Assembly: GCF_963977085.1 (NCBI RefSeq)
Contig: NZ_CAXBNC010000001.1
Span: 414,054 to 478,053, forward strand
From: an uncultured Paraglaciecola sp.
GTDB lineage: Bacteria; Pseudomonadota; Gammaproteobacteria; Enterobacterales; Alteromonadaceae
Length of the DNA stretch: 64,000 nucleotides
Direction of reading: 5' to 3'
A program made the position numbers and the translations under genes. The notes beneath the pieces were generated by a model, which searched no databases, was not told where the DNA came from, and was given only the letters and a program-made list of their open reading frames with translations. How positions within the stretch are numbered: the stretch's first letter is position 1; each line of letters opens with the position of its first letter. Positions 1 to 64,000 of this stretch are shown here, in pieces.

Positions 1-612
1 AACCGCAATACTCGATGAACCTACCCACGAAGCCAGTGTATCTATGGTAGCGCGACCAGGTAAGTTGAATGCCTTGTGGAACCCTTTTTGTAACAAGGTT
101 CCTACGAAGTCTAATAAACCGTAATCCGTTAAAAACGGCAAAAACAAGCACCCCAATCCAATCAACAGAAATATTGCGCCAGCCACATCAATATAGGCAG
201 TAACCCCCGTTTCTTTCGCTATTACCCATTCTGGGCCAACTTGAAATAGTGTCATGCCAGCAGTCACACCACCAATAACAGATAATAATGTCCATAACCA
301 ATGGGAGGCGATGAATTTTTCACTGTGAGGTAGGCGAGTAGAGAACGACCTAGGGGTTAGGTTATAAATTACCGAAAGCAACGCGCCGATAATAAAGATA
401 CTACAGGTGAAATACTTCATATTTTCACCAATAAGGCTGGTAAAGACGTTTGAAACAACGCCTAGAGCGATAGTCCACGACCCCTCGTAAACGAAGGGGG
501 TAAGGAAAAAGCCAATGCCGAATAGCGAACAGCCTAGCAATTTAGCCCAAGTAACCCATGAATTGCCTTCGCTTTGTGCCTGGGATATCGTTTTAGTTTG
601 ATTCTCTATCAT
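1..612 (-). CDS. YjiH-family (nucleoside recognition Gate domain) membrane transporter, 3' end outside the window
   Basis: Not in the ORF track. Manual translation from ATG at 612 (TAATG overlap with the upstream gene): MIENQTK...FLPFLTDYGLLDFVGTLLQKGFHKAFNLPGRATIDTLASWVGSSSIAV. Multiple TM segments and the FLTDYGLL..G / LPGR..ID..ASWVGS motif of YjiH-like proteins. Confidence 0.75.
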   Translation of the reverse strand, partial: MIENQTKTISQAQSEGNSWVTWAKLLGCSLFGIGFFLTPFVYEGSWTIALGVVSNVFTSLIGENMKYFTCSIFIIGALLSVIYNLTPRSFSTRLPHSEKFIASHWLWTLLSVIGGVTAGMTLFQVGPEWVIAKETGVTAYIDVAGAIFLLIGLGCLFLPFLTDYGLLDFVGTLLQKGFHKAFNLPGRATIDTLASWVGSSSIAV

Positions 613-1589
613 TATTCATCCCTTATTGGTGCGTTAACAGGCGTAACGGCTTGCTGGTTGCATAAGTAACCAATAACGTTATCGGCTATGAGATTGGTCA
701 TGGCCGTATATGCTTCTTTTTCAAAATTCGCGAAATGCGAGGTTAACGCCACATTTTTTGCTCGAATATCATTAACACTGTCGCTATAAACATCTAAACC
801 AGCGCCGTGTAACGCCTTATCATTTAAGCGCTCAATCAATGCATTTTCATCCACAAGTTCAGCCCTTGCGGTATTAACAAATACTGCATCACGTTTCATC
901 ATAGCGACAAGTTCAGCAGAAACTAGATTATTGGTTTGCTCAGACAGCGGCATATTTACGCAAATAAAGTCAGCGGTTTGCATCAAGGTGTCTAACGCAA
1001 CTTTGCGAGCACCGAGTTCATTTTCCATATTGCTGTTTGCGTATAAGTCGTAATAAATAATGGTGTTTTTAAAACCATGATGCATCATTTCAGCAACACG
1101 GGAGCCAATACGACCAAGACCTATCACCCCTGTGATTTTATTACGGATAGACACAGCTGTTGGGCGCTGAAATGAAGGTGCGGGGTCTGTCTTTATGGCA
1201 CGCCTTTCTGCACTAAGTGCCGGTATTTGCCTTGCAATCGCAACCAGCAAGGCGACTGTTGCTTCGGCTGTGGCATGAAAGGCTTCGTCCGTAGGTGTAT
1301 TAGTCACTACTATCCCTTTATGACGTGCGGCCTCTATATCAATATTCGAAAAACCTATACCATAATTTGCAATTAGCTTTACCGAAGACGGCAACTTAGC
1401 GATAACGTCAGCAGTAATGGCGTCTTCTGTATGTGTAATTAAGGCATCCGTGTGCTGAGCTTTTTCTAACAATTCAGACGCAGGGCATATGTCGTCTGTG
1501 TCTGTTGTAGTTAATCCAATGCCTTGCTCAGCTAAGCGTGTTTTTAACAGATCAGTATCAAACAATGGGCGAGTTAAAAAAACCTGCAT
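612..1589 (-). CDS. D-isomer-specific 2-hydroxyacid dehydrogenase (glyoxylate reductase-like)
   Basis: GVIGLGRIG Rossmann motif, ANYGIGFSNID, VTNTP, VNTAR, GLDV, LTSH. Confidence 0.85.
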   Translation of the reverse strand: MQVFLTRPLFDTDLLKTRLAEQGIGLTTTDTDDICPASELLEKAQHTDALITHTEDAITADVIAKLPSSVKLIANYGIGFSNIDIEAARHKGIVVTNTPTDEAFHATAEATVALLVAIARQIPALSAERRAIKTDPAPSFQRPTAVSIRNKITGVIGLGRIGSRVAEMMHHGFKNTIIYYDLYANSNMENELGARKVALDTLMQTADFICVNMPLSEQTNNLVSAELVAMMKRDAVFVNTARAELVDENALIERLNDKALHGAGLDVYSDSVNDIRAKNVALTSHFANFEKEAYTAMTNLIADNVIGYLCNQQAVTPVNAPIRDE

Positions 1590-1600
1590 ATTCTACTCCT

Positions 1601-3217
1601 CTAAAATGCATAGCCGCAATCGAGTGCGGCTTCACTGACTTCAATCAAAAAGGGCGCATTAAGATTGCTCGCTTGATTAAGTGCTTCTTTTAGTTCAGTT
1701 AGGCTATTTACATGAGTGGCTTGGCATCCCATGGCATTGGCTAAAGCAACGTAATCGGGAGGGATAATATCAACACCAATTTTGGCTACTTTTGCGTCGT
1801 CCATGAAGCGGCGAATTTCACCATGGCCATGATTGTTCCATACAATATAAATAACTGGGATTTTGGCATCTACGGCACTAATAATTTCATTGAGGCTAAA
1901 CTGACCGCCACCATCTCCGGTTAAACCGATAACCGGTAAACTGGGTACGCCAATGGCAGCCCCAAGAGCGGCTGGGAAAGCGTAACCCAAAGTGCCATAG
2001 CCGGTTGTAGAATGAAAATAGCGTGCTGTGTTGTTGGTTTCGTAATAAGCCTGTGCAAAATAAGCAGGTTGTGTTGAATCACCGACAATCACACAGTCGC
2101 CTAAAGTATCAGTAATGGTTTGGAAAAAATCGCCATAAATCGACTTTTTCATGTCTTTGGTTTTTTCTCTTAGCACGCCGCAATATGCAAACACCTCAGC
2201 ATTGGTGGTCTGCGGGGCTGCAGGTAAATGCTCTACAATTGCGTTTAATGCTTGTTGCGCGTCACAAAGAATAGGCAGATCAGGCTTATGGTTTCGTAAC
2301 AATTGGGCGCTGTCGATATCGATCCTGATCAACTTTCCTTTAATGTTTAAGTCCCCTAAGAAAAAGAAATCATAATCGGTTTCAGCAAGCTCTGTCCCCA
2401 CCGCCAGAACAACGTCAGCGTGCTTTTCAATGGCTTCACGTATTGCGGGATGTGATGGAGTTGACCCAATAAATAACGGATGATCGCTAGGCATAACACC
2501 TTTACCATTACAGGTATTGACCACAGGCATGTTTAACTTTTGCGCTAAGGTTTGCACCACTAGGTCCACATTTTTAGCACCGCCGCCTAATATCATTAAC
2601 GGATTTTTTGCTTGAGTGAGCATTTCAGAGGCTTGTTTGATGCTGTCTAAATCTGGCCCAGGAGCTTTAGGCATAGGCCATGGTTGCATATCAAGATGGC
2701 TTGCATCAGAGGCTAATACATCAATAGGAATTTCGATATGCACCGGACCTGGGCGCTGGCTAGTAAAGACCGCAAAAGCTTGAGCTAACACTTTAGGTAA
2801 GTTATCAACACTTAATAAAGTATGGCTGTATCGAGACACTTGTGAAGTAATGGCTAATTGATTAGGCAATTCATGTAGACGACCTTCACCCATAGATAAA
2901 TGCTGGGTGCGGTTAACCGAAGAAATCACCAACATAGGAATAGAATCTTGTAGTGCTTGTCCCATGGCTGTCACTATGTTGGTCATGCCAGGACCTGTAA
3001 TGATAAAACAGACCCCAGGTTTACCTGTCACTCTAGCGTACCCATCGGCCATAAAGCCTGCGCCTTGCTCGTGACGAGGTGTAATATGTTTCAGCGTAGA
3101 ATCGTTTAAGCCTCGGTAAAGCTCGATAGTATGCACACCAGGAATACCAAAAACAGTATCTACGCCATAGGCCTGTAATAAGCGAGTTAAGGCTTCACCG
3201 CATGTTTGTTTTTGCAT
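1601..3217 (-). CDS. ThDP-dependent decarboxylase, 5-guanidino-2-oxopentanoate decarboxylase (AruI)-like
   Basis: TCGE..RLL.AYGVDTVFGIPGVHTIELYRGL, TPRHEQGAGFMADGYAR, GDGG...WNN ThDP motif; N-terminus closely resembles AruI-family proteins. Confidence 0.75.
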   Translation of the reverse strand: MQKQTCGEALTRLLQAYGVDTVFGIPGVHTIELYRGLNDSTLKHITPRHEQGAGFMADGYARVTGKPGVCFIITGPGMTNIVTAMGQALQDSIPMLVISSVNRTQHLSMGEGRLHELPNQLAITSQVSRYSHTLLSVDNLPKVLAQAFAVFTSQRPGPVHIEIPIDVLASDASHLDMQPWPMPKAPGPDLDSIKQASEMLTQAKNPLMILGGGAKNVDLVVQTLAQKLNMPVVNTCNGKGVMPSDHPLFIGSTPSHPAIREAIEKHADVVLAVGTELAETDYDFFFLGDLNIKGKLIRIDIDSAQLLRNHKPDLPILCDAQQALNAIVEHLPAAPQTTNAEVFAYCGVLREKTKDMKKSIYGDFFQTITDTLGDCVIVGDSTQPAYFAQAYYETNNTARYFHSTTGYGTLGYAFPAALGAAIGVPSLPVIGLTGDGGGQFSLNEIISAVDAKIPVIYIVWNNHGHGEIRRFMDDAKVAKIGVDIIPPDYVALANAMGCQATHVNSLTELKEALNQASNLNAPFLIEVSEAALDCGYAF

Positions 3218-3311
3218 ATTTTAAACCTTTTACTTTATTTTTTATAAGTATGAGTAAACAGCGTTATATTTACTCATCAACTTTGCCTGTTAAGCGACGA
3301 GTCTGAGCACC

Positions 3312-4169
3312 TTATGCTGAGGCCTCTGCTTCTTGCCAAAGTTGCGTGGCGATTTCTTTCATAACGATAGCTTCTTCCCATCTGTCACTTAATTCTTCGC
3401 CGTTACCGTCAGTAATGGCGTATACAGGAGGACCGAGTTCACAAAGAAAGACACATGCATCATCGCTATCCTTGCCGTGACGCTGAATCCAGTTGTCAAA
3501 GCCTTCTCGCCACCAAGATTTGAACAAATCTAGCCAAGGTTTATTCTGCGGAAATAAAAACGGTACCTGTACCTGTTCACGTGTTGCTACTCGGCCGTGG
3601 AACGCTTCTGCACGAGTAAGAAATTCAGACATACGTTGGTGTGCCAAATCGTGTAGCGGTAAATAGTACTCTTGATTAACCAGAGTATGAGATAAATCAG
3701 CAACCATTAATAGCTCTGGGACCCGCTGCATAAGCTGAAGCGTAAAAAGCAGGTCATTAGTCATACAATTTCTATGTATTTCAACCAATGATGGGATATT
3801 AACTTTCTCACTGATAGCCATCCATTGTTGAGTAACACTTGCCACTTCCTCACTACTCCAAGGCTCAATTTGCCCTACTATGGCAATAAATCGCGGTTGA
3901 ATAGGTTGGCTTACTACAAAGTCTATAATTTCTGAGTAATGCGGCACACTTTTAACAAAGGCGTTGTAAACAAGGTCAAGATTATAGTGAGCCAACAAAG
4001 GCATGGCTTCTTGAATAATGTCAAAAGAATGGTAACCAATGTCGAAACTGACCCCTTTGAATCCTGCTTCAGATATTTTTTTTAATTTAACTTCAAGACT
4101 GAGTTCATAGCCATCGGGACGCCTATATTCCATTGCCCACATAGATTGAAAAACATCGAGCTTTGCCAT
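3312..4169 (-). CDS. Sugar phosphate isomerase/epimerase-like TIM-barrel protein
   Basis: VEIHR, ADLSH, FHGRVA..EQVQV and CELGPP.YAITD..G.ELSDRWEEA motifs of xylose-isomerase-like TIM barrels. Confidence 0.7.
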   Translation of the reverse strand: MAKLDVFQSMWAMEYRRPDGYELSLEVKLKKISEAGFKGVSFDIGYHSFDIIQEAMPLLAHYNLDLVYNAFVKSVPHYSEIIDFVVSQPIQPRFIAIVGQIEPWSSEEVASVTQQWMAISEKVNIPSLVEIHRNCMTNDLLFTLQLMQRVPELLMVADLSHTLVNQEYYLPLHDLAHQRMSEFLTRAEAFHGRVATREQVQVPFLFPQNKPWLDLFKSWWREGFDNWIQRHGKDSDDACVFLCELGPPVYAITDGNGEELSDRWEEAIVMKEIATQLWQEAEASA

Positions 4170-5776
4170 TATAGTTCCTTTGCTTTATTTGCTTGAATAC
4201 CATGCTTTTTAAATGCATGGGTTAGCGGTGTAAGTTGTGATTCGAATTGACGCCAAAGATTGACTGAGCGGCTGTAGATTGGCTCTCGAACTTGGCTGGC
4301 GCTAGCCGTATGGCTGGCACTGTCATTTTTGTGAAAGCTAAGGCATTTTGCATCCCATTCTAGATCACAAAATGTGAGTAGCTTTCGCGTTTCAGATTCT
4401 TGATTGTTAACCAAGTTTTCATATTCAATAGTATGAATTTGATCGGGGAATAAACCTTTCCATTGCTGCATTAACTCTGAGTATGCTGCTATGAAATTAG
4501 CCGTATCTTCTAGATCGTAGGAATATTCGTAACCACGATCGAACAACATTTTGAAATTGCTAAGGGCTGCATCAAATGGATTGCGAAGTACATGCACAAT
4601 TTTGGCATTGGGTATGGCTTGTAAAATTAAACCACAATACAAGAAGTTATAGGGTAACTTATCGACAAATATTGACGCATTACCAACATGATTTTTGGCT
4701 AATTGTAAGTAACGCTTACCAATATAACTTAAGGCCTTTGGTGAGAGTTTCTCAACTAAATTTTCATCTAATCCTTCTAACCCTGCTGCAAGAGGTTTTC
4801 CACCCGCCTCAAGCAGCGCCATAGGGAAAGCATTCAGTTCTCCGCCACTAATAACTTCTGAGTGACTGGCAATGATACGTTCGACTAAGGTGGTACCTGT
4901 TCTTGGTAATCCAACAATAAATATTGGCGATTGTTCAAGGTTTTCAGGAATTTCCAACGCTGACGTTTGTAACGTTTTCGACATTGCCACTAAAGATTTC
5001 ATTAGCGCTATATCTTTTGAAATATCGTAAGGCCGTTGTTTACGTTTAAGTTTAGCTCCTTGGGAATAGTGATTGAACGCTTTGTCGTAGTTACCCAGAT
5101 CTTCAAACACTTTACCGCTAGCATAGTGCAGCATAATTTGCCCCTTATCAGAAGGCGTTATTTGCTGTCTGCAATGTTCCAACAAAGGTGAAATATCCTC
5201 AGTACTTTTGAAACGTCTCAGTTGGGATAAGTTGTAACAGGCTTGATAGTTTGCGGGGTCTAAATCAATCACTTCACGATATAGCACTTCAGCATGTTCA
5301 AGGCTTCCATTAAAACGCAATAAAGCGGCTAATTGGTTGCGTGTAGACACTCGGTTTGGCTGAATAGCCAAGGCTCGGGTATGTGCTTCAATAGCCAAGT
5401 CTAATTGATTGACCATGTAGCGTAATTCACCTAACTTATCCCACAGCTTAGCCTCACTTTCGTTATGCAATAACGACTGAGCTTTATTTAGAACATTAAT
5501 AGCAGGTTCAAACGCCTGAAGCTGAAGATAACAACTCGCAAGATGAAAAATATTCCAAAGGTTGTCAGGCTCACAATCAATAGCTTTCAAGGCACTATTG
5601 ATCACCATTTTATTCTGACCTAGGCGTTTGCTTATATCTGATAAATCTAGCCACAATTGGGCATTTTTAGGATCACGGCTCAATCCATCAGTGCATATTT
5701 TGGCAGCTTTATCTAAATTGTTAGCAGCCAAATTTGCTTGAATTAATTCATGATGGTCTACATTTTTTTGATTCAA
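4169..5776 (-). CDS. TPR-containing sulfotransferase family protein
   Basis: N-terminal TPR helices; C-terminal IFIVGLPRTGTTLVE (PAPS-binding loop), DKLPYNF, HVLRNPFD, TASASQVREPIY. Confidence 0.9.
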   Translation of the reverse strand: MNQKNVDHHELIQANLAANNLDKAAKICTDGLSRDPKNAQLWLDLSDISKRLGQNKMVINSALKAIDCEPDNLWNIFHLASCYLQLQAFEPAINVLNKAQSLLHNESEAKLWDKLGELRYMVNQLDLAIEAHTRALAIQPNRVSTRNQLAALLRFNGSLEHAEVLYREVIDLDPANYQACYNLSQLRRFKSTEDISPLLEHCRQQITPSDKGQIMLHYASGKVFEDLGNYDKAFNHYSQGAKLKRKQRPYDISKDIALMKSLVAMSKTLQTSALEIPENLEQSPIFIVGLPRTGTTLVERIIASHSEVISGGELNAFPMALLEAGGKPLAAGLEGLDENLVEKLSPKALSYIGKRYLQLAKNHVGNASIFVDKLPYNFLYCGLILQAIPNAKIVHVLRNPFDAALSNFKMLFDRGYEYSYDLEDTANFIAAYSELMQQWKGLFPDQIHTIEYENLVNNQESETRKLLTFCDLEWDAKCLSFHKNDSASHTASASQVREPIYSRSVNLWRQFESQLTPLTHAFKKHGIQANKAKEL

Positions 5777-5797
5777 AATAACTCTTCTTAACTAAGG

Positions 5798-5820
5798 GAG
5801 CGCCTTAAGTAAAGGCGCTC
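5798..5820. other. Intergenic stem-loop without U-tract (mRNA-stabilising hairpin or weak terminator)
   Basis: GAGCGCCTT-aagta-AAGGCGCTC perfect 9-bp inverted repeat between the TonB receptor and sulfotransferase genes. Confidence 0.6.
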
Positions 5821-5826
5821 AATCTA

Positions 5827-8265
5827 TTAGAATTGATAGCTAACAGACACACCAACTGTTCGAGGACGTACACGGTACAATTGGTCACCTTGTTGTAAAA
5901 TGCTATATTGTTCACCCGCTTTACTTTCGCCAGCAGCGGTATCAGTTATGTATTTACCATCACCGTCAGATGCCGTAGGTGCATCGCTGTTGAAGAGGTT
6001 CTCAGCAAAAAGCGATACTGACCAGCTGTCAATGTCATACTTGGCACTCGCATTCCACAAAACTGAGGATGGAATTTCATCGTATCCTTGTTCATAAAAT
6101 GTCGAAGGCGATTGGTATCCAGTTGTAAACTCGGCTTTATAAGACACCCCAATTTGAGCAGAGAAAGTACCGTCACCCAGTTCTTGTTGGTAGTGTAGTG
6201 AGCTTACTAATGTTGACTCAGGAATGCCGGGTAAAGATTCACCTTCAACTGCTCCTAAGGTACCGTCTGGGGTAACAAAGTCTTCGGTAAGTTCCGCATT
6301 GGTGTAGGTATAACCAAGGTTAAGTTTAAATGCGTCACTTAATCGTGCATTTACCTCAAGTTCAATCCCTTTCGATACAGCGCTTTGAGCATTAATCATT
6401 GCGGGGAAACCGCCGTTTGGTGACTGTACTAGCAAGATAGGGTTTTCCCAATCGATATAATAAGCAGTTGCACTGTAATAAACATCGCTATCTAGCATGT
6501 TGCCTTTAATGCCAACTTCATAGTTAGTGGTTTTATCAGGCTCGAAGAATAAATAATCTTCACTCTCACCGAATATACCAGTAGTAGGCAAACCGTTTGC
6601 CCCACCATGACGGAAACCTTGGGAAATATTCAAATATAGTTTGGTGTCGATATCAATGTCGTAAGCTACATTGAAACGATAAAGCACATCACTGAAATCT
6701 TTTTCATCTTCACCTGATGCATAGCCTCGTAGATCGGTACCTGAATTTTCTGCATCACCACAGGTAAAGAATCCTAATGTGGTATTCCAAAATTCTTCAC
6801 ACGCAGGTAAAAGTACTTCTTGTTTGGCATAGAAATTTTGTTCGAAGTAGCGCAGGCCAGCAGTAACACTTAGTTGATCTGTAGGGTAGAAGGTAACTTC
6901 ACCAAATATCGCATAGTCTTCAAATTCAGTTTCTTGAATGTTGCCATAGCCAACATCAGTGCCTACTGGGTTGGTAATGTTAAATGCAGCGTCTAAACCA
7001 TAAACATAGTCATATGCTACCGTATTAAAATCTACTGAATTATAGTAAGCCCCTACCAACCAATCTATATCATTGTCGGTCGTTCCGGTTAAACGGAATT
7101 CCTGAGTAATAGTTTCTGTTTCGTAGGTTTTTTCGCCTACAATAATTTCTGACGCTGGAGCAACGCCACCAGTGTAGCCGTAATAAGAAATGTAGTAAGG
7201 CCCCCACCACGATGAGAATCCATAGTTATAACTTTGATCGTACTTACTTTTTGCTTCGTTCTTAGTTATGGAAGTAGCTGAAGTTAAATCAGCAAAACCT
7301 AAATCATGTTCAATTACTAGTGACGTAATGTTAGTTTCACGTTCAAATTGTTCAATGATTTTTGCAGCAGTTTCATATCCATCTAAGCCTTCAGAGCTTG
7401 CTGATGAGCCTTGAACATCATCTTTCTGCATATTGTGAGTCAGTAAAATTTCAGTATCTTCAGTTGGGAGCCAACGAGCAGAAAGACGTGCCATCGACAC
7501 ATCTTCATCGTTGATATCTTCCGCTGTAGTGTATTCTCCAGTAGGTTGATTATTGGCATCTAAACCAGCGATATAATCGCTGTCAATGTACCCGGCATTT
7601 TCTAACTGGGTTACTACACCGCGAATAGCAAAAGTATCGCTAAGGGGCACATTAAGTACAAACTCAAGGTCGTGATTTAAACCGCTAGCGTATTCCGTAG
7701 TAGATACTTTAGCTTGCACTTTACCTGATACGGCATCGAATTCTGGCTTATTAGGGATGTAGCGCATGGTACCGCCTAATGAGCCTGAACCATATAAGGT
7801 TGACTGAGGGCCTTTAAGCACTTCAATGCGATTCATGTCCCGTAATTCTAAGTTGGCGAAAAGTGGAGTTTCACCTAAATAAACCGACACCACAGGATCC
7901 GTGGTCATAGTGAAATCTTCTTGTGCACCACCAGTCAAGTTAAGACCGCGCATAATAATACCAGAAGAAATTCCGTTTTTACCACGGCCCACATCGGTTA
8001 AGGTTAACCCTGGAATAGAGCGTGCTAAACTAGAAAAATCAGTAATTCCGGCGTCCTCTAATGCCTCACCGCCGTATGCTGAAATACTATATGGCACCTC
8101 TTGAATAGTGGTTTCTCTACGGGTTGCTGTTACCGATATCACTTCAACGGCGTTTGCTTTAGCTTTACTTTCTGCTGGGGCAACTTCCGTTTGCGCCATA
8201 CTTACTAACGGCGAGCCTAGGCAGGCACAACAAATAGCAGTTCTTAGCTTGTTTGGTTTAAACAT
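5827..8265 (-). CDS. TonB-dependent outer membrane receptor
   Basis: Signal peptide, TonB box (EVISVTATRRE), plug motif IEVLKGPQSTLYG, NLF motif, C-terminal aromatic F. Confidence 0.95.
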   Translation of the reverse strand: MFKPNKLRTAICCACLGSPLVSMAQTEVAPAESKAKANAVEVISVTATRRETTIQEVPYSISAYGGEALEDAGITDFSSLARSIPGLTLTDVGRGKNGISSGIIMRGLNLTGGAQEDFTMTTDPVVSVYLGETPLFANLELRDMNRIEVLKGPQSTLYGSGSLGGTMRYIPNKPEFDAVSGKVQAKVSTTEYASGLNHDLEFVLNVPLSDTFAIRGVVTQLENAGYIDSDYIAGLDANNQPTGEYTTAEDINDEDVSMARLSARWLPTEDTEILLTHNMQKDDVQGSSASSEGLDGYETAAKIIEQFERETNITSLVIEHDLGFADLTSATSITKNEAKSKYDQSYNYGFSSWWGPYYISYYGYTGGVAPASEIIVGEKTYETETITQEFRLTGTTDNDIDWLVGAYYNSVDFNTVAYDYVYGLDAAFNITNPVGTDVGYGNIQETEFEDYAIFGEVTFYPTDQLSVTAGLRYFEQNFYAKQEVLLPACEEFWNTTLGFFTCGDAENSGTDLRGYASGEDEKDFSDVLYRFNVAYDIDIDTKLYLNISQGFRHGGANGLPTTGIFGESEDYLFFEPDKTTNYEVGIKGNMLDSDVYYSATAYYIDWENPILLVQSPNGGFPAMINAQSAVSKGIELEVNARLSDAFKLNLGYTYTNAELTEDFVTPDGTLGAVEGESLPGIPESTLVSSLHYQQELGDGTFSAQIGVSYKAEFTTGYQSPSTFYEQGYDEIPSSVLWNASAKYDIDSWSVSLFAENLFNSDAPTASDGDGKYITDTAAGESKAGEQYSILQQGDQLYRVRPRTVGVSVSYQF

Positions 8266-8308
8266 TAAATTTCCCCTCGAAATATGTCTTTTTGTGATTA
8301 ATTTTTAT

Positions 8309-8323
8309 TATGATGAAATCATA
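8309..8323. promoter_or_regulatory. Palindromic T-N11-A site, candidate LysR operator
   Basis: TATGAT-gaa-ATCATA in the divergent receptor/LysR intergenic region. Confidence 0.4.
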
Positions 8324-8519
8324 CTAATCATTGCCTTTTTAAGCCGCAAACAACGAAAAATACTGGCGCTATTCCAAAATGGAATGGCTTGTGAAACAAT
8401 GCTGAAGATCCCACTAACTCAGCTTTTCATTGTGTAAATTCTAAGTAAATAAAGGGTGACAAAGTCTGTCGTTGAATGAGTTAACTTGCCATTTTTTGTG
8501 GTGGGAATAACCTAAAAAG

Positions 8520-9437
8520 GTGATGAAAATGAGGGGAAAAAAGCTTCCTAGTATTATTTCTTTACAATGCTTTGATGCAGTAGCACATCACCTAAATATG
8601 ACTTACGCTGGCGCATCCTTACACTTAACTCAAAGTGCGGTTAGCCGCCAAATTAAAAATATTGAAGCCTTAATTGGAAGGAAACTGTTTTACCGTCAAG
8701 ACAACCAGTTAACCTTAACACCAGTAGGTGAGCAATACGCAGAAGAAGTCCATAAGATACTCAATAACCTCAACGCTGTAACACAAAAAATTTCTTCCAA
8801 TACCGATTACACTAAAAAGGTAAAGTTAAAAGTGGTGACCGAACCTACTTTTGCTATCGCTTGGCTTATGCCCAAGCTCAAGGAATTTTATGTTAACTAT
8901 CCTGATATTGAGATTGATTTAGGCACCGATTTTGAAGCCGTGGCAAGAAACACCCGTCGTTGTGATTTTGCTATATTGTGGGGAGATGGCGAATGGCCTC
9001 ATTATTATGCCGAACCACTCAGATCCGATACCTATTTAGCAGTTTGCTCACCTAAATATTTAAGAGGCAGAAAACCCGTAAAAACCATGCGGGAAGTGGC
9101 GAATTTTGATTTTATTCATCAAAGTAATGTTATCTCAACCACAGATAAATGGTTTCTAGAAGCCGGATTAACACAAAAAGAAATATCCTTAATAGGTGGT
9201 CAATACTTCGATCACTTTATTTACTTATTGCAAGCGGTAAAAAACAATATGGGAGTGTCGATCCTGCCAGAGTATTTGGTTCAAGACGACGTGCTTAATG
9301 GCAATCTTATTGTTGCATGTGAACAAACCTACACACCAGAGCATAAATTCTATGCTTTATACGATGAAGAACGCCAAGAAGATTACGCTATCCGTCAGTT
9401 TAGAAAATGGTTATTAACCCACAAAGATGACATGTAA
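8520..9437 (+). CDS. LysR-family transcriptional regulator (GcvA-like)
   Basis: LPSIISLQCF...LHLTQSAVSRQIKNIE...LF.R HTH; FA..WLMPKL..F substrate-binding domain. Confidence 0.92.
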   Translation: MMKMRGKKLPSIISLQCFDAVAHHLNMTYAGASLHLTQSAVSRQIKNIEALIGRKLFYRQDNQLTLTPVGEQYAEEVHKILNNLNAVTQKISSNTDYTKKVKLKVVTEPTFAIAWLMPKLKEFYVNYPDIEIDLGTDFEAVARNTRRCDFAILWGDGEWPHYYAEPLRSDTYLAVCSPKYLRGRKPVKTMREVANFDFIHQSNVISTTDKWFLEAGLTQKEISLIGGQYFDHFIYLLQAVKNNMGVSILPEYLVQDDVLNGNLIVACEQTYTPEHKFYALYDEERQEDYAIRQFRKWLLTHKDDM

Positions 9438-9451
9438 GTTCGGAAAAAATA

Positions 9452-10255
9452 TTGAGATATTCACCTGATTTATTTAGCTTAGAAGAACATATTGCACTTA
9501 CCGTTGCCCTAGGTACTGAGCATTTTTTTGATGTGTTAGAAAAGACCCTCTCTCAACATATTTCCTTCGGAAGTAGCTCTGCGATTTGTTATAACAAAAA
9601 CATGCCGCCAAAATTGCTCTTCTCGCACTTACTCGAACATGAACAAAACATATTCTATGCACGCTTTTTAGATGGTGCTTATGTCGCTAGCCCTGCCTAT
9701 CAGGGATTTATGAACAACTATGCAGATGGAGTATACCCTTGGAGGAACTTGATGCCAGAAGGCTTCAAGGAATCACAAATGTATTTGTCTTATTACCAAA
9801 CCAGTAATATTACAGACTTACTGTACTTGTTTGTAAATTGCGGGGACATTGGTTTTGTTCAGTTTTGCTTAGGAAGGCATGCTCCCAGTGCATCATTCAA
9901 TGAGTCAGAAATACATCTGATAGAGGCTATGTCTGTGTTTTTGCTTCCATTGATTAATAAGCATTGGGAATTTGCGGTGCAAAAACAAGCGCTGCAAATA
10001 CGCCCGCTTTCCTCTATTGTTTCAGAGCGAGTCAGTTATTTACTGAATAATTTCGAAGCCGAATTATTGACCTCCAGAGAAAGGCAAATAGCAAAATTGG
10101 TTATTACGGGACATTCGTCACAATCAGCCGCCGATACCTTAAATATTTCTCCAGGAACTGAACGTGTTCATCGCGCAAAGCTTTACGCTAAATTGAAATT
10201 ACGCTCAAGCTCAGAGTTATTCTCATATTTTTTACAGCAACTCACCGAACTTTAA
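9452..10255 (+). CDS. LuxR-family regulator with N-terminal sensor domain
   Basis: C-terminal LTSRERQIAKLVITGHSS..AAD.LNISPGT...HRAKLYAKL HTH; TTG start. Confidence 0.88.
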   Translation: MRYSPDLFSLEEHIALTVALGTEHFFDVLEKTLSQHISFGSSSAICYNKNMPPKLLFSHLLEHEQNIFYARFLDGAYVASPAYQGFMNNYADGVYPWRNLMPEGFKESQMYLSYYQTSNITDLLYLFVNCGDIGFVQFCLGRHAPSASFNESEIHLIEAMSVFLLPLINKHWEFAVQKQALQIRPLSSIVSERVSYLLNNFEAELLTSRERQIAKLVITGHSSQSAADTLNISPGTERVHRAKLYAKLKLRSSSELFSYFLQQLTEL

Positions 10256-10331
10256 TAATCCGATGCGGCTGATAATTTAATATTAAGTTGGAAAAATAAG
10301 TGTTGTAGAGAGCATCCTACTGAATTCATAA

Positions 10332-10925
10332 CGTCTATCACGAGTAAGGCCTATTGCACCTCTACCTGAATTTGGCGATGAAAATTGGCGTGGTCTTAAA
10401 ACCGAATTTACATGGAATGCCGAAGATAACTTTATCGAAGATGTTGAAAAACATGAATGGTGGGCTAAATCCACTAATGTTATGTCCCCTCCACAACTAA
10501 AAGGCGGTGTCTTAGGCTGGCGCAACTTTTTACGTAAAGACAAACAAAAAACCAAAGTGCATCCTGAATGGCATTTACCGGGCATGATAGTTTATGGCGC
10601 GACCAAACGTGCGGTGACCTACTTAAACAAGTCCCTGCAAAAAGAAATAAAAGGCACGCAAGTACAAGTCAATACCTTAAGCCTAGGCATAGTGGTAACC
10701 GACTTGCTAATTGGTGATTACGACACCTCATCGCCAGAATGGCACAAGGTGAAAAAGATTTTTAACATTCTAGGTGACAAGGTTGAAACCGTAACGCCTT
10801 GGCTGGTTAACGGCATACTCGCCACTAAAAAAACCGCCACAACAGTCGCTTGGTTAACTGGCGGAAAAGCCTTTTGGCGGTTTATGAGCGCCGCATTTAA
10901 TAAACGGGATTTGTTTGCTGAGTGA
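10332..10925 (+). pseudogene. Chimeric remnant: unidentified 5' fragment joined to the C-terminal half of an SDR oxidoreductase
   Basis: Open frame from 10332 with no credible start; YGATK catalytic motif and NTLSLGIVVTDLL present, N-terminal Rossmann GxxxGxG absent. Confidence 0.7.
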
Positions 10926-11056
10926 GATTAGTAGCCCTGCATTCTGAGATCTTTTTATTTAAAATATGTCTCATAAGATAAAGAGTTATGCGCCAATACT
11001 GGTGTTTCTGTTAGTCTTTTAAACTGGAATCACTGCCTTTTTAAGAAGAGTCCTTA

Positions 11057-11344
11057 ATGACGAGATGTCTAACCATATTTAATATGGCTGCAGCTCTCGT
11101 TTTAGGCGTATTGTTTGGCTTTTAACTTAAATTGCTCTTTCACTAGATAACTAATGAGACCGATTTAAATCGAGGTGAAGCTATATTTGGTATGGTTATG
11201 ATGTCATATATGTCTTTGTGGGTGGTTGTGCCAGCTTTATTTACTGGTTACAAAGTTCGCATTATTAAACCTTGGCTTGCCAACACGGTTTTAATTCTTT
11301 GCCTGACTCAAGCAGTAATAGTTGCAGGGTCAGTTGTGCTTTGA
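11057..11344 (+). pseudogene. Possible disrupted small membrane protein
   Basis: Hydrophobic MAAALVLGVLFGF then stop; a second frame continues with GEAIFGMVMMSYMSLWVVVPALF...ILCLTQAVIVAGSVVL. Confidence 0.3.
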
Positions 11345-11381
11345 AATATAACAAACAAATTATGTCACAAGGAAAGTAGCA

Positions 11382-11894
11382 ATGAATACTGAACAAACGA
11401 TACTCTTAGCATCATACAATAGTTGGATGAACCAGAAGTTGTTTTCTGTTTGCGAAAAACTAGATGACGATATGCGAAAAAAAGCATCTGGTTTGTTTTT
11501 TAACTCAATCCACGGAACGCTAAATCACCTTCTGCTAACGGATAGAGTTTGGTTGGGTCGCTTTACAAATAGTCCGTTTCAAGTAGAAGGCCTAGATCAA
11601 GAATTGTATGCAAATTTTGATGAGTTGTACCTTGAGCGATGTAAAACGGACCAAAATATAGAAAACTGGACAGCTAATCTTGATCAAGAAATTCTTGATG
11701 GTGTACTTGAGTATAAAAGCCTTGTTAATCCACAACCAAGAAAATACAAGTATTGGATTGCAGTAACCCATTTCTTCAATCATCAAACACATCACAGAGG
11801 TCAAATCACGGGCTTATTGAGCCAGCTAGATATAGATTATGGAGTCACAGATCTTCTCTGGTTGCCTAGCCCAAGTATTCAAGATGTCATATAA
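11382..11894 (+). CDS. DinB/YfiT-family metal-binding protein
   Basis: YNSWMN..L, SIHGTLNHLL..D..W, HFFNHQTHHRGQ His triad. Confidence 0.9.
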   Translation: MNTEQTILLASYNSWMNQKLFSVCEKLDDDMRKKASGLFFNSIHGTLNHLLLTDRVWLGRFTNSPFQVEGLDQELYANFDELYLERCKTDQNIENWTANLDQEILDGVLEYKSLVNPQPRKYKYWIAVTHFFNHQTHHRGQITGLLSQLDIDYGVTDLLWLPSPSIQDVI

Positions 11895-12169
11895 CAAAGC
11901 GTTAATGGCTGTTTTACTGCCATAGCTCAATCAAAAATCGAATATCCTCTATGCTAAAAAATAGCCATTAATATAGCAGCCCATCGAAAAGAAAATTTAT
12001 GATAGGTGGCTACATTAGATTGCAATCACCTAAAAGATAATGAATGATGAGTTTCTCCATGAGATCGCCGAAAAGTAGGCCTTATTCATTTAAGTAAACT
12101 TAACCCTTTTATAGGTTAGAATTTCGAACAACCGCCTCTCTCACAGGTTAGTCAAAAACTGAGTTACGG

Positions 12170-13297
12170 TTGACATACGAATACAAAATGGAAAGTTTAA
12201 AAAGGCACACTATGTTTGTAAGTTTATTCAAAAAGTTATTCGGACGTAATGCTAGTAAAAGATTACCTGAGACCACAGCTAAAAACCAAACGACTTCGTG
12301 TCCTGTCGATACCAAGCAGTCTGTTAAACCCGATACAGCAGAATTAGAGCTTAAAAATAATCAAGCACGTGAAGCGGTGTTGGCAGAAATCGAAAACTCG
12401 CAAATAGAGTTACGCCGCGCAGATGTATTATTTTACGACTACTTATTAAGCACGCCTTCCGAGGGTTTGGTATCTAAGTTAGAACAAGAATTATTGGTGA
12501 AGATTAACCAAGTTCTAAGCACCCCTTCAAGGGTCGTGAATTCATTACCTAAGTTGCCTCATTCGGTAAACAAATTGATGCGTCTTCTCGAATCAGATGA
12601 GTTTGATTTATCAGCATTTTGCGGTGTGGTGGAAAAAGACCCAACCGTAGCCACGCAGTTAATTGCCGTTGCCAATAGCGCACACTACAATCCCAGTGGT
12701 TCGGACGTTTCTGATATTAAACGTGCCTTTACTTTGTTAGGCAGCCAAGGGGTTAAAGAACATGTGTTGCTAGCCTATGTTAAAGACTTGGCCAATGTAC
12801 CAAAAGTTTACTACAAAACATTTGGAGAAAAGATTTGGGTACACAGTGACGAAACCGCAGTTGTTTGTCGTGAACTCGCCAAGCAGCGTGGGTTAGATCC
12901 CGACACTGGGTTTCTTATTGGTCTGGTACACGACATTGGGAAAATATTTATATTCAAATTGATAGTAGATGCATTCAGAAAGTCACACCCAGACGAACAG
13001 TTAGGTTCCTTGGTGATTAAAAAATTACTTCACCAAAAATCGCTACAATTGAGCATACTGATCACCGAACAATGGAAAATGCCTTCCGTTATCATCAATG
13101 CGATCCGCGATTTAGCTCAGCAAGCGAATAATCCAAATGCAACGCCTTATGGTAGTTTACTGATTGATGCTAATTTTATTAATGAATGGCAGTTGTTAAT
13201 TGCCGCAGGCTTGGCGTCAACCGAAGAATTTGAGTTAGCTAAATTGCGCAAACCTCTGTCAGAAGACGCTTGTAATTATATTGCCCAAACCCCTTAG
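12170..13297 (+). CDS. HDOD-domain signal transduction protein
   Basis: LPKLP..V..L, DP.VA..LI.VANS, GLVHDIGK, W.MP motifs. Confidence 0.88.
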   Translation: MTYEYKMESLKRHTMFVSLFKKLFGRNASKRLPETTAKNQTTSCPVDTKQSVKPDTAELELKNNQAREAVLAEIENSQIELRRADVLFYDYLLSTPSEGLVSKLEQELLVKINQVLSTPSRVVNSLPKLPHSVNKLMRLLESDEFDLSAFCGVVEKDPTVATQLIAVANSAHYNPSGSDVSDIKRAFTLLGSQGVKEHVLLAYVKDLANVPKVYYKTFGEKIWVHSDETAVVCRELAKQRGLDPDTGFLIGLVHDIGKIFIFKLIVDAFRKSHPDEQLGSLVIKKLLHQKSLQLSILITEQWKMPSVIINAIRDLAQQANNPNATPYGSLLIDANFINEWQLLIAAGLASTEEFELAKLRKPLSEDACNYIAQTP

Positions 13298-13464
13298 GCG
13301 CAGTGGTTTATTGCAATCTAGCCTTTGTCCTCATGCTTGTCCTTTTGACTTTTAAGCAAACTAATAGTTGAATAGCAAAAATGCACCAATAAGAATTTAA
13401 TTGTGACCGCAAATTTGTACTGGCGCTTACTTCCAAATAAAAAAAGGTAAAGCCAATACTGCAC

Positions 13465-13971
13465 TCAAGGCGCTAAGGCACTCAAAAATTCTAAGCTTTT
13501 CTTAAAAGCTAACTCAGCTTGGGCTTCTGGACTAATTAATCCGTGTTGTAGGGTATTTTCTGGCGCAAAAGAGCCAAATTGCCAATGGTTGGCATTTTCG
13601 ATTACCACGTATTGGGTGTTGGTTGGGAGTTTGGGTTTATTTAAGGCAATTTTTTCTGGGGTGGACTGCAAGTCTTTCGAGCCGGATATGGACATCACCG
13701 CAACATCCAAGGCGCTAATATCGCTGGCTGGATACGAGGCCAAAAGTAACAAACCTTTCATCTTGGTTAGATCCGCGCCTTTGATATATTCAGCCGCGCC
13801 AACTCCGCCTAAAGAATGCCCGGCAATCACCCATTGCTTAATTTGTGGAAAAGCGGCAAGCACATTATCGGCTTTGTTAATGCCTAAAAATGCGGTGTTA
13901 AGTGGCATAGGAACAATAACCGTAATTAAGGCGACACAAGATGCAATTCCCCACGTTAAACTAAAACGCAT
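13465..13971 (-). CDS. Alpha/beta hydrolase (Abhydrolase_5-like), apparently shortened at the N-terminus
   Basis: MPLN.AF, GHSLGG nucleophile elbow, LLASYP, GSKD, I..ANH..FG; ATG preceded by AAGGGA. Confidence 0.75.
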   Translation of the reverse strand: MRFSLTWGIASCVALITVIVPMPLNTAFLGINKADNVLAAFPQIKQWVIAGHSLGGVGAAEYIKGADLTKMKGLLLLASYPASDISALDVAVMSISGSKDLQSTPEKIALNKPKLPTNTQYVVIENANHWQFGSFAPENTLQHGLISPEAQAELAFKKSLEFLSALAP

Positions 13972-14147
13972 AATCTATCCCTTGGACTGACGCTAGGTGA
14001 ATAAGATAAAGATATTTCAGTTTAGAGAAGGTTATTAACTCACCTAACCAATTAGAGAGTTTCTATTTAAGTTAAAAACCAGTTACTCGCGGTAAACAAA
14101 GCTGTGTTAGTTTCAGACTATTAGATAGCAGAACTGCCTTATAGGGA

Positions 14148-15392
14148 TTAAATTCGAAAAGCGCTAGATTTAAGTTTGATATTGTTCGCACTTAGGCCGA
14201 CTTTTTTGGCGACAACTTGCCAATAGCTTACTGCCTTAAGTACTTTGTCATAAATGGCAGTGGCTTGGGTTGCAGTAAGTCTAAAAAAATCAGCCACTTC
14301 AAATGCCAATGCATAATCTAGTCTGTTATCTGTGTCGGTAATATTTAAATGCAGACCTGGTTTGTCCGGATTGGGATTGATGTCGTACGCAGGCGATAAT
14401 ACCCAGCCTTTTTCTGTCAGCATAAAACCGTGATTTCGCAAATGGTCGTCAGTGTTACTGACGGCAATATTAAACACTAATCTACGCCATAATTGTTGCA
14501 AATCAGAGGCGGTTCTTGCGCCTACATTAGTTAAAAATTCAGCCAGTTCTAAATAGCTGGCACCTTCATCACCATCGTAATATTTAAGCTGTGTCATGGC
14601 AGATGAAAAGTGATGGCGAATATCACCTTTGCGGTCAAATCGTTTGGTTAAAAAGGTATGATAAGAAGAGTTCAGGCGCTGAATTCGACATGGTGCCATT
14701 TCTATACCAGCATCCAGTGCCAGCAAATGGCAAACATACTCCCACGCTGCAACATCGTCAGTATCGGTATGATTGGGGAATTTAGCTATCCATAGGCCGT
14801 CTGAATCCACCACACAAGCTTTAGGACGTGCCCCACCTAATGATGAACCTGGTGATATCAACATGTATAGCCACTTTTGATACTCATCACTGTCTATATC
14901 TGGATCGTTTTCAATTTGCATCGCGGCATATTCAATTTCAGCTAGTGATGCAATGGGAGGGGCTGAAAGCCGTTGATTGTTATCTAACCAAGTACCATCT
15001 ACTGCAGACTTAAAGCGTAAGCCGCCCATTCTATTTTGGTCGTGTACACCTAGTAGGTAGTCGAGTTCACTTAGTCGGTCATACTCCCGTAGGCCTTTTC
15101 TTTTTTCAATAGCCGCTCGGCGCTGCATCAATAAACGCCCCCAGCGGTCAGGAGAGGAATCTAAAAAAGCGCGAAAGTTGTGACCACTTTTATCATTATA
15201 TTGATTGCCTCTCACTAGTTCTAACATCGGATCTAGTTTGAGTCGATGCGCAGAATCCAGAAATTCTGCGCTGTAATTAAAGTTAAATACCCCATTATTA
15301 CGCACAGGCGTATATGAAAGTTTTCCCATATGTAATGGCGTTGCGATTGGCGACCAATCAGCATACACCTCAGTAGTAATGCCAGCCATCAT
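14148..15392 (-). CDS. hipA: HipA-family Ser/Thr kinase toxin
   Basis: DSSPDRWGR, GGLRF, SSLGGARPKA P-loop, IAKFP, FLTKRFDR, NTDDHLRNHGF, LSPAYD. Confidence 0.93.
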   Translation of the reverse strand: MMAGITTEVYADWSPIATPLHMGKLSYTPVRNNGVFNFNYSAEFLDSAHRLKLDPMLELVRGNQYNDKSGHNFRAFLDSSPDRWGRLLMQRRAAIEKRKGLREYDRLSELDYLLGVHDQNRMGGLRFKSAVDGTWLDNNQRLSAPPIASLAEIEYAAMQIENDPDIDSDEYQKWLYMLISPGSSLGGARPKACVVDSDGLWIAKFPNHTDTDDVAAWEYVCHLLALDAGIEMAPCRIQRLNSSYHTFLTKRFDRKGDIRHHFSSAMTQLKYYDGDEGASYLELAEFLTNVGARTASDLQQLWRRLVFNIAVSNTDDHLRNHGFMLTEKGWVLSPAYDINPNPDKPGLHLNITDTDNRLDYALAFEVADFFRLTATQATAIYDKVLKAVSYWQVVAKKVGLSANNIKLKSSAFRI

Positions 15393-15691
15393 TGACCTGC
15401 CAACAATTTCGCATCTTGCAATTTACGTCCAACGTCATCATGGGCCGCCAGTTCAGCAAAATTTGTTTCTAGTCCCAATATGCCGAGTATTTTTATGTAT
15501 GCACCAATCGCTACACCGGGATCACCAACAAGGATCTTATTGACCGTTTTAATATCAAACCCAGAACGTTCGCATAACATGGTTTTATTTAAGCCACGGC
15601 GTTTCGCTGCCAGTAGTAAATCATTTCCAAAGGTCTCAAGAATACGTTTTTGTGCTGGAAACAGCACTTGATGTAAATTACGTTTCGACAC
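15389..15691 (-). CDS. HipB-like XRE HTH antitoxin
   Basis: 100-aa HTH protein (LLLAAKRRGL....CERSG....TV.KI..GDPGVAIG.Y); 4-nt overlap with hipA; GTG start. Confidence 0.85.
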   Translation of the reverse strand: MSKRNLHQVLFPAQKRILETFGNDLLLAAKRRGLNKTMLCERSGFDIKTVNKILVGDPGVAIGAYIKILGILGLETNFAELAAHDDVGRKLQDAKLLAGQ

Positions 15692-15811
15692 TAGGACTAT
15701 GTTCCATAATATTGGCCATTAATTGGGATTATAGTCCCTTCCATATTGTTTCCGCAAGCCTTGCTAGGACTATAATCCCAAATTTGGCATTTAAACTGGT
15801 ATTATAGTACT
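15691..15811. promoter_or_regulatory. Two 42-bp imperfect palindromes, candidate HipB operators
   Basis: Boxes at 15695-15736 and 15768-15809, each with GACTAT...ATAGT(C/A) ends; half-site consensus GACTATAATCCCA. Confidence 0.7.
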
Positions 15812-15841
15812 AATTTATAACCAATTAATTCCTTAGTCATC

Positions 15842-15967
15842 CCGTCAAAATCTTCAAGCAACCGGCTTTTCCATGAAAAAACTTCTCGCATTGATTTTGA
15901 GACGCTTGAAATACTTTGTAAGTATTTGGAGTGTGATGTTAGTGACTTATTGGAAATTACTGACTAA
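15842..15967 (+). pseudogene. 3' remnant of a Cro/C1-type (HTH_26-like) regulator
   Basis: Manual translation NRLFHEKTSRIDFETLEILCKYLECDVSDLLEITD*; no start codon and the N-terminal helices are missing. Confidence 0.6.
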
Positions 15968-16173
15968 CAATAGGATATTTCTATAGATGTTATTGGCTTT
16001 GGGCTGCGGTACAAGAATTCAGACCAACGTAGCTAAATAAAAATATCAGGAGCAAATCCTGTTTGCTGCGATCCATCTATTTGAAATGAAAAAAGCTATT
16101 GGTTTGACAATATGCGTAAAAGGTAAAAAACGGACTAAAAAATGGATAAATATAAGATGGATAATTTTAACTT

Positions 16174-16214
16174 TGGTCACAACCTGGTCACAAATTAAAT
16201 CAAGTTGGTAACAA
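16174..16214 (+). repeat. Three direct repeats TGGT(C/A)ACAA beside the tRNA 3' end
   Basis: Copies at 16174, 16185 and 16206. Confidence 0.6.
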
Positions 16215-16237
16215 CTACGGTTTAAAACCTTAAATGA

Positions 16238-16314
16238 TGGTGCACCCGGCGCGATTCGAACGCGCGACCCTCGGCTTCGGAGGCCGATACTCTATCCAAC
16301 TGAGCTACGGGTGC
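16238..16314 (-). tRNA. tRNA-Arg (anticodon CCG)
   Basis: GCACCCGTAGCTCAGTTGGATAGAGTATCGGCCTCCGAAGCCGAGGGTCGCGCGTTCGAATCGCGCCGGGTGCACCA; 77-nt cloverleaf, TTCGAA T-loop, encoded CCA. Confidence 0.98.
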
Positions 16315-16421
16315 TTATAAAATCTAGACTGCCTATTGGAGATTGGGCTTTACTGTACTGAGCTATAGAGTCAGTCAGAATATTTAGCTGCACAAACCTA
16401 TCAACAATATGACGTATTTAT

Positions 16422-16460
16422 GCGAGCGGTGATTCTAATGAATTGTGTCGGTTTTTCCAC
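16422..16460 (-). promoter_or_regulatory. Candidate sigma70 stable-RNA promoter for the tRNA
   Basis: GTGGAA-17 bp-TAGAAT followed by a GC-rich discriminator (CACCGCTCGC) on the minus strand. Confidence 0.5.
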
Positions 16461-16989
16461 TGTTATTTGCTTTTATTCTGGGCTGATGGGGATAAAATGC
16501 CATTACAATTTTTAATTAAATCTACCCTTGGTGAATTGCTGAGATTCTATGATTTTTAGCTTTCCCTAAATTCCCAATAAATATCTAGTAATACATACCA
16601 TTGCTAGATCACTAATTTTATTGTGGTTTCCCGACTTTGTGCAACTTATCCGGTTTTTAAGTTTGTGTTAGTTTTACTCTAGTCATTTTTGGGCTTTGTA
16701 ATGGTTTCTTTGTTTAAAATAGCAACGGGGTATGGATAACTAAGCTTACAATTTGTATATTTATCGGTAAGAGTCTGTATTTCCTTCTAAAGCCATTGTG
16801 CATTTTGTAGTAAAGTACTAATTCATAAAGGTTATATCTTCTAATTTGTATTACTCATGGGCCTGTTTTTTGTGACGGAATTGATAGATTTAAACAGGTT
16901 TGATTGAGATTTAAGTGCTAAAAAAGGAGGTTTTTCGCTAGCCTTTTTTAAGTTTTTCGAATTAATTTTGCAACTGACAATAAGTAAGT

Positions 16990-17442
16990 ATGAAACCTAA
17001 AAGCGGTAAAAAAATTGAAGCGGTAAAGCCAACAAAGCCAGCTGAGGCATTTGTGGCCGATGAAGCCAATCCGGGTAAAGTAGCAAAAGTTAAAGCTAAA
17101 CAAGTTGAAGCTAAAAAAGGCAAATATGGGCAAACTAAAGTTGCCGCTTTTAAACCAAAAGAAACAAGCCCTTCAGGTGAAGACAACAAAAATTCTGATA
17201 AAGGCACCGATAACAAAGAAGAAGAAGAAGAAGAAAAACAAACAACTTTTATTTCCATTAAGCTAACAGACGAGAAAGATAATGCTGTGGCTGGGGAGAA
17301 ATATGAAGTTGAGTTGCCCGATGGTAGTGTTTCCAGTGGTACCTTAGATATAGATGGAACTGCCAAAATAGAAGGCTTTGAAGCGGGTCAATGCAAGGTG
17401 CGCTTTCCAAATTTAGAAGACGACAGTGTTTCTACAAAGTAG
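16990..17442 (+). CDS. Hypothetical T6SS-associated protein with C-terminal transthyretin-like beta domain (candidate adaptor)
   Basis: Lys/Pro-rich N-terminus, E6 linker, then FISIKLTDEKD.AVAGEKYEVELPDGSVSSGTLD..G.AKIEG...G.CKVRFP.L; three tandem stops. Confidence 0.55.
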   Translation: MKPKSGKKIEAVKPTKPAEAFVADEANPGKVAKVKAKQVEAKKGKYGQTKVAAFKPKETSPSGEDNKNSDKGTDNKEEEEEEKQTTFISIKLTDEKDNAVAGEKYEVELPDGSVSSGTLDIDGTAKIEGFEAGQCKVRFPNLEDDSVSTK

Positions 17443-17471
17443 TAATAGATGATCCTTTAGGAAGCCAAGCA

Positions 17472-18926
17472 ATGACAGGAAAAAAAAGCTTCGAGTGTGC
17501 ATCAGGTAAAGAGCATACCTTCGTAGTTAAACTAGCTAAACTAGCACAAGTAGAGCTATTAGACGGTGCAGAAGACAAGTTTTTGCCTAACAATGGTTCG
17601 CAGTTTGTAAACTTAGATCGAGACAATAAGTGGGTGGACAACAAGTCCGTGACTAGCTTGGGGCGGTTAGGTTATAAACCCAAAATTTATGTCAAATTTG
17701 ACTTACCCGGTGTCAGTGAATTTACGCTTAAAGCTATACCGGATGGAAAAAACCCTGCTTATTCTGACGACGAGAAAACACGCAATAGTCTATTCAAATT
17801 TAGTGAAGAAGAAAAAACCTACCAAACTGAAAGTTCTGGAGAGTTAGTTATCAGCGACGCCTTCCTTAGTGTTGGGGGGAAAAGCACGTTTCATTTTGAG
17901 GTGAAAGACACTCAAGGTACAACCCTTGAAACCAAAAAACTCAAGACACTACGTAAAATATTTGTTCAAGAAATAAAAATGACTGGAGATGCGGGAAAAT
18001 CAGCGGCAAGCTCCATTAATACTGTTGAAGCTGAGTATAAAAAACAGGGCTTTATTGTTGAAACATTACCCGAAAAAACCATGCCCGAGATGGAAAATAT
18101 AGGTGCCAGTGATTCTGCAAGTTACAAAAGTGCTGTAAAGACTGCCTACCAAAGCTCAGAGGGCAAAAAGAAAGAGCCCTTTAGTCTAGTGGTTGGCTAT
18201 ACAAGCCACTTAGCTGTCAAGACTAGTGGTAGGCAATTATCAAAAGTAAATGTACCTGTAGGTCCAGGAAGCTCATCCATAACCATCAATATTGCCGGTC
18301 CTGGTAAAACGAATCCGACCGTTAAGACTAAATACCTTTGGCAAGAAATCGTTAGCGGTGAAAGTTGGTTTGAAAGTGCCACATTCGAAGACTCCAGCAG
18401 TTGTGTTGTGACCGCAATAGACGAAAAGTATTGCACAGCTATACCAGTGAATAGCGCCAATCCTCATGCAAGCTCTAAGGTTAAAATTGATGTCAGTAAA
18501 TTACCTCGAGGAACAGGCACAATTACCTTAACGGTGTCTTGGGTAGACAGAATGCGCGCAGGTCTATCTTTTGGAGGCAGTAACCTTATATGTGTCTGCA
18601 CAAAAGCTTGGTGGAAAAATAAAAGCTCGGCACAACAAAACGAAGTTATTATTCATGAGATGGGTCACAAAATTGGTATGGTGCCGGATGGAACCGGAAA
18701 ACTGCCAGACAAAACCGACACCTTTTATGACTCCAGTAAAGGCCATGTGGGCACTCATTGCCATCATGGTATTTCTGCAGGCCAAACTCGATATGATGCT
18801 GCGGCAGATGCCGCCTCGTCTGATTGCGTAATGTATGGCTCAACCAATAGCCATTCAGCATTTTGTGAACATTGTTCAGTGGCGGCTAAAAAACAAGATA
18901 TCAATTCAGGCTGGCCAGCACTTTAA
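17472..18926 (+). CDS. Zinc metallopeptidase (HExxH), candidate T6SS effector
   Basis: VIIHEMGHKIGM, followed by HC, CVMYG and FCEHC; no signal peptide; start moved to ATG 17472 (AGGA RBS 8 nt upstream). Confidence 0.65.
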   Translation: MTGKKSFECASGKEHTFVVKLAKLAQVELLDGAEDKFLPNNGSQFVNLDRDNKWVDNKSVTSLGRLGYKPKIYVKFDLPGVSEFTLKAIPDGKNPAYSDDEKTRNSLFKFSEEEKTYQTESSGELVISDAFLSVGGKSTFHFEVKDTQGTTLETKKLKTLRKIFVQEIKMTGDAGKSAASSINTVEAEYKKQGFIVETLPEKTMPEMENIGASDSASYKSAVKTAYQSSEGKKKEPFSLVVGYTSHLAVKTSGRQLSKVNVPVGPGSSSITINIAGPGKTNPTVKTKYLWQEIVSGESWFESATFEDSSSCVVTAIDEKYCTAIPVNSANPHASSKVKIDVSKLPRGTGTITLTVSWVDRMRAGLSFGGSNLICVCTKAWWKNKSSAQQNEVIIHEMGHKIGMVPDGTGKLPDKTDTFYDSSKGHVGTHCHHGISAGQTRYDAAADAASSDCVMYGSTNSHSAFCEHCSVAAKKQDINSGWPAL

Positions 18927-18967
18927 TTATGTTAAATCTTCAGTTACCACTAGCAAGCGCGGTATAA

Positions 18968-19555
18968 ATGCGCATTCACTTTCACTGTTTATGTCTATTA
19001 TTTAGCTTGGCTACGCTGGCTGCGTGTCAGGCATATTCAACTCCAAGGAGCCATATCGTGGCAAATAACAATGCGGATTTCGAAAATATTGAATTGAACT
19101 CAGATTCTAAAAACCTTTGCTCGCCAGATGTGAGTACAAAGTCTGACTTCATAGGGATTGCTATTAATGTACCCACTGAAGTTGAATTTAATGAAGCAGA
19201 GCCCGCCGAGGACGGCAGTTTTACTGTTATCCCAATTTGTGGTTATTATCAATTAGGTATGAATGAACTCAGCAAAGATTCTGTTATTCAGCTATTTGCT
19301 ATGGACCTAGAAACCCAGCAGGTATACAGAGGAGAGCTGATCGATGAAGATGCGGGCACAGAAGAGCCCATGCCATTCGATGAGCCAGAATTGCTGCCAC
19401 AAGATCTTGAAGGGCAATTACTTTCTGCCTATTTTAATCCCAACTTTACTCGTTACGTCAATTTGCCAACTGCAGAAGCAACGTACAAAATTTTAGTGCA
19501 GGTAGGCCAAGTCAAATCGAACATAGTGGAAATAAAAGTCAATCGTAAAGACTAA
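18968..19555 (+). CDS. Lipoprotein, candidate immunity protein
   Basis: Lipobox LAAC at residues 17-20; acidic body; lies directly downstream of the candidate effector. Confidence 0.6.
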   Translation: MRIHFHCLCLLFSLATLAACQAYSTPRSHIVANNNADFENIELNSDSKNLCSPDVSTKSDFIGIAINVPTEVEFNEAEPAEDGSFTVIPICGYYQLGMNELSKDSVIQLFAMDLETQQVYRGELIDEDAGTEEPMPFDEPELLPQDLEGQLLSAYFNPNFTRYVNLPTAEATYKILVQVGQVKSNIVEIKVNRKD

Positions 19556-20379
19556 ACAGTGGGGTTTTGTTTTTCTGTTAATCTAATAAAATCCTCATGA
19601 CTGTAAACACTAGTGTACATAATTTGGTGATTTTGAACGGCAGCCGCAAAAGTGACTGTTGCACCGGTCTGCAATAGGTTATGACGATAACTCTTCAGGC
19701 TGTCACATAGAAAATTACTGCAAATAAAGGAACGTAGTTCCTTTGGTAAAGCGCATCCTTCAATACCTAGAAAAACACAAGAGTCTTGATAACTTTGTTC
19801 AGGGAAATACTCACTATATAATTCTACCAGCTCTTCTTCAGAAAATTCTGGGGCACGAGACGCTAAGATCTGTTTTAACGATGGATAATCTAAATAGGCA
19901 TGCGTTTTTGCATAACCACAACATGCCCCCATGCAGGTAGCACATGCATTACCTAATAATGTCGCTTCCTTTTCTGGTAAAGGAGGGGCAAGACTCGCTG
20001 AGTATATTTTATTGCCAGTTGGATTGTTATTTTTAACATCATCATAAATCATTCCCAAATGATGCAAAAACTCTAGTTTCCGTTCCTGACTTAAATCTGT
20101 TAATGGTTTGGTATTAACAGGTAACAAAGCGACTAAAGGAGAAGTGTTTTCCAATTCTTTACGTAGCCTTACAGACAATTTCTGAGTAGCAGGATCCTGT
20201 AGAAAGACTTCAATCTCGTCGCTCAGTTGCGCAGTTAGACGCTTTTTATTTTCCTCTAAATATTGCTGCACTCTAGCGCGCTGACAATTAGGTTTTTCAC
20301 AATATGGGCTTCGTGAGTATTCAATAAAAGTTAGACTAGTGTTGCAATGAAGGCATTGATTCGATTGATGGAATAACAT
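19552..20379 (-). CDS. YkgJ/CxxCxxCC-like Cys-cluster protein with N-terminal Cys4 finger (paralog 1)
   Basis: CLHC...CEKPNC; CATCMGACC...CVFLGIEGCALP..LRSFICSNFLC. Confidence 0.6.
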   Translation of the reverse strand: MLFHQSNQCLHCNTSLTFIEYSRSPYCEKPNCQRARVQQYLEENKKRLTAQLSDEIEVFLQDPATQKLSVRLRKELENTSPLVALLPVNTKPLTDLSQERKLEFLHHLGMIYDDVKNNNPTGNKIYSASLAPPLPEKEATLLGNACATCMGACCGYAKTHAYLDYPSLKQILASRAPEFSEEELVELYSEYFPEQSYQDSCVFLGIEGCALPKELRSFICSNFLCDSLKSYRHNLLQTGATVTFAAAVQNHQIMYTSVYSHEDFIRLTEKQNPTV

Positions 20380-20571
20380 AACAAACGACTCCTTTTTCTT
20401 AGGAATTTAGCTACTCTTTCTATACGTACCAATATCAAAGAGTAAATATGGCTAGCATCTCGTTCTTTTCTAATCCTTGACTCACAACATTTGTAAAACA
20501 TAACAACGGCAATTGTTAAGTCCGTTATTAAACCCAAAGTCCACCGAGTTAAAAAATCACACAGTTTTTGT

Positions 20572-21990
20572 CTATTTTAAATTACTAACAGCTTTAATTT
20601 TATCACCATACAATCGAATGCAGTTTCTATTTCTAAAACTGGCAAACGGACTTATTCCTTGTTTTTGAATATCCATGAGTTGTTGTTCAGACAATAAATA
20701 TTCGCCACAAGCATGCAATTTTTGTTCGTCACCTTGTGCATAAACAAAAGCGGGGAGCTCTGTAATATGCGCATCGTATGATACGAGTCCTTGATATTGG
20801 CGTATCAGTAACCGCGCACAGGCAAATGCCAAGTTCCCCCACAACAATTGATTGTGTTGATGTTCATTAGGAAACTCTTCAAAAGCAAATGAATCAACCT
20901 CGTCATACTTTTCGCCATAAGGGAGTCTCAGCAATACTCGAGGATAACTAAGCGCAAGATAACTGGCTTGTGGAGTTTGCCTAAATTCATGCCAAAGTGA
21001 CTCATCTGGCGAATTAACAAGGCTGTCATCTGCCCCACTAACAACCTGACATTTTAGAGCTTCACCAAGGCTAGCGAGATAATTTAATGCCGTTATATCC
21101 TCATGACTTGCTGAGAATTGGTAATCTGCAACCAGCACATCATAAGTCGTTACGTCAGTGTCTTTTAAGTGTTGACTTATCTTGCTGACCAACACCGTAT
21201 CGCCAGCCACTGCTTTGTCTAGCGTGGAGTGATCAGCATCAATCAAATAAAAGAACTGCTCCTCTTCGTCATATTCCTCGCTAAAGATAACATCCCTTAC
21301 TCCACGCCAGAGTGATTCTATGGCTTGAAATTGTTTAGAATGTAAAATTGATTTCATCAATTCTTGCAAGGCTTGATCAATTATCGCGAGCAAGTTTAGG
21401 TGTTCTGGTTTAGTGTCATTGACAATATGGGGTTTGAGTAACTGAGCTAAAAAGAGGTCTAAGTTTCCGATACTTTGTGTACCCGAGGCAGCAGAAGTGG
21501 GCTCACTAGGAACAGACTGTTTTTTGCCTAACAGGCGCTCAAACATATCATCATTATTATCTGTTTCGGGGGCATCTTGAAGAACCTCTATATCTGCCTC
21601 TTGAGCACTTTTCTGAGCATCTAATTGAAACTGAGTCATGACCTCATTAGCTGCCTGCTCGGCTGTGTTTGGATTACTTAACTCACGTTTTAAGCGGCGC
21701 AAATTTTTAAAAACTGGGGTGTTAATTAAATTGTTAGGATGAAAGTCTTCTAATTCGTTAAACGTCAATTGATGACCTGAAGGTAAACAAATACTTGGAC
21801 TCAACTTAGTCATGACCTGATCAAAGTTGTCTATATCGATACGAAGAATTTTATGGTCTGGAGCGTTTTCCTGCTCTGCTTTTACAGCGCTAAAATTTCC
21901 TAAAAAATAAACCCGCATCGGCTCTTGGGCATCAATTCGTTTAGCAGAATGAGAGTTAAAACCGTATTCAAAATCAAGACGACCTGACAT
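20572..21990 (-). CDS. Single-chain TssB-TssC (sheath-like) fusion lacking the TssC C-terminal domain
   Basis: N-terminus aligns with local TssB (KILRIDIDNFD vs KILEIDVDNFD; LTFNELEDFHP vs MTFESMDDFTP). The remainder aligns with local TssC (ILHSKQFQAIESLWRG vs ILHHEDYQALEGTWRG; PRVLLRLPYGEK vs PRVLSRLPYGDK). Confidence 0.85.
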   Translation of the reverse strand: MSGRLDFEYGFNSHSAKRIDAQEPMRVYFLGNFSAVKAEQENAPDHKILRIDIDNFDQVMTKLSPSICLPSGHQLTFNELEDFHPNNLINTPVFKNLRRLKRELSNPNTAEQAANEVMTQFQLDAQKSAQEADIEVLQDAPETDNNDDMFERLLGKKQSVPSEPTSAASGTQSIGNLDLFLAQLLKPHIVNDTKPEHLNLLAIIDQALQELMKSILHSKQFQAIESLWRGVRDVIFSEEYDEEEQFFYLIDADHSTLDKAVAGDTVLVSKISQHLKDTDVTTYDVLVADYQFSASHEDITALNYLASLGEALKCQVVSGADDSLVNSPDESLWHEFRQTPQASYLALSYPRVLLRLPYGEKYDEVDSFAFEEFPNEHQHNQLLWGNLAFACARLLIRQYQGLVSYDAHITELPAFVYAQGDEQKLHACGEYLLSEQQLMDIQKQGISPFASFRNRNCIRLYGDKIKAVSNLK

Positions 21991-22081
21991 AGTTAAGTCC
22001 TATAACATGTAACGTTACTCACAGCGTATACGAGCACGTGTGATAAATCGACCCTGGAGTGCTGTTCATCAGCAATTATTA

Positions 22082-22561
22082 TTACATTGGCAACCAAAGG
22101 ATATTCTGAACCCCCTTAAGTCCCAAAGTAAACTTTTCGCCGGTGTTAGTCCATCCACCTCGAATGAAGGCTTTATGGGCACCAGCATTATTGACCATAA
22201 CTAACATATAACTACCACGTGCTCTTGGTGCCAAACCACGCAGGTAAACTGGCATCATTCGGCATACCTCTGTGCCAAAACCTTTGCCTTGGCTTTCATC
22301 ATCAATTAAAAAATTAGAGATGCCTAAAGTATCAAAATTCGCAAAGTTAAAACCAAGATGATAACGGCTATCCACACTGAACATACCCACTGGAACGCCA
22401 TCTTTTTTAACAACATGATGACTTACGCCCTCTTTTTTTTGAGCAAAAACCTTACTTGGCAAGTCACAGTAAACTTGCTGAAAGGGTTTTACCTGCATTG
22501 CATTCAAGAAGACAATATCCTCTTCTGTGCAGGGAGATAGAGCGACGGCATTGCGTATCAT
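22082..22561 (-). CDS. GNAT-family N-acetyltransferase
   Basis: FLIDDESQGKGFG acetyl-CoA motif A; N.GA.KAF.RGGW. Confidence 0.8.
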   Translation of the reverse strand: MIRNAVALSPCTEEDIVFLNAMQVKPFQQVYCDLPSKVFAQKKEGVSHHVVKKDGVPVGMFSVDSRYHLGFNFANFDTLGISNFLIDDESQGKGFGTEVCRMMPVYLRGLAPRARGSYMLVMVNNAGAHKAFIRGGWTNTGEKFTLGLKGVQNILWLPM

Positions 22562-22682
22562 GTTGACAACCTAAATATTTTTGATACAGCAATGTAATTT
22601 AAAGCACATGGAAAAATCAAATAAATTGTCCCTTAAGAAAAATCGCACACTAAACCTCGGACTATACTCAACTGGGTTACAT

Positions 22683-23717
22683 CTATACGGCTCGTAATAC
22701 AAACAGATATCCATTTACGTCAAACCCGTCTTCAAGTCTTAATACTGATTCTGAGCAATTTAGTACTCTATATCCTGCCTGTTTAGCGCAACTCGACACA
22801 TAGCTAGTCTCATGTTGGAATCGCCCTGTGCTAGCAAGTTTAAATCCGGCATTCTTACTATCAGAGCCTAGGGGTAAAGCTTCCACAGAAAATGCCAACA
22901 ACCCAGCAGTATTCTGTCGTTTTCTGCAGGCCACTAAAATCGCTTCAATTTCACCAAAATAGTTAAAAACATCTGTTGCGATAAAGACATCAACTGGCAA
23001 TATTTCTGATTCAAGATAGGCCGTGATTTCGCTAACTAACAGCGCATCGTAAACACCCCTTTGTCGCGATTTTTCAATCATCTCAGATGAAATGTCTATG
23101 CCAATCAAAGTTTCACAAATTGCCTGAAAATATTTACCAGCAAGCCCAGTACCACAGCCCAAATCTACTAACTTCTTACAATTTTTAAAGGCATCTTCAC
23201 TTTGTGCGACATCGCAAAAAACGTCGAAAAGATGCTTGGGGGTTTTGTATGCCAATCGAGATATTAATCGCTCATCAAAGTGGCTCGAAAATCGGTCAAA
23301 GAGATTTTCAACATAAGCTCGTGGAACGCGAGCTGGAGGTTCTGCAAAGCCTTCTGTCGATAACAAAAACTGCAACGTATCAGTATCAATATCTGGATCC
23401 ATGCCATTTTCTCGCATGCGTTCTTGTTGATATCTACGCATGTATTTTATGGCCTCTTCTTTTCTGGCTCTGCGGTTGCAATCCAGCCCAAGCTGATACA
23501 AAGCCTCTGCATTACAAGGCTCTGCCTGCACCAGCAACTGCAATATCATTGTTGCTTCTTGTTGAAACCCCATACTCTGGAAACGTTGTGCTAAAAGCAG
23601 CGAAGGTTTTATCATAAAGTGAGAGGGGATTATATGCTGCAGGGGGAGAGGAATTCGAGCTATTACCTCATCCATAGTCATCTGAGAAATTTTGAACTTG
23701 TTTAGCAAATTATCCAT
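22683..23717 (-). CDS. TPR-containing class I SAM-dependent methyltransferase
   Basis: One TPR pair, then YVENLFD.F...FD..L...L.Y..P, VDLGCGTGLAG, GIDIS..M, F.ATDVF.YFG, G.F.H. Confidence 0.88.
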   Translation of the reverse strand: MDNLLNKFKISQMTMDEVIARIPLPLQHIIPSHFMIKPSLLLAQRFQSMGFQQEATMILQLLVQAEPCNAEALYQLGLDCNRRARKEEAIKYMRRYQQERMRENGMDPDIDTDTLQFLLSTEGFAEPPARVPRAYVENLFDRFSSHFDERLISRLAYKTPKHLFDVFCDVAQSEDAFKNCKKLVDLGCGTGLAGKYFQAICETLIGIDISSEMIEKSRQRGVYDALLVSEITAYLESEILPVDVFIATDVFNYFGEIEAILVACRKRQNTAGLLAFSVEALPLGSDSKNAGFKLASTGRFQHETSYVSSCAKQAGYRVLNCSESVLRLEDGFDVNGYLFVLRAV

Positions 23718-24048
23718 AATCTTAAATCCCTGTTGATACTGTTACAAACTTACTACCGTTAACCTCAATACGCGATAGACTGATTGATTTGTCAGAGCAA
23801 CTAGTATCAAGCCATTGATTACTATATAGCCAACGCCATAAAAGACACGTATTGCCTGTTCTCGTTAAACTCAGATTCCACCATCATTTATTAGACACAC
23901 TCAGCGACTGTCTTCATCGATGCTTAACGTGTCGTTGACAAAAGGGTAATAATCGATTTCCCTCTTTTAAATTCATAAGCCTATAACTCTATAGTCTAAA
24001 AAGGATGTCACCACAACTGTACTCTGTATATACATGATTGATGAACTA

Positions 24049-24867
24049 TCAAAGTAGAACAAAATTCTCCTTATCAAAAATGTAATTTCTCGTTATTTTG
24101 TCGTCTTCAATGGCCGCAGCGTAGGTTAATTTACTGTGACTTTTTGCAATGTTTTTCCGAAGAGTATTTAAGCTGCTACACAAGAAATTATTGCAAGTAA
24201 ATGAACGCATATTGCTTGGCAGCGTACACCCTCTGTCTCCCTGAAAGACGCAAGCATTTTTATAAGTCTTAGTAGGTATGTAACGCCTATAGTTTTCAAC
24301 TAGTTCTTCCCCTGTGATACCTGCGGATTGAGTTGAGAGATATAGCTCTAATGAAGGATAGTCCTGATAAGCATTATCAGCACCGTCCGAAGTACAACAA
24401 TATCCTTTACACGTCTTACAAGCTTTCCCCAACAGTGTCGATTCCTCGGGCGAAAGCGGCGCTTTAAGTTCATCAGAATACACTCTTAGAGTGTTTTTAT
24501 CACCAGCCTGCATGTCATTAAATAAGGCTTTTAAGTGGTATAAAAATCCTTCTTTACGTGTTTCAGGAAGTGTTGTTACAACGTTGCTATTATCAGGTAA
24601 CAAGGCAGTGACAGGTTTGTGTTGTTCAATAGACTCCAGAAGTTTTACCGGAATAACATCCTGAGACTCAAGACTCAGCAAGTTTTTTAAATGGCTTTCA
24701 TGCAAATCAGTAAGAGCTTTATGAAGTTCATTGTGTTTATATTTTTTTAGCTCATTCAACATTTTGACCAAAGCAAGTTGACACTTTGGTTTTTTACAGT
24801 ATTTGCTACGAACATTGTCGATGAATGCCATCTATTCATGACAATGTTGGCAATGATATTTCAACAC
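24049..24867 (-). pseudogene. YkgJ/CxxCxxCC-like paralog 2, interrupted by an in-frame TAG near the N-terminus (260-aa ORF from 24831 could still be made)
   Basis: GTG at 24867 gives VLKYHCQHCHE*MAFIDNVRSKYCKKPKC, colinear with paralog 1; CKTCKGYCC...CVFQGDRGCTLP..MRSFTCNNFLC. Confidence 0.65.
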
Positions 24868-25097
24868 AATATTGCCCCTTACCCTGAAACACAGATTAAT
24901 AACCCGCAATAAAATATCACGAACGGCTTTGTTATTAATTGCCTGACGTGCCCCCTGCAAACCATAGATCATGCTAGTGGTTAAATTAAACTCGCCATTG
25001 AAACTAAAAAAATTAGAGTCAATAAATTGCAATGGCAACCTTTTAGTAAAGTTTTCAAAGGCTGCACGATAAAATTTCCTAGCAATTTTCTAATCGG

Positions 25098-26732
25098 TTA
25101 ACCACCAGCCGCAAAATGCAATATTTTGTCGCCTGTCGACATCGAGCCAGAATTGTGATGTTTAATTGCATGCCACATCAGTCCTCTCGCAAATTCATCC
25201 TTAGAATTAAAAGTAAACCCGGTACTTTCCAGATAATTTCTGCCCCATTGTTTGAGGTGAGTCCAATATTCAGCTCCAGCCTTAAAATGTTTATTTGGGC
25301 GCGCAGTAGTTGGGTTTTCAATGCCACTGCCTTGGCCTAAGATCCCCCCAGCATCGTCAAACATTTTCATGAACATCATAAGATCTCCAGCAATGCCCGA
25401 GTTAAGCGTCATCATAGGTATACAAGGACTAGCGGAGCAACCTCGTTCTACTAAAGCAGTAAAAGCCTTATCGTCGTAAACGATTGCTGGTCGCATTTTA
25501 TCGTCATAGGGATCTTTTACCTTACCACCAGTGGCCACGATATTTTTTACCTCTGCAATCCATTTGTTCATACTGTGGGATTCGAAAGCGCGAGATAGGA
25601 GTTTCCATGCAAATTCTACACAAGCCGCAATCACATCAATCAATGCACTAGCCCCCCAACTGGCAATATTACCACCAAGTTTTGCGCCGCTTTTAGCCAT
25701 TGTATATAGTCCATTGCCAATCGACCAATTCATCTGCTTCTCAATGGCCTTACCTATTTGCATAGGATGACCTGGGGCGATAACAAAATTATTCTTCTTT
25801 TGGTAGGCAATGACCCTGTCTTTCGCTGCAAGAATTGCTTTTGCGATACCTTGACCTATTTCAAGAATATTTCCAACTAAGGGGGCAGCATGTTTTACTA
25901 CTTTTCCGAGTATGAAATTAATCAGTGAAACGGCTCCGCCACCTATTGTTCCCCAAATCTCGCCTGTTTTGTACTTAAGCTTAAGATCTGCGTAAATGCT
26001 TCTAACTGCTTTTTCAATCGCTGCATAAACAAGGTTGAACGCATTTCCGAAGAAATGCTTTGCCCTTTCAATGATAGTTGGGTCAGTAGCGAGGGTACCT
26101 AAGGTAATTACTGGTGGTCTTTTCTCTGGAGGAGGAGTTTGAACTTTTGAGTCTACCTGGACTCCAGTCCCTTTTGGGGTAGGATTTACTCCAGCCGCGC
26201 CAGCAGCTGTTTTGACATGCCCGGCACCAGAAACAATTTTATCTAAATTTGAATCTTCTTTAATTTTACCGAGATATTCAAGACTTTCACCTTTTTCATA
26301 ACTGCTTGCCTGAAGCATGCTTGCGGAAGCGCTACCGACGCTTAGTGCACCTTCAAGTGCAATTTTAGCCCACTGAGCCTGCACATCAGCTTGCTGCCAA
26401 AGATAAATAAGACCATGTCTAGATTCTGGAATGCGCTTACTTAACACCGTTTTAGCCAACGGCTCTTTGCGACAAGAGTCATGAATATATTTCATCAGAC
26501 CACCGCTTTGCTTATTACGCCTAACGTTGTCCCAATTCTTTCCATTACCTTTTTCGATCAAGTAATCTTGAAGATGTTGAAATAGTTTTTCTTTATTTTG
26601 TTCAGATCTGACAGCATGGTATTGTGCATAAGCTTTATCGATCATAATTAACTTTGGGCCACGGCCTCGTGCAAAAGTAATGCTAGTACGAGATAGCCAT
26701 TCTTTAGGTGAAACTAAGCCTAGTTTTGACAT
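25098..26732 (-). CDS. Hypothetical protein with Gly/Ala-rich hydrophobic helices, candidate membrane-active T6SS effector
   Basis: Start moved to ATG 26732 (GGAG RBS); no signal peptide; hydrophobic segments WGTIGGGAVSLINFILG and GGNIASWGASALIDVIAACVEFAW; lies directly downstream of clpV. Confidence 0.5.
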   Translation of the reverse strand: MSKLGLVSPKEWLSRTSITFARGRGPKLIMIDKAYAQYHAVRSEQNKEKLFQHLQDYLIEKGNGKNWDNVRRNKQSGGLMKYIHDSCRKEPLAKTVLSKRIPESRHGLIYLWQQADVQAQWAKIALEGALSVGSASASMLQASSYEKGESLEYLGKIKEDSNLDKIVSGAGHVKTAAGAAGVNPTPKGTGVQVDSKVQTPPPEKRPPVITLGTLATDPTIIERAKHFFGNAFNLVYAAIEKAVRSIYADLKLKYKTGEIWGTIGGGAVSLINFILGKVVKHAAPLVGNILEIGQGIAKAILAAKDRVIAYQKKNNFVIAPGHPMQIGKAIEKQMNWSIGNGLYTMAKSGAKLGGNIASWGASALIDVIAACVEFAWKLLSRAFESHSMNKWIAEVKNIVATGGKVKDPYDDKMRPAIVYDDKAFTALVERGCSASPCIPMMTLNSGIAGDLMMFMKMFDDAGGILGQGSGIENPTTARPNKHFKAGAEYWTHLKQWGRNYLESTGFTFNSKDEFARGLMWHAIKHHNSGSMSTGDKILHFAAGG

Positions 26733-26908
26733 AAAAACTCCATATTTTACAATGAGATAAGAGAACAAGTTACGAAGTACAAACAAAATCAACAAGGCTT
26801 CACCCAAGTAAATGACTAAAAGTAACTATGTAAGATTCTCATCTATTAATTTAATAAAAAATAAGATTCTAAAGATAATTTAAAGACCCCAACCACTTAC
26901 CTTTAATG

Positions 26909-26932
26909 AAAAAGCCCACAAACTTTGTGGGC
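26909..26932 (-). terminator. Rho-independent terminator after clpV
   Basis: GCCCACAAA-G-TTTGTGGGC hairpin followed by TTTTT on the minus strand. Confidence 0.75.
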
Positions 26933-26951
26933 ACACTATCAAGTTAACTCC

Positions 26952-29684
26952 CTAATGACTCAACTCATAGACAAATTCATCGTCTTTAGCACTGACTTCA
27001 ACCTTGCTAATTGGCTGACCTTCCAACATATGCGTCAAAAATTTATGACTCACTTCAGGTAGTAAAGTATTAGTGAGTATGGAGTCAATCATACGTCCAC
27101 CACTTTCTAGTTCCGTACAGCGACTGACTACCAAATCCACCACTGAGTCATCATAAACAAAGTCAATGCCTTGACCGCTTTCAACTCTTTTCTTAATTCT
27201 GTCAAGTTGCAGCTTAGTGATCGATTTAATCATGTCATCCGATAGTGGGTAGTAAGGAATAGTGACTATGCGACCGAGTAATGCGGCAGGAAAAACTTGT
27301 AATTGAGGTTCCCGTAACGCTTTGGCGATGCCGTCAGGCTCTGGCATGAGTTCTGGGTCTTTACACATATTCATGATCAATTCGCTACCTACATTTGAGG
27401 TAAGTAAAATCAAAGTGTTTTTAAAGTCGATCATGCGACCTTCACCGTCTTCCATTACACCTTTGTCAAAGACTTGGAAGAATATTTCATGTACATCTGA
27501 GTGCGCTTTTTCCACTTCATCAAGCAGTACCACTGAGTAAGGCTTACGACGCACGGCTTCAGTTAAGATACCCCCTTCGCCATAACCGACATAACCAGGA
27601 GGCGCACCTTTTAGAGTGGAAACGGTGTGCGCTTCTTGGAATTCACTCATGTTGATGGTGATAACGTTTTGTTCACCACCGTATAGAGCTTCTGCTAGGG
27701 CTAAGGCAGTTTCTGTTTTACCTGTGCCTGATGGCCCACATAACATAAACACACCTATGGGTTTATTGGGGTTATCTAGTCCGGCACGGGAGGTTTGAAT
27801 ACGTTTGGCGATCATTTCCATACCGTGGTCTTGGCCGATTACTCGCTGCTTCATAACATTGGCTAAGTTCAGTACGGTTTTAACTTCGTCGTTGACCATT
27901 TTACCTACTGGTACACCTGTCCAGTCGGCGACAACTGATGCAACGGCTTGTTCATCACAGGCGGGTAAAATTAACGGGGTTTCACCTTGTAGTTCGGCAA
28001 GTTGTTGATGTTGCTCGTCAAGTGCAGTTTTGGCTTCGGCGATTGCAGCTGAATTATCGACGGCTTCTACAGGAGTGCCATCATCATTTAGGGCTTCTTC
28101 TGCCACTTGTTGTTCTGATAGTTTTTGCTCGGTAATTAAATCACGCAAAGTTTTTCTGGCTGCGAGTACACCATCTACTACGGTTTTTTCAGATTGCCAT
28201 TTTTCAGTTAATGCTTGTTCTTTGCTGCGCTCTGCAACTAAACATTCCACTATTGCATCCATACGTTTTTGATTTACTACACCTATGGCCGCCTCTTTAT
28301 CGAGTAAGTTTTGTTCTACGGTGAGATTTTCTATGCGTTGTTTACAATCTTCTAATTCTGCCGGTGTGGCAAATTGACTGACGGCAACTCGTGCTGCAGC
28401 AGTATCTAATAAGCTCACTGCTTTGTCGGGTAACTGACGCGCAGGAATATAACGATGAGACAACTTAACCGAAGCTTCAATTGCTGCATCTAACATTTCA
28501 ACTTTATGGTGTTTTTCTAACATGCCAGCAATATTTCGCATCATCAAAATGGCTTTTTCTTCGCTTGGCTCATCCACTTTTACCACTTGGAAGCGACGAG
28601 TAAGCGCAGGATCTTTTTCAATGTGTTTTTTGTATTCAGCCCAAGTTGTGGCGCCTATAGTGCGTAATTCACCTCTGGCTAAAGCAGGTTTTAGTAAGTT
28701 AGCGGCATCACCGGTTCCGGCTGCACCACCAGCACCTACCAATGTGTGCGTTTCATCAATAAACATGATGATAGGCGTGGTCGAGGATTTTACTTCTTCG
28801 ATGACTTGTTTAAGACGATTTTCGAACTCGCCTTTCATGCTGGCACCGGCTTGTAATAAACCTATGTCTAAACAAAGTAGTTTTACCCCTTGTAAGGCGG
28901 GAGGCACATCCCCTTTGTTGATGCGATGAGCAAAACCTTCTACTACAGCTGTTTTACCTACACCGGCTTCTCCCGTCAAAATGGGGTTGTTTTGTCTACG
29001 GCGCATCAAGATATCGATGAGCTGTCTGATCTCCTCATCTCGGCCAATAATGGGATCTAGCTCACCTTTGGCGGCTTGCTCAGTTAAATCGGTAGTAAAT
29101 TGATTTAAAGCTTCTTGTTTTCCCATAGTAGCAGGTGACATTGCATCACTTGATGTGCCAGGTTCGCCCCCACCAACATGTGAACCGTCAGTGGCTTGGG
29201 TATTGTCTTCACAAGATCCCGACAGTATGTCTAATAATTCATCACCCAATTGTTCGACTTTAATTTTACCAAACTCAGCTGACATGTTGAGTAAGCTATT
29301 TTTTAGTTCGCGCGTTTTCAACATACCCAATACTACATAGCCCATTCTGACTTTTGTATCGCCGTATACCAAACTGCCATAAACCCAAGCGCGTTCGATT
29401 GAATCTTCGATTTTGCTGGATAAATCTGAAATGGAACTCGCACCTCTCGGCAAGGAATCTAATGTATTAGTCATGTCTTTAGCTAAAACTGAAGGGTCAA
29501 GATTAAAATGTTTAATAATTTTATGTAAATCAGAGTCTTGTAACTGCAAAATTTGTTGGAACCAATGTACTAACTCTACATAGGGGTTACCCCTGAGTTT
29601 ACAAAAGACAGTGGCACTTTCTACGGCTTTATAACCAATAGGATTAAGTTTACCAAAAAGATTGACGCGACTAATTTCAGCCAT
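26952..29684 (-). CDS. tssH: T6SS AAA+ ATPase ClpV
   Basis: MAEISR..LFGKLN N-terminus; Walker A motifs GEAGVGKT and GPSGTGKT; KGAPPGYVGY. Confidence 0.97.
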   Translation of the reverse strand: MAEISRVNLFGKLNPIGYKAVESATVFCKLRGNPYVELVHWFQQILQLQDSDLHKIIKHFNLDPSVLAKDMTNTLDSLPRGASSISDLSSKIEDSIERAWVYGSLVYGDTKVRMGYVVLGMLKTRELKNSLLNMSAEFGKIKVEQLGDELLDILSGSCEDNTQATDGSHVGGGEPGTSSDAMSPATMGKQEALNQFTTDLTEQAAKGELDPIIGRDEEIRQLIDILMRRRQNNPILTGEAGVGKTAVVEGFAHRINKGDVPPALQGVKLLCLDIGLLQAGASMKGEFENRLKQVIEEVKSSTTPIIMFIDETHTLVGAGGAAGTGDAANLLKPALARGELRTIGATTWAEYKKHIEKDPALTRRFQVVKVDEPSEEKAILMMRNIAGMLEKHHKVEMLDAAIEASVKLSHRYIPARQLPDKAVSLLDTAAARVAVSQFATPAELEDCKQRIENLTVEQNLLDKEAAIGVVNQKRMDAIVECLVAERSKEQALTEKWQSEKTVVDGVLAARKTLRDLITEQKLSEQQVAEEALNDDGTPVEAVDNSAAIAEAKTALDEQHQQLAELQGETPLILPACDEQAVASVVADWTGVPVGKMVNDEVKTVLNLANVMKQRVIGQDHGMEMIAKRIQTSRAGLDNPNKPIGVFMLCGPSGTGKTETALALAEALYGGEQNVITINMSEFQEAHTVSTLKGAPPGYVGYGEGGILTEAVRRKPYSVVLLDEVEKAHSDVHEIFFQVFDKGVMEDGEGRMIDFKNTLILLTSNVGSELIMNMCKDPELMPEPDGIAKALREPQLQVFPAALLGRIVTIPYYPLSDDMIKSITKLQLDRIKKRVESGQGIDFVYDDSVVDLVVSRCTELESGGRMIDSILTNTLLPEVSHKFLTHMLEGQPISKVEVSAKDDEFVYELSH

Positions 29685-29711
29685 AGTGTTTGCTCCCTTA
29701 TTTTGTAGTTA

Positions 29712-30728
29712 TTAACATGCTGTTTTATATACTAAAATGGGGTCATGTTGCGTTAAGTGACTAGACTTATCTTGACACCATGAATTAATACCGAGTTGTG
29801 CTGCCCCTAATTGACTCGGTTGAGTTTGATATGGTTTTAATAAGACATTAATAGTAAATTCATACTCTTGCCCTACCGCTTTCTGAGTAATAGCGATAAT
29901 ACTTTTGATACGTTGTTTGTTATTTAGCAAAGCGATGTATTGAGCGTAATCAATTGGCCCAATATTGATTGAAAAATTAAAACTACGTTGATAGGTCCGC
30001 TCCCCGACTATGCTATCCATACCAAGGGTGGAATTTTTACTACCTAGTCGGCTTTTCTCAGAAGGCTCAATATCATACCAACACCCCTCAAACTGAGCGA
30101 TTTGGACGTCGAGGTGTAAACTTTCCGACAACAACTGACTCAATACTTGACCACTTCGATTTTTTTGACTGAATAGCCCTGCCAAATACTGATGGATATT
30201 TTGACTCTGATTGAAGGAGCCTTGTTGTATATTCGTTTCACCAGAAAAAGTATTAATTCTTTGCTTAAAGATATCGCGTTCAGGTCTGTCATGGCTGACA
30301 CTTGGCTCTGCGTCTGCCCATGCCCTATAGAACAAGGAAATAAAGCGATGATGAAAAATATCTACAAATTCAGCAAGGGTTTTGTCTTTTAAGCGATAGT
30401 TTCTTTCAATTGCATATTCTGTAAGGTGATTAGGTAACGCTCCGTTTATTCCAAACATTCCCCAATAACTGTTTTTAAGTTTGTAAATGCCATTTATTGT
30501 GCCGAATCTCACCTCAGAAAACGCAGATGCGTGAAAATGTAATAAGGGAGTTTGGCCAAAACGTACACAGTCTTGTTTGGGTGAAACAGAATAGCCTATA
30601 CGCTCAGATAAGGGTGCGTTCGCATCGAGATAGCGCAATAGTGGGGCAAAATCTTGCTTGTAAAGCTCTTCAGAATTTTTAGATAAGTCTTCTAAATAGC
30701 GCTTTGCAAGCCGATTCGAATTGGCCAT
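29712..30728 (-). CDS. tssG: T6SS baseplate subunit TssG
   Basis: FGQ.P.L.F, G.FG.NGALP.HLTEY, F.DIFHHR.ISLFYRAW. Confidence 0.93.
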   Translation of the reverse strand: MANSNRLAKRYLEDLSKNSEELYKQDFAPLLRYLDANAPLSERIGYSVSPKQDCVRFGQTPLLHFHASAFSEVRFGTINGIYKLKNSYWGMFGINGALPNHLTEYAIERNYRLKDKTLAEFVDIFHHRFISLFYRAWADAEPSVSHDRPERDIFKQRINTFSGETNIQQGSFNQSQNIHQYLAGLFSQKNRSGQVLSQLLSESLHLDVQIAQFEGCWYDIEPSEKSRLGSKNSTLGMDSIVGERTYQRSFNFSINIGPIDYAQYIALLNNKQRIKSIIAITQKAVGQEYEFTINVLLKPYQTQPSQLGAAQLGINSWCQDKSSHLTQHDPILVYKTAC

Positions 30729-32563
30729 CGATGAATTTCCCCCCTATCAGATGTGTGTAAGACTAGCTGGGTAAATGAATTTATGCTGACATACTGCGCA
30801 AAAAATTGATCTAAAACCATGCCTAACATAAAGGTGCTGTTCCCCTCGTAAGCAAGCTCATCAACAGTAATTTCGATGGCTACTCCTCGACCAAAACATA
30901 TGGGCCCAGAAAACGGCAAGCGGCTGGTTATTTGGCGAGTTTTTAAGTCGATGATGCCGTCCACTTGTTTCATTTGTTCATGATCTTTTTTATCCATCAT
31001 TAGACCAAGTAACGTTTTTAGCTTAGTTAATGCAGAGACACTTTCATTATCGTTCACCCCTAAGAAGTTTATCGATAACTGATGAATTAAATCCCAAGAT
31101 AAATTCCCTTCGCTTAAGGGGGATGTCGGACGAGTGGGCTCACCAACACAGCGCACTGATTCGCATGGCGCGCCTGTTTCTATGGTGAAATCGGTTTTAC
31201 TCTTACCCAAAGGCATCATAAGAGGTAGGTCTCGATTACAACACATGGTGTCAATAGATAACTGTCTTAAGTTATCGGCTACTGGCGCATTCTTTGGGTC
31301 AACTAGCGAAAGGTATACTTCAGTCCCAATGTAGCTGGACCTATGACCAAATTTTCTTTGATTGATATTGAGATTTCGGGCATCTCTGATTAACGTATAA
31401 TATGCATTGCGGTTATTCTTTTGACTTTCATCAGAACCGTATAACGGCAAAAAGTCCGTACTCGACTCTATCCCTGAACTAAAGCCTTTTACGCTGCTAA
31501 TTGAACACACTTCAAAGTCTAGCGGGCGTAATTTATCTGGGACGACATGAAACTCACTGGTTAACTTTGATACGTTGATACGTTCGGCGCGTTTAGGAAA
31601 TAAGTTAATAGCAGGTGCACAATGAAGTGCAAAGTTTTCCGCTGAGACTAAATTTTCTAAACGATTGTCATTATGATCAAGTAACAACAGCAATTGTAAC
31701 TTGTCCGAATTACATTGGTGGATTGTTGAATGAAGATTATCTAAAGACAAAAACAAGAATCGTTTTGTAAAGGCAAAATATTCTCTTAGCAACCGAAAAC
31801 CATCAAATTGACGATTACAAAAAGGCAATAAAGCATCGTTCTTGTCATAACCATGAGGAGTTACCTGAGTATTCGCTTCTTGATATCGCCAAAGTTTGTC
31901 ACCACTTCTATACAAACATCCCTGATACCCTTTATATATCGCTTCAAACAAATAAAGTGGAAAAGATTCTGTCCCCCGTAAATGCAACATTAAAGAGTCC
32001 AGAGATATCTCTGAAAACTTAATCCCTGGCGCACTTTCTAAAGTGATCATTACGGCACTCTTTGGTGCGGACTTTAGGGATAACTTTGTGGTATACGAAG
32101 CCAATTCCTGAGCATTAATATAGTCTGCTTTTGTCAGTTTAATTGGCCATAAAGTCACGTCACTCGAAGTTCGATATTCACAAGACGTTTGCTCACCTTT
32201 ACTCAACAAACTATGTAATGCAGTTTGCCGAGGGATAGTGACGCCCTCGGTTAACGTTCCTTCATCTAAATCTGGATTAAATTGAGCAATCAACATAGAC
32301 GGAGAAGGTTGCAGAAAGGTAGGAAACAAAAGCTCTGTTAAATGCTGAGTAAACTTAGGAAACGAAGCATCGAGTTTTAAATGAATGCGTGCAGAAAGAA
32401 AGGCGAACCCTTCTAATAAACGCTCAACGTAAGGATCTGAGCAATCGAACCCTTCAAGACCTAAACGACCAGCAATTTTGGGATATTCTTTAGCGAACTC
32501 CGACCCCGTTTCTCTAATGAACTTCAATTCCTGATTATAAAATTCTAAGAATTTGGCATCCAT
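30692..32563 (-). CDS. tssF: T6SS baseplate subunit TssF
   Basis: YNQEL.FIRE.G.EFA.EYPKIAGRL, DPYVERLLEGFAFL, LLREYFAF, LHC.PAINLFP. Confidence 0.96.
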   Translation of the reverse strand: MDAKFLEFYNQELKFIRETGSEFAKEYPKIAGRLGLEGFDCSDPYVERLLEGFAFLSARIHLKLDASFPKFTQHLTELLFPTFLQPSPSMLIAQFNPDLDEGTLTEGVTIPRQTALHSLLSKGEQTSCEYRTSSDVTLWPIKLTKADYINAQELASYTTKLSLKSAPKSAVMITLESAPGIKFSEISLDSLMLHLRGTESFPLYLFEAIYKGYQGCLYRSGDKLWRYQEANTQVTPHGYDKNDALLPFCNRQFDGFRLLREYFAFTKRFLFLSLDNLHSTIHQCNSDKLQLLLLLDHNDNRLENLVSAENFALHCAPAINLFPKRAERINVSKLTSEFHVVPDKLRPLDFEVCSISSVKGFSSGIESSTDFLPLYGSDESQKNNRNAYYTLIRDARNLNINQRKFGHRSSYIGTEVYLSLVDPKNAPVADNLRQLSIDTMCCNRDLPLMMPLGKSKTDFTIETGAPCESVRCVGEPTRPTSPLSEGNLSWDLIHQLSINFLGVNDNESVSALTKLKTLLGLMMDKKDHEQMKQVDGIIDLKTRQITSRLPFSGPICFGRGVAIEITVDELAYEGNSTFMLGMVLDQFFAQYVSINSFTQLVLHTSDRGEIHRWPIRIGLQSAI

Positions 32564-32569
32564 TTTCTA

Positions 32570-33070
32570 TTACTTCCAACTATTTATTTGTACTGTACCG
32601 TTTTCGATATCTACTTCTGTCTTTAAAAACAATTGTAGGGGGAGCGGTTGAGCCCACAGGTCACCTGAAATTTCGAAGGACAAGGTGTTGTTACTCATTT
32701 CTTGCTTTGCTAAGGAGATCTTTATTTTTAAAGTTCTAGGGATTATTCGCGGTTCAAAATTCTTGATACATCTAACCAACTCTCTCTCAATATGTTTGGC
32801 ACTGAGACTCATAGAGGTGGCACCTGATAAATCAAGAATACCGTAATTAAAGGTAGACTTGGCCACTTCAGGGTAATCTGTCAAATCAAAATTAGCGGAC
32901 GCTGCAACACAATTTAGCAACCAGGCTAAATCTCTTTGCACCAATTGCTTTAATCGAGAGACAGAAATAACGCGCTTATCTCTTGCTTCTGACAATTTTT
33001 CGGGTTCATCGTCTGACAAACGGTCAAGCAATGATAATTGTAAGCGTTCTTTTTGAGAAAGTTCCGGCAT
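32570..33070 (-). CDS. tssE: T6SS baseplate subunit TssE (gp25-like)
   Basis: SLLDRL, VQRDLAWLLN, NYGI.D, FEPRI. Confidence 0.93.
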   Translation of the reverse strand: MPELSQKERLQLSLLDRLSDDEPEKLSEARDKRVISVSRLKQLVQRDLAWLLNCVAASANFDLTDYPEVAKSTFNYGILDLSGATSMSLSAKHIERELVRCIKNFEPRIIPRTLKIKISLAKQEMSNNTLSFEISGDLWAQPLPLQLFLKTEVDIENGTVQINSWK

Positions 33071-33858
33071 TATTCGTGAATAAACTTAATGGAATTAATA
33101 TTAAGTAATGGGTACTCTTCCTTATCGGAGATAAATACCCTCTGACCGCTACCGACATAAAAGTCTTCAATAGGTTCATGCCAATCGCATGTTCTGGCAA
33201 GTAACTGAGGGTCAGTTGTTTCAGACGTAATAGGATAACGTACCGGTATAAACACGATAAGTTTACCTTTGTTTTTCAATGTTAAATTAGCAGCACGCCA
33301 TACGAGGTCACGCAAATCATCTACTGGTTCAAACTCTAACTCTGAAATATACTCGAGCGGCAACCAGTAATATCCACCATTTAACATCACTTCAATAGCA
33401 GGGCCAAACCTTACATCTGCATCACTCAACCACTCAAAAGGTTGATCATCAACTGTTCCTTTGACCAAAGGTGCGAGTTCAGCGCCTTGTTGAATTAATT
33501 GTTTAGCCTGGGCAATTTCATTAGAACAATAATGTTTATAGGCATTTACATAGCAACCAAGCCAATCTGATGGTTCACCGAAACAAATAGGCTCAAGTTC
33601 TCCAGATAGTACTTTTTCACGCCTCATCTCACATTCAATTAATTGTGTGTAGGTATTAACCATGGCTAATGTTGAGTCGGATAGGTCTTTTAGTACATCA
33701 AGCTGAGTAATGGCTCTTTGCCAATCGCGATTAATGCACGACAATTGAAACAAAAATATGCGTAATTGTAAGTTACTTGGATCTTTTTTAATCTCATTGA
33801 ATAGCTGGATTTTGCACGCAGCCAAGTCTCCAGATTTTAGTAGGCTTTCTGCATTCAT
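33070..33858 (-). CDS. tagJ: T6SS accessory protein TagJ (ImpE/SciE/HsiE1)
   Basis: LRIFLFQL.C...W.RA..QL, R..V..G...P, W..DAD.RFGP..E, DLRDLVW, P.RYP. Confidence 0.92.
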   Translation of the reverse strand: MNAESLLKSGDLAACKIQLFNEIKKDPSNLQLRIFLFQLSCINRDWQRAITQLDVLKDLSDSTLAMVNTYTQLIECEMRREKVLSGELEPICFGEPSDWLGCYVNAYKHYCSNEIAQAKQLIQQGAELAPLVKGTVDDQPFEWLSDADVRFGPAIEVMLNGGYYWLPLEYISELEFEPVDDLRDLVWRAANLTLKNKGKLIVFIPVRYPITSETTDPQLLARTCDWHEPIEDFYVGSGQRVFISDKEEYPLLNINSIKFIHE

Positions 33859-33923
33859 TTTTATTCTTCTTATAGTTCAGAGCGTAAGTTTGGCTACTCT
33901 TTGACAAGAGTAGCCAATTGCGA

Positions 33924-34412
33924 TTACAACGTTTTGTTTGCAGCAATATCGTATGCAAATTCCGGCTGTTTACCAGCTTTTCCTGATGGAAGTTGTTCCG
34001 AGTAAACAATTTTATATTGACTGAAATTCAAACTAACATTTTCAGTCAATCGATCCTCACCACCTGAACCGCCAGTGGATACAGAAGTTACGATGATATC
34101 TTTCATTTCAATTGTTATGTACTCTAATTGTTCACCACCCGCTTTACGAACAGTTAACTTACCAGTAGGAATATGGTCACCTTTAGTACATTTTTGTATT
34201 AATACCGGCGACGCTAGATCCACATATTTAGTAATTGAAAGATCTTGCACATTTACTTTACCAGCACCACTACCAGACCCTAAATGCGTAGTTCCACTTT
34301 GAGATATTCCCCAGCTATAAGCGAGAAGGTCCATGGCATCCTTTGCGCTCATCTTGTCATCTTGGGTTTCACCTGCAATTTTTTCTAACTCTAAAAACAT
34401 ATCTACAGCCAT
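33924..34412 (-). CDS. hcp: T6SS tube protein Hcp
   Basis: MAVDMFL....I.GE..D, SWG.SQSG, GKVNVQDLS.TKYVD.ASP, E.VSLNF. Confidence 0.96.
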   Translation of the reverse strand: MAVDMFLELEKIAGETQDDKMSAKDAMDLLAYSWGISQSGTTHLGSGSGAGKVNVQDLSITKYVDLASPVLIQKCTKGDHIPTGKLTVRKAGGEQLEYITIEMKDIIVTSVSTGGSGGEDRLTENVSLNFSQYKIVYSEQLPSGKAGKQPEFAYDIAANKTL

Positions 34413-34448
34413 AATAACTCTCCTTTGATTTAACTATTTAAATTTAGT

Positions 34449-35942
34449 TTACTGTTTTGCAGAAGGCAATTTAGACACCAAACGCAACGATGCTGTCAAA
34501 CCTTCTAATTGATAATGTGGCCTTAGGAAAAACTTGGCACTGTAATATCCTGGGCTACCTTCTACTTCTTCTACTACAACTTCAGCTCCTGCTAATGGTT
34601 TACGTGCTTTAGTTTCTTCTGTTGAATTCTGTGGATCTCCATCAACATAATTATTAACCCAGCTTTGTAACCAACTTTCCATGTCATCACGTTCTTTAAA
34701 CGAACCTACTTTGTCTCTTACAATACATTTCAGATAATGTGCAAAACGACAGGTCGCAAATAAATAAGGTAAGCGTGCGGCTAGAGCAGCATTTGCTGTT
34801 GCATCAGGATCATCGTACTCGGCAGTCTTTTGCAATGATTGCGCGCCAATAAATGCTGCCATGTCACTATTCTTACGATGAATAAGTGGCATTAATCCAC
34901 AAGCTGAAAGCTCCGCTTCACGACGATCGCTAATGGCGACTTCGGTCGGGCACTTCATGTCAACACCGCCATCATCACTTGGGAATGTATGCACTGGTAA
35001 ACCTTGTACATCACCACCAGATTCAATACCACGGATACGCGAACACCATCCATATTCTTTAAATGAACGGTTAATGTTTACAGCCATCGAATAGGCAGCA
35101 TTGGTCCATGCATATTTTGATGAATCAGGTCCACTTGTGTCTTCTTCAAAATCAAATTCTTCCACGGGATCTGTTTTGTCGCCATAAGGTAGGCGTGACA
35201 AAACTCTTGGCATGGTGAGTGAAATATACTTAGCATCTTCAGTTTCACGCAAAGATCTGAATGAAGCAAAGTCAGGTGTTGAAAATACTTTGGTCAAATC
35301 TCGAGGATTACTTAACTCATTCCAGTCATCTAGTTGTAATAAACCAGGGGCCGCGGCCGTTATAAAGGGAGAATGTGATGCAGCACACACTTTTGACATA
35401 TTGGTAAGTAAGTTGACATCAGCCGGACTATTGTCAAAATAATAGTCTCCTACAATTGCACCAAAGGGTTCGCCACCAAACTGGCCATACTCTTCTTCAT
35501 AAAACTTCTTGAATATTGGACTTTGATCCCAAGCTGTACCTGCAAATTTCTTAAGGTTCTTGCCAAGCTCTTTTTTAGAAATATTAAAAACGCGTACTTT
35601 GAGGAATTCGTCAGTTTCAGTGTTATTGACTAAGTAATGCAAGCCTCTCCACGTGCCTTCCAATGCTTGGTAATCTTCATGATGTAAAATAAGATTGACT
35701 TGCGCTGTTAGCTTTTTGTCAATTTCAGCAATGATTGCTTCAATGGAATGAACAGTATCTTCAGAAATGATGTTTGCATCTGCAAGTGCATAACCAGCAA
35801 GGGTATTAACTGCTTTTTCGACTTCTGTTTTTGCATGATCAGATTTGGGTTTAAATTCTTTTTGTAATAACGACGCAAAACTGTCGGTATCAAGATCAGC
35901 AAATGCGGTTTCTTCTGTTTGTGTTGCTTCTTGTTCAGCCAC
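34449..35942 (-). CDS. tssC: T6SS contractile sheath large subunit TssC
   Basis: EEYGQFGGEP, RLPYG, KCPTEVAISDRREAELS, RLPYLF..CRFAHYLK, PHYQLEGL; GTG start. Confidence 0.97.
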   Translation of the reverse strand: MAEQEATQTEETAFADLDTDSFASLLQKEFKPKSDHAKTEVEKAVNTLAGYALADANIISEDTVHSIEAIIAEIDKKLTAQVNLILHHEDYQALEGTWRGLHYLVNNTETDEFLKVRVFNISKKELGKNLKKFAGTAWDQSPIFKKFYEEEYGQFGGEPFGAIVGDYYFDNSPADVNLLTNMSKVCAASHSPFITAAAPGLLQLDDWNELSNPRDLTKVFSTPDFASFRSLRETEDAKYISLTMPRVLSRLPYGDKTDPVEEFDFEEDTSGPDSSKYAWTNAAYSMAVNINRSFKEYGWCSRIRGIESGGDVQGLPVHTFPSDDGGVDMKCPTEVAISDRREAELSACGLMPLIHRKNSDMAAFIGAQSLQKTAEYDDPDATANAALAARLPYLFATCRFAHYLKCIVRDKVGSFKERDDMESWLQSWVNNYVDGDPQNSTEETKARKPLAGAEVVVEEVEGSPGYYSAKFFLRPHYQLEGLTASLRLVSKLPSAKQ

Positions 35943-35945
35943 TTT

Positions 35946-36452
35946 TTATTCCTCCCCACTTTCTTCTTGTTTAGGTGCTGCACTTAGCGTTGCTAATAAA
36001 GTTGGATCAGCTAGAGCTTTAGCAATTAATTGCTCAGCGCCTTCTTTTCCGTCCATATAGGTCACTAAATTAGATAGCTGTGTTCTTGCTTCAAGCAATT
36101 GCTTAAGACCATCAGTTTTTTTGGCAATCGCAGCAGGCGTAAAATCATCCATGCTTTCAAAAGTCATTTCTACCGGTAGGTTTCCTTCGCCGGTTAGGGT
36201 ATTAGGCACACTTAGCTGTACTCTGGGCTTCGAGGCTTTTAATCTATCGTCGAAATTATCAACATCAATTTCTAATATTTTTCGTTCAGACAACGGCGCT
36301 AAAGGTTCTGCAGGATTACCACTTAAATCTGCCATTACACCCATTACAAAAGGTATCTGTACTTTTTTCTCAGCACCATATAGTTCTACGTCATAATCGA
36401 TTTGTACTCTCGGCGCTCTATTACGCCCTATAAATTTTTGACCACTAGACAC
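35946..36452 (-). CDS. tssB: T6SS contractile sheath small subunit TssB
   Basis: SGQKFI.RNRAPRVQI.YDVE.YGAEKKV..PFVMGV.ADLSG. Confidence 0.97.
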   Translation of the reverse strand: MSSGQKFIGRNRAPRVQIDYDVELYGAEKKVQIPFVMGVMADLSGNPAEPLAPLSERKILEIDVDNFDDRLKASKPRVQLSVPNTLTGEGNLPVEMTFESMDDFTPAAIAKKTDGLKQLLEARTQLSNLVTYMDGKEGAEQLIAKALADPTLLATLSAAPKQEESGEE

Positions 36453-36524
36453 GTTATTTCTCCTATTATGAAAGTAATTAGCTGGTTAATTCTGCAAGCC
36501 AATGTCGTTTTTATATTTTTTTAT

Positions 36525-37631
36525 TTACCAAGAACTACCTGACGAACTTGAACTTTCATCAGTATTTACATCGGGTTCAGAGTCGGAAATACCTCCCAGT
36601 TTTTGAACTTGCTCTAGTGCATCAGGAAAAATATCTTTCACTATGTCTAGGAAATCAGAGTTAACAAGTTTCTTTGCTCGACCTATTAAAATTGGCACTG
36701 GGCTGGATGGTTCACATTCTTGGTAATAGCTAAGTATCAAACCAAAACATCTCTCTACATCATTACGTGAGGCTAATTTCATATCAGTTGCAAAATTAAA
36801 GGAAGTGGCTGTGGCAGTATTGGTAGTTGCTGAGTTAGCATTTTGTTGCTCTGATTCTGAAGCATCAGCTCCTTCATCCGTTTGAGTAACAACCTCAAGA
36901 CGAAGATCTCCATATTTTTTCAGTGAATTAGAAAGGTCAGTTAAAACATTAACGATAGCGTCAAAGTTAACATTGTATTCATTTCCTGCTTGTTCAATAA
37001 AAGCTTTGTTTATCTCGTTTAGATGGGTAATACATTGATTAACAACAGTGTAGGTCGCAGTGTTTTGTTCGGTGTCGGATTCTTTAAATATTCCAATAAT
37101 TTGTGGGAGTTCCAAGTCACCTTCATTTTTAGAACCACCAGGGCTAACCGCCCGATCAATTTTCTGTAGAGTGACATTGCCTAAAACCTTAGAGTGGGCA
37201 ATAGGTAGTTGACGTATAACGTTAATGACAAAGTCTTTATCAGAAAGATGTCCGAGTGCCGATATTCGCTCAAGAGGATCGCCGTCATCTTCGTCTAGTG
37301 CAGGAAATAATTCTTGCCAATGTTCTTTAACCTGATGAGACAAACCATTTAGGCATTGTTCGAATTTGTAAAGCCCTTCAGTATTTAATACGGCCTGTGC
37401 AAGTACACTGATCAATTTTAGATCTCGTGTCTTGGCTAAGTACTCAATTGCTTGCTTTTTTACCGTTCGCCACTCAGGGGGTTCTGCAGGAATGGTGGAT
37501 TGACCATCAAATCGCTCAGGAGTGCCTTGCGACTCAAAGAAGAAGTTTTGAAATCCGGAGTCGTCCTCAAGATTAATTCCGCACACAGAATCACCCGGAA
37601 TGTCGGAGATAATATCTTGATCGTAATCCAT
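36525..37631 (-). CDS. tssA: T6SS TssA (ImpA N-terminal domain, short TssA1-like form)
   Basis: CG.NLE.D, P.W..V, TRDL, W..LFP.LD.DD, C-terminal SR.DV...Y...EPSSPVP.L..RA..L. Confidence 0.92.
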   Translation of the reverse strand: MDYDQDIISDIPGDSVCGINLEDDSGFQNFFFESQGTPERFDGQSTIPAEPPEWRTVKKQAIEYLAKTRDLKLISVLAQAVLNTEGLYKFEQCLNGLSHQVKEHWQELFPALDEDDGDPLERISALGHLSDKDFVINVIRQLPIAHSKVLGNVTLQKIDRAVSPGGSKNEGDLELPQIIGIFKESDTEQNTATYTVVNQCITHLNEINKAFIEQAGNEYNVNFDAIVNVLTDLSNSLKKYGDLRLEVVTQTDEGADASESEQQNANSATTNTATATSFNFATDMKLASRNDVERCFGLILSYYQECEPSSPVPILIGRAKKLVNSDFLDIVKDIFPDALEQVQKLGGISDSEPDVNTDESSSSSGSSW

Positions 37632-38074
37632 CTAGCACTTTCCTTAGACTGTTCTGATTCTCACTCATACAAATCTAATACAAATAAAGATGAATGCAAA
37701 GTTAAATTTTTCTGACTGAATTTTCACGTTATTTATTCGATAAGGTAAAACACTATTTAGCTGTAATATCGGAGGCTATCAAGGTGTGTAGGTTGACCTT
37801 CTACTTACTTATTTTGCAAAGAAGTGTAGGATTGGTTGATTAATTATTATCATGAAGTCGCATAATAATTTGACTATGCTTTATATTCTGGTTATGTATT
37901 TCAAAATTGAAAACCTAGCTTTTTATTAAGTGCCATTGTTTAGATAATCATGCATTTGTTAAATAGTGACAAAAGGCACTTATCATAAGTACACCAGATT
38001 AAGAGAAAATTATCACAATCAAGGCGTATAGTTAGCGCAAAGAAAACCACAACATTTGTGGCAACTTACAGGAA

Positions 38075-40096
38075 ATGAAAATGTCAGGATCAAATAGTTT
38101 ATTAGCTATCTCAACTCCTTTAGGAGAAGGCAAGTTATTGCTACGCAAAGCAGAGATTGTTGAAGAACTTGGCAGACCTTTTAACATAGAGGTCGAACTT
38201 GTAAGTGATGATGAAGAAATATCTTTAGACGATATTCTTGGTCAAAATGTCACTATTCGTTTGGAAACTGAAAACGAGAGCCGTTTTTTCAACGGCATAG
38301 TGACAGAGTTTTTCCAAAAAGAAAATATCGGCAGAACAGCCTGTTTCGGTGCAGTAGTCAAGCCTTGGTTTTGGCTGCTGACATTAAGCGAAAATTGTCG
38401 AATTTTTCAGGAAAAAACCTATCCCGATATTATTAAAGCCGTTTTCGAAGACCTTGGTTTTTCAGACTATGAAAATCAATTAACAGGCACATATACTCCC
38501 CAAGAGTATGTAGTTCAATACAATGAAAGTGATTTCAATTTTGTATCCAGAATAATGGAACAAGAAGGCATTTATTATTATTTCACACACACCAATGGTA
38601 AGCACTCTATGGTGTTGGCCGACGACAGTTCAGTACAACCTAATGTTGGTGACATTCCTTTTTATGAAAAAGAGGAAAGTTCTAATATTATTGATGTTGA
38701 AGGAATTGTGAAATGGGAGAACTATAGGAAGATTCGTACTGGAGGGGTGAGCTTAGGAGATTTTGATTTCACTACCCCTTCTAAAAACCTCAGCTCGGTT
38801 ACTGCGGATCCCAAAACTGGCTCGTTATCTTCTTTGCAAAAGTTTAATTACCCAGGAAAATATACCGAACAATCTAAGGGAAATAACTATACAAAAATCT
38901 TAATGGAAAAAGAAAACGTTCATTATGATCAGAAATATTGTGAAGGTAATGCCAGAAACTTGTTCGCTGGTAGTCAATTTAAATTAATTGATCATCACCG
39001 AGACGATCAAAATGACACCTACTTAGTAGTGAAATTTTTATGTGTCTTAAAATCTGAGGAATATTTTGCTGATTCTTCTGGTGTAACTGAAGAGCTTTTT
39101 ACTTCGACTTTTACCGCCATTCCCGCAAAAGTTGTTTATAGACCCCAATGTCTAGCAGTCAAACCTAAAATTTCTGGCCCGCAAACTGCGATAGTAGTTG
39201 GAAAAAGTGGTGAGGAAATATGGACAGATAAATACGGTCGAATAAAAGTACTGTTTCATTGGGATCGATACGCTAAAGCAGATGAAAAAAGCTCATGCTG
39301 GATTAGGGTTTCGCAAACTTGGGCAGGTAAAAACTGGGGAGCCATCCAAATCCCCCGAATTGGACAAGAAGTATTAATTGATTTTATCCATGGTGATCCA
39401 GATAACCCTATTGTGATTGGCAGCGTCTATAACGGCAGCACTATGCCACCCTATGACTTACCTGCGAATGCCACTATGTCTGGCGTTAAGTCACGTTCCA
39501 GTAAAGGTGGCGGTGGCTTTAATGAAATTCGTCTAGAAGACAAAAAGGGCGAAGAACAGATATTTGTACACGGCGAAAAAAACCAAGATATCAATATTAA
39601 AAATGATTGTTTTGAAACAATAGGAAATGACCGGCATTTGATTGTTAAAAATGATCAAGTTGAGTTAGTTGAAAATAATCGAAGCGAAGAAGTCAAAGCC
39701 GATCACGTTGAGAAAATTGGTAAAGATAGGCATCTTGAAGTAGTAGGGAAAGAAGCGAAAAAAGTAAAAAAATCGCTTTCGTTAACTGTCACGGGAGATG
39801 TAGCAGAAGTATTCAAATCCAATCACTCAATGCAAGTGACAGATGACAGTTTCATTAAAGGCACCAATATTTGTATAGAGGCATCTGATAACATCACGTT
39901 AAAGGTCGGTGGCTCAACCATTGCAATTAGCTCTGCAGGCATAGCAATAGAAACTTCAGGTGACGTTAAAATTGATGCAGGTAAAAACTTAGATGCTGCG
40001 TCTGGTGCAAATACTAAAGTAAAAGCCGGCGCTATGGGTAACTTTGAAGCCGGAGGAGTGGCGACGATCAAAGGAAGCGTGGTTAAAGTTAATTAG
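38075..40096 (+). CDS. vgrG: T6SS spike protein VgrG without C-terminal extension
   Basis: VQYNESDFNFVSR.MEQEGI.Y.F, GPQTAIVVG..GEEIWTDKYGRIKV.FHWDR, PRIGQEV, FNEIR.EDKKG.EQ, gp5-type repeats ending GSVVKVN. Confidence 0.97.
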   Translation: MKMSGSNSLLAISTPLGEGKLLLRKAEIVEELGRPFNIEVELVSDDEEISLDDILGQNVTIRLETENESRFFNGIVTEFFQKENIGRTACFGAVVKPWFWLLTLSENCRIFQEKTYPDIIKAVFEDLGFSDYENQLTGTYTPQEYVVQYNESDFNFVSRIMEQEGIYYYFTHTNGKHSMVLADDSSVQPNVGDIPFYEKEESSNIIDVEGIVKWENYRKIRTGGVSLGDFDFTTPSKNLSSVTADPKTGSLSSLQKFNYPGKYTEQSKGNNYTKILMEKENVHYDQKYCEGNARNLFAGSQFKLIDHHRDDQNDTYLVVKFLCVLKSEEYFADSSGVTEELFTSTFTAIPAKVVYRPQCLAVKPKISGPQTAIVVGKSGEEIWTDKYGRIKVLFHWDRYAKADEKSSCWIRVSQTWAGKNWGAIQIPRIGQEVLIDFIHGDPDNPIVIGSVYNGSTMPPYDLPANATMSGVKSRSSKGGGGFNEIRLEDKKGEEQIFVHGEKNQDINIKNDCFETIGNDRHLIVKNDQVELVENNRSEEVKADHVEKIGKDRHLEVVGKEAKKVKKSLSLTVTGDVAEVFKSNHSMQVTDDSFIKGTNICIEASDNITLKVGGSTIAISSAGIAIETSGDVKIDAGKNLDAASGANTKVKAGAMGNFEAGGVATIKGSVVKVN

Positions 40097-40167
40097 AATA
40101 ATTAGCCCAAATTTGGCTATGGTGCTGTAATTAAATATTCATCTGATAATTAAAGTGGAGGATAAAC

Positions 40168-40557
40168 ATGGCTATACAGGTAAACATGGGCGCCAGTTTA
40201 ATGTGCACTATGGGAGTAGCTCCTAGCTCATTAATGGTGCTACCTCAGAATAGAACGATGGCTGAAGGTAAACCTGCAGCTAACATTATGGATAATAAAC
40301 CTTTTGTTAATATTATGCCTTTCGGAATGTGTAAGTCTCCAGCCAACCCAGCAGTTGCTGCAGCCACTGCTGCTGCGCTGGGAGTGTTGACCCCGATGCC
40401 TTGTACACCTGTGACACCAGGGCCATGGACACCAGGCTCAGCTACAGTGATGATAGCTAATTTTCCTGCCTTAAATAATTCAAGTAAGTGTATGTGCACT
40501 TTCGCGGGAGTAATCTCAATTACTAACCCTGGATGTACAAAAGTGATGGTGCCCTAA
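40168..40557 (+). CDS. DUF4280 PAAR-like spike tip protein
   Basis: GA.LMC..G..PS.L.V.P, N..PF..C.S..NP, PC.P....PW.PG, L...SKCMC..AG.I.I..PG; adjacent to vgrG. Confidence 0.9.
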   Translation: MAIQVNMGASLMCTMGVAPSSLMVLPQNRTMAEGKPAANIMDNKPFVNIMPFGMCKSPANPAVAAATAAALGVLTPMPCTPVTPGPWTPGSATVMIANFPALNNSSKCMCTFAGVISITNPGCTKVMVP

Positions 40558-40829
40558 GGTAGCGCTAGAAAGTTATTTAACGCTTTCGGAAAATACGCAT
40601 AATGATGCAAAAACTTAAAAATTTACCTAAATGATCATACTAAATTCATAATAGAGACCACTATTTATAGGAAAATTTTTAACAAGCGGAAATTAGTTTA
40701 TTTCTTGCCCGAAGTGCTTATTACCTAATTGAACTTTTATTGCTATCATCGGAAGATAACTGCGATATTAGTATGTGGATTTAACGTTATGCTTCAGTAT
40801 AAATTGACAGGAGGGATTAGGTTTTAGTT

Positions 40830-42395
40830 ATGCCATATTTGAAACTTAAAATTGTATCAGGCAGTGAAACAGGTCAGAACGATAACTATAACTTTACAGG
40901 AGTAGGCGGTTCCATTGGACGGTCTGATGATTGTGATTGGACGTTAATAGATAGCGATAGATTCGTTTCCAAAAAGCACTTAGTTATCACATTTAGAAAT
41001 CAACAGTTTGTATTAACGGATGTCAGTAGCAATGGTGTGATTATTAATAGTGCTGGCACACCATTGGGTCACGGCAATGAGCATATGCTTCAGGCTTCGG
41101 ATACACTTGTAATTGGAAAACACGTTGTTAAGGTTGAAGAAATTAACCTAGATGACGTTGGGGTTAACCCTTTTCAAACGCAAACAAATAATGGGGATTT
41201 ATTGGGTTTAGTCATGGACTCAAATGCAGCTACAGCACCAAAACAAGAGCCGGCCCAAGACCCATTTCAAGGGCAACAATCTCCATTCCAAATGCCTGAA
41301 AGTACTCCAGTACCAGACATACTCGATACGCCAAAACCAGAAAGTGATCTAGGCTTAGGAGATATTTTATCGGCACCAATTAATTCCCCCTCTGAAAACC
41401 AGTTTTCGAATGTTAATGAGCAATCCAACCCATTTAATACAAGTGAACCCTCATCTCCTTTTGATGTGATTTCTGAAAACAATGCCATTACTCCTAACAT
41501 TAAATCCGATGATGCGCTTATACCAGATGATTGGGAGATGTTTGATTCAATGTCTTCCGTTAGTGATTTTGAAACACCCATTAAATCCGAGGATCCAGTT
41601 CCGCCAATTGTGAATGAAGTAAGCCCGGAAACTAATGTACAGGTGCAACCTGATCTGCCTCAGAGTGCACCTGAGCCTATACCTGAATACAATTCACCAA
41701 TCTTTGAAGAAAAGCCTATTGTCAGGGCAATGCCTCAAGAAACTAGCCCACCCACTCCTGATAATGTAAAGCAAAGTGTGAGTGCCGAGGCCAATTCTAA
41801 AAATACTAACGATGATTTTTTTAGCTCCTTGTATGAAAAACTAGGGCTATCAAAAGAATTTAAGGCATCCATTGATCAAGACACTTTTGCCGAAGATATC
41901 GCGACCATCTTGTTATCAACAACCCAAGGACTCATGTCGCTATTAGCGAGTAGAACGGCCTTTAAACAAGAATCGCGGATGTCAGCAACACTTATACAGC
42001 CCAAATCTAATAACCCGATAAAATTTTCAATTGATCCCGTTGATACCCTAGAAATGCTATTGGTTAAGAAAAAAAAGGGGTACATGTCTGTAGGGAACTC
42101 TTATGATGAAGCCATGCAGGATATTCAATTACACCAAATGGCATTTATGTCAGGTTTACAAGGCACCTTAGATGGAGTGCTAGCGCAACTGGCCCCAGAG
42201 GGCATTGAAGCTCAAGTGAATAACAAATCCCAAATGTTTAAAGGATTAAACTCTAATTCACAGTGCTGGAAAATTTATAAAGAAAAACATCCTTTGCTTG
42301 CAAAGAGTGTAAAAGAGAATCTTAATGAGGTACTCGGTACTTATTTCTCAGATTCATATCAATCACATATTAATCGTTATAAGACTGACAAATAA
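40830..42395 (+). CDS. tagH: T6SS FHA-domain protein TagH
   Basis: N-terminal FHA (IGRS..CDW.L.D..RFVSK.H, DVSSNG); Pro/acidic linker; C-terminal SR..FK.E.R...T.I....NNPIKFS and HQMA...G. Confidence 0.92.
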   Translation: MPYLKLKIVSGSETGQNDNYNFTGVGGSIGRSDDCDWTLIDSDRFVSKKHLVITFRNQQFVLTDVSSNGVIINSAGTPLGHGNEHMLQASDTLVIGKHVVKVEEINLDDVGVNPFQTQTNNGDLLGLVMDSNAATAPKQEPAQDPFQGQQSPFQMPESTPVPDILDTPKPESDLGLGDILSAPINSPSENQFSNVNEQSNPFNTSEPSSPFDVISENNAITPNIKSDDALIPDDWEMFDSMSSVSDFETPIKSEDPVPPIVNEVSPETNVQVQPDLPQSAPEPIPEYNSPIFEEKPIVRAMPQETSPPTPDNVKQSVSAEANSKNTNDDFFSSLYEKLGLSKEFKASIDQDTFAEDIATILLSTTQGLMSLLASRTAFKQESRMSATLIQPKSNNPIKFSIDPVDTLEMLLVKKKKGYMSVGNSYDEAMQDIQLHQMAFMSGLQGTLDGVLAQLAPEGIEAQVNNKSQMFKGLNSNSQCWKIYKEKHPLLAKSVKENLNEVLGTYFSDSYQSHINRYKTDK

Positions 42396-42406
42396 AAGGA
42401 AAAAAC

Positions 42407-42877
42407 ATGTTAAGGCACATATCAAAAATCGGTATCATATTTTTATGTTTGCAACTTCTAGCCTGTTCAAATACTACTGAAAACACAGTGGACTTTAACT
42501 ATTACATTACCGCTTCTAAGGATATCAACCCTGACATAGCAGGCCGTCCATCGTCTGTTATTGTGCGGATATATCAGTTAACCAATAGAATCAATTTTGA
42601 AAACGCTAGCTACGATGCACTTTTTGAAAGTAACCATAATGCCCTTGGAACAGAATACATCACTTTAAATGAGTATTTAATTGATCCCGGCAGTAAAAAA
42701 GAAGTCGAATTAAAAATTTCTGAAAATGCTAAATATATTGGTGTAGTGGTGGGTTATCGCAGTACCGACATGGTGACGTGGCGGACTATTAAAGAAGTGC
42801 CAGAGGGCAGTTTCTGGAGAAACTCTGGAATCGAATTTAAAATCGAGAAATTATCTGTTCGAGTAGTTGAAATTTAA
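42407..42877 (+). CDS. tssJ: T6SS outer membrane lipoprotein TssJ
   Basis: Lipobox LLAC; A..DINPD..GRPS.V.VRIYQL. Confidence 0.93.
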   Translation: MLRHISKIGIIFLCLQLLACSNTTENTVDFNYYITASKDINPDIAGRPSSVIVRIYQLTNRINFENASYDALFESNHNALGTEYITLNEYLIDPGSKKEVELKISENAKYIGVVVGYRSTDMVTWRTIKEVPEGSFWRNSGIEFKIEKLSVRVVEI

Positions 42878-42913
42878 ATATTAATATAAAAAATAAATAA
42901 AGGATCCGTTTAT

Positions 42914-44245
42914 ATGGCATGGGAAAAGAAGGTAATTTGGTCAGAAGGGATGATGCTTCAACCCCATCATTTTCAGCAACAATCCAGATATCATGAATCT
43001 CAGTTAAGATATAACATTTCTTTATGCCGACCCCATTTTTGGGGGATATCCTCTATTGAAATTGATAAAACACATTTAAAAAATGGTAAGTTTTGTATCA
43101 ATTCAGCAGAAGGTATTTTACCAGACGGCAGTTATTTTAATTTTCCGAGTATCGATAGCTTGCCTATGGCTATCGATATCAATGAAGATTTTTTGAATTC
43201 AACTATCTATCTAGCGGTTCCAATTAGGCGTAACGGTAATACAGAAACATCCCGTGACAGCGTAATTCATAGCCGATACTCAATAGCCGAACATGAAGCA
43301 AGAGATATATCTGGTATATCTTCAACGCAACAAATCGTCGAAGTATCTGGGCTGAGTTTTTGTTTACGTACTGATAAAGATGACAATAATGAGTTTAGTT
43401 GTATCCCCATCGCCTTTATAGAAGATGTAAGCACTAGTAATAACGTTAGCTTACAACCCAGTTTTATTGCTCCTAGTGTCAATATTAAGTGCAATTCTTA
43501 CATCTCTAGTTTTATAAGTGAATTGGTAAAACTGGTTAAACATCGTATTAGTGCACTTGCGTCACGTGTATCAGTAGCAGGAAAAGCGACAACGACTGAA
43601 GTAACCGACTTTTTGATGTTGCAGACGCTTAATCGACACTCACCTATCTTAATAAATTTAGATCAAGCAGAAGCCTTAGCCCCTTACGAATTGTATGAGA
43701 AGTTTATTGGCCTCATTGGGGATATGAGCACATTTATTAAAGCCGATAAAGTCACTCCTGACTTGCCAAGCTATCAGCACAGCAACCTAACACAGGTATT
43801 TAGCACCTTAATTGAAGAGCTAAGACAAGTCTTCAGCGTTGTGCTAGAGCAAAATTCGATCAACATTCCTTTACAAGAAAAGCAATATGGAATCAGTGTT
43901 GGTGTGATTGCAGACAAAACATTATTTTCTTCTGCCTCCTTTATACTTGCGGTCACCTCAGACCTTTCAACTGAAGAGCTTCGAAAATATTTTCAAGCGC
44001 AAATTAAAATTGGGGCAATTGAACAAATCAAAGAACTGGTCAATGTGCAATTACCTGGTATTCAGCTTAATAACTTAGCAGTAGCACCACGAGAAATTCC
44101 TTATCAACGTAATTTTATTTATTATGAATTGATTCAGAATGGAGAATATTGGACCGCCTTAACAGAGTCTGGTGGCATCGCATTACATGTAGGGACCAAG
44201 TTTCCAAATTTGAAAATTGAACTTTGGGCCATCAGGAGCAAATAA
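42914..44245 (+). CDS. tssK: T6SS baseplate subunit TssK
   Basis: KVIWSEGM.L.PHHFQQQ, DFLMLQ.LNR, LPGI.L..L.VAPR.IP, ELWAIR. Confidence 0.96.
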   Translation: MAWEKKVIWSEGMMLQPHHFQQQSRYHESQLRYNISLCRPHFWGISSIEIDKTHLKNGKFCINSAEGILPDGSYFNFPSIDSLPMAIDINEDFLNSTIYLAVPIRRNGNTETSRDSVIHSRYSIAEHEARDISGISSTQQIVEVSGLSFCLRTDKDDNNEFSCIPIAFIEDVSTSNNVSLQPSFIAPSVNIKCNSYISSFISELVKLVKHRISALASRVSVAGKATTTEVTDFLMLQTLNRHSPILINLDQAEALAPYELYEKFIGLIGDMSTFIKADKVTPDLPSYQHSNLTQVFSTLIEELRQVFSVVLEQNSINIPLQEKQYGISVGVIADKTLFSSASFILAVTSDLSTEELRKYFQAQIKIGAIEQIKELVNVQLPGIQLNNLAVAPREIPYQRNFIYYELIQNGEYWTALTESGGIALHVGTKFPNLKIELWAIRSK

Positions 44246-44247
44246 AA

Positions 44248-45558
44248 ATGCAAGACGAAGATAGGACTATGATTATTCCGAATCCAGGTGGACGACGGAA
44301 ATCAGGAAACACACAAACGTTCCGACCTTCTCCATCAGAGCCGACTCCGCCCAGTAGTCAGACAGTTCAAGTGAATTTAAATGCCTCTGCACAATTTGAT
44401 GGGGAAAATATAATTCTGTCTTCGGCAAGTGACTTGATAATTTTGGCAAGTCATATTCGCTCCTTGGAGCCGAGCAATAGTATTGAACAACTACGCAGAG
44501 ATATCGAAACTTTAATTACCAAATTTGACCAACAACTTAATCAATTTAATTTGAGCACAGAAGTAGCACTTACCGCGCGTTATCTCATATGTTGTTTACT
44601 TGATGAATTGGTACTCTCGACGCCTTGGGGATCAGATAGTGCTTGGAGTAATCAAACCTTACTCAGTAAGTATCACAATGAAACATCCGGTGGAGAGAAG
44701 TTTTTTCTCATCGTAAATAAACTATTGGAACAGCCGCAGCGCAACATTGATTTAATCGAGTTATGTTACGTCTGCTTATCATCAGGATTTTGTGGGAAAT
44801 ATCGACTTTCAAAACAAGGCGAATCTGAATTACTGGAAATAAGCCAGAGATTATATCGACCAATAGAACAGACTCGCCCTATTAGCCGTGATTTGTCTCC
44901 TAGTTGGCAAGGAGTAGGCGATTTAAAAACAGGTTTTGTTAAGGGGTTCCCACTTCCAGTATTTTTCCTAATTCTTGGGTTCATTTTAATCGCTGTGTAT
45001 ATTGCGTTTTTATCCAGTTTAAAAGCAAAAGTAGAACCTCTATACCAAAAAATAGAATCCATTGGCTGGGAGCAACCGATAACTCAACCAGTCAACATAC
45101 AGCCGAATCCTATTGATATAAATAAAGTTGCCAATTCACTGAAGCAAGCATTGAGCGTCTACATCGACAACAAAATAGTGTCCGTTGATGTAAGGAATGA
45201 TCAAATTTTTATACGCTTTATTAGTACAAGTTTATTTAAGTCAGGCAGTAGCGTAATTAATGAAAGTTCACTGCCAGATGTCAATGTATTGGTGAATGCC
45301 ATTAAAAATTATGCGGATCGAGTATTGGTCGTTGGACATACCGACTCCACAGGTAAGCCAGATTCAAATTGGGTTATATCCCGTAAAAGAGCAGAAGCCA
45401 TTGCTAAATGGTTAACAACAAGTAACCAACAATTGTTTAATACCATGACGAGAGGGGTTGCTGATACACAACCATTAGTAAGCGACGATAGCGATTACAA
45501 TCGAAGCATTAACCGCCGTGTTGAACTGACTCTGATTTTGAAGGATGAACTCATATAA
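44248..45558 (+). CDS. tssL: T6SS TssL (DotU) with C-terminal OmpA/MotB peptidoglycan-binding domain
   Basis: Start ATG 44248 (AGGAG RBS); RY..C..LDE.V..TPWG, H.ET.GGEKFF, one TM, GHTD...N..IS..RA and NRRVE. Confidence 0.94.
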   Translation: MQDEDRTMIIPNPGGRRKSGNTQTFRPSPSEPTPPSSQTVQVNLNASAQFDGENIILSSASDLIILASHIRSLEPSNSIEQLRRDIETLITKFDQQLNQFNLSTEVALTARYLICCLLDELVLSTPWGSDSAWSNQTLLSKYHNETSGGEKFFLIVNKLLEQPQRNIDLIELCYVCLSSGFCGKYRLSKQGESELLEISQRLYRPIEQTRPISRDLSPSWQGVGDLKTGFVKGFPLPVFFLILGFILIAVYIAFLSSLKAKVEPLYQKIESIGWEQPITQPVNIQPNPIDINKVANSLKQALSVYIDNKIVSVDVRNDQIFIRFISTSLFKSGSSVINESSLPDVNVLVNAIKNYADRVLVVGHTDSTGKPDSNWVISRKRAEAIAKWLTTSNQQLFNTMTRGVADTQPLVSDDSDYNRSINRRVELTLILKDELI

Positions 45559-48500
45559 TGGAAAAAATTAAAGCAATCACTTCTAGTAGATGGTTTATTC
45601 CAATCGTCTTCTTTCTACTTTTTTCGTTATTTATTTTATTTGCTGGGCCTTACTTTGCTTTTGCAGAAATCTACCCGTTAGCAGCGTTAAGCACGCGAAT
45701 TATCGTTATTCTTGTAGTGTTGTTTATTTATTTAATTGTGCAATTTATTAAATATCACCAACAAATGAAGAAACAACAAAATTTAGTGAAAGACATCACC
45801 GAAGAAGATGGACTTAACGATGTTATTAACTCTGAATCTGCAGAATTAAAAAGTAAATTTGATGAAGCTTTCAAGTTATTAAAAAACAAAAAGGGGGGGC
45901 AAAACACCCTTACTGATATTCCTTGGTATATGATAATTGGTTCTCCAGGAAGCGGAAAAACCACTTTATTATCTAATTCTGGTTTACAGTTTCCATTATT
46001 TAATGAGCTTGGAAACCAAGCGGTGCAAGGCGTTGGGGGGACTAAAAACTGTGACTGGTGGATCACCCAAGATGCCGTATTGTTGGACACGGCTGGCCGC
46101 TATAGTTCACAAGATAGTCATCAAAAAGCAGATCAGACAGGTTGGAATAACTTTTTAGGTTTAATTAAAAAATATCGTCGTAAGCCAATCAGTGGTTTAT
46201 TGGTCAGTTTTAGTATGTCTGACTTGATGAGTATGAATGAATATGAAATGAGTCAACATATCTTGCAAATGAAAAAACGCATTGCAGAAGTGAATGACTT
46301 TTTTAAGACCAGATTTCCTGTTTATATCATTATTACAAAGTCAGATATGCTTGCTGGCTTTAGTCAATTTTATGAGACGTTTTCACACAAAGAGAGAGAA
46401 CAGACGTTTGGTATTACATTCTCAAAAGAGGATAGTATCCAAGGCGATATATTAACGCATTTTTCCGAAGAGTATAGACAACTAACCCAGTCTGTAACCA
46501 GACGTCAGTGGCAGCGAATCTCGTTAGAAAGGGATCCCAACCGTAAGTCACTTATTTATAGTTTTAGTGATCAATTTTCTTCTTTAAAACCCACACTAGA
46601 CAACATAGTCGGCAATTTGGCTAAACTTGATGATAGATTAACAACAGGGATAGTTAGAGGCATTTACTTTACCAGCGGAACACAAAGTGGTGCGCCAATT
46701 GACCGCATTATAGCGAAAGTATCATCAGCCTTTGGATTAAAAAACAAAGCAAAAGCCTTATGGAATAATGATCAGCGAAGCTATTTTATTAAGGAGTTAT
46801 TGCAACAGGTTATCTTCCCAGAGTCTGATCAATTTGGTGTGTTAGTTGGCCATGATAAACGTAAAAGTTTGATTAAACGTATCACTATGGCCACGGCTGG
46901 AGTAGTGACCTTATTGCTTGTTATAGGCTTCTTTATTAGCTTTGGTAACAATTCACGTTATATTGAGTCAAGTGAATTATCTGTAGATAACTGGAGTAAA
47001 CAGTATGAGACTTCAGTTTCTAGTGGCGCTGATTTAAGAACCTATATACCCGCCCTAAATGACTTTTCCGATAACATTGCTGCCTTTGTTGAAAAAAGTG
47101 AAACTGAGTTTTCAGGCTTAGGCCTATCTCAATCGAGTTCATTAGAAAATGCTCTCACGGCTAGCTATAACAGGCTATTGTCATCAGTTCTGATGCCTTA
47201 TGTAAAAAAACAGGTTGAGCTTCAGCTAAGAAATAGTGACGATATAAGCGAAAAGTACCAGGCCCTAAAAGCTTATCTTATGCTTGCAAATGCGGATAAA
47301 AGAGACCGTGTTTTTCTAGTCTATTGGTTACACAAAAACCTTAATAATCAGGCATTTTTCACTAATACTGAATACGTACAGGTGAGTGCCCATGTTAATA
47401 ATCTCGTAAAAAATGATATGTCACTGGCGAGTGTAGATAATTCATTAGTAGATGATTCGAGACGAATCTTACAATCACAATCCGTATCCGATATTTATTA
47501 CGAACAGTTTAAAATAGCCTACATGAACAAGTCGGAAAATATGTTATCAATGGCGCAATTAGCCGGATCAGACTGGCGTACATTGTTAACAACATCAAAA
47601 GACGATATTCAAACGGTTCCTCACTTTTTTACACCAGAAATTTTCTCACAGGTATTAAGTAGTGAAATTAAAGACTATTTAGATCAACTCGAAACAGAAA
47701 CCTGGATTTTAGGTGAAGGTAATGTCATTAACAAAGGTGCATTAACCACACAGCTCGAAAAATCCTATGCAAGAGACTATGTCAATACTTGGAAAGACTT
47801 GTTGCAGTCCGTATCTGTCAAACAAACTTCAAATATGGCTGCGTTAGATTCAGCATTGAAACTGGCTGGCGGACTAAACTCCCCGTTGTTTCAATTACTT
47901 GAATCTGTATCTCAGGCAACAAAACTCGTAGAAATAAGCTCTGAATCAAAGTTAGCAAATTTATCTGCAGCGGCCGACAGAGCTATGAGTAAAGCCAACA
48001 GATTAAACAGTTTACGTAGTACTGATACCCCAGAATATTTAATTACCTCACAGTTTAGCCAATTGCATGAACTCTTAGACAAAGAACAAAAAGCAATAGT
48101 GCTACAAAAAATGACAACCATAGTTTCCGATATTTCAGTTTCCTTAAACTTTGATTTAAGAAATGAGGACGTGAGTGTTAACGACAACGTTCTAAAACCT
48201 TTGCAAGCCTTTGCTTATAGCCAACCAGCACCATTGAATCGGTGGGGCGAGGAATTGGCAACCAATATAAAGGCAATGCGTGACCAAACCCAAAGACTCA
48301 AAATTGCTAAGCTTTGGCAACAAAGTGTTTTAAACAAGTGTACTGATACGATTAAATTTAAATACCCCTTTGAACGCTCAGCTAAAACAGATGCGGGTCT
48401 AAGAGATTTATCTCAATTGTTTGGGTCATCAGGCAGTATTTATCAGTTTTTCACTAAACACATACAACCTTTAATCAGAAGTAATTCCTATCCCTATCAA

Positions 48501-48995
48501 TGGAAAGAAAACGTTGCAAGAACCTATGGTTTTAGCGACGATGTTTTGCCCTTTTTTGAAAACATAAACAAAATACGCGATAGTTTATTTGTTAATGATA
48601 GTGATAATCCTCAACTGACTTTGGCCTTTAAACCTATTTACTTAGATTCTCGATTATCGAAATTCAAAATGTCGATACATGGTCAAACTATGAGTTATCA
48701 ATTTGGTCGTCCTTCGAGCACAAATATTGTATGGCCACCACAGGACTTTGGGTCAAGTAGTCAGTTTGCCTTTGAGCGTCGTGATGGTAGTGATGTAGGT
48801 GAAAGCAAGAGTGGTTTATTCGCGCTATTTAAGCTGATAGATGAAGCTAAGCGTAAAAGGGTAAATGAAAATAAGATAGAAGTGACATTTACGAAAAATG
48901 AATATGAAGCAATATATGAAATTACTGGCAATGGCAGAATGAACCCTTTGATCATATCTCAGTTGTCTAACTTCAAATGCATCAATGAATTTTAG
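45558..48995 (+). CDS. tssM: T6SS membrane complex subunit TssM (IcmF)
   Basis: N-terminal TMs; PWY.IIG.PGSGKTT Walker A; NCDWW, DTAGRY, RGIYFTSGTQ, YPF. Confidence 0.96.
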   Translation: MEKIKAITSSRWFIPIVFFLLFSLFILFAGPYFAFAEIYPLAALSTRIIVILVVLFIYLIVQFIKYHQQMKKQQNLVKDITEEDGLNDVINSESAELKSKFDEAFKLLKNKKGGQNTLTDIPWYMIIGSPGSGKTTLLSNSGLQFPLFNELGNQAVQGVGGTKNCDWWITQDAVLLDTAGRYSSQDSHQKADQTGWNNFLGLIKKYRRKPISGLLVSFSMSDLMSMNEYEMSQHILQMKKRIAEVNDFFKTRFPVYIIITKSDMLAGFSQFYETFSHKEREQTFGITFSKEDSIQGDILTHFSEEYRQLTQSVTRRQWQRISLERDPNRKSLIYSFSDQFSSLKPTLDNIVGNLAKLDDRLTTGIVRGIYFTSGTQSGAPIDRIIAKVSSAFGLKNKAKALWNNDQRSYFIKELLQQVIFPESDQFGVLVGHDKRKSLIKRITMATAGVVTLLLVIGFFISFGNNSRYIESSELSVDNWSKQYETSVSSGADLRTYIPALNDFSDNIAAFVEKSETEFSGLGLSQSSSLENALTASYNRLLSSVLMPYVKKQVELQLRNSDDISEKYQALKAYLMLANADKRDRVFLVYWLHKNLNNQAFFTNTEYVQVSAHVNNLVKNDMSLASVDNSLVDDSRRILQSQSVSDIYYEQFKIAYMNKSENMLSMAQLAGSDWRTLLTTSKDDIQTVPHFFTPEIFSQVLSSEIKDYLDQLETETWILGEGNVINKGALTTQLEKSYARDYVNTWKDLLQSVSVKQTSNMAALDSALKLAGGLNSPLFQLLESVSQATKLVEISSESKLANLSAAADRAMSKANRLNSLRSTDTPEYLITSQFSQLHELLDKEQKAIVLQKMTTIVSDISVSLNFDLRNEDVSVNDNVLKPLQAFAYSQPAPLNRWGEELATNIKAMRDQTQRLKIAKLWQQSVLNKCTDTIKFKYPFERSAKTDAGLRDLSQLFGSSGSIYQFFTKHIQPLIRSNSYPYQWKENVARTYGFSDDVLPFFENINKIRDSLFVNDSDNPQLTLAFKPIYLDSRLSKFKMSIHGQTMSYQFGRPSSTNIVWPPQDFGSSSQFAFERRDGSDVGESKSGLFALFKLIDEAKRKRVNENKIEVTFTKNEYEAIYEITGNGRMNPLIISQLSNFKCINEF

Positions 48996-49004
48996 TGATA
49001 TATA

Positions 49005-49703
49005 ATGAAAATTGGATTTTTTGGAAAACTACCTGGTTATGGCGATTTTGTACAACGTAATGTCAGTCCTGAATTTATAAAATATTGGGATAATTGGGTA
49101 TTACAGTCACTTAGCTCATCTCGGGATCAGTTAGGTGAGTCATGGCGAAACAGGTACTTTAATAGCCCAATATGGCGTTTTGTTATTAGCCAAGATGACG
49201 CAAGTCACACTCCGGTTGCAGGCTTTGTCATGCCAAGCGTAGATAAAGCCGGCCGCTGTTACCCTTTTACAGTGGTTTGCCAAGCTGAATCAGAAGTTAA
49301 CCCCTTTATACTCGCTCGAAAAATTGATCTGATACATGAGGTTGGAGAAGACTTTGCTTTAAGTCTATTGGAAAATATCAAGCCTGATCTCGACGAAATA
49401 ACAGTCGTTTTAAATGAGATATATCAAAGCCTGCAAGAATCAAACTGCCAAAGTGCAGGTACAAAACCCGTCACCTCAGTCATGGAGCTTGCTTGTGTTA
49501 CAGATATTGATTCACTTGATTTTACACTAGGTAATGAGTCTTTCTTACACATGTTACTAAATAAGCAAAATGTGAATATGTCAATTTGGTCGATGGGAAA
49601 TACCGAAGGCACAAACCCTCAAATACGCTATTTTTCTGGGATGCCGCCAACAGATAACTACTATTCTTTTTTACTTGCTGATGAGAACCAAGAAAGTTAT
49701 TAA
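49005..49703 (+). CDS. tagF: T6SS post-translational repressor TagF
   Basis: GFFGKLP..GDFV.R, P.WRF, G..MPSVD.AGR.YPF. Confidence 0.93.
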   Translation: MKIGFFGKLPGYGDFVQRNVSPEFIKYWDNWVLQSLSSSRDQLGESWRNRYFNSPIWRFVISQDDASHTPVAGFVMPSVDKAGRCYPFTVVCQAESEVNPFILARKIDLIHEVGEDFALSLLENIKPDLDEITVVLNEIYQSLQESNCQSAGTKPVTSVMELACVTDIDSLDFTLGNESFLHMLLNKQNVNMSIWSMGNTEGTNPQIRYFSGMPPTDNYYSFLLADENQESY

Positions 49704-49716
49704 CGACTGACTTAGC

Positions 49717-50514
49717 TCATCGAGTTAGAGGTAAGGTATCGTCTAAGTTTGATTGGTTAGTATGAATATTTTTACTTCCATCCATGATCTCTAAAGACTG
49801 TTGATTATCAACAACTATTACAGTGACATTATCCCGAGCTTTGCGTTCCAATGACATTTTTATTAATAGTGGCGCAATAGATTCTAATGGTGTGCTCAAT
49901 AAAAGTTGCTCAATCTCGGCATCATCAATAACTTTGTTTAGACCGTCACTACATAAAAAATATTTATCCCCGTCTAGCCTAACATCGCTAACTACATCCA
50001 AGTCTAACTCTTCACTTGCACCAACAGCGCGAGTGATAACATTAGCATTTGGATGACGTTCGGCTTCTTCAGGTGTTAAAAGTCCTTTCTGCACCAACTC
50101 TTCAACTTGACTATGATCTTGGGTAAGTCGGGTTAGTTTATTATTACGTACCCGATAAATTCGGCTATCACCCGCCCAAATACAGTGGGCAAATTGATGG
50201 TCAAAAAGCAGTACAACTACCGTACTTCCAATAACTGCTTGTTTCTCACTCGCCATTGAGACTAATCGACTATTAACGTCCTGCAATACATGGGCGATTT
50301 GCTGAGTACCCAGGGGATAACTATTTGTATTGGCTATATCCTGCAAACTATTAACTATCATTTTGCTGGCTACATCACCTTTAGCATGCCCACCCATTCC
50401 ATCGGCCACACACCACATGCCTTGTTGAGAACTGTCTAAAAATCCATCTTCATTAACTTTTCTAATAGTGCCAATATCTGTTTTCCCTACCGATTTCCAT
50501 GGACGTTCAAGCAT
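49717..50514 (-). CDS. pppA: PP2C-family Ser/Thr phosphatase (PppA-like)
   Basis: TD.G..R..NED, VADGMGGH..GD.AS, GDSR.Y, LTQDHS, LCSDGL, DNVT; start moved to ATG 50514. Confidence 0.88.
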   Translation of the reverse strand: MLERPWKSVGKTDIGTIRKVNEDGFLDSSQQGMWCVADGMGGHAKGDVASKMIVNSLQDIANTNSYPLGTQQIAHVLQDVNSRLVSMASEKQAVIGSTVVVLLFDHQFAHCIWAGDSRIYRVRNNKLTRLTQDHSQVEELVQKGLLTPEEAERHPNANVITRAVGASEELDLDVVSDVRLDGDKYFLCSDGLNKVIDDAEIEQLLLSTPLESIAPLLIKMSLERKARDNVTVIVVDNQQSLEIMDGSKNIHTNQSNLDDTLPLTR

Positions 50515-50733
50515 AATTATTGTTCCCAGTGCAGCCAATATATAAAACACATTACAGGTTTCGGACAGCTAAGTCGCCCTAACTTCTTTAATACATAAAC
50601 TCGAAACATTATAGATACAAATGTCTTTGATTGCTGGTATTTTTCTAGGTAGACTTAAGGTCAAATTCTGCACGAATTTTCTTACATATTGAAGCCATTC
50701 TTGCATTAATTCTCAAAAAAATAAGGTCGCTTA

Positions 50734-53016
50734 ATGGAAGAAAACATATTGAATAAAAAGATTGGGCGCTACGAGATCAAGGAAATGATCGGTGAAGGTG
50801 CGATGGCTAAGGTCTACCGTGCATATGATCCTGAAATTAATCGCTCTGTTGCTTTCAAAGTACTCAAAGAAGATCACTGTGTAGATGAAGAGTATTTGTC
50901 TAGATTTTTACGTGAAGCTAAGGCTGCTGGAGCTCTTTCCCACTCAGGAATTGTGACCGTTTATGATGTGGGTAAAATAGAAAAGTCTCCCTATATTATG
51001 ATGGAGCTTTTAGATGGCTGTGACTTAGGTGAAGTCCTTAAGAACAATAAAAAACTGCCACTTAAGCAAACTCTGATTATTGCTTTACAACTCGCTAAAT
51101 CCCTAGATTATGCCCATAAATCCGGGATCATTCATCGTGATATTAAACCTGATAACATTATCGTTATGCCAGATGGTGAGTCTATTAAGGTCGCAGATTT
51201 TGGTATAGCAAGGATGAACGAGACTGAAGAGTCTCAAAAAACTCAAGTAGGTTCTGTTTTAGGCACCCCCCGCTACATGTCACCAGAACAAGCTCTAGGA
51301 GATACTGTTGATGGCCGTTCGGATTTATTTTCCGTAGGCACTATCATGTACGAAATGCTTAGTGGCAATAAAGCGTTTGATGCCGGAAATATGGCCACTT
51401 TAATGATACAGATTGCGCAGAAACAACCTGAACCCTTAAAAACTTTATGCCCGGACATTCCAGCGGGTGTGCGTCAAATAATTCAAAAGTTATTACAGAA
51501 ATCTCCCGACAAACGCTTTCAAACGGGAAACAAACTAGCAGAGGCATTGGGCAAAGAATTAAGTACCTTAAGCGATCAACAAGCTGAGCAGAAAAAACAC
51601 AAATATATTCCTTTAAAAATACGCTGGACATTGTCAGTTGCTGCAATTGTAGGTCTCGTTTCTTTTATAAGCATAAATATCGTTTTTAACATGCAATCTT
51701 CGGCAATGACTAAACAAGCTGTCGACTCTGGTGCGTCGTTTGCAAAATTCATTTCTACAGAAACGGCTATACCAATACTCAGTGAAGATTGGATCTCCTT
51801 AGAGACGTTTATTGGTGATGCCGCAAGTAGAGATACATTTTCATATTTAATCGTTACTGACAGGTCTGGAGTGGTTCGCGGAGCAAGTGATAATAGTTTG
51901 GTAGGCAAGATGTACCAACCAAATGAAAATGATGTGCTTATTAGTGAAACCGAAGATGTACATACAACTAGTACAGAAACAGCAGATGGTAAAAATATAT
52001 TTAACATCAAAACGCCTATTTTGTTTCAAAGCACTGAAGTTGGCCAAATAATCCTAGGTTTATCTCAAGATGGATTAGATGAGGTTAAAAGGATTACAGG
52101 TTGGCTGATGTTTATTTTAGCGCTCATCACAACATCTTCAGTGGCTGTGGTTATGTTTATTTTTGGTGGCTTAATCGCTCGACCATTTAAGGTATTAAAT
52201 GACTCTCTGAAAGGTTTTGCGGCAGGAAATTTAGACACCAGAATATCGTTGGCTCGAAATGATGAATTTGGTGAGGCATTTGATTCCTTTAATAATATGG
52301 CCGCAGCGATTCAAGACAGATACACAGAAGTAACTGATGAGCTAGCGCAAACAGGTATCGATAGGACAGGGATTACTGACAATAACTCCAAAGATACCGA
52401 TGCAGAAACCGAACACTCCGATAGCAACAGTGCTCAGAAGAGCGTTTCGGATCCCGGGGTAGATTTAGGACCTGATGAAACCGTGATCTCCAATAGCCAA
52501 ATCGATCTCAAAAATAAATCTGACCAGGCTACAAAAAAAGCGGTAACTCAACACCCAGAACCATCAGAGGTTTCTGAGAATAAAGCTGAAGTTGAATCTG
52601 AGATAGATGAAGACGCTGACAGGACGATCATTTCTAACAGTCAGATTGGTCTCAATACTGCGCCAAACGAAGCCAGCAAAGAGATCACTGAAAATGTTAA
52701 GAAACCAGAAATGTCTGAAACCAGTTCTGATGTAGAGGTCAACCCAGACCAAACAGTGATTTCTTCTAGCCAAATTATTATAAATGAAGACTCTGATGTG
52801 AGTGATGGTAAACCTGAAGACTCAACTTCCACCGCTACTCAGACAGACATAGCGGCTCCACCGAAGAGCACTAAAGAGACTGAGGTACAAACGCCAGCTA
52901 AAAAACCACCAGTAAAACGTAGAACTAGAAAGAAACCAGTGAAAGCGCCGGTAGAAGCTGAGGATGCAATAAAAAAAGACACGGTTGCCGATCCTGACGA
53001 GAGTGCAAAAAGTTGA
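50734..53016 (+). CDS. Membrane Ser/Thr kinase (PpkA-like) with two TMs, periplasmic domain, HAMP domain and acidic tail
   Basis: IGEGAMAKVY, VAFK, HRDIKPDN, DFGIA, GTPRYMSPEQ; TMs near residues 300-320 and 455-480; HAMP motif PF..L....K.FAAGNL..RI...RNDEFG. Confidence 0.9.
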   Translation: MEENILNKKIGRYEIKEMIGEGAMAKVYRAYDPEINRSVAFKVLKEDHCVDEEYLSRFLREAKAAGALSHSGIVTVYDVGKIEKSPYIMMELLDGCDLGEVLKNNKKLPLKQTLIIALQLAKSLDYAHKSGIIHRDIKPDNIIVMPDGESIKVADFGIARMNETEESQKTQVGSVLGTPRYMSPEQALGDTVDGRSDLFSVGTIMYEMLSGNKAFDAGNMATLMIQIAQKQPEPLKTLCPDIPAGVRQIIQKLLQKSPDKRFQTGNKLAEALGKELSTLSDQQAEQKKHKYIPLKIRWTLSVAAIVGLVSFISINIVFNMQSSAMTKQAVDSGASFAKFISTETAIPILSEDWISLETFIGDAASRDTFSYLIVTDRSGVVRGASDNSLVGKMYQPNENDVLISETEDVHTTSTETADGKNIFNIKTPILFQSTEVGQIILGLSQDGLDEVKRITGWLMFILALITTSSVAVVMFIFGGLIARPFKVLNDSLKGFAAGNLDTRISLARNDEFGEAFDSFNNMAAAIQDRYTEVTDELAQTGIDRTGITDNNSKDTDAETEHSDSNSAQKSVSDPGVDLGPDETVISNSQIDLKNKSDQATKKAVTQHPEPSEVSENKAEVESEIDEDADRTIISNSQIGLNTAPNEASKEITENVKKPEMSETSSDVEVNPDQTVISSSQIIINEDSDVSDGKPEDSTSTATQTDIAAPPKSTKETEVQTPAKKPPVKRRTRKKPVKAPVEAEDAIKKDTVADPDESAKS

Positions 53017-53990
53017 GGTATTTATTTCTGATCTTTTTGCCCGTTTTGTTGTTCGGCTGTTCAACAACACCTAGGCAAGTAATTGCGAGTAATGATGATT
53101 TTATCGTTTTACAGACAGATAATAATGATACTTATGAGTCCTTAGCCGAAGAGTTTTTAGGTGGCCAGCAATATTCAGAAATTCTAGAAAGATACAACCC
53201 ACAAACAACTGTAAAGTCAGGTAGTTATGTAGCCATTCCCAAAAGAGTCATCAACCGTTCTGGTGTTTTTGTTGATGGCTATCAACGTATACCGGTTCTC
53301 TGCTATCACCAATTTACCGAAGAAAATCAAAGTAAAAATAAGATGGTAGTGACCCGAGCTGAGTTTGAACGCCAGATGGATTATCTCGCTTCAAATGGCT
53401 ATCAAGTGCTAGCACTAAGTGAATTAGGCAACTTTCTAAAGGGTGAAAAAGAACTACCTAAAAAATCAGTTGTGATAACCATAGACGATGGTTATAGGAG
53501 CTACCTGGAAGTGGCTTATCCTATTTTAAAAAAATATGATTTTCCCTCCACAATGTTTGTTTACCCAGACTTTATAGGAGCAGGCCGAGCCCTCAAATGG
53601 CAAGACGTAAAATTCCTAAGTAAAATACCTTTGGTAGACATTCAATCCCACTCCAAATCACATGATAGTTTATCGCCGCGGCCATTAGGTGAATCAGATG
53701 AAGACTATTTAGCACGATTAAAAATTGAAGTTGAAGGGGCAGAAAAAATATTAACCCGTAGAACCAAACAAGAAATTAATCATTTTGCCTATCCATATGG
53801 AAATAGTAGTTTAGAAGTAGTTGAACTCTTAGAACACAACAATTACGAACTTGCGGTCACAGTTCATAAAGGAAGTAACCCTTCATTTTCAACTCCATTT
53901 TTATTGCATAGAACCATGATATATGGAGGAGATAGTCTAAACACTTTCAAGAAAAGCTTGGATGTATTTAGTACTATGGCGCTCAAATGA
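53013..53990 (+). CDS. Lipoprotein with LysM-like domain and CE4 polysaccharide deacetylase domain
   Basis: Lipobox LFGC; DTYESLAEEFLG...I..YN LysM-like segment; PVLCYH, TIDDG, QSHSKSH and FAYPYG catalytic motifs intact; TTG start overlapping the kinase stop. Confidence 0.88.
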   Translation: MRYLFLIFLPVLLFGCSTTPRQVIASNDDFIVLQTDNNDTYESLAEEFLGGQQYSEILERYNPQTTVKSGSYVAIPKRVINRSGVFVDGYQRIPVLCYHQFTEENQSKNKMVVTRAEFERQMDYLASNGYQVLALSELGNFLKGEKELPKKSVVITIDDGYRSYLEVAYPILKKYDFPSTMFVYPDFIGAGRALKWQDVKFLSKIPLVDIQSHSKSHDSLSPRPLGESDEDYLARLKIEVEGAEKILTRRTKQEINHFAYPYGNSSLEVVELLEHNNYELAVTVHKGSNPSFSTPFLLHRTMIYGGDSLNTFKKSLDVFSTMALK

Positions 53991-54913
53991 TAGAACGTAT
54001 TATCTGTGTAACCCTGTTAGTTTTTTGTAGTTCTTGCAGCACAAATTTTATAGATAGCCGCGCGTTGTTCGAACAGCGTAGTCCAATTGCTAACTCTTTA
54101 GAAGACCAGCAACGTTATGCAGAAGCGCTGACACAATGGAAGATTTTGCAGATAGCCTATCCTAACGATGAAATGGTAAAAGAGCATATACTGCGGCTCG
54201 AACTTTTAATATCAGATAAAGTCATTCAGCAACTCGCTGTTTTAGACAAAGCTAAGGCATCAGCGGATGAAACCTTAGAGCGCAAGGTCTATTTAAAAAT
54301 ATTGGCTTTAGATCCTAATAATCAAATTGCAATGGAAGAGTTACGAAAGTTTGAATGGAAATTTGCTATTCAAGAAGCCAGCTCAAAAACTGCAAATATT
54401 AAGAAGTATTTTGTTGAGACACAACAAGAGGCTAATATTTCAATCCAACTCACTAAGTATCTTGAGCAAGGTGAGCAGTTAATACATGATAGAAAGTACA
54501 AAGAGTTATTACAGCTAGCTGATAAATTTGAAGATTCTTACCCTACACACCTAGAGCCTAACGAGTATCGGATACTAGCCTATTCCAAACTAGGAGAAGG
54601 TCAGCAAAAGCAGAATAAAACAAAAGAAGCCATTGAGTATTACCAGCAAGCATTGGACCTAGCCGCGCTTAAAGGTGATAATTTACCCAACATACGCAAA
54701 AAAACAGATCAACTCTCAAGCTTAATTGCAAACAGGTATTTACGATTAGCCAATCAAGTATTTAAAACTAATTTAGATGAGGCGATTAATTACTTTGAGC
54801 AGTCTCTTAAATATCAACCCAACAATGTTAAGACTCGCCAACTAATGCAGCGAGCCATAAAGATTAGAGAGAACTTATTAAAAATTAAAAAACTAGACTC
54901 TAATTCCGATTAA
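53987..54913 (+). CDS. TPR-repeat protein, probable lipoprotein
   Basis: N-terminal hydrophobic stretch ending CSSC; TPRs (AL.QW, LALDPNN, AI.YF..SL.YQP.N). Confidence 0.7.
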   Translation: MIERIICVTLLVFCSSCSTNFIDSRALFEQRSPIANSLEDQQRYAEALTQWKILQIAYPNDEMVKEHILRLELLISDKVIQQLAVLDKAKASADETLERKVYLKILALDPNNQIAMEELRKFEWKFAIQEASSKTANIKKYFVETQQEANISIQLTKYLEQGEQLIHDRKYKELLQLADKFEDSYPTHLEPNEYRILAYSKLGEGQQKQNKTKEAIEYYQQALDLAALKGDNLPNIRKKTDQLSSLIANRYLRLANQVFKTNLDEAINYFEQSLKYQPNNVKTRQLMQRAIKIRENLLKIKKLDSNSD

Positions 54914-56111
54914 GTTTATTTAATTTTTCTTTGAGCTCTAAAGCCTGCGCCCTATATAGTTTTGCACTTGAATGGTCAGGATTTACCTTCAAAACCATAT
55001 CCCATTTTTGAATTGCGAGATCGAGTTCTTGACGTCGAAAAGCAGATGACGCTTCTCTATGGTATTTATCAGCAATTTCTTTCTGTAATACCAACATTTC
55101 TTCCATCGCTTGGTCATTTTGATCGTCTAGGTCAGTTGCCATTTTAAAGTTTTCAAACGCACTAAACGCATTTTCTTCTTGTAAATTTAACTGCCCAGCT
55201 TTTTCGAAGTATGTTGCAGCTAGGATATTGTCGGTTTCAGCAATTTCTTTTGCTCGTCCGATATAGGTTGCTATTGCCAGCCCTCTACTTTCCTTATTAA
55301 GCTTACCAAATGAACTCAGTGTGGCTAGTTTTTCAATTGCGGCGGCGTAATCCATATTTTCCGCTAATGTTTGCAAATCACTAAATGCAGACTCTGCCGT
55401 TTCAATTGGAGCGACAGGAATAACTTCCGCTAAAACTGGCTCATCAACAGGTAGTTCAGTTTCTTCAACTATGTCCTCAACAACGTCAACGGCTTCCTCT
55501 ACTTCTTTGGCTTCCTCTTCCATTGCCAAATCAAGGGCAGTTTCCTCGTTATCTATACTATGAGTTTCGAGGGCCAAGGCGTTATCTTTATCACGTTGAG
55601 TCCGTGCAAGTTGCGTCAAAGGTATTTTGATTTCTTGCCCTATGTTAACCCGGCTAGGATTGGCAATATTATTGTACTTAGCTAAAGCGTAAAATTTTAA
55701 GGCTGAGCCTAAGTACTTTTTCGCAAGTGTAGAAAGACTCGCGCCAGAGGTTAGATTAACTTTGAAATGTTCTGCTGGGAAATATTGGCTCGAGTCAGTG
55801 GATATTTGTGCAACTAAATTTCTCGCACTATTACTTCTAGGTACCGCTTCTAGATATGCATTAAGCTCAGCTAAGGCCTGTCCATCTTCACCATTTTCAA
55901 GTTTTTCTAACGCTTTGCTAAAACGTTGTCTAGGTGTCAAACCGGCTTCAGCGATATAACTTTGTTTATTTAGAGAACCCTTATCTTTATTTACCTCTGC
56001 TGGGGTAGTATTTCCTGTTGAACCACCACTAGCGCCACATCCAGATAAAATTAACCCCGCAACTAATAACGCAGCTGATAATTTTATTTTATTGTCCATA
56101 CAACTAATCAT
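54900..56111 (-). CDS. LysM and TPR lipoprotein
   Basis: Lipobox LSGC; G.SLS.LAKKYLG....F..LA.YNNIANP..V.IGQ.IKIP LysM; acidic linker; C-terminal TPR. Confidence 0.82.
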   Translation of the reverse strand: MISCMDNKIKLSAALLVAGLILSGCGASGGSTGNTTPAEVNKDKGSLNKQSYIAEAGLTPRQRFSKALEKLENGEDGQALAELNAYLEAVPRSNSARNLVAQISTDSSQYFPAEHFKVNLTSGASLSTLAKKYLGSALKFYALAKYNNIANPSRVNIGQEIKIPLTQLARTQRDKDNALALETHSIDNEETALDLAMEEEAKEVEEAVDVVEDIVEETELPVDEPVLAEVIPVAPIETAESAFSDLQTLAENMDYAAAIEKLATLSSFGKLNKESRGLAIATYIGRAKEIAETDNILAATYFEKAGQLNLQEENAFSAFENFKMATDLDDQNDQAMEEMLVLQKEIADKYHREASSAFRRQELDLAIQKWDMVLKVNPDHSSAKLYRAQALELKEKLNKLNRN

Positions 56112-56264
56112 TTATAACCCCTGAAAATATAAGAAACGGCCGTCGATAATCTAAGTTTCTCGGTACAAAGCAGTTTAATACAATTGTAATCGTCAAGCAT
56201 GTTTTTCCATCTGAATTTTTTCATGTATTTGCTAACATATTGAAAATAATATGGTATATCGCTT

Positions 56265-57287
56265 CTACAATATAAGTAGTTGTCCTTGTTTAGCAAGTAT
56301 AAACTTAAATCCATGGGTATTTCCTTGTTGCAATTCTTGCTGGATTTTCACTCTTGGATCCATACCACTTTTTAGGCTGTACTTAATATGGCTAATGATG
56401 AAGGTTAAATCTTTAAATTGCTGCTTATTAGCCACTAACGAATAGAAATAATCCAGTTCTGACAATAACCAGTTTGGGGTAAGGTGACCAAATAGCAAAT
56501 TATCAGGTTGGCTATTATCAAATGAGACTTCTATGGCCACGCCCCTAAGGTTTTTAGTTTGCATTTGTGTGGCTAAATAACGCCAAACCCTTGCAAGCTT
56601 ACCTTGTTTTTCTACCTTATCTGGACCGGTGTCACCAAAATATACAAACAGATTATCTTGGTATTCAATCACAAAGGCAGTTGACTCAAGCGGATGACTG
56701 AGACTAAAAGCTGTCACTTTTAGTTTGGTCTCTTTAAGGTTCATTGGGTGCTGAGGAACTAAATCTATAACTTGGTATTTGTTTAAAAAAGGAGGCTTGC
56801 CTCTATCGGTAAAATTCGCCCAGGCCTGCCAGTTGAAATAGGTGTCACTCATCGTTTGGTTGACTGACTTCAGCCCATAAATAGCCTTGTTATTATCTTC
56901 AGGTGAGGCAATCAATAAACCAGCCACATGGTCGAGGTGGCCATGGCTAATCAAATAACCTTTAATATGATGCTGTAAAATGTTTCCGGTTGGGGAGAAC
57001 CTATTATCTATTTTGAGAGGCAAGTCTTTAAAGGCGTTGTTATCTAAGGCAACGTTGATGCCATTAATCAAGGTACCTGCATCCAAGGCAATATAATTAG
57101 GTTCAGATAACGTCCTCAATAAGAAAGCACTGAGATTACCGTCTTGGATCCCACCAGTACTGCCCAAGGTTATTATCTCAAAGACCGCTGTCGAATCAGG
57201 TCTATTACTTAAGGGTGATGGTTCCCCACGTAATTGACACGAAAAAATCAATAAGGCGACCAATAAACTACATTTTTTACACTGCAA
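56265..57287 (-). CDS. cpdP: Class II 3',5'-cyclic nucleotide phosphodiesterase (periplasmic, CpdP-like)
   Basis: Signal peptide; LG..GG..DGNLSA, LDAGT, YLISH.HLDH.AGL, FN...W.NF, FGDTGPD, LFGHLTP, ISHIK. Confidence 0.85.
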   Translation of the reverse strand: MQCKKCSLLVALLIFSCQLRGEPSPLSNRPDSTAVFEIITLGSTGGIQDGNLSAFLLRTLSEPNYIALDAGTLINGINVALDNNAFKDLPLKIDNRFSPTGNILQHHIKGYLISHGHLDHVAGLLIASPEDNNKAIYGLKSVNQTMSDTYFNWQAWANFTDRGKPPFLNKYQVIDLVPQHPMNLKETKLKVTAFSLSHPLESTAFVIEYQDNLFVYFGDTGPDKVEKQGKLARVWRYLATQMQTKNLRGVAIEVSFDNSQPDNLLFGHLTPNWLLSELDYFYSLVANKQQFKDLTFIISHIKYSLKSGMDPRVKIQQELQQGNTHGFKFILAKQGQLLIL

Positions 57288-58478
57288 TTACTTCACCTTA
57301 GGTTGGTTTACTTCAGTGCCCATACTTTGTTTATATAACATTAGCGCTTGTTTTTGGTCATCCTGGGACTCCTTGATACTCGACATCAACACCAAATCCT
57401 CTTGTCGATTACCTAATTTAATGGCCTTAGCTAAGGCTTTTTCTGCCAAAAGTTTGTCGTTTGCATTAAACGCGATATGGCCTAAGGTGGATAACAATTC
57501 AACATTCAAATCATCTTTTTTTAGCCAAGTCTCTAGTTTTTTAATAGAGCCTGCTGGGTTAGGCAATTTAATCTGTTTAAACAAAGGTAATAACAAAGGA
57601 TGAGGTGAAGAAGTCTGGCATTCCAGCAAAGCTTGTTCGGCATCAAAATGCATACCTTGGTCAATCAGCTGCTGAATATATGCCGCTTGTTGTGCAGGAT
57701 CCTTACGAGTTGATCTGGGTAAAGATTGCCAATTCTGTTTCAGCTGTTCTGCACCTTCTTTACTCGCAATTTCGGCAAAGTTACCTTTAGATGCTTGTTG
57801 CATCAGTGCTTCGTAGTCATCACCTAATGCTTTTCTCCAACCTTTTAACTTTTCTTTTAACTCTTGCCACTTACCAGCCTGACCAAGTGCTTGTGCCCAG
57901 AGTTTTAACACAGCGGTTTGAGTTTGTTGTTTTTCGCTTAGGCTTTGAATCAGTGTAATCGCTTCATCTGATTGATAGTGCTGCAAGGCATCTCGAATTA
58001 AACATAAATTCGCTGCCAGAGCTGATTTTTCATAGGTTTTAGCCATACGCCAATAACGCTTAGCTTGTTCTAGTTGACCTAATTGGATCTCAGCATCGGC
58101 TGCGGCTAAAAGATTGATCCCATCAAAATCTTCATTTTCGATTTTCTTAAAATTTTCTCTTGCAACCTGATAGTTGGTTTCTGCCAATGCGATTAAACCT
58201 GAAGTAAATGCTCTTTGTTTTTTACGACTGCCCCAATTACCTAACCAGTTTTTCGAGCCCGAAGCAGCAGCCAAGGAGGCTTTTACCAACAAATTAATCA
58301 ACATTAGGCCAACAAAAATAGCAATCAAAGAAAGGCAAAGTGACCAGACATTCATTTCGGCAACCCAACCGTTGAATTCGACCATCACATATCCGCTATC
58401 ATCAAACATCATCGCGGCTATCACTACACTAATAAGCAGGATAACCAAAACCAGAAAAATTCTAATTAATTGACTCAT
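57288..58478 (-). CDS. hemY: Heme biosynthesis-associated TPR protein HemY (enterobacterial type)
   Basis: N-terminal TM, GYV...F, TPRs; last gene of the hemC-D-X-Y order. Confidence 0.88.
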   Translation of the reverse strand: MSQLIRIFLVLVILLISVVIAAMMFDDSGYVMVEFNGWVAEMNVWSLCLSLIAIFVGLMLINLLVKASLAAASGSKNWLGNWGSRKKQRAFTSGLIALAETNYQVARENFKKIENEDFDGINLLAAADAEIQLGQLEQAKRYWRMAKTYEKSALAANLCLIRDALQHYQSDEAITLIQSLSEKQQTQTAVLKLWAQALGQAGKWQELKEKLKGWRKALGDDYEALMQQASKGNFAEIASKEGAEQLKQNWQSLPRSTRKDPAQQAAYIQQLIDQGMHFDAEQALLECQTSSPHPLLLPLFKQIKLPNPAGSIKKLETWLKKDDLNVELLSTLGHIAFNANDKLLAEKALAKAIKLGNRQEDLVLMSSIKESQDDQKQALMLYKQSMGTEVNQPKVK

Positions 58479-58480
58479 GG

Positions 58481-59809
58481 TTAATTGCTTCCGTTAACAA
58501 AGCGACTGTCTAAGCGTTGCTCGATTAAATCTTTTAAAAGCGGCGCAACATTAAATTGTTGAGGATAGTCTTTCTCAAAGTCAGTAACTTGCAACCGACT
58601 TAAACTTCCAGTGAACTGGACTACTGATTCATTTTCAGTATCGAAAGATTCAACTAATAAACTCAAGGCGGTTTTTAGTGCTTGCTGGTAAAGCTCTGCG
58701 TTTTCTTGCAAAACAGCCACTTGTGCCTGTAATAAAGCAAACCTAAGTTGCTCTTTGGCTAGCCATTGTTGTTGCTCAGACATAAAAGGTTTAATTTCAG
58801 TCGTCACTTTTTTAAAACTAAAAAAGTTTTTAGTCGCTTCTCGCCAATTGCGGGCCAGATTAGCACGCCAATCATTGATAGATCCTGTGATGCTATCATC
58901 AACAACTTCAGCTTCAGGCCTTTTAAAAAAAGCTAAGGGTAAACTATCTATTTGGTTAATCATGGCACCCAAGCCTATTGCAATAGAGCTAGTAGACACT
59001 TGATTAATTTGTTGTAAAGCAAGTAAATCCTCTGCGAGTAAAGCCCGTAAAGGCAACAAACTTGGATCGTCCAAGTCTTGAATGCGGCTATCTGCAGACT
59101 GCAGCATCATAATGGCTGTTTTTACATCATGTTCTAACCAAAGTTTGCGGCCTGCTATACGAACTAAATAATCAGCTTCAGCCAATAGCCAATCAGCTGG
59201 TCTACGGCCCGATATATCAGCCAAATTACGCTGATTAGTCTGCGCTTGGGCTTGGGTCAGTTGTATTTGTTCACTAAGGTTTTGTAAGCTACCTTGTAAT
59301 GCTCGATTTTGTTGCAGTAAATCACCTTTAACCAATTCGTTAGAGGCGATAGATTGCGCTATATTATTTTGTTGCTGATCTAAACTATTTCGCTGTTGTT
59401 GCAAACTCGATTGCTGCTGTTGCATACTCATTTTCTGGGCAGCTAAGGCATCAATTTGTTGTTGGCTTTGAACTTGCCACTGCATCCATGCCCAGTATCC
59501 GGCACCAATGATGGCGGCCAATAGTACTAAATTGATAATAGTAAAAAACCACAATATGCCGGTTTTTCCTTTGGCACTAGGCGTTGGTTTAGGTGATGAG
59601 ACAGTAGCACTACTATTACTATTAGAGCGGCTTCCTTTATCTGCAGGTGCCGTATATTTGGTGGACTGCTTTTCAGTAGTTTGATTTGAAGCAGCAGAAA
59701 CCGGCTGTTTTTTTAAAGAAGGGCCTGCCGTTTTCTCTTTAGCTAATTGTTTTTCCAACGCGATCAGCTTTGCTTCATCTGACGGGGTTAATTTGTTCTC
59801 ATCTGCCAT
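58481..59809 (-). CDS. hemX: HemX-family membrane protein
   Basis: TM, coiled coil, W.LAEA.YL...A.RKLWL..DV.TA..ML..AD.R. Confidence 0.9.
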   Translation of the reverse strand: MADENKLTPSDEAKLIALEKQLAKEKTAGPSLKKQPVSAASNQTTEKQSTKYTAPADKGSRSNSNSSATVSSPKPTPSAKGKTGILWFFTIINLVLLAAIIGAGYWAWMQWQVQSQQQIDALAAQKMSMQQQQSSLQQQRNSLDQQQNNIAQSIASNELVKGDLLQQNRALQGSLQNLSEQIQLTQAQAQTNQRNLADISGRRPADWLLAEADYLVRIAGRKLWLEHDVKTAIMMLQSADSRIQDLDDPSLLPLRALLAEDLLALQQINQVSTSSIAIGLGAMINQIDSLPLAFFKRPEAEVVDDSITGSINDWRANLARNWREATKNFFSFKKVTTEIKPFMSEQQQWLAKEQLRFALLQAQVAVLQENAELYQQALKTALSLLVESFDTENESVVQFTGSLSRLQVTDFEKDYPQQFNVAPLLKDLIEQRLDSRFVNGSN

Positions 59810-60565
59810 TTAATGCTCCGAAGGATGTCGTGCGCGGGTAATCAACTGTTGTGCGCATTGAATTAGGGCCTGATCACTGGCATCACGGCTAATACTTATC
59901 TGGGATACCCCCAGTTTAGATGCAATTTCTGCGGTTCGTTGGCTTACCACTATCCAGTTTAGCGTCTTCAGCCAATTCGTATCAAAATAGTCAAAGGCAG
60001 CCTGAATAACCTCGCCACTTGTGGCAATAATGCAACGGATTTGCTCCTGTTGCCAGTCTTGTGTGTAAACAGGCGTGTCTAATCTTATGCGTTTATATAC
60101 TTCCCACTCCACGACTTCTGCGCCGCGGGTGACCAAAGTGTGGTGTAACAATTCCCTACCACCAAAACCTTTCATAATCACAATGCGTTTATTAACAACC
60201 GAATTCAGCTCTGGAAGACTAAGCAGTCCCTCTGTTCTGGGCTCATTTGGCACAACCACTGCAAAACCAGCACTTTCTAAAATACTCCCAGTACTGGCAC
60301 CAACTGCAAAGAAGCAGACCCTTTTGGGCCATTGATTTTTCATCAGCACACACTGCTGCGCTGCGACTGTACTTGTCACTATGACGTAAATATCGGCTGC
60401 AATACTTTGGTGTAGATCAGCAGTTTTTACCGCCAATTGAGCAATGGCAGCTTCATCCACAACTGTATCAATTAATCCACAAGCCACAGCATCTAACTTT
60501 GCTTGATTAAATGTCATTGCGCTAGCTTGGCATTTTGCTTGGGGTCTAAGAAGTAAAAACGTCAC
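59810..60565 (-). CDS. hemD: Uroporphyrinogen-III synthase
   Basis: LLLRP, FAVG..T, EGLL.LP.L, KG.GGRE.L...L..RGA.V...EVY.R, VVS.R. Confidence 0.92.
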   Translation of the reverse strand: MTFLLLRPQAKCQASAMTFNQAKLDAVACGLIDTVVDEAAIAQLAVKTADLHQSIAADIYVIVTSTVAAQQCVLMKNQWPKRVCFFAVGASTGSILESAGFAVVVPNEPRTEGLLSLPELNSVVNKRIVIMKGFGGRELLHHTLVTRGAEVVEWEVYKRIRLDTPVYTQDWQQEQIRCIIATSGEVIQAAFDYFDTNWLKTLNWIVVSQRTAEIASKLGVSQISISRDASDQALIQCAQQLITRARHPSEH

Positions 60566-60568
60566 AAC

Positions 60569-61498
60569 TTAATCAGCTTGCAAAGCACTGAGGATTTCAC
60601 CTGCACCTTGTTCAAGTAACAATTGTGCGACATGTTCACCTAAGCTTTCAGCGTTCTCTAAAATGTCTGTATGTTTGGCATGCAACAATACTTGACCATC
60701 CACTGATCCCACCAATCCCCGTAGCGTGATGTGTTGACCATCTAACTCGGCAAAACTTCCTATAGGCACTTGGCAGCCACCGTTTAATTTAGCATTCATT
60801 GCACGTTCCGCTTTGACACGAACAGCAGTATCAAAGTGATTCAAAGGCGCTAATAAAGCAATCAACTCTTGGTCATCATTGCGGCATTCAATGCCTACTG
60901 CACCCTGCCCCACAGCTGGCAGTGACAATTCAGTGGGTATCTCGGACTGAATGCGTTGCTGCATACCCAAACGTATCAAACCAGCCGCTGCTAATACTAT
61001 GGCGTCATATTCGCCCGCATCTAACTTGCTTAAACGGGTATTCACATTGCCCCTTAAATCTTTGATCACTAAGTCAGGTCTGATTTTACGTATTTGGCAT
61101 TGGCGCCTCAAACTAGACGTACCTACCACTGCATTTTGAGGTAACTCTTGCAATGAATGAAATTGATTCGACACAAAAGCATCAAAGGGATTTTCTCGCT
61201 CACAAATAGCATGCAACCCAAACCCATCAGGGAAAGCCACAGGCACGTCTTTCATCGAATGCACCGCGATGTCCGCACGACCTTCAGTCATCGCCACTTC
61301 TAGTTCTTTAATAAACAAACCTTTGCCGCCAATTTTAGCCAAAGGTGTATCGAGGATCTTGTCGCCTTGGGTACTCATAGGTACTAGTTCGACTTGCAGA
61401 TTTTTATGGGCGTTTAGTAACGCAGCTTTAACGTATTCGGCTTGCCATAACGCTAAAGCACTTTTACGTGTTGCGATACGGATAATGCGTGTTGACAT
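60569..61498 (-). CDS. hemC: Porphobilinogen deaminase
   Basis: [67 protein letters not shown]. Confidence 0.98.
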
Positions 61499-61564
61499 GA
61501 CACTTCCTGAACAAAAAATTACACCGCATATATTATCAGAAACATGAGTAATGTGAGTGTTTGC

Positions 61565-62035
61565 CTAAAGACAAATTTCGAGTTTGGGTAAAAAGCGCCC
61601 CCGAATACTCTGAGATTCCATTTCACCAACTTTGACAGCCCCATTTGCGAGATAAAAATTCTCAGCAAAAGGATCGCTTTGCAGTGTCATTTTTTTCGCT
61701 TTGTATTCTTTTGCCACAGCTATGGCTTCACTAAGTAAGCGTTTTCCATAACCTTGACCAATAAAGGCTGGATCAATAAATAAGGCTTCAAGCACTGCAG
61801 AATCACGATCCGAAACATTAAGCGCAAAAAAGCCTGTAATAGTTTGCCCGTTTAACTCAGTCAATTTAAAACAATAAGTTGGCAATAAAAGTTGGCTTAG
61901 ATTGTATGTTAACTCTTCTTTGCAACTCAATAAAAAATCAGCGTCATAACCCCAGTGGCCTTTTGAACGCAGCGCTAACTTACTCAGTAATAACGCTTCT
62001 TGTGGCTTAGCGAAACGAATGACATCTGTTGTCAT
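61565..62035 (-). CDS. GNAT-family N-acetyltransferase
   Basis: LFIDP.FIGQGYG.RL, SDPFAENFY...GA..VGE..S.SI.GR.LP. Confidence 0.88.
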   Translation of the reverse strand: MTTDVIRFAKPQEALLLSKLALRSKGHWGYDADFLLSCKEELTYNLSQLLLPTYCFKLTELNGQTITGFFALNVSDRDSAVLEALFIDPAFIGQGYGKRLLSEAIAVAKEYKAKKMTLQSDPFAENFYLANGAVKVGEMESQSIRGRFLPKLEICL

Positions 62036-62127
62036 AGAACTGCACCCTTGGAAGTCAGCAAAGTTGCAATATGCCTTGAATTAGTCATCATAAAATTCAT
62101 AGTCTAGATTGATCATTAATGAAACAT

Positions 62128-62949
62128 TTATTGATTTACGATAGTCGCTTTACGTGACTCATGCTCCAAAATTCCATATTTAATCTTCTGGGAATCAATA
62201 TAGTCACGACGTTTCACTAACCATTGGTTAAACTGTTTAATAATTTCTGGGTATTTCACCGTGGAAATTTGGTACGAATAATTTTGTTTAGGAAGATTTT
62301 CATTGAACACTAAATCCTGCTGAATATGCAGATTCTGTAATCCAACATTTGCTACTGCAAGATCGATATCTAAACCATCAATCAAGCCATTCACAAGATG
62401 TTTGACCAATATTTTAGCACTTGAGTCTTCATAAATTGTGACCTTACCTTGTTCAAGCTGCTTTACCCATAGAGTGGGGTGAAAGCCTGTTATCGTGCCG
62501 ATAGTCTTAAAAAAAGAGGGGTCTTTATCTTTGTTTTTGGGCATCACCAGTGTCCCAGCAGTCATAGCCACTATCTCATCACTAAAATGTATTCTGAGTT
62601 GACGTCCGTTGTTTCTTTCCTGCCACCTAACGTTATCAGGAAATTTAAAATCAATATTTTCTTCGTATAACCATTTAGGAAACTGCCTAATGGGTAAAGG
62701 GAGGTAGCTTATCTGGTGCCCATTTTCTTTAGCAAACTGATCAAAAATGGCTTTTGAAAAGGTCGTTTGGTTAGAATTGAAATCAAAATAGGGATAATAA
62801 CTTATATCTTCAACACCAATCACAAAACTGCCTGCCTGAGCATGATTGGTGACACAGAGACAATAAATATGAACAAAAATCCAAGATAAATAAGTGACTT
62901 TCGCCTTGCTCAATTTAAATACCACAACACACGTCTCGACATAGACCAT
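62128..62949 (-). CDS. Periplasmic substrate-binding protein (family 3-like), stand-alone
   Basis: Signal-like N-terminus; IGVED..YYP, LP..R/Q, DFKFPDN..W, GT..GF.P. Confidence 0.7.
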   Translation of the reverse strand: MVYVETCVVVFKLSKAKVTYLSWIFVHIYCLCVTNHAQAGSFVIGVEDISYYPYFDFNSNQTTFSKAIFDQFAKENGHQISYLPLPIRQFPKWLYEENIDFKFPDNVRWQERNNGRQLRIHFSDEIVAMTAGTLVMPKNKDKDPSFFKTIGTITGFHPTLWVKQLEQGKVTIYEDSSAKILVKHLVNGLIDGLDIDLAVANVGLQNLHIQQDLVFNENLPKQNYSYQISTVKYPEIIKQFNQWLVKRRDYIDSQKIKYGILEHESRKATIVNQ

Positions 62950-63076
62950 AGAGCTTTTAGTATACTCACTCTGCGTTTATTTATTGAATAATTGCTAATA
63001 TTTAGATCATTGATGTATCCAATGCCGCCCGCTTTTTTTAAATAAAAACGCTTCAAGTCAAATTGAGAAGTGTTTA

Positions 63077-63484
63077 TTATTCGGGATAACTCACTTCGAA
63101 ATGGTGAGTGATTAACATTAAGTCGCCTTGCCACACCTGAACTTGCCATTTACCTTGCCAATAGTGGGGTAGACTTTTACTGGAATAAGTACGCCAGTTA
63201 TCACCACCAATATTCAAGGTCACAGCTGCTTTTTCTTCCCCTTGATACAACCATCTGTGGATGATTTGCTGATTCGCCAGCCCAGTAACCTGAGTAAAAA
63301 AATAAACTCGCTTCATTTCGTCAACTTGGCCCCACACTGATCCTTCGAGGTCGTCAGTAGGCTCCCTATTTTCAATACCGCTAGTCAATTGACTACGCTC
63401 AACTTGTGCCAAAGTGAACTGACTAAAGAGCCCCAAAGTCAAAACAATTAGCAAGTGAGAAAGTTTTTTCACAGTGTTCTCCAA
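63077..63484 (-). CDS. DUF2914-domain exported protein
   Basis: Signal peptide; V.RSQLT.GI.NREP, YFFT, HRW, IGG.NWRTYSSK, W.G.WQV. Confidence 0.8.
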   Translation of the reverse strand: MENTVKKLSHLLIVLTLGLFSQFTLAQVERSQLTSGIENREPTDDLEGSVWGQVDEMKRVYFFTQVTGLANQQIIHRWLYQGEEKAAVTLNIGGDNWRTYSSKSLPHYWQGKWQVQVWQGDLMLITHHFEVSYPE

Positions 63485-63532
63485 AAATCAGCTTAGGTAT
63501 TTTAAATAGTCACTTTGCACTTTTTTTTAAAC

Positions 63533-63556
63533 AAAAAAAAGCCCGAATTTACGGAC
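63533..63556 (-). terminator. Possible rho-independent terminator after the YHS gene
   Basis: GTCCG-taaatt-CGGGC hairpin followed by T8 on the minus strand. Confidence 0.45.
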
Positions 63557-63577
63557 TCATACTTTGAGAGAACAACA

Positions 63578-64000
63578 TTAGTTATTTATATATTTTTTCA
63601 CATCAGTAATTTCAGGGTAATGTTTATTAGCAGAATCTATGTCTGCTGCCATTGTTGAAAGCCAATCACTTTTTATCTTTTTGTTGTAGTTCAAATACAG
63701 CTTCCCGTCTTCGATATGCCAAGCATAGGGATCAATACCAGCAGTTTTCCCATTTGCCATCGCCCACGCACAATAACCACCGTATTGAGCGGCATATTTT
63801 TCAGGGTCTTGTTTGAATAACTGCAGATTCTCTTGACTAGAGAAACGCCAGTTAGCATCTCGCCATGAGAATTGAAACTTTTTATCCCCTTCTACCGCTT
63901 TACCTTGCTTAAAATAGGCAACAGTATCGTAACCATCAATTGCAGTATTGTTGAAAATTCCGGTGCTCACCGCATCATCAATGGCAAAAGCAGGTAACGT
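63578..64000 (-). CDS. YHS-domain (seleno)protein family, 5' end outside the window
   Basis: AI.GYD.VAYF..G.AV.G, W.F.S..N...F..DPEKYA.QYGGYCAWA, DP.AW.I.DGKLYLN; frame stays open to 64000 (TLPAFAIDDAV). Confidence 0.88.
   Translation of the reverse strand, partial: TLPAFAIDDAVSTGIFNNTAIDGYDTVAYFKQGKAVEGDKKFQFSWRDANWRFSSQENLQLFKQDPEKYAAQYGGYCAWAMANGKTAGIDPYAWHIEDGKLYLNYNKKIKSDWLSTMAADIDSANKHYPEITDVKKYINN

Follow-up and report, generated by a model that had tools for sequence, protein, structure and literature searches.

Threonine boxes conserved on a kinase tail, TssL and PppA as probable phosphorylation sites for an FHA scaffold protein of a T6SS locus

The cytoplasmic tail of a Hanks-type Ser/Thr kinase encoded 1 kb from tagF-tssM carries three copies of a threonine box, and boxes of related sequence are found at the N-terminus of TssL and the C-terminus of the phosphatase PppA. 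The kinase boxes are a real observation, far beyond chance. The boxes on the three proteins probably serve as phosphorylation sites through which a scaffold protein that reads phospho-threonine (pThr) is recruited. Reading of pThr by FHA domains is the explanation that best fits the comparisons made here, and it is partly supported by them. The members of the known threonine-phosphorylation pathway of T6SSs are present here: a Hanks kinase by the T6SS cluster, a PP2C partner, and TagH with its FHA and T6SS_FHA_C domains. Positions (Table 1) are those of the window, that is, the whole stretch of 64,000 nucleotides that was analysed.

Results

Three boxes on a disordered kinase tail

The kinase domain has all its catalytic motifs visible on reading the sequence (VAFK, HRDIKPDN, DFG and SPE). 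Pfam and hydropathy give the order Pkinase, TM, Cache, TM, HAMP and a 231-residue tail, and the two hydropathy peaks place the kinase domain as well as the tail in the cytoplasm. This does not match the classical PpkA architecture of kinase, single TM and periplasmic C-terminal domain, since two TMs here flank sCache_3_2 and are followed by HAMP. The tail, a linker that evolves fast and is intrinsically disordered, has a pI of 4.4, a GRAVY of -1.07 and no F, W or C. A full-length AF2 model of the kinase, made with a 28-sequence alignment, was discarded (mean pLDDT 35, pTM 0.22, even the kinase domain unfolded); it shows the tail without secondary structure, but with low confidence over its whole length.

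The original prediction placed three D-x-T peptides in this tail, and they are indeed there: D581-E-T583-VISNSQI (52474), D629-R-T631-IISNSQI (52618) and D672-Q-T674-VISSSQI (52747). The core that it described is real, but the true motif is longer, spanning 14 residues (N-P-D-x-T-[IV]-I-S-x-S-Q-I-x-[LI]), with N-P at -4/-3 and [LI] at +9 as its two ends. In alignment A1, D629, T631 and I632 of box 2 are nearly invariant, while N670, P671, D672, T674, I676, S679, Q680 and I681 of box 3 are invariant or nearly so. When the entire 5.38-Mb genome is translated in six frames (2.53 million residues), the 10-residue pattern D.T[VI][IVL][SA].S[QLS]I has three matches, all of them in this tail. The seven residues common to the three boxes are each encoded by at least two different codons, from which it follows that it is the protein repeat that has been maintained, and that it did not arise by a recent duplication of the DNA.

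Table 1. Features of the locus, with positions in the window or residue numbers of the kinase.
Feature	Position	Strand	Details
Thr box 1, GPDE-T583-VISNSQIDL	52468..52509	+	kinase tail
Thr box 2, DADR-T631-IISNSQIGL	52612..52653	+	kinase tail
Thr box 3, NPDQ-T674-VISSSQIII	52741..52782	+	kinase tail
Hanks-type Ser/Thr kinase ORF	50734..53016	+	760 aa
Kinase Pkinase domain	residues 13-264		Pfam 5.2e-51; HRDIKPDN, DFG, SPE present
Kinase first TM	residues ~296-318		hydropathy peak
Kinase sCache_3_2	residues 323-450		Pfam
Kinase second TM	residues ~455-480		hydropathy peak
Kinase HAMP	residues 478-528		Pfam
Disordered acidic cytoplasmic tail	52321..53013	+	residues 530-760; composition
Basic patch KKPPVKRRTRKKPVK near tail end	52900..52944	+	residues 723-737; conserved
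PppA C-terminal box, L-D-D-T-L-P-L-T-R	49720..49746	-	PppA end
PppA (PP2C phosphatase) ORF	49717-50514 (50550 with upstream GTG)	-	Pfam PP2C_2 8.7e-11, PP2C 5e-9
TssL Thr box, D3-E-D-R-T7-M-I-I-P-N-P-G-G-R-R17	44254..44298	+	TssL N-terminus
TssL ORF	44248-45558	+	ATG 44248; DotU and OmpA domains
TagH FHA domain, candidate reader	40911..41117	+	Pfam FHA 3.8e-13
TagH ORF	40830-42395	+	FHA and T6SS_FHA_C 1.9e-49 (Pfam)
Polysaccharide deacetylase lipoprotein gene	53013-53990	+	Pfam
TPR lipoprotein gene	53987-54913	+	Pfam
LysM-TPR lipoprotein gene	54900-56111	-	Pfam

The motif had been expected to be conserved in orthologous tails, and 55 tails do keep it: identity to orthologues is 91% over the folded residues 1-528 and 65% in motif columns, against about 22% in the spacer columns of the tail. 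Among the 113 box instances of these 55 unique tails, Asp at -2 is universal (113/113) and Thr is found in 112, the single replacement being Ala and never Ser; Ser at +5 (112/113) and Ile at +7 (111/113) are almost as constant, and position +3 is Ser in 96 and Ala in 17. The number of copies per tail ranges from 1 to 6. In the orthologue comparison the box motif is the sole conserved element of these fast-evolving tails; the basic patch near the tail end, with K733 and K734 nearly invariant, is found in most of them. Distant orthologues retain only the core D-x-T-[IV]-[IV], without the S-x-S-Q-I part, and some of their tails carry TssL-like boxes (DKTVVITRKP six times in L014, NPDFTIIEPRAGQ in L016, L017 and L019, DADRTIIKP in L005), from which we conclude that the kinase-type and TssL-type boxes interconvert. 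The conservation from +3 to +9 (S-x-S-Q-I-x-L) extends beyond the usual FHA footprint, and hints at a second contact or at another partner.

The boxes of TssL and PppA

TssL begins, as predicted, with MQDEDRT7MII (D5-I10, 44260-44277). The loose core D.T-phi-phi has 530 matches in the same six-frame translation, about one per 4,800 residues, so that the single matches in TssL and PppA are not significant from this genome alone and become so only because they are conserved among orthologues. In a class-wide sample, the TssL box is found in 32 of the 34 T6SS loci containing TagH/FHA, and the extended box in none of the 24 FHA-negative loci that could be scored (Fisher p = 8e-6 with the strict regex, a statistic that ignores phylogeny, for an association confounded with T6SS subtype and in which PP2C and TagF co-vary as well). 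The core follows FHA and not TagF: five of six FHA+/TagF- loci carry it, and in the exception (L139) the FHA domain has lost its pThr-binding Arg and Ser. The Thr of the box is kept in 28/28 instances, and Thr7 in DEDRTMIIPNPGGRR is conserved at L001-L003, L006 and L009; the L014 box has Pro where Thr is expected. Position +3 is Ile here and Arg or Lys in most other TssL boxes. Judged by this distribution, the N-terminal box is general to T6SS loci that contain TagH. Not one of the 15 TssL-box genomes whose locus lacked a kinase was devoid of Hanks kinases, which are encoded elsewhere in all 15.

PppA, whose gene is divergent from that of the kinase in a pairing kept at nearly all orthologous loci, ends in LDDTLPLTR (49720-49743) as foreseen. 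The PppA motif (D-x-T-L-P-L) is of a different kind from the other two, its match being T-L-P instead of T-phi-phi. Its Thr is kept in 82/82 instances, with Leu at +3. We rejected the DDTLPL tail as a trait of other T6SS PP2C phosphatases, from which it is absent.

Candidate readers

The FHA domain of TagH keeps the canonical pThr-binding residues G30-R31, S47-x-x-H50 and N68-G69 in an alignment of 32 TagH FHA domains; its matches to PDB sequences are weak, to the M. tuberculosis TB39.8 FHA domain (E about 0.005). TagH as a carrier of boxes or as its own ligand was rejected, its linkers having matches at the background rate (4 in 9,573 aa), and on its sequence TagH is a candidate reader and not a carrier. 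Across kinase, TssL and PppA together, Ser occupies the acceptor position in 0 of 223 box instances, and a Thr never swapped for Ser is what one would look for in pThr-specific ligands of FHA domains.

All 19 genomes with this kinase family that were checked encode one or more FHA proteins. A 230-aa membrane FHA protein directly adjoins PppA in T6SS-less P. hydrolytica, and this membrane FHA protein, 231 aa long, is also encoded in the present genome, on a different contig. Strain S66 of P. hydrolytica has two further candidate readers, FHA proteins of 120 and 325 aa. Considered as the dedicated tail reader, the membrane FHA protein was rejected as a general partner: it is found in only 7 of 19 kinase genomes, has no conserved neighbours, adjoins the kinase only once and elsewhere has no adjacent kinase or PP2C.

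A module that also occurs without a T6SS

The kinase family is not dedicated to T6SSs. Three lipoprotein genes are syntenic with the kinase in at least 20 loci, T6SS-less ones included, and five genomes in which DotU, T6SS_FHA_C and VipB are all absent have orthologous modules of kinase, PppA and lipoproteins. The boxes of both kinase and PppA survive in these five genomes, which have no TssL, TagH or TssC. TagH cannot therefore be their only or original reader, and the boxes belong to a portable module of PppA, kinase and three lipoproteins, without being specific to TagH. The proposal that one pThr code links kinase, phosphatase, TssL and TagH consequently survives in part. The invariance of the Thr, the tracking of FHA by the TssL box and the binding residues of TagH speak for it; the persistence of boxes without TagH and TssL, and the distinct and clade-restricted motif of PppA, speak against it.

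Discussion

We consider it somewhat probable that the disordered tail and its Thr boxes are phosphorylated and read by FHA domains, chiefly that of TagH, to form a multivalent scaffold; phosphorylation, FHA binding and multivalent scaffolding are the parts of this model that we infer from sequence. The invariant core of the box, Asp(-2)-x-Thr-aliphatic-aliphatic, would be displayed three times on the disordered tail. Upon activation, the kinase would autophosphorylate Thr583, Thr631 and Thr674 and would also phosphorylate TssL Thr7. FHA domains, in this genome chiefly that of TagH, would then read the pThr boxes, and one kinase, as a HAMP-mediated dimer, would gather several TagH molecules beside TssL at the membrane and so nucleate T6SS assembly. 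The D-D-T-L-P-L box of PppA would probably recruit this eraser either to that reader or to the kinase. In genomes where the envelope-sensing module (PppA, Cache-HAMP kinase and three peptidoglycan-related lipoproteins) occurs without a T6SS, a different FHA protein would read the boxes. The selectivity residue of FHA ligands, at pT+3, is commonly Ile, Leu or Val, or Asp, and many FHA domains favour a hydrophobic residue there; the Ser or Ala of the kinase boxes at this position may count against the model, and the Pro that replaces Thr in the TssL of L014 counts against it, as does the phospho-MS result from P. aeruginosa, where TssL yielded no PpkA-dependent phosphopeptide (PMC13713981).

The boxes could instead be phospho-acceptor or docking sites within the kinase-phosphatase pair, without any FHA reader, which we think unlikely but deserving of attention. 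Autophosphorylation of the tail might tune kinase output, for instance via the adjacent HAMP, or the boxes might be a tethered substrate or pseudosubstrate that docks PppA, with the D-x-T-L-P-L tail docking on the kinase domain; the likeness of TssL would then be a mere substrate preference of the kinase (acidic at -2, aliphatic at +1). In its favour, the kinase and PppA boxes co-occur: L001-L011, L018 and L027 have both, and L021 and L025, betaproteobacterial orthologues without a tail, have neither. Both boxes persist in T6SS-less genomes, and L-D-x-T-L-P-L is conserved solely among phosphatases of the clade that partners this kinase family. However, a complete absence of Ser (0/223) is more to be expected from FHA reading than from the specificity of a kinase by itself, every genome checked has FHA proteins, the TssL box tracks FHA, and L014 combines a six-box kinase with a box-less PppA.

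Less plausible still is a phosphorylation-independent motif, in which TIISTSQIGL would be a beta-strand 'sticker' that self-associates or supplies a strand to a partner (TssL, TssK or TagF, for instance) and drives clustering or condensation of the kinase, the Thr being kept for structure. A conserved stretch of 14 residues with beta-prone ones among them, and a variable copy number, typical of multivalent stickers, would suit such a role, as would the phase separation of Acidovorax PpkA (PMC12607579) and the fact that Fha binds TssL even in V. cholerae, a bacterium lacking PpkA (PMC13389060; review PMC13584744). Yet occasional replacement by Ser, Val or Ile would be expected of a structural Thr, and 112/113 instances keep Thr; the invariant Asp at -2 and the acidic context suit recognition by a kinase or an FHA domain, and what distant orthologues keep is D-x-T-phi-phi while S-x-S-Q-I is dropped.

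That the triple repeat acts as a decoy or sponge, competing with TssL Thr7 for TagH in a threshold, negative or buffering role, strikes us as improbable. The core is common to kinase and TssL, each kinase has three sites for one per TssL, and stoichiometry does matter in Acidovorax (PMC12607579), but sequence data do not tell a sponge from a scaffold, copy numbers of 1 to 6 among close relatives reveal no fixed threshold, and boxes are kept where TagH and TssL are absent. Finally, a chance likeness or functionless low-complexity repeat, for which one could invoke the frequency of the loose 5-residue core (530 per 2.5 M aa) and the biased composition of the tail, is refuted by conservation in 55 tails whose spacers decay, the strict motif being moreover unique to this tail genome-wide and written with different codons in each copy.

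Two models of T6SS activation exist: in Pseudomonas and Serratia, the phosphorylated kinase recruits Fha, which becomes phosphorylated as well, whereas in Agrobacterium Fha is recruited to phospho-TssL. A single box on kinase and TssL, tracking TagH class-wide, would unify both. We tentatively extend the FHA reading to a broader one, in which [DE]-x-T-aliphatic-aliphatic would be a general phospho-code of TagH-type T6SSs and, at the membrane, the TssL box a universal receptor of the FHA domain of TagH; we found no description of such a code in the literature searched. Under this extension, phosphorylation of TssL, so far shown only in Agrobacterium, would be the common mode of the pathway, and several kinase lineages would have independently gained box arrays in disordered cytoplasmic segments. 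These arrays would nucleate multivalent TagH condensates where the envelope signal is sensed, and the set of Cache-HAMP kinase, PppA and three lipoproteins would be a portable sensor of peptidoglycan damage for any FHA reader, with a T6SS or without. The boxes name the exact residues to mutate. Multivalent pThr-FHA contacts on a box array are also a possible molecular basis for the kinase/Fha condensates that have recently been reported to start T6SS assembly, and the occurrence of kinase, phosphatase and three lipoproteins without a T6SS suggests that marine Gammaproteobacteria have a general Ser/Thr signalling module for envelope sensing.

Comparison with known systems

To our knowledge, the TssL peptide DLPpTVVEI of A. 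tumefaciens is the sole experimentally mapped Fha ligand. Fha binds this peptide and not its unphosphorylated form (PMC3953482). The PpkA-TssL pThr14-Fha switch resembles the present system in having a Thr in a disordered TssL N-terminus, with Asp before it and two aliphatic residues after it (DLP-T-VVEI versus DEDR-T-MII, beta-branched aliphatics following the A. tumefaciens Thr), and in its cluster with a Hanks kinase, PP2C, TagF and a TagH-type FHA protein. The Thr14 region has been reported as unconserved beyond Agrobacterium and Rhizobium (Lin et al. 2014, PMC3953482), whereas here [DE]-x-T-phi-phi(-x-P-x-P-G-G) is present in 32/34 TagH-type loci of another class, and the kinase and phosphatase bear boxes too, their phosphorylation being predicted from sequence. 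We found no paper in the searched literature that defines the consensus shared by kinase and TssL.

In P. aeruginosa, TagH binds pThr on the autophosphorylated kinase (review PMC13584744), and phospho-MS has recovered PpkA-dependent phosphopeptides in PpkA and Fha1 only, not in TssL (PMC13713981). That H1-T6SS pathway (TagQRST-PpkA-PppA-Fha1) has in common with ours a PP2C antagonist and periplasmic or outer-membrane lipoproteins upstream of the kinase. PpkA is however single-pass with a periplasmic C-terminus, unlike the two-pass Cache/HAMP kinase with its cytoplasmic box-array tail, and the lipoprotein partners are TagQRST there and LysM, deacetylase and TPR proteins here. In V. cholerae, it is the N-terminal part of Fha that binds the cytoplasmic domain of TssL (PMC13389060).

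The TssW-PpkA-Fha axis of Acidovorax citrulli is alike in using the kinase as a structural nucleator: PpkA condensates recruit Fha and the TssL cytoplasmic domain, the PpkA:Fha ratio controls assembly, and surplus Fha blocks TssL foci that co-expression of PpkA restores (PMC12607579). It differs in having no sequence motif defined for these contacts, and in its classical kinase with a periplasmic C-terminus. Outside T6SSs, M. tuberculosis Rv1747 has two FHA domains and a disordered linker with pThr152 and pThr210 set by PknF (PMC8339232). As proposed for the present system, its FHA domains read more than one pThr in a disordered segment, and the resulting multivalency leads to clustering or phase separation under the control of a Hanks kinase, with a PP2C to undo it. 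Organism and machine are unrelated to the T6SS studied here, and sites and readers are united in one protein, whereas in our system the putative sites lie on kinase, TssL and phosphatase and the candidate reader is separate.

Results

Thr boxes in the kinase tail

The T6SS cluster comprises TagH, TssJ, TssK, TssL, TssM, TagF, PppA and a Hanks kinase (see the table). This kinase differs from classical PpkA in that its Pkinase domain is followed by two hydrophobic segments around an sCache_3_2 domain and then by a HAMP; because these segments bracket sCache_3_2, both the N-terminal kinase domain and the whole region past HAMP are placed in the cytoplasm. The tail (residues 530-760) is acidic and poor in hydrophobic residues (pI 4.4, GRAVY -1.07, no Phe, Trp or Cys), with a conserved basic patch, KKPPVKRRTRKKPVK (window 52900-52944), close to its end. 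As for PppA, its longest ORF begins at a GTG at 50550 on the minus strand; the true start is probably 50514 (265 aa), since orthologues begin where this internal ATG falls (MLERPWKSVGKTDIG...).

Features of the T6SS cluster and architecture of the kinase
Feature	Position	Remarks
TagH	40830-42395	FHA + T6SS_FHA_C
TssL	44248-45558	ATG start; DotU + OmpA
PppA	49717-50514	minus strand; divergent; PP2C phosphatase
Hanks kinase	50734-53016	760 aa
Kinase, Pkinase	residues 13-264	Pfam
Kinase, hydrophobic segments	residues ~296-318 and ~455-480	hydropathy
Kinase, sCache_3_2	residues 323-450	Pfam; flanked by the two hydrophobic segments
Kinase, HAMP	residues 478-528	Pfam

The three tail peptides lie exactly where the original prediction placed them, and the motif is longer than it described: residues 579-592 read GPDETVISNSQIDL, 627-640 DADRTIISNSQIGL and 670-683 NPDQTVISSSQIII. 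A six-frame translation of the entire 5.38-Mb genome yields three matches to the 10-residue pattern, all in this tail. The seven residues common to the three copies are each written with at least two different codons, which argues that the repeat is kept by selection on the protein and is not a recent DNA duplication. A tail-restricted search recovered 41 proteins of the same architecture, all 41 with the motif (1-5 copies each). Together with 19 orthologues from genome contigs they provide 113 instances in 55 distinct tails, with the logo N-P-D-[EQ]-T-[IV]-I-[SA]-[TSN]-S-Q-I-[GN]-[LI]; Asp(-2) is invariant (113/113), and Thr (112/113, one Ala and no Ser), Ser(+5) (112/113) and Ile(+7) (111/113) are nearly so. 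Mean identity to the window kinase in a 28-sequence alignment is 91% over residues 1-528, 65% in the motif columns and 22% in the tail spacers. The observation is confirmed, and the motif is conserved in orthologous tails.

More distant orthologues keep the core D-x-T-[IV]-[IV] alone, at times resembling the TssL box: DKTVVITRKP occurs six times in a Pseudoalteromonadaceae MAG, Porticoccaceae kinases have one C-terminal box, NPDFTIIEPRAGQ, and the L005 kinase has DADRTIIKP. Betaproteobacterial orthologues stop directly after HAMP and lack the box. In two betaproteobacterial MAGs such a tail-less kinase adjoins a short TagH-like protein (L021:8660-9781, L025:1154-2311; 373 aa, FHA and partial T6SS_FHA_C), with full T6SS TagH genes at other sites. 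Two classical T6SS PpkAs from the class sample (L109, L119) bear TssL-like boxes 80-120 residues past the kinase domain (SDRTVIMPSHKKR; NDKTVLFSDHKKK and NDKTVFMPRRKKK), which suggests that T6SS kinases acquired boxes independently. Basic residues likewise follow these boxes (HKKR/RRKKK) and those of TssL (GGRR(K)); the basic patch of the kinase tail may serve as a membrane or partner contact.

The TssL box and FHA

Orthologous clusters conserve the N-terminus of TssL, DEDR-T7-MIIPNPGGRR, in the forms SKTMIIPNPGGRR and SKTMVIPNPGGRR. For a wider view we took 60 tssL loci out of 400 sampled genomes of the class and scored TssL N-termini against kinase, PP2C, FHA/TagH and TagF within the same ~20 kb. 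Of the 34 FHA-positive loci, 32 carry an acidic-x-T-phi-phi box (phi, hydrophobic), mostly with [RK]-P-x-P-G-G next, and nine of these 32 have two tandem copies (L111, L113, L118, L120, L121, L124, L125, L128 and L141; for example SDRTVIRPRGG...DEDRTVVRPRPG). The extended box occurs in none of the 24 scorable FHA-negative loci; two more carry it and were left out, because fewer than 2.5 kb of contig precede tssL and TagH is unscorable there. With a strict regex the association is 24/10 versus 0/13 (Fisher p = 8e-6, the loci not being phylogenetically independent), and the Thr position is Thr in 28/28.

The core tracks FHA and not TagF: it is present, minus the P-x-P-G-G extension, in five of six FHA+/TagF- loci, and in the exception, L139, the FHA domain has lost the pThr-binding Arg and Ser. 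PP2C varies along with the same T6SS subtype. In each of the 15 genomes without a kinase at the tssL locus, Hanks kinases are encoded elsewhere, several of them 15-21 kb from tssL. In L014, a Pseudoalteromonadaceae MAG, TssL (~98-1519) starts MNDKPIIRPGGRR, with Pro replacing Thr; the nearby kinase (9995-12301) carries its six TssL-like DKTVVITRKP boxes as near-identical tandem units, and PppA has no C-terminal box. Docking sites may here have shifted from TssL to the kinase.

The PppA box and genomes without a T6SS

Nearly all gammaproteobacterial PppAs paired with this Cache-HAMP kinase end in L-D-D-T-L-P-L-x-R, sometimes doubled. Among the best 120 PppA homologues in a large protein collection, almost all down to ~47% identity end in D-x-T-L-P-[LF] (doubled in 10), and the more distant PP2Cs end directly after the catalytic domain; the Thr is kept in 82/82. 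The motif is absent from PP2Cs of other T6SS clusters, which marks it as a related but distinct flavour of the box, tied to this kinase family and not to the T6SS.

Synteny defines a conserved unit of divergent PppA, kinase, polysaccharide deacetylase lipoprotein, TPR lipoprotein and convergent LysM-TPR lipoprotein, which in most Alteromonadaceae borders a T6SS cluster or, 20-25 kb away from tagH, a VgrG/PAAR island. Overlaps of 4 nt at 53013 and 53987 couple the three lipoprotein genes (window 53013-56111) translationally to the kinase, and the genes travel with it in at least 20 loci, among them those of T6SS-less genomes and of tail-less betaproteobacterial orthologues; by analogy with TagQR, they may provide a peptidoglycan-sensing input to the Cache domain.

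Five genomes carry the kinase and have no DotU, T6SS_FHA_C or VipB: Paraglaciecola hydrolytica S66, one Paraglaciecola MAG and three Porticoccaceae MAGs. Each of the five keeps kinase boxes (DETILASSLIEL; DETIIANTQIEP and DETILVVSQ; DFTIIEPRAGQ), so the boxes were not made for TagH alone. In the two Paraglaciecola genomes PppA is retained as well, D-x-T-L-P-L box included; Porticoccaceae PppA has another ending, a long tail containing DLDRHTLVAPA.

FHA proteins were found in 6/6 genomes tested. PppA of P. hydrolytica directly adjoins a membrane-anchored FHA protein of 230 aa; we rejected this protein as a universal partner, as 7 of 19 genomes have it and its gene is an orphan outside P. hydrolytica. 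This ~231-aa family (G000 contig C7:259644-260336, locus L086; L010:8178-8870), orphan in most genomes and beside PppA and kinase in T6SS-less P. hydrolytica, has N-terminal TM helices, a C-terminal FHA and Thr-aliphatic tails (SKTTLIHNKQ, EKTTILHKD, NQTMFIDKPE). Porticoccaceae MAGs (L085, L089, L090) encode an FHA-SpoIIE/PP2C-like protein of ~415-460 aa that has the box S-L-D-R-T-A-V-F-F at its N-terminus, ahead of its own FHA domain, a hint that D-x-T-phi-phi is used more widely as a kinase/FHA code by these bacteria.

Discussion

The boxes are candidate pThr sites read by FHA domains, a reading that the comparative data partly support. Across ~220 instances Thr is never swapped for Ser, as would fit pThr-specific FHA pockets. 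The boxes always lie in cytoplasmic segments that are disordered and at or close to the membrane, and that of TssL tracks FHA. TagH retains the pThr-binding residues of its FHA (G-R, S-x-x-H, N-G) and bears no boxes of its own beyond background rate, and there are precedents: Fha binds pThr both on the kinase (PMC13584744) and on TssL, at DLPpTVVEI (PMC3953482); kinase, Fha and TssL also form condensates in which stoichiometry matters (PMC12607579).

However, the kinase box has Ser/Ala at +3 and is conserved from +3 to +9, Pro replaces Thr in the L014 TssL box, and boxes are kept in genomes without a T6SS. PpkA-dependent phosphopeptides in P. aeruginosa were found in PpkA and Fha1 only (PMC13713981), which calls for caution in taking TssL phosphorylation as general. 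The single phospho-Thr code linking kinase, phosphatase, TssL and TagH of the original prediction is upheld in part: the TssL box and the intact pThr-binding residues of TagH speak for it, and the persistence of boxes without a T6SS speaks against TagH as the one reader. As to the role of the triple repeat, the sequence fits a scaffold and a sponge alike.

The system is built from components of the known threonine phosphorylation pathway. In the literature searched we found neither a two-pass kinase of Cache-HAMP type that bears an array of boxes on its cytoplasmic side, nor a box on the phosphatase, nor the generality of the TssL box; the boxes name the exact residues for a bench test.

What the first reader, a model, noticed from the sequence alone, without database searches (positions are those of the whole stretch)
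53013..56111. Three-lipoprotein LysM/deacetylase/TPR module tied to the T6SS kinase
Seen: kinase, LysM-CE4 deacetylase and TPR lipoprotein are chained by 4-nt overlaps; a LysM-TPR lipoprotein converges with a 14-nt overlap. The two TPR proteins end in similar modules (LDEAINYFEQSLKYQPNN..RA vs LDLAIQKWDMVLKVNPDH..QA). Known: LysM binds peptidoglycan GlcNAc, and N-deacetylation protects peptidoglycan from muramidases. Inference: a cell-wall-sensing replacement for TagQRST that activates the kinase, and/or wall armouring against incoming effectors, or local remodelling for T6SS insertion.
Basis: partly seen in the sequence, partly recalled or inferred. Interest (0 to 1): 0.68.

Follow-up and report, generated by a model that had tools for sequence, protein, structure and literature searches.

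The report
Cell-wall-sensing lipoprotein trio on T6SS kinase
Three outer-membrane lipoprotein genes (a sugar deacetylase and two scaffold proteins, two of the three with cell-wall-binding LysM domains) are welded to the membrane kinase that switches on this bacterium's type VI secretion weapon; the same trio travels with the same sensor domain in many other bacteria whatever that sensor's output, so it is most likely an undescribed cell-envelope sensor.

Summary
The window carries PpkA (kinase-TM-Cache-TM-HAMP), a LysM-like CE4 deacetylase lipoprotein, a TPR lipoprotein and a converging LysM-TPR lipoprotein, with TTGA, ATGA and 14-nt overlaps. All are under purifying selection, and each lipoprotein has an invariant lipobox Cys.

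The cassette is conserved in 16 Alteromonadaceae genomes, in Alphaproteobacteria and in 75 metagenome loci. In an even draw of 301 Alteromonadaceae genomes, all 14 carriers have a T6SS (p=1e-9), and 13 carry the cassette 17-26 kb from tssC.

It is not T6SS-specific. Six genomes without a sheath gene keep all or part of it, with an FHA protein in five. The same Cache-HAMP sensor, CE4 and LysM-TPR genes also occur with an adenylate/guanylate cyclase (10 loci) or a PP2C output (1 locus) in place of the kinase.

The lipoproteins therefore follow the periplasmic sensor, not the secretion machine. I read them as the sensory input (most likely peptidoglycan state) to the T6SS threonine-phosphorylation switch. 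This would be a fourth kind of PpkA activator beside TagQRST, RtkS and TssW.

Wall armouring and remodelling for T6SS insertion are poorly supported. The deacetylase belongs to the PgaB/IcaB/PplD clade, its catalytic residues are intact, and the genome has no PNAG synthase. Nothing has been tested experimentally.

The parts
50734..53016 (+). PpkA-type Hanks Ser/Thr kinase. Layout: kinase (1-285), TM, periplasmic sCache_3_2 (323-450), TM, HAMP (478-528), then an acidic disordered tail.
   Evidence: Pfam Pkinase 5e-51, sCache_3_2 1e-06, HAMP 2e-08. Orthologues lie beside the trio in every locus.
53013..53990 (+). Lipoprotein with a divergent LysM-like domain (about 30-76) and a CE4 de-N-acetylase of the PgaB/IcaB/PplD clade (about 93-320). 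TTG start in a TTGA overlap with the ppkA stop.
   Evidence: (H99, D158, D159, H213, H217 and C16 invariant).
53987..54913 (+). All-helical TPR lipoprotein (308 aa) in an ATGA overlap with the CE4 stop. Its C-terminal ~67 aa resemble the C-terminus of the LysM-TPR protein.
   Evidence: (C17 invariant). A same-strand TPR gene follows CE4 in 67 of 68 assessable metagenome loci.
54900..56111 (-). LysM-TPR lipoprotein (403 aa). Layout: lipobox LSGC, flexible tether, TPR-like hairpin (60-104), LysM (115-164), acidic disordered linker (186-233), C-terminal TPR domain (239-402).
   Evidence: AlphaFold pLDDT above 90 in the folded parts; only generic TPR and BamD-like fold matches.
49717..50550 (-). 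PppA, the PP2C phosphatase partner of the kinase. Conserved next to the cassette in Alteromonadaceae.
40830..42395 (+). Fha (FHA + T6SS_FHA_C), the likely reader or substrate of PpkA phosphorylation.
   Evidence: FHA genes accompany 12 of 27 kinase-type metagenome loci in view and 5 of 6 sheath-less genomes.
49005..49703 (+). TagF, the post-translational repressor of the T6SS switch.
44224..45558 (+). TssL with a C-terminal OmpA-type peptidoglycan-binding domain. It is a possible second PpkA substrate and the wall anchor of the machine.

Best explanation
The three lipoproteins and the periplasmic Cache domain of PpkA form one trans-envelope sensory unit.

Shown by sequence and comparison:
- The kinase, CE4 and TPR genes are translationally coupled, and the LysM-TPR gene converges on them.
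- All three accessory proteins have lipoprotein signal sequences with no Asp at +2. By the E. coli sorting rule (my knowledge) they would be outer-membrane anchored and face the periplasm.
- The CE4 domain keeps every catalytic and metal residue.
- The same four-part unit is conserved across Gamma- and Alphaproteobacteria and in many metagenomes.
- The accessory genes follow the Cache-HAMP sensor regardless of its cytoplasmic output (Hanks kinase, class III cyclase or PP2C).

Inferred mechanism:
- The LysM domains hold the deacetylase and the LysM-TPR scaffold on a GlcNAc-containing glycan, most likely the cell's own peptidoglycan.
- The TPR domains bridge to each other and to the Cache domain.
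- A change in the glycan alters Cache-HAMP signalling. Candidate changes are damage, exposure of fresh acetylated strands, or release of fragments.
- CE4 either produces the ligand or erases LysM binding sites, which would act as a reset or self-mark.

In this genome the output would be PpkA autophosphorylation, then recruitment or phosphorylation of Fha (and perhaps TssL), and so assembly of the adjacent T6SS. PppA and TagF would oppose this.
For: Anatomy and conservation:
- Gene layout and overlaps.
- Conserved cassette in 16 Alteromonadaceae genomes, in Ningiella, in Emcibacter and a Sphingomonadales MAG, in a Pseudomonadales MAG and in 75 metagenome loci.
- A TPR gene follows CE4 in 67 of 68 assessable loci, and a Cache-HAMP gene lies immediately upstream in 33 of 37.
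- Five CE4 paralogue loci without the LysM-like N-terminus have none of these partners.

Output swapping:
- 27 kinase, 10 cyclase and 1 SpoIIE/PP2C sensors.
- A Cache-only HMM built from kinase-type sensors matches the periplasmic domains of the cyclase and PP2C types over its full length, E 1e-17 to 5e-7.

Link to T6SS and to FHA signalling:
- 14 of 14 carriers among 301 Alteromonadaceae genomes are T6SS-positive (Fisher p 1.1e-9), and 13 lie 17-26 kb from tssC. The cassette accompanies two TssC types, about 75% and about 40% identical to the window's.
- Sheath-less genomes keep the module, most with an FHA protein and a phosphatase.

Protein-level support:
- Catalytic residues are invariant.
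- LysM folds are predicted.
- Purifying selection acts on all four genes.

Precedent: outer-membrane or periplasmic accessory proteins act on the PpkA periplasmic domain in TagQRST, RtkS and TssW (PMC13584744, PMC12607579).
Against: - There is no experimental, transcript or interaction evidence.
- The ligand is unknown. The CE4 clade includes PNAG and rhamnopolysaccharide-linkage deacetylases as well as Bacillus wall-associated proteins, so peptidoglycan is only the most parsimonious substrate.
- sCache_3_2 domains usually bind small carboxylates (my knowledge), not proteins or glycans.
- Co-transcription alone would also fit lipoproteins that are co-produced effectors rather than inputs.
- Three T6SS-positive Paraglaciecola genomes lack the module, so it is not required for T6SS in general.
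- Counts of 'no T6SS' in metagenome loci are upper bounds, because flanks are at most 10 kb and the HMMs were built from few sequences.
Confidence: 0.62

Rival explanations
1. Environmental GlcNAc-polymer sensing. The trio captures chitin or chito-oligosaccharides (or foreign peptidoglycan fragments) in the periplasm. CE4 converts them to a partly deacetylated oligomer, or releases acetate, and that product is the true Cache ligand. This would tie T6SS firing to growth on chitin or to lysed neighbours.
For: - LysM binds chitin as well as peptidoglycan (established knowledge), and six CE4 orthologues hit the plant receptor-kinase LysM model PF23577.
- The hosts are marine polysaccharide degraders (titles).
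- Cache domains are small-ligand binders.
- Enzyme-makes-ligand logic exists in Vibrio chitin signalling through the chito-oligosaccharide deacetylase and ChiS-CBP (my knowledge, not tested here).
Against: - The cassette is equally common in soil, rhizosphere and sediment metagenomes and in Alphaproteobacteria, where chitin is not an obvious common cue.
- No chitinase or chitoporin genes are linked in the loci examined.
- The CE4 belongs to the PgaB/IcaB clade, not to the chitin or chito-oligosaccharide deacetylase clade.
Confidence: 0.15
2. Structural wall editing for the T6SS. The deacetylase and its LysM/TPR partners locally modify peptidoglycan so that the membrane complex can insert or be positioned, for example through the OmpA-type domain of TssL. 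This would resemble Legionella PgdA controlling DotK binding and Dot/Icm localisation, or TagX/MltE remodelling. The kinase linkage would reflect co-expression only.
For: - TssL here carries an OmpA peptidoglycan-binding domain.
- Legionella peptidoglycan deacetylation controls T4SS localisation via DotK (PMC10266036).
- The module lies inside T6SS clusters in 13 of 14 Alteromonadaceae carriers.
Against: - The trio never sits next to tssJLM. It always sits next to the sensor, and in Bowmanella and the second T6SS type it lies beyond VgrG and the cargo genes.
- It persists in six genomes without a sheath gene.
- It also occurs with cyclase or PP2C sensors that have no T6SS nearby.
- 60 of 74 T6SS-positive Alteromonadaceae genomes lack it.
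Confidence: 0.1
3. Wall armouring or immunity. The CE4 de-N-acetylates the cell's own peptidoglycan to resist muramidase or amidase effectors from neighbours, and is co-expressed with the attack-sensing switch.
For: - N-deacetylation protects peptidoglycan from lysozyme-type enzymes (established knowledge; PMC10266036).
- Retention in T6SS-less genomes would fit a purely defensive role.
Against: - Armouring does not explain the obligate pairing with a Cache-HAMP sensor of any output, or the need for two TPR scaffolds.
- A single outer-membrane-tethered enzyme made from a weakly expressed regulatory operon is an unlikely bulk wall modifier (inference).
- The enzyme is remote from proven PgdA/PdaC enzymes: Foldseek E about 4e-3, against 1e-15 to 1e-17 for the PgaB clade.
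Confidence: 0.08
4. Exopolysaccharide (PNAG-like) modification machinery, analogous to PgaB with the PgaA TPR domain or PelA with PelB, and only regulated by the neighbouring sensor.
For: - The closest solved and curated relatives are PgaB, IcaB and BpsB.
- Deacetylase plus TPR-scaffold pairs are typical of synthase-dependent exopolysaccharide systems (my knowledge).
Against: - The genome has no PgaC/IcaA synthase: best 56 bits against a cut-off of 422.
- No glycosyltransferase or porin is linked in any locus examined.
- The protein scores far below the PgaB equivalog cut-off (107 against 322 bits) and lacks PgaB's C-terminal domain.
Confidence: 0.05

Closest known systems
TagQRST-PpkA-PppA-Fha1-TagF threonine phosphorylation pathway of the Pseudomonas aeruginosa H1-T6SS
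   Same: - A Hanks kinase, PP2C phosphatase, FHA protein and TagF lie inside a T6SS cluster.
- An outer-membrane lipoprotein and periplasmic partners act upstream of the kinase's periplasmic domain (PMC13584744).
- The likely cue is envelope damage.
   Different: - No TagQ, TagR, TagS or TagT homologues are in the cluster.
- The kinase passes the membrane twice, with a Cache domain and a HAMP domain, instead of once with a C-terminal periplasmic domain.
- The accessory proteins are a LysM-CE4 enzyme and two TPR lipoproteins.
- The module also exists with non-kinase outputs and without a T6SS.
RtkS (Serratia) and TssW (Acidovorax citrulli), other periplasmic or outer-membrane activators and positioners of PpkA
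   Same: They are accessory envelope proteins encoded beside ppkA that bind its periplasmic domain and control T6SS activation or position (PMC13584744, PMC12607579).
   Different: - No domain in common is reported: the TssW paper does not mention TPR, LysM or deacetylase, and the 2026 accessory-factor review that lists RtkS has none of these terms. I did not compare the sequences directly.
- They are single proteins with no enzyme.
- They are known only from T6SS loci.
PgaB / IcaB / BpsB / PplD clade of CE4 de-N-acetylases
   Same: - The NodB fold has the His-first (circularly permuted) motif order, and Asp-Asp, His-x-x-x-His and the N-terminal catalytic His are all conserved.
- It is a lipoprotein, like PgaB.
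   Different: - It scores below every curated cut-off.
- It has an N-terminal LysM-like domain and no PgaB C-terminal domain.
- The genome has no PNAG synthase.
- The substrate is unknown.
PASTA-domain Ser/Thr kinases (PknB/PrkC/StkP) and plant LysM receptor kinases with lipid-anchored LysM co-receptors
   Same: The logic is the same: a Ser/Thr kinase whose extracytoplasmic input is binding of peptidoglycan or GlcNAc glycan. In plants, lipid-anchored LysM proteins act as co-receptors (my knowledge).
   Different: - There is no PASTA domain.
- The glycan-binding domains are on separate lipoproteins, not on the kinase.
- An enzyme is part of the unit.
- The setting is a Gram-negative periplasm.
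- This is an analogy only.
Legionella PgdA-DotK control of Dot/Icm localisation
   Same: A CE4 deacetylase affects a secretion machine through the acetylation state of peptidoglycan, which is read by an OmpA-type domain (PMC10266036).
   Different: - That enzyme is a PgdA-type protein unlinked to a kinase.
- Here the enzyme is welded to a sensor and also occurs without any secretion system.

Membership tests
CE4 / NodB-homology de-N-acetylase | NodB homology domain present | tested here: met
   Pfam PF01522 at E 6.5e-19, 68.5 bits against a cut-off of 23.1. All 15 orthologues match.
CE4 / NodB-homology de-N-acetylase | Catalytic base Asp, metal triad Asp-His-His and catalytic acid His are conserved | tested here: met
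   H99, D158, D159, H213 and H217 are invariant in 15 and in 14 diverse orthologues. They align to the corresponding PgaB motifs.
PgaB (PNAG deacetylase) equivalog | Score over the curated cut-off, a C-terminal PNAG-binding domain, and a pgaC synthase in the genome | tested here: not met
   TIGR03938 scores 107.5 bits against 321.9. The protein is only 325 aa. The best PgaC_IcaA hit in the 99.99%-complete genome is 56 bits against 422.3.
Peptidoglycan GlcNAc deacetylase (PgdA/PdaC type) | Close similarity to proven peptidoglycan deacetylases, and activity on peptidoglycan | tested here: inconclusive
   Foldseek to SpPgdA and PdaC gives only E 4e-3 to 9e-3, against 1e-15 to 1e-17 for the PgaB/PplD/BC0361 clade. 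Activity cannot be tested with these tools.
LysM domain (PF01476) | Match over the gathering score in the LysM-TPR protein | tested here: met
   25.6 bits for the whole protein and 29.9 bits for the excised domain, against a cut-off of 20.9. The model shows beta-alpha-alpha-beta at 115-164.
LysM domain | LysM in the N-terminus of the deacetylase | tested here: inconclusive
   The window's protein gives E 0.14 for PF23577, below the cut-off. Six of 15 orthologues match PF23577 at E 0.05 or better, best 9.9e-5. hhalign to the LysM of the LysM-TPR protein gives E 0.0036 but probability 9%. AlphaFold shows beta-alpha-alpha-beta at 30-76 with pLDDT about 80-89.
Bacterial lipoproteins | Signal peptide ending in a lipobox with an invariant Cys | tested here: met
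   C16 (CE4), C17 (TPR) and C25 (LysM-TPR) are invariant across orthologues and are preceded by L/V/A-x-G/A/S. Lipidation itself cannot be tested here.
T6SS threonine phosphorylation pathway (TagE/PpkA, TagG/PppA, TagH/Fha, TagF) | Hanks kinase, PP2C, FHA protein with T6SS_FHA_C, and TagF encoded in a complete T6SS cluster | tested here: met
   The cluster spans 26952-53016 and holds TssA-C, TssE-G, TssJ-M, Hcp, VgrG and ClpV.
TagQRST sensor module | TagQ lipoprotein, TagR (FGE-sulfatase-like) and the TagS/TagT ABC-type pair present in the cluster | tested here: not met
   Pfam annotation of the ORFs of at least 120 aa from 22082 to 59809 shows no ABC ATPase, permease or FGE-sulfatase domain. 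Two ORFs there (24049-24831 and 25098-26807) gave no Pfam match.
P. aeruginosa-type PpkA | Single-pass kinase with a C-terminal periplasmic domain | tested here: not met
   The layout is kinase, TM, sCache_3_2, TM, HAMP, cytoplasmic tail.

The most novel reading that the evidence does not exclude
Cache-HAMP sensor + LysM-CE4 + LysM/TPR lipoproteins is a widespread, output-agnostic periplasmic peptidoglycan-state receptor of Gram-negative bacteria. It would be the functional counterpart of PASTA kinases and plant LysM receptor complexes. An enzyme would edit the ligand's acetyl marks to give adaptation or self-marking. T6SS clusters in several lineages have recruited the kinase version, so that the weapon is assembled where and when the wall is perturbed.
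Probability: 0.3. Interest if true: 0.85.

Novelty: new variant of a known kind. Interest (0 to 1): 0.72.

Why it matters
Outside Pseudomonas (TagQRST), Serratia (RtkS) and Acidovorax (TssW), it is largely unknown how T6SS kinases of the PpkA type receive their signal. This cassette offers a fourth, enzymatic and glycan-binding input that can be tested in non-pathogenic marine type strains.

The same sensor-plus-lipoprotein unit also drives cyclases and phosphatases in soil and sediment bacteria. It may therefore be a general, undescribed way for Gram-negative cells to read the state of their wall or of GlcNAc polymers. The 2026 review of T6SS accessory genes lists no deacetylase, LysM, TPR or HAMP component. 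Four full-text searches found no description of it.

Tried and rejected
- BLASTP of the two TPR proteins found nothing significant. Only the profile comparison recovered the shared C-terminal module.
- Pfam LysM on the excised N-terminus of the window's deacetylase fell below threshold.
- The promoter and terminator scan of 49000-57500 gave no more sites than shuffled sequence, so the operon structure rests on gene overlaps only.
- The fold search of the LysM-TPR model returned only generic TPR hits (designed CTPR proteins, BamD) and no specific relative.
- tblastn of the CE4 against 72,556 plasmids found no match at E 1e-40.
- PNAG as substrate is rejected for lack of a synthase.
- The core CE4 paralogue of the genus (G000:C3, 36% identity, no LysM) sits between GNAT and MatE genes, with cytochrome-oxidase assembly genes further along. 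It has no kinase or TPR partner, so it gave no clue to the substrate.
- I considered a random class- or phylum-level genome draw but dropped it, because the expected hit rate was too low to be informative. I used the metagenome scan instead.
- The Sinorhizobium 'peptidoglycan modifier' TagY turned out to be an M15 peptidase and is unrelated.

Full report
**What is in the window.**
The finding lies at the right-hand end of a complete type VI secretion cluster (26952-53016).
- On the minus strand: ClpV, TssG, TssF, TssE, TagJ, Hcp, TssC, TssB and TssA.
- On the plus strand: VgrG, a DUF4280 PAAR-like protein, Fha, TssJ, TssK, TssL (with an OmpA domain), TssM and TagF.
- Then PppA on the minus strand and PpkA on the plus strand.
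- PpkA is not of the Pseudomonas type. It reads kinase, TM, sCache_3_2, TM, HAMP, then a long acidic tail.
- Beyond the module come a class-II cAMP phosphodiesterase gene and hemY/hemX, which are ordinary chromosome genes.

**Check of the observation.**
The overlaps are exactly as described.
- ppkA and the CE4 gene share TTGA, with a TTG start.
- The CE4 and TPR genes share ATGA.
- The TPR and LysM-TPR genes converge with a 14-nt overlap.
- The 4-nt couplings recur in most orthologous loci. The 14-nt overlap recurs only in the close clade (coordinates).
- All three products have an invariant Cys behind a lipobox in every orthologue.
- The LysM of the 403-aa protein passes Pfam's threshold.
- The LysM of the deacetylase is divergent. 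Pfam does not call it in this protein. Six of 15 orthologues match the LysM_RLK model, and the AlphaFold model (pLDDT 78.7) has a beta-alpha-alpha-beta unit at residues 30-76.
- The two TPR proteins show no BLASTP similarity. Their profiles align over the last 67 residues with E 1e-5 and probability 82%. That fits the TPR lipoprotein being an old, LysM-less duplicate of the LysM-TPR protein.
- dN/dS is 0.06-0.17 for all four genes against three relatives.

**The deacetylase.**
- Sequence and fold place it in the PgaB/IcaB/BpsB/PplD/BC0361 clade of CE4 enzymes. hmmsearch to PgaB gives 1e-28, and Foldseek gives 1e-15 to 1e-17 for that clade.
- It is far from PgdA/PdaC-type peptidoglycan deacetylases, at about 4e-3.
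- H99, D158, D159, H213 and H217 are invariant, so it should be an active metal-dependent de-N-acetylase.
- It is not PgaB. It scores far below the curated cut-off, lacks PgaB's second domain, and the 99.99%-complete genome has no PgaC/IcaA synthase.
- The substrate is therefore open. Peptidoglycan is the most parsimonious candidate, because two LysM domains travel with the enzyme.

**Distribution in the family.**
The window belongs to a Paraglaciecola genome (titles).
- The five-gene set pppA / ppkA-CE4-TPR / LysM-TPR is conserved in 16 species-level Alteromonadaceae genomes: Paraglaciecola, Glaciecola, Bowmanella, Neptunicella and unnamed members. It is also in Ningiella.
- In the window's clade it abuts tagF-tssM.
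- In three Bowmanella species it lies at the far end of a collinear T6SS cluster, beyond VgrG and a PAAR-like nuclease toxin gene.
- In four other genomes it occupies the same position in a different T6SS type, with TssC about 40% identical.
- In an even draw of 301 Alteromonadaceae genomes, 14 carry the CE4 orthologue and 74 carry a sheath gene. All 14 carriers are T6SS-positive (Fisher p 1.1e-9), and in 13 the CE4 gene is 17-26 kb from tssC on the same contig.

**Occurrence without a T6SS.**
The module is not a T6SS part. No sheath gene was found in these genomes:
- Paraglaciecola hydrolytica S66 (100% complete). Here the module sits between fadR and slyD with pppA and a small FHA protein.
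- An uncultured Paraglaciecola MAG, where the module lies beside hemXY but acyl-CoA dehydrogenase, beta-lactamase and carboxylesterase genes follow pppA.
- Emcibacter sp. and a Sphingomonadales MAG. Both have kinase-CE4-TPR / LysM-TPR, followed by a 706-710-aa TPR protein, an Fha with T6SS_FHA_C, a DotU/TssL-like protein and a PP2C.
- A Pseudomonadales MAG, with small FHA-kinase-CE4.
- Haliea sp., which has a reduced set: LysM-TPR, a small FHA protein and a kinase-less Cache protein.

**The decisive comparison.**
- A metagenome scan with conserved CE4 motifs returned 80 loci. I annotated them with HMMs built from the loci already in hand.
- 75 loci have the LysM-like N-terminus.
- A same-strand TPR gene follows CE4 in 67 of 68 assessable loci.
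- A Cache-HAMP gene lies immediately upstream in 33 of 37 assessable loci, and two more have it just downstream.
- The five CE4 loci without the LysM-like part have no partners at all.
- The Cache-HAMP protein carries different outputs. 27 have an N-terminal Hanks kinase. 10 have a C-terminal class III adenylate/guanylate cyclase: Pfam confirmed this in L119, L122 and L124, and the rest were assigned by BLAST. One has a SpoIIE/PP2C domain.
- A Cache-only HMM made from kinase-type sensors matches the periplasmic domains of the cyclase and PP2C types end to end, E 1e-17 to 5e-7.
- The cyclase type is a three-gene operon of sensor, CE4 and LysM-TPR (TPR-LysM-TPR, about 400 aa), with no T6SS genes in view.
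- Of ten kinase-type loci of 12 kb or more, five show T6SS structural genes, one shows only Fha and TssL, and four show none.

**Interpretation.**
Periplasmic accessory proteins that stay with one periplasmic sensor domain while the cytoplasmic output is swapped are most simply explained as partners of that sensor domain. That makes them an input or co-receptor unit, not products regulated by it.

In this genome the output is the T6SS threonine-phosphorylation switch: PpkA to Fha and perhaps TssL, opposed by PppA and TagF.

The following steps are inference:
- that the ligand is peptidoglycan;
- that the LysM domains tether the enzyme and scaffold to it;
- that the TPR domains contact the Cache domain;
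- that deacetylation creates the ligand or erases LysM sites.

The alternatives are chitin-oligomer sensing, wall editing for T6SS insertion or positioning (as with Legionella PgdA-DotK, PMC10266036), armouring, and exopolysaccharide modification. They are weighed in the rival explanations. The last three fit the distribution poorly.

**Comparison with what is known.**
- Known activators of PpkA are TagQRST, RtkS and TssW (PMC13584744, PMC12607579). No domain in common with the trio is reported for them: the TssW paper does not mention TPR, LysM or deacetylase, and the review that lists RtkS has none of these terms. I did not compare the sequences directly.
- The 2026 catalogue of T6SS accessory genes mentions no deacetylase, LysM, TPR or HAMP component.
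- Four full-text searches found no description of the cassette.
- The LysM-TPR model has only generic TPR and BamD-like fold neighbours.
- The LysM-TPR family is small, with 119 clusters, mostly Alteromonadaceae. The LysM-CE4 family is large, with 1331 clusters at E 1e-45 or better.
- Earlier notes of this scan describe the same cassette in three other genomes. They agree with this reading but are not independent evidence. The output-swapping result is new here.

**Limits.**
- The promoter scan was uninformative.
- The metagenome flanks are short and the in-house HMMs are thin, so 'no T6SS nearby' is an upper bound.
- Four of the six sheath-less genomes are isolates or complete assemblies, or at least not labelled MAGs; the others are MAGs.
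- Nothing has been tested at the bench.

Noticed in passing
L119:8188-9846, L122:8366-9769, L124:13028-14542, L114:2560-4317: The same sCache_3_2-HAMP sensor, with the same LysM-CE4 and LysM-TPR neighbours, carries a class III adenylate/guanylate cyclase (10 metagenome loci) or a SpoIIE/PP2C domain (1 locus) instead of a Hanks kinase.
   Followed up: yes
L071:6083-17014 (Emcibacter sp. SYSU 3D8) and L072 (Sphingomonadales MAG): These genomes have no sheath gene. They keep kinase-CE4-TPR / LysM-TPR followed by a 706-710-aa TPR protein, an Fha with a T6SS_FHA_C domain, a DotU/TssL-like protein and a PP2C. This looks like a T6SS phospho-switch, with its TssL-like target, surviving without the machine.
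   Followed up: partly
L065:10001-12438 (Haliea sp. E1-2-M8): A reduced version: a 263-aa LysM-TPR protein, a small FHA protein and a 295-aa Cache protein with no kinase domain, set among housekeeping genes (queG, tsaE, amiB, mutL, hfq). No CE4 gene is present.
   Followed up: partly
window 56265-57287 (-): A class-II 3',5'-cyclic-nucleotide phosphodiesterase (CpdP-like, with an N-terminal signal sequence) lies directly upstream of the LysM-TPR gene on the same strand. It is conserved there in the P. arctica clade and absent in L024. This is curious given the cyclase-output variants elsewhere, but it is probably coincidental.
   Followed up: no
L026:16233-19697 (Bowmanella pacifica): A Tox-PAAR-like + Tox-GHH2 nuclease toxin gene and a HEAT-repeat gene (a possible immunity gene) lie between VgrG and pppA. 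In this genus the sensor cassette is separated from the machine by cargo genes.
   Followed up: partly
G000:C3:91717-92322 (L017:7352-8407): A second CE4 gene (351 aa, 36% identical, no LysM-like N-terminus) is found in nearly all searched genomes of the genus. It sits between GNAT and MatE genes, with cytochrome-oxidase assembly genes further along, and has no kinase or TPR partner.
   Followed up: partly
L028, L030, L031 (downstream of pppA): Conserved genes for a transglutaminase-like protein, several small proteins and a long pentapeptide-repeat protein lie between pppA and VgrG in the second T6SS type. They look like a VgrG-associated cargo or adaptor island.
   Followed up: no
L106:8053-12741: One metagenome T6SS locus has CE4, a TPR gene and a converging LysM-TPR gene directly beside tssA, with no kinase gene in between. 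It is the only T6SS-linked case seen without the sensor.
   Followed up: no
window 52474-52776: The PpkA tail carries three D-x-T-[VI]-I-S-[NS]-S-Q-I repeats. I did not re-examine them beyond reading the translation.
   Followed up: no
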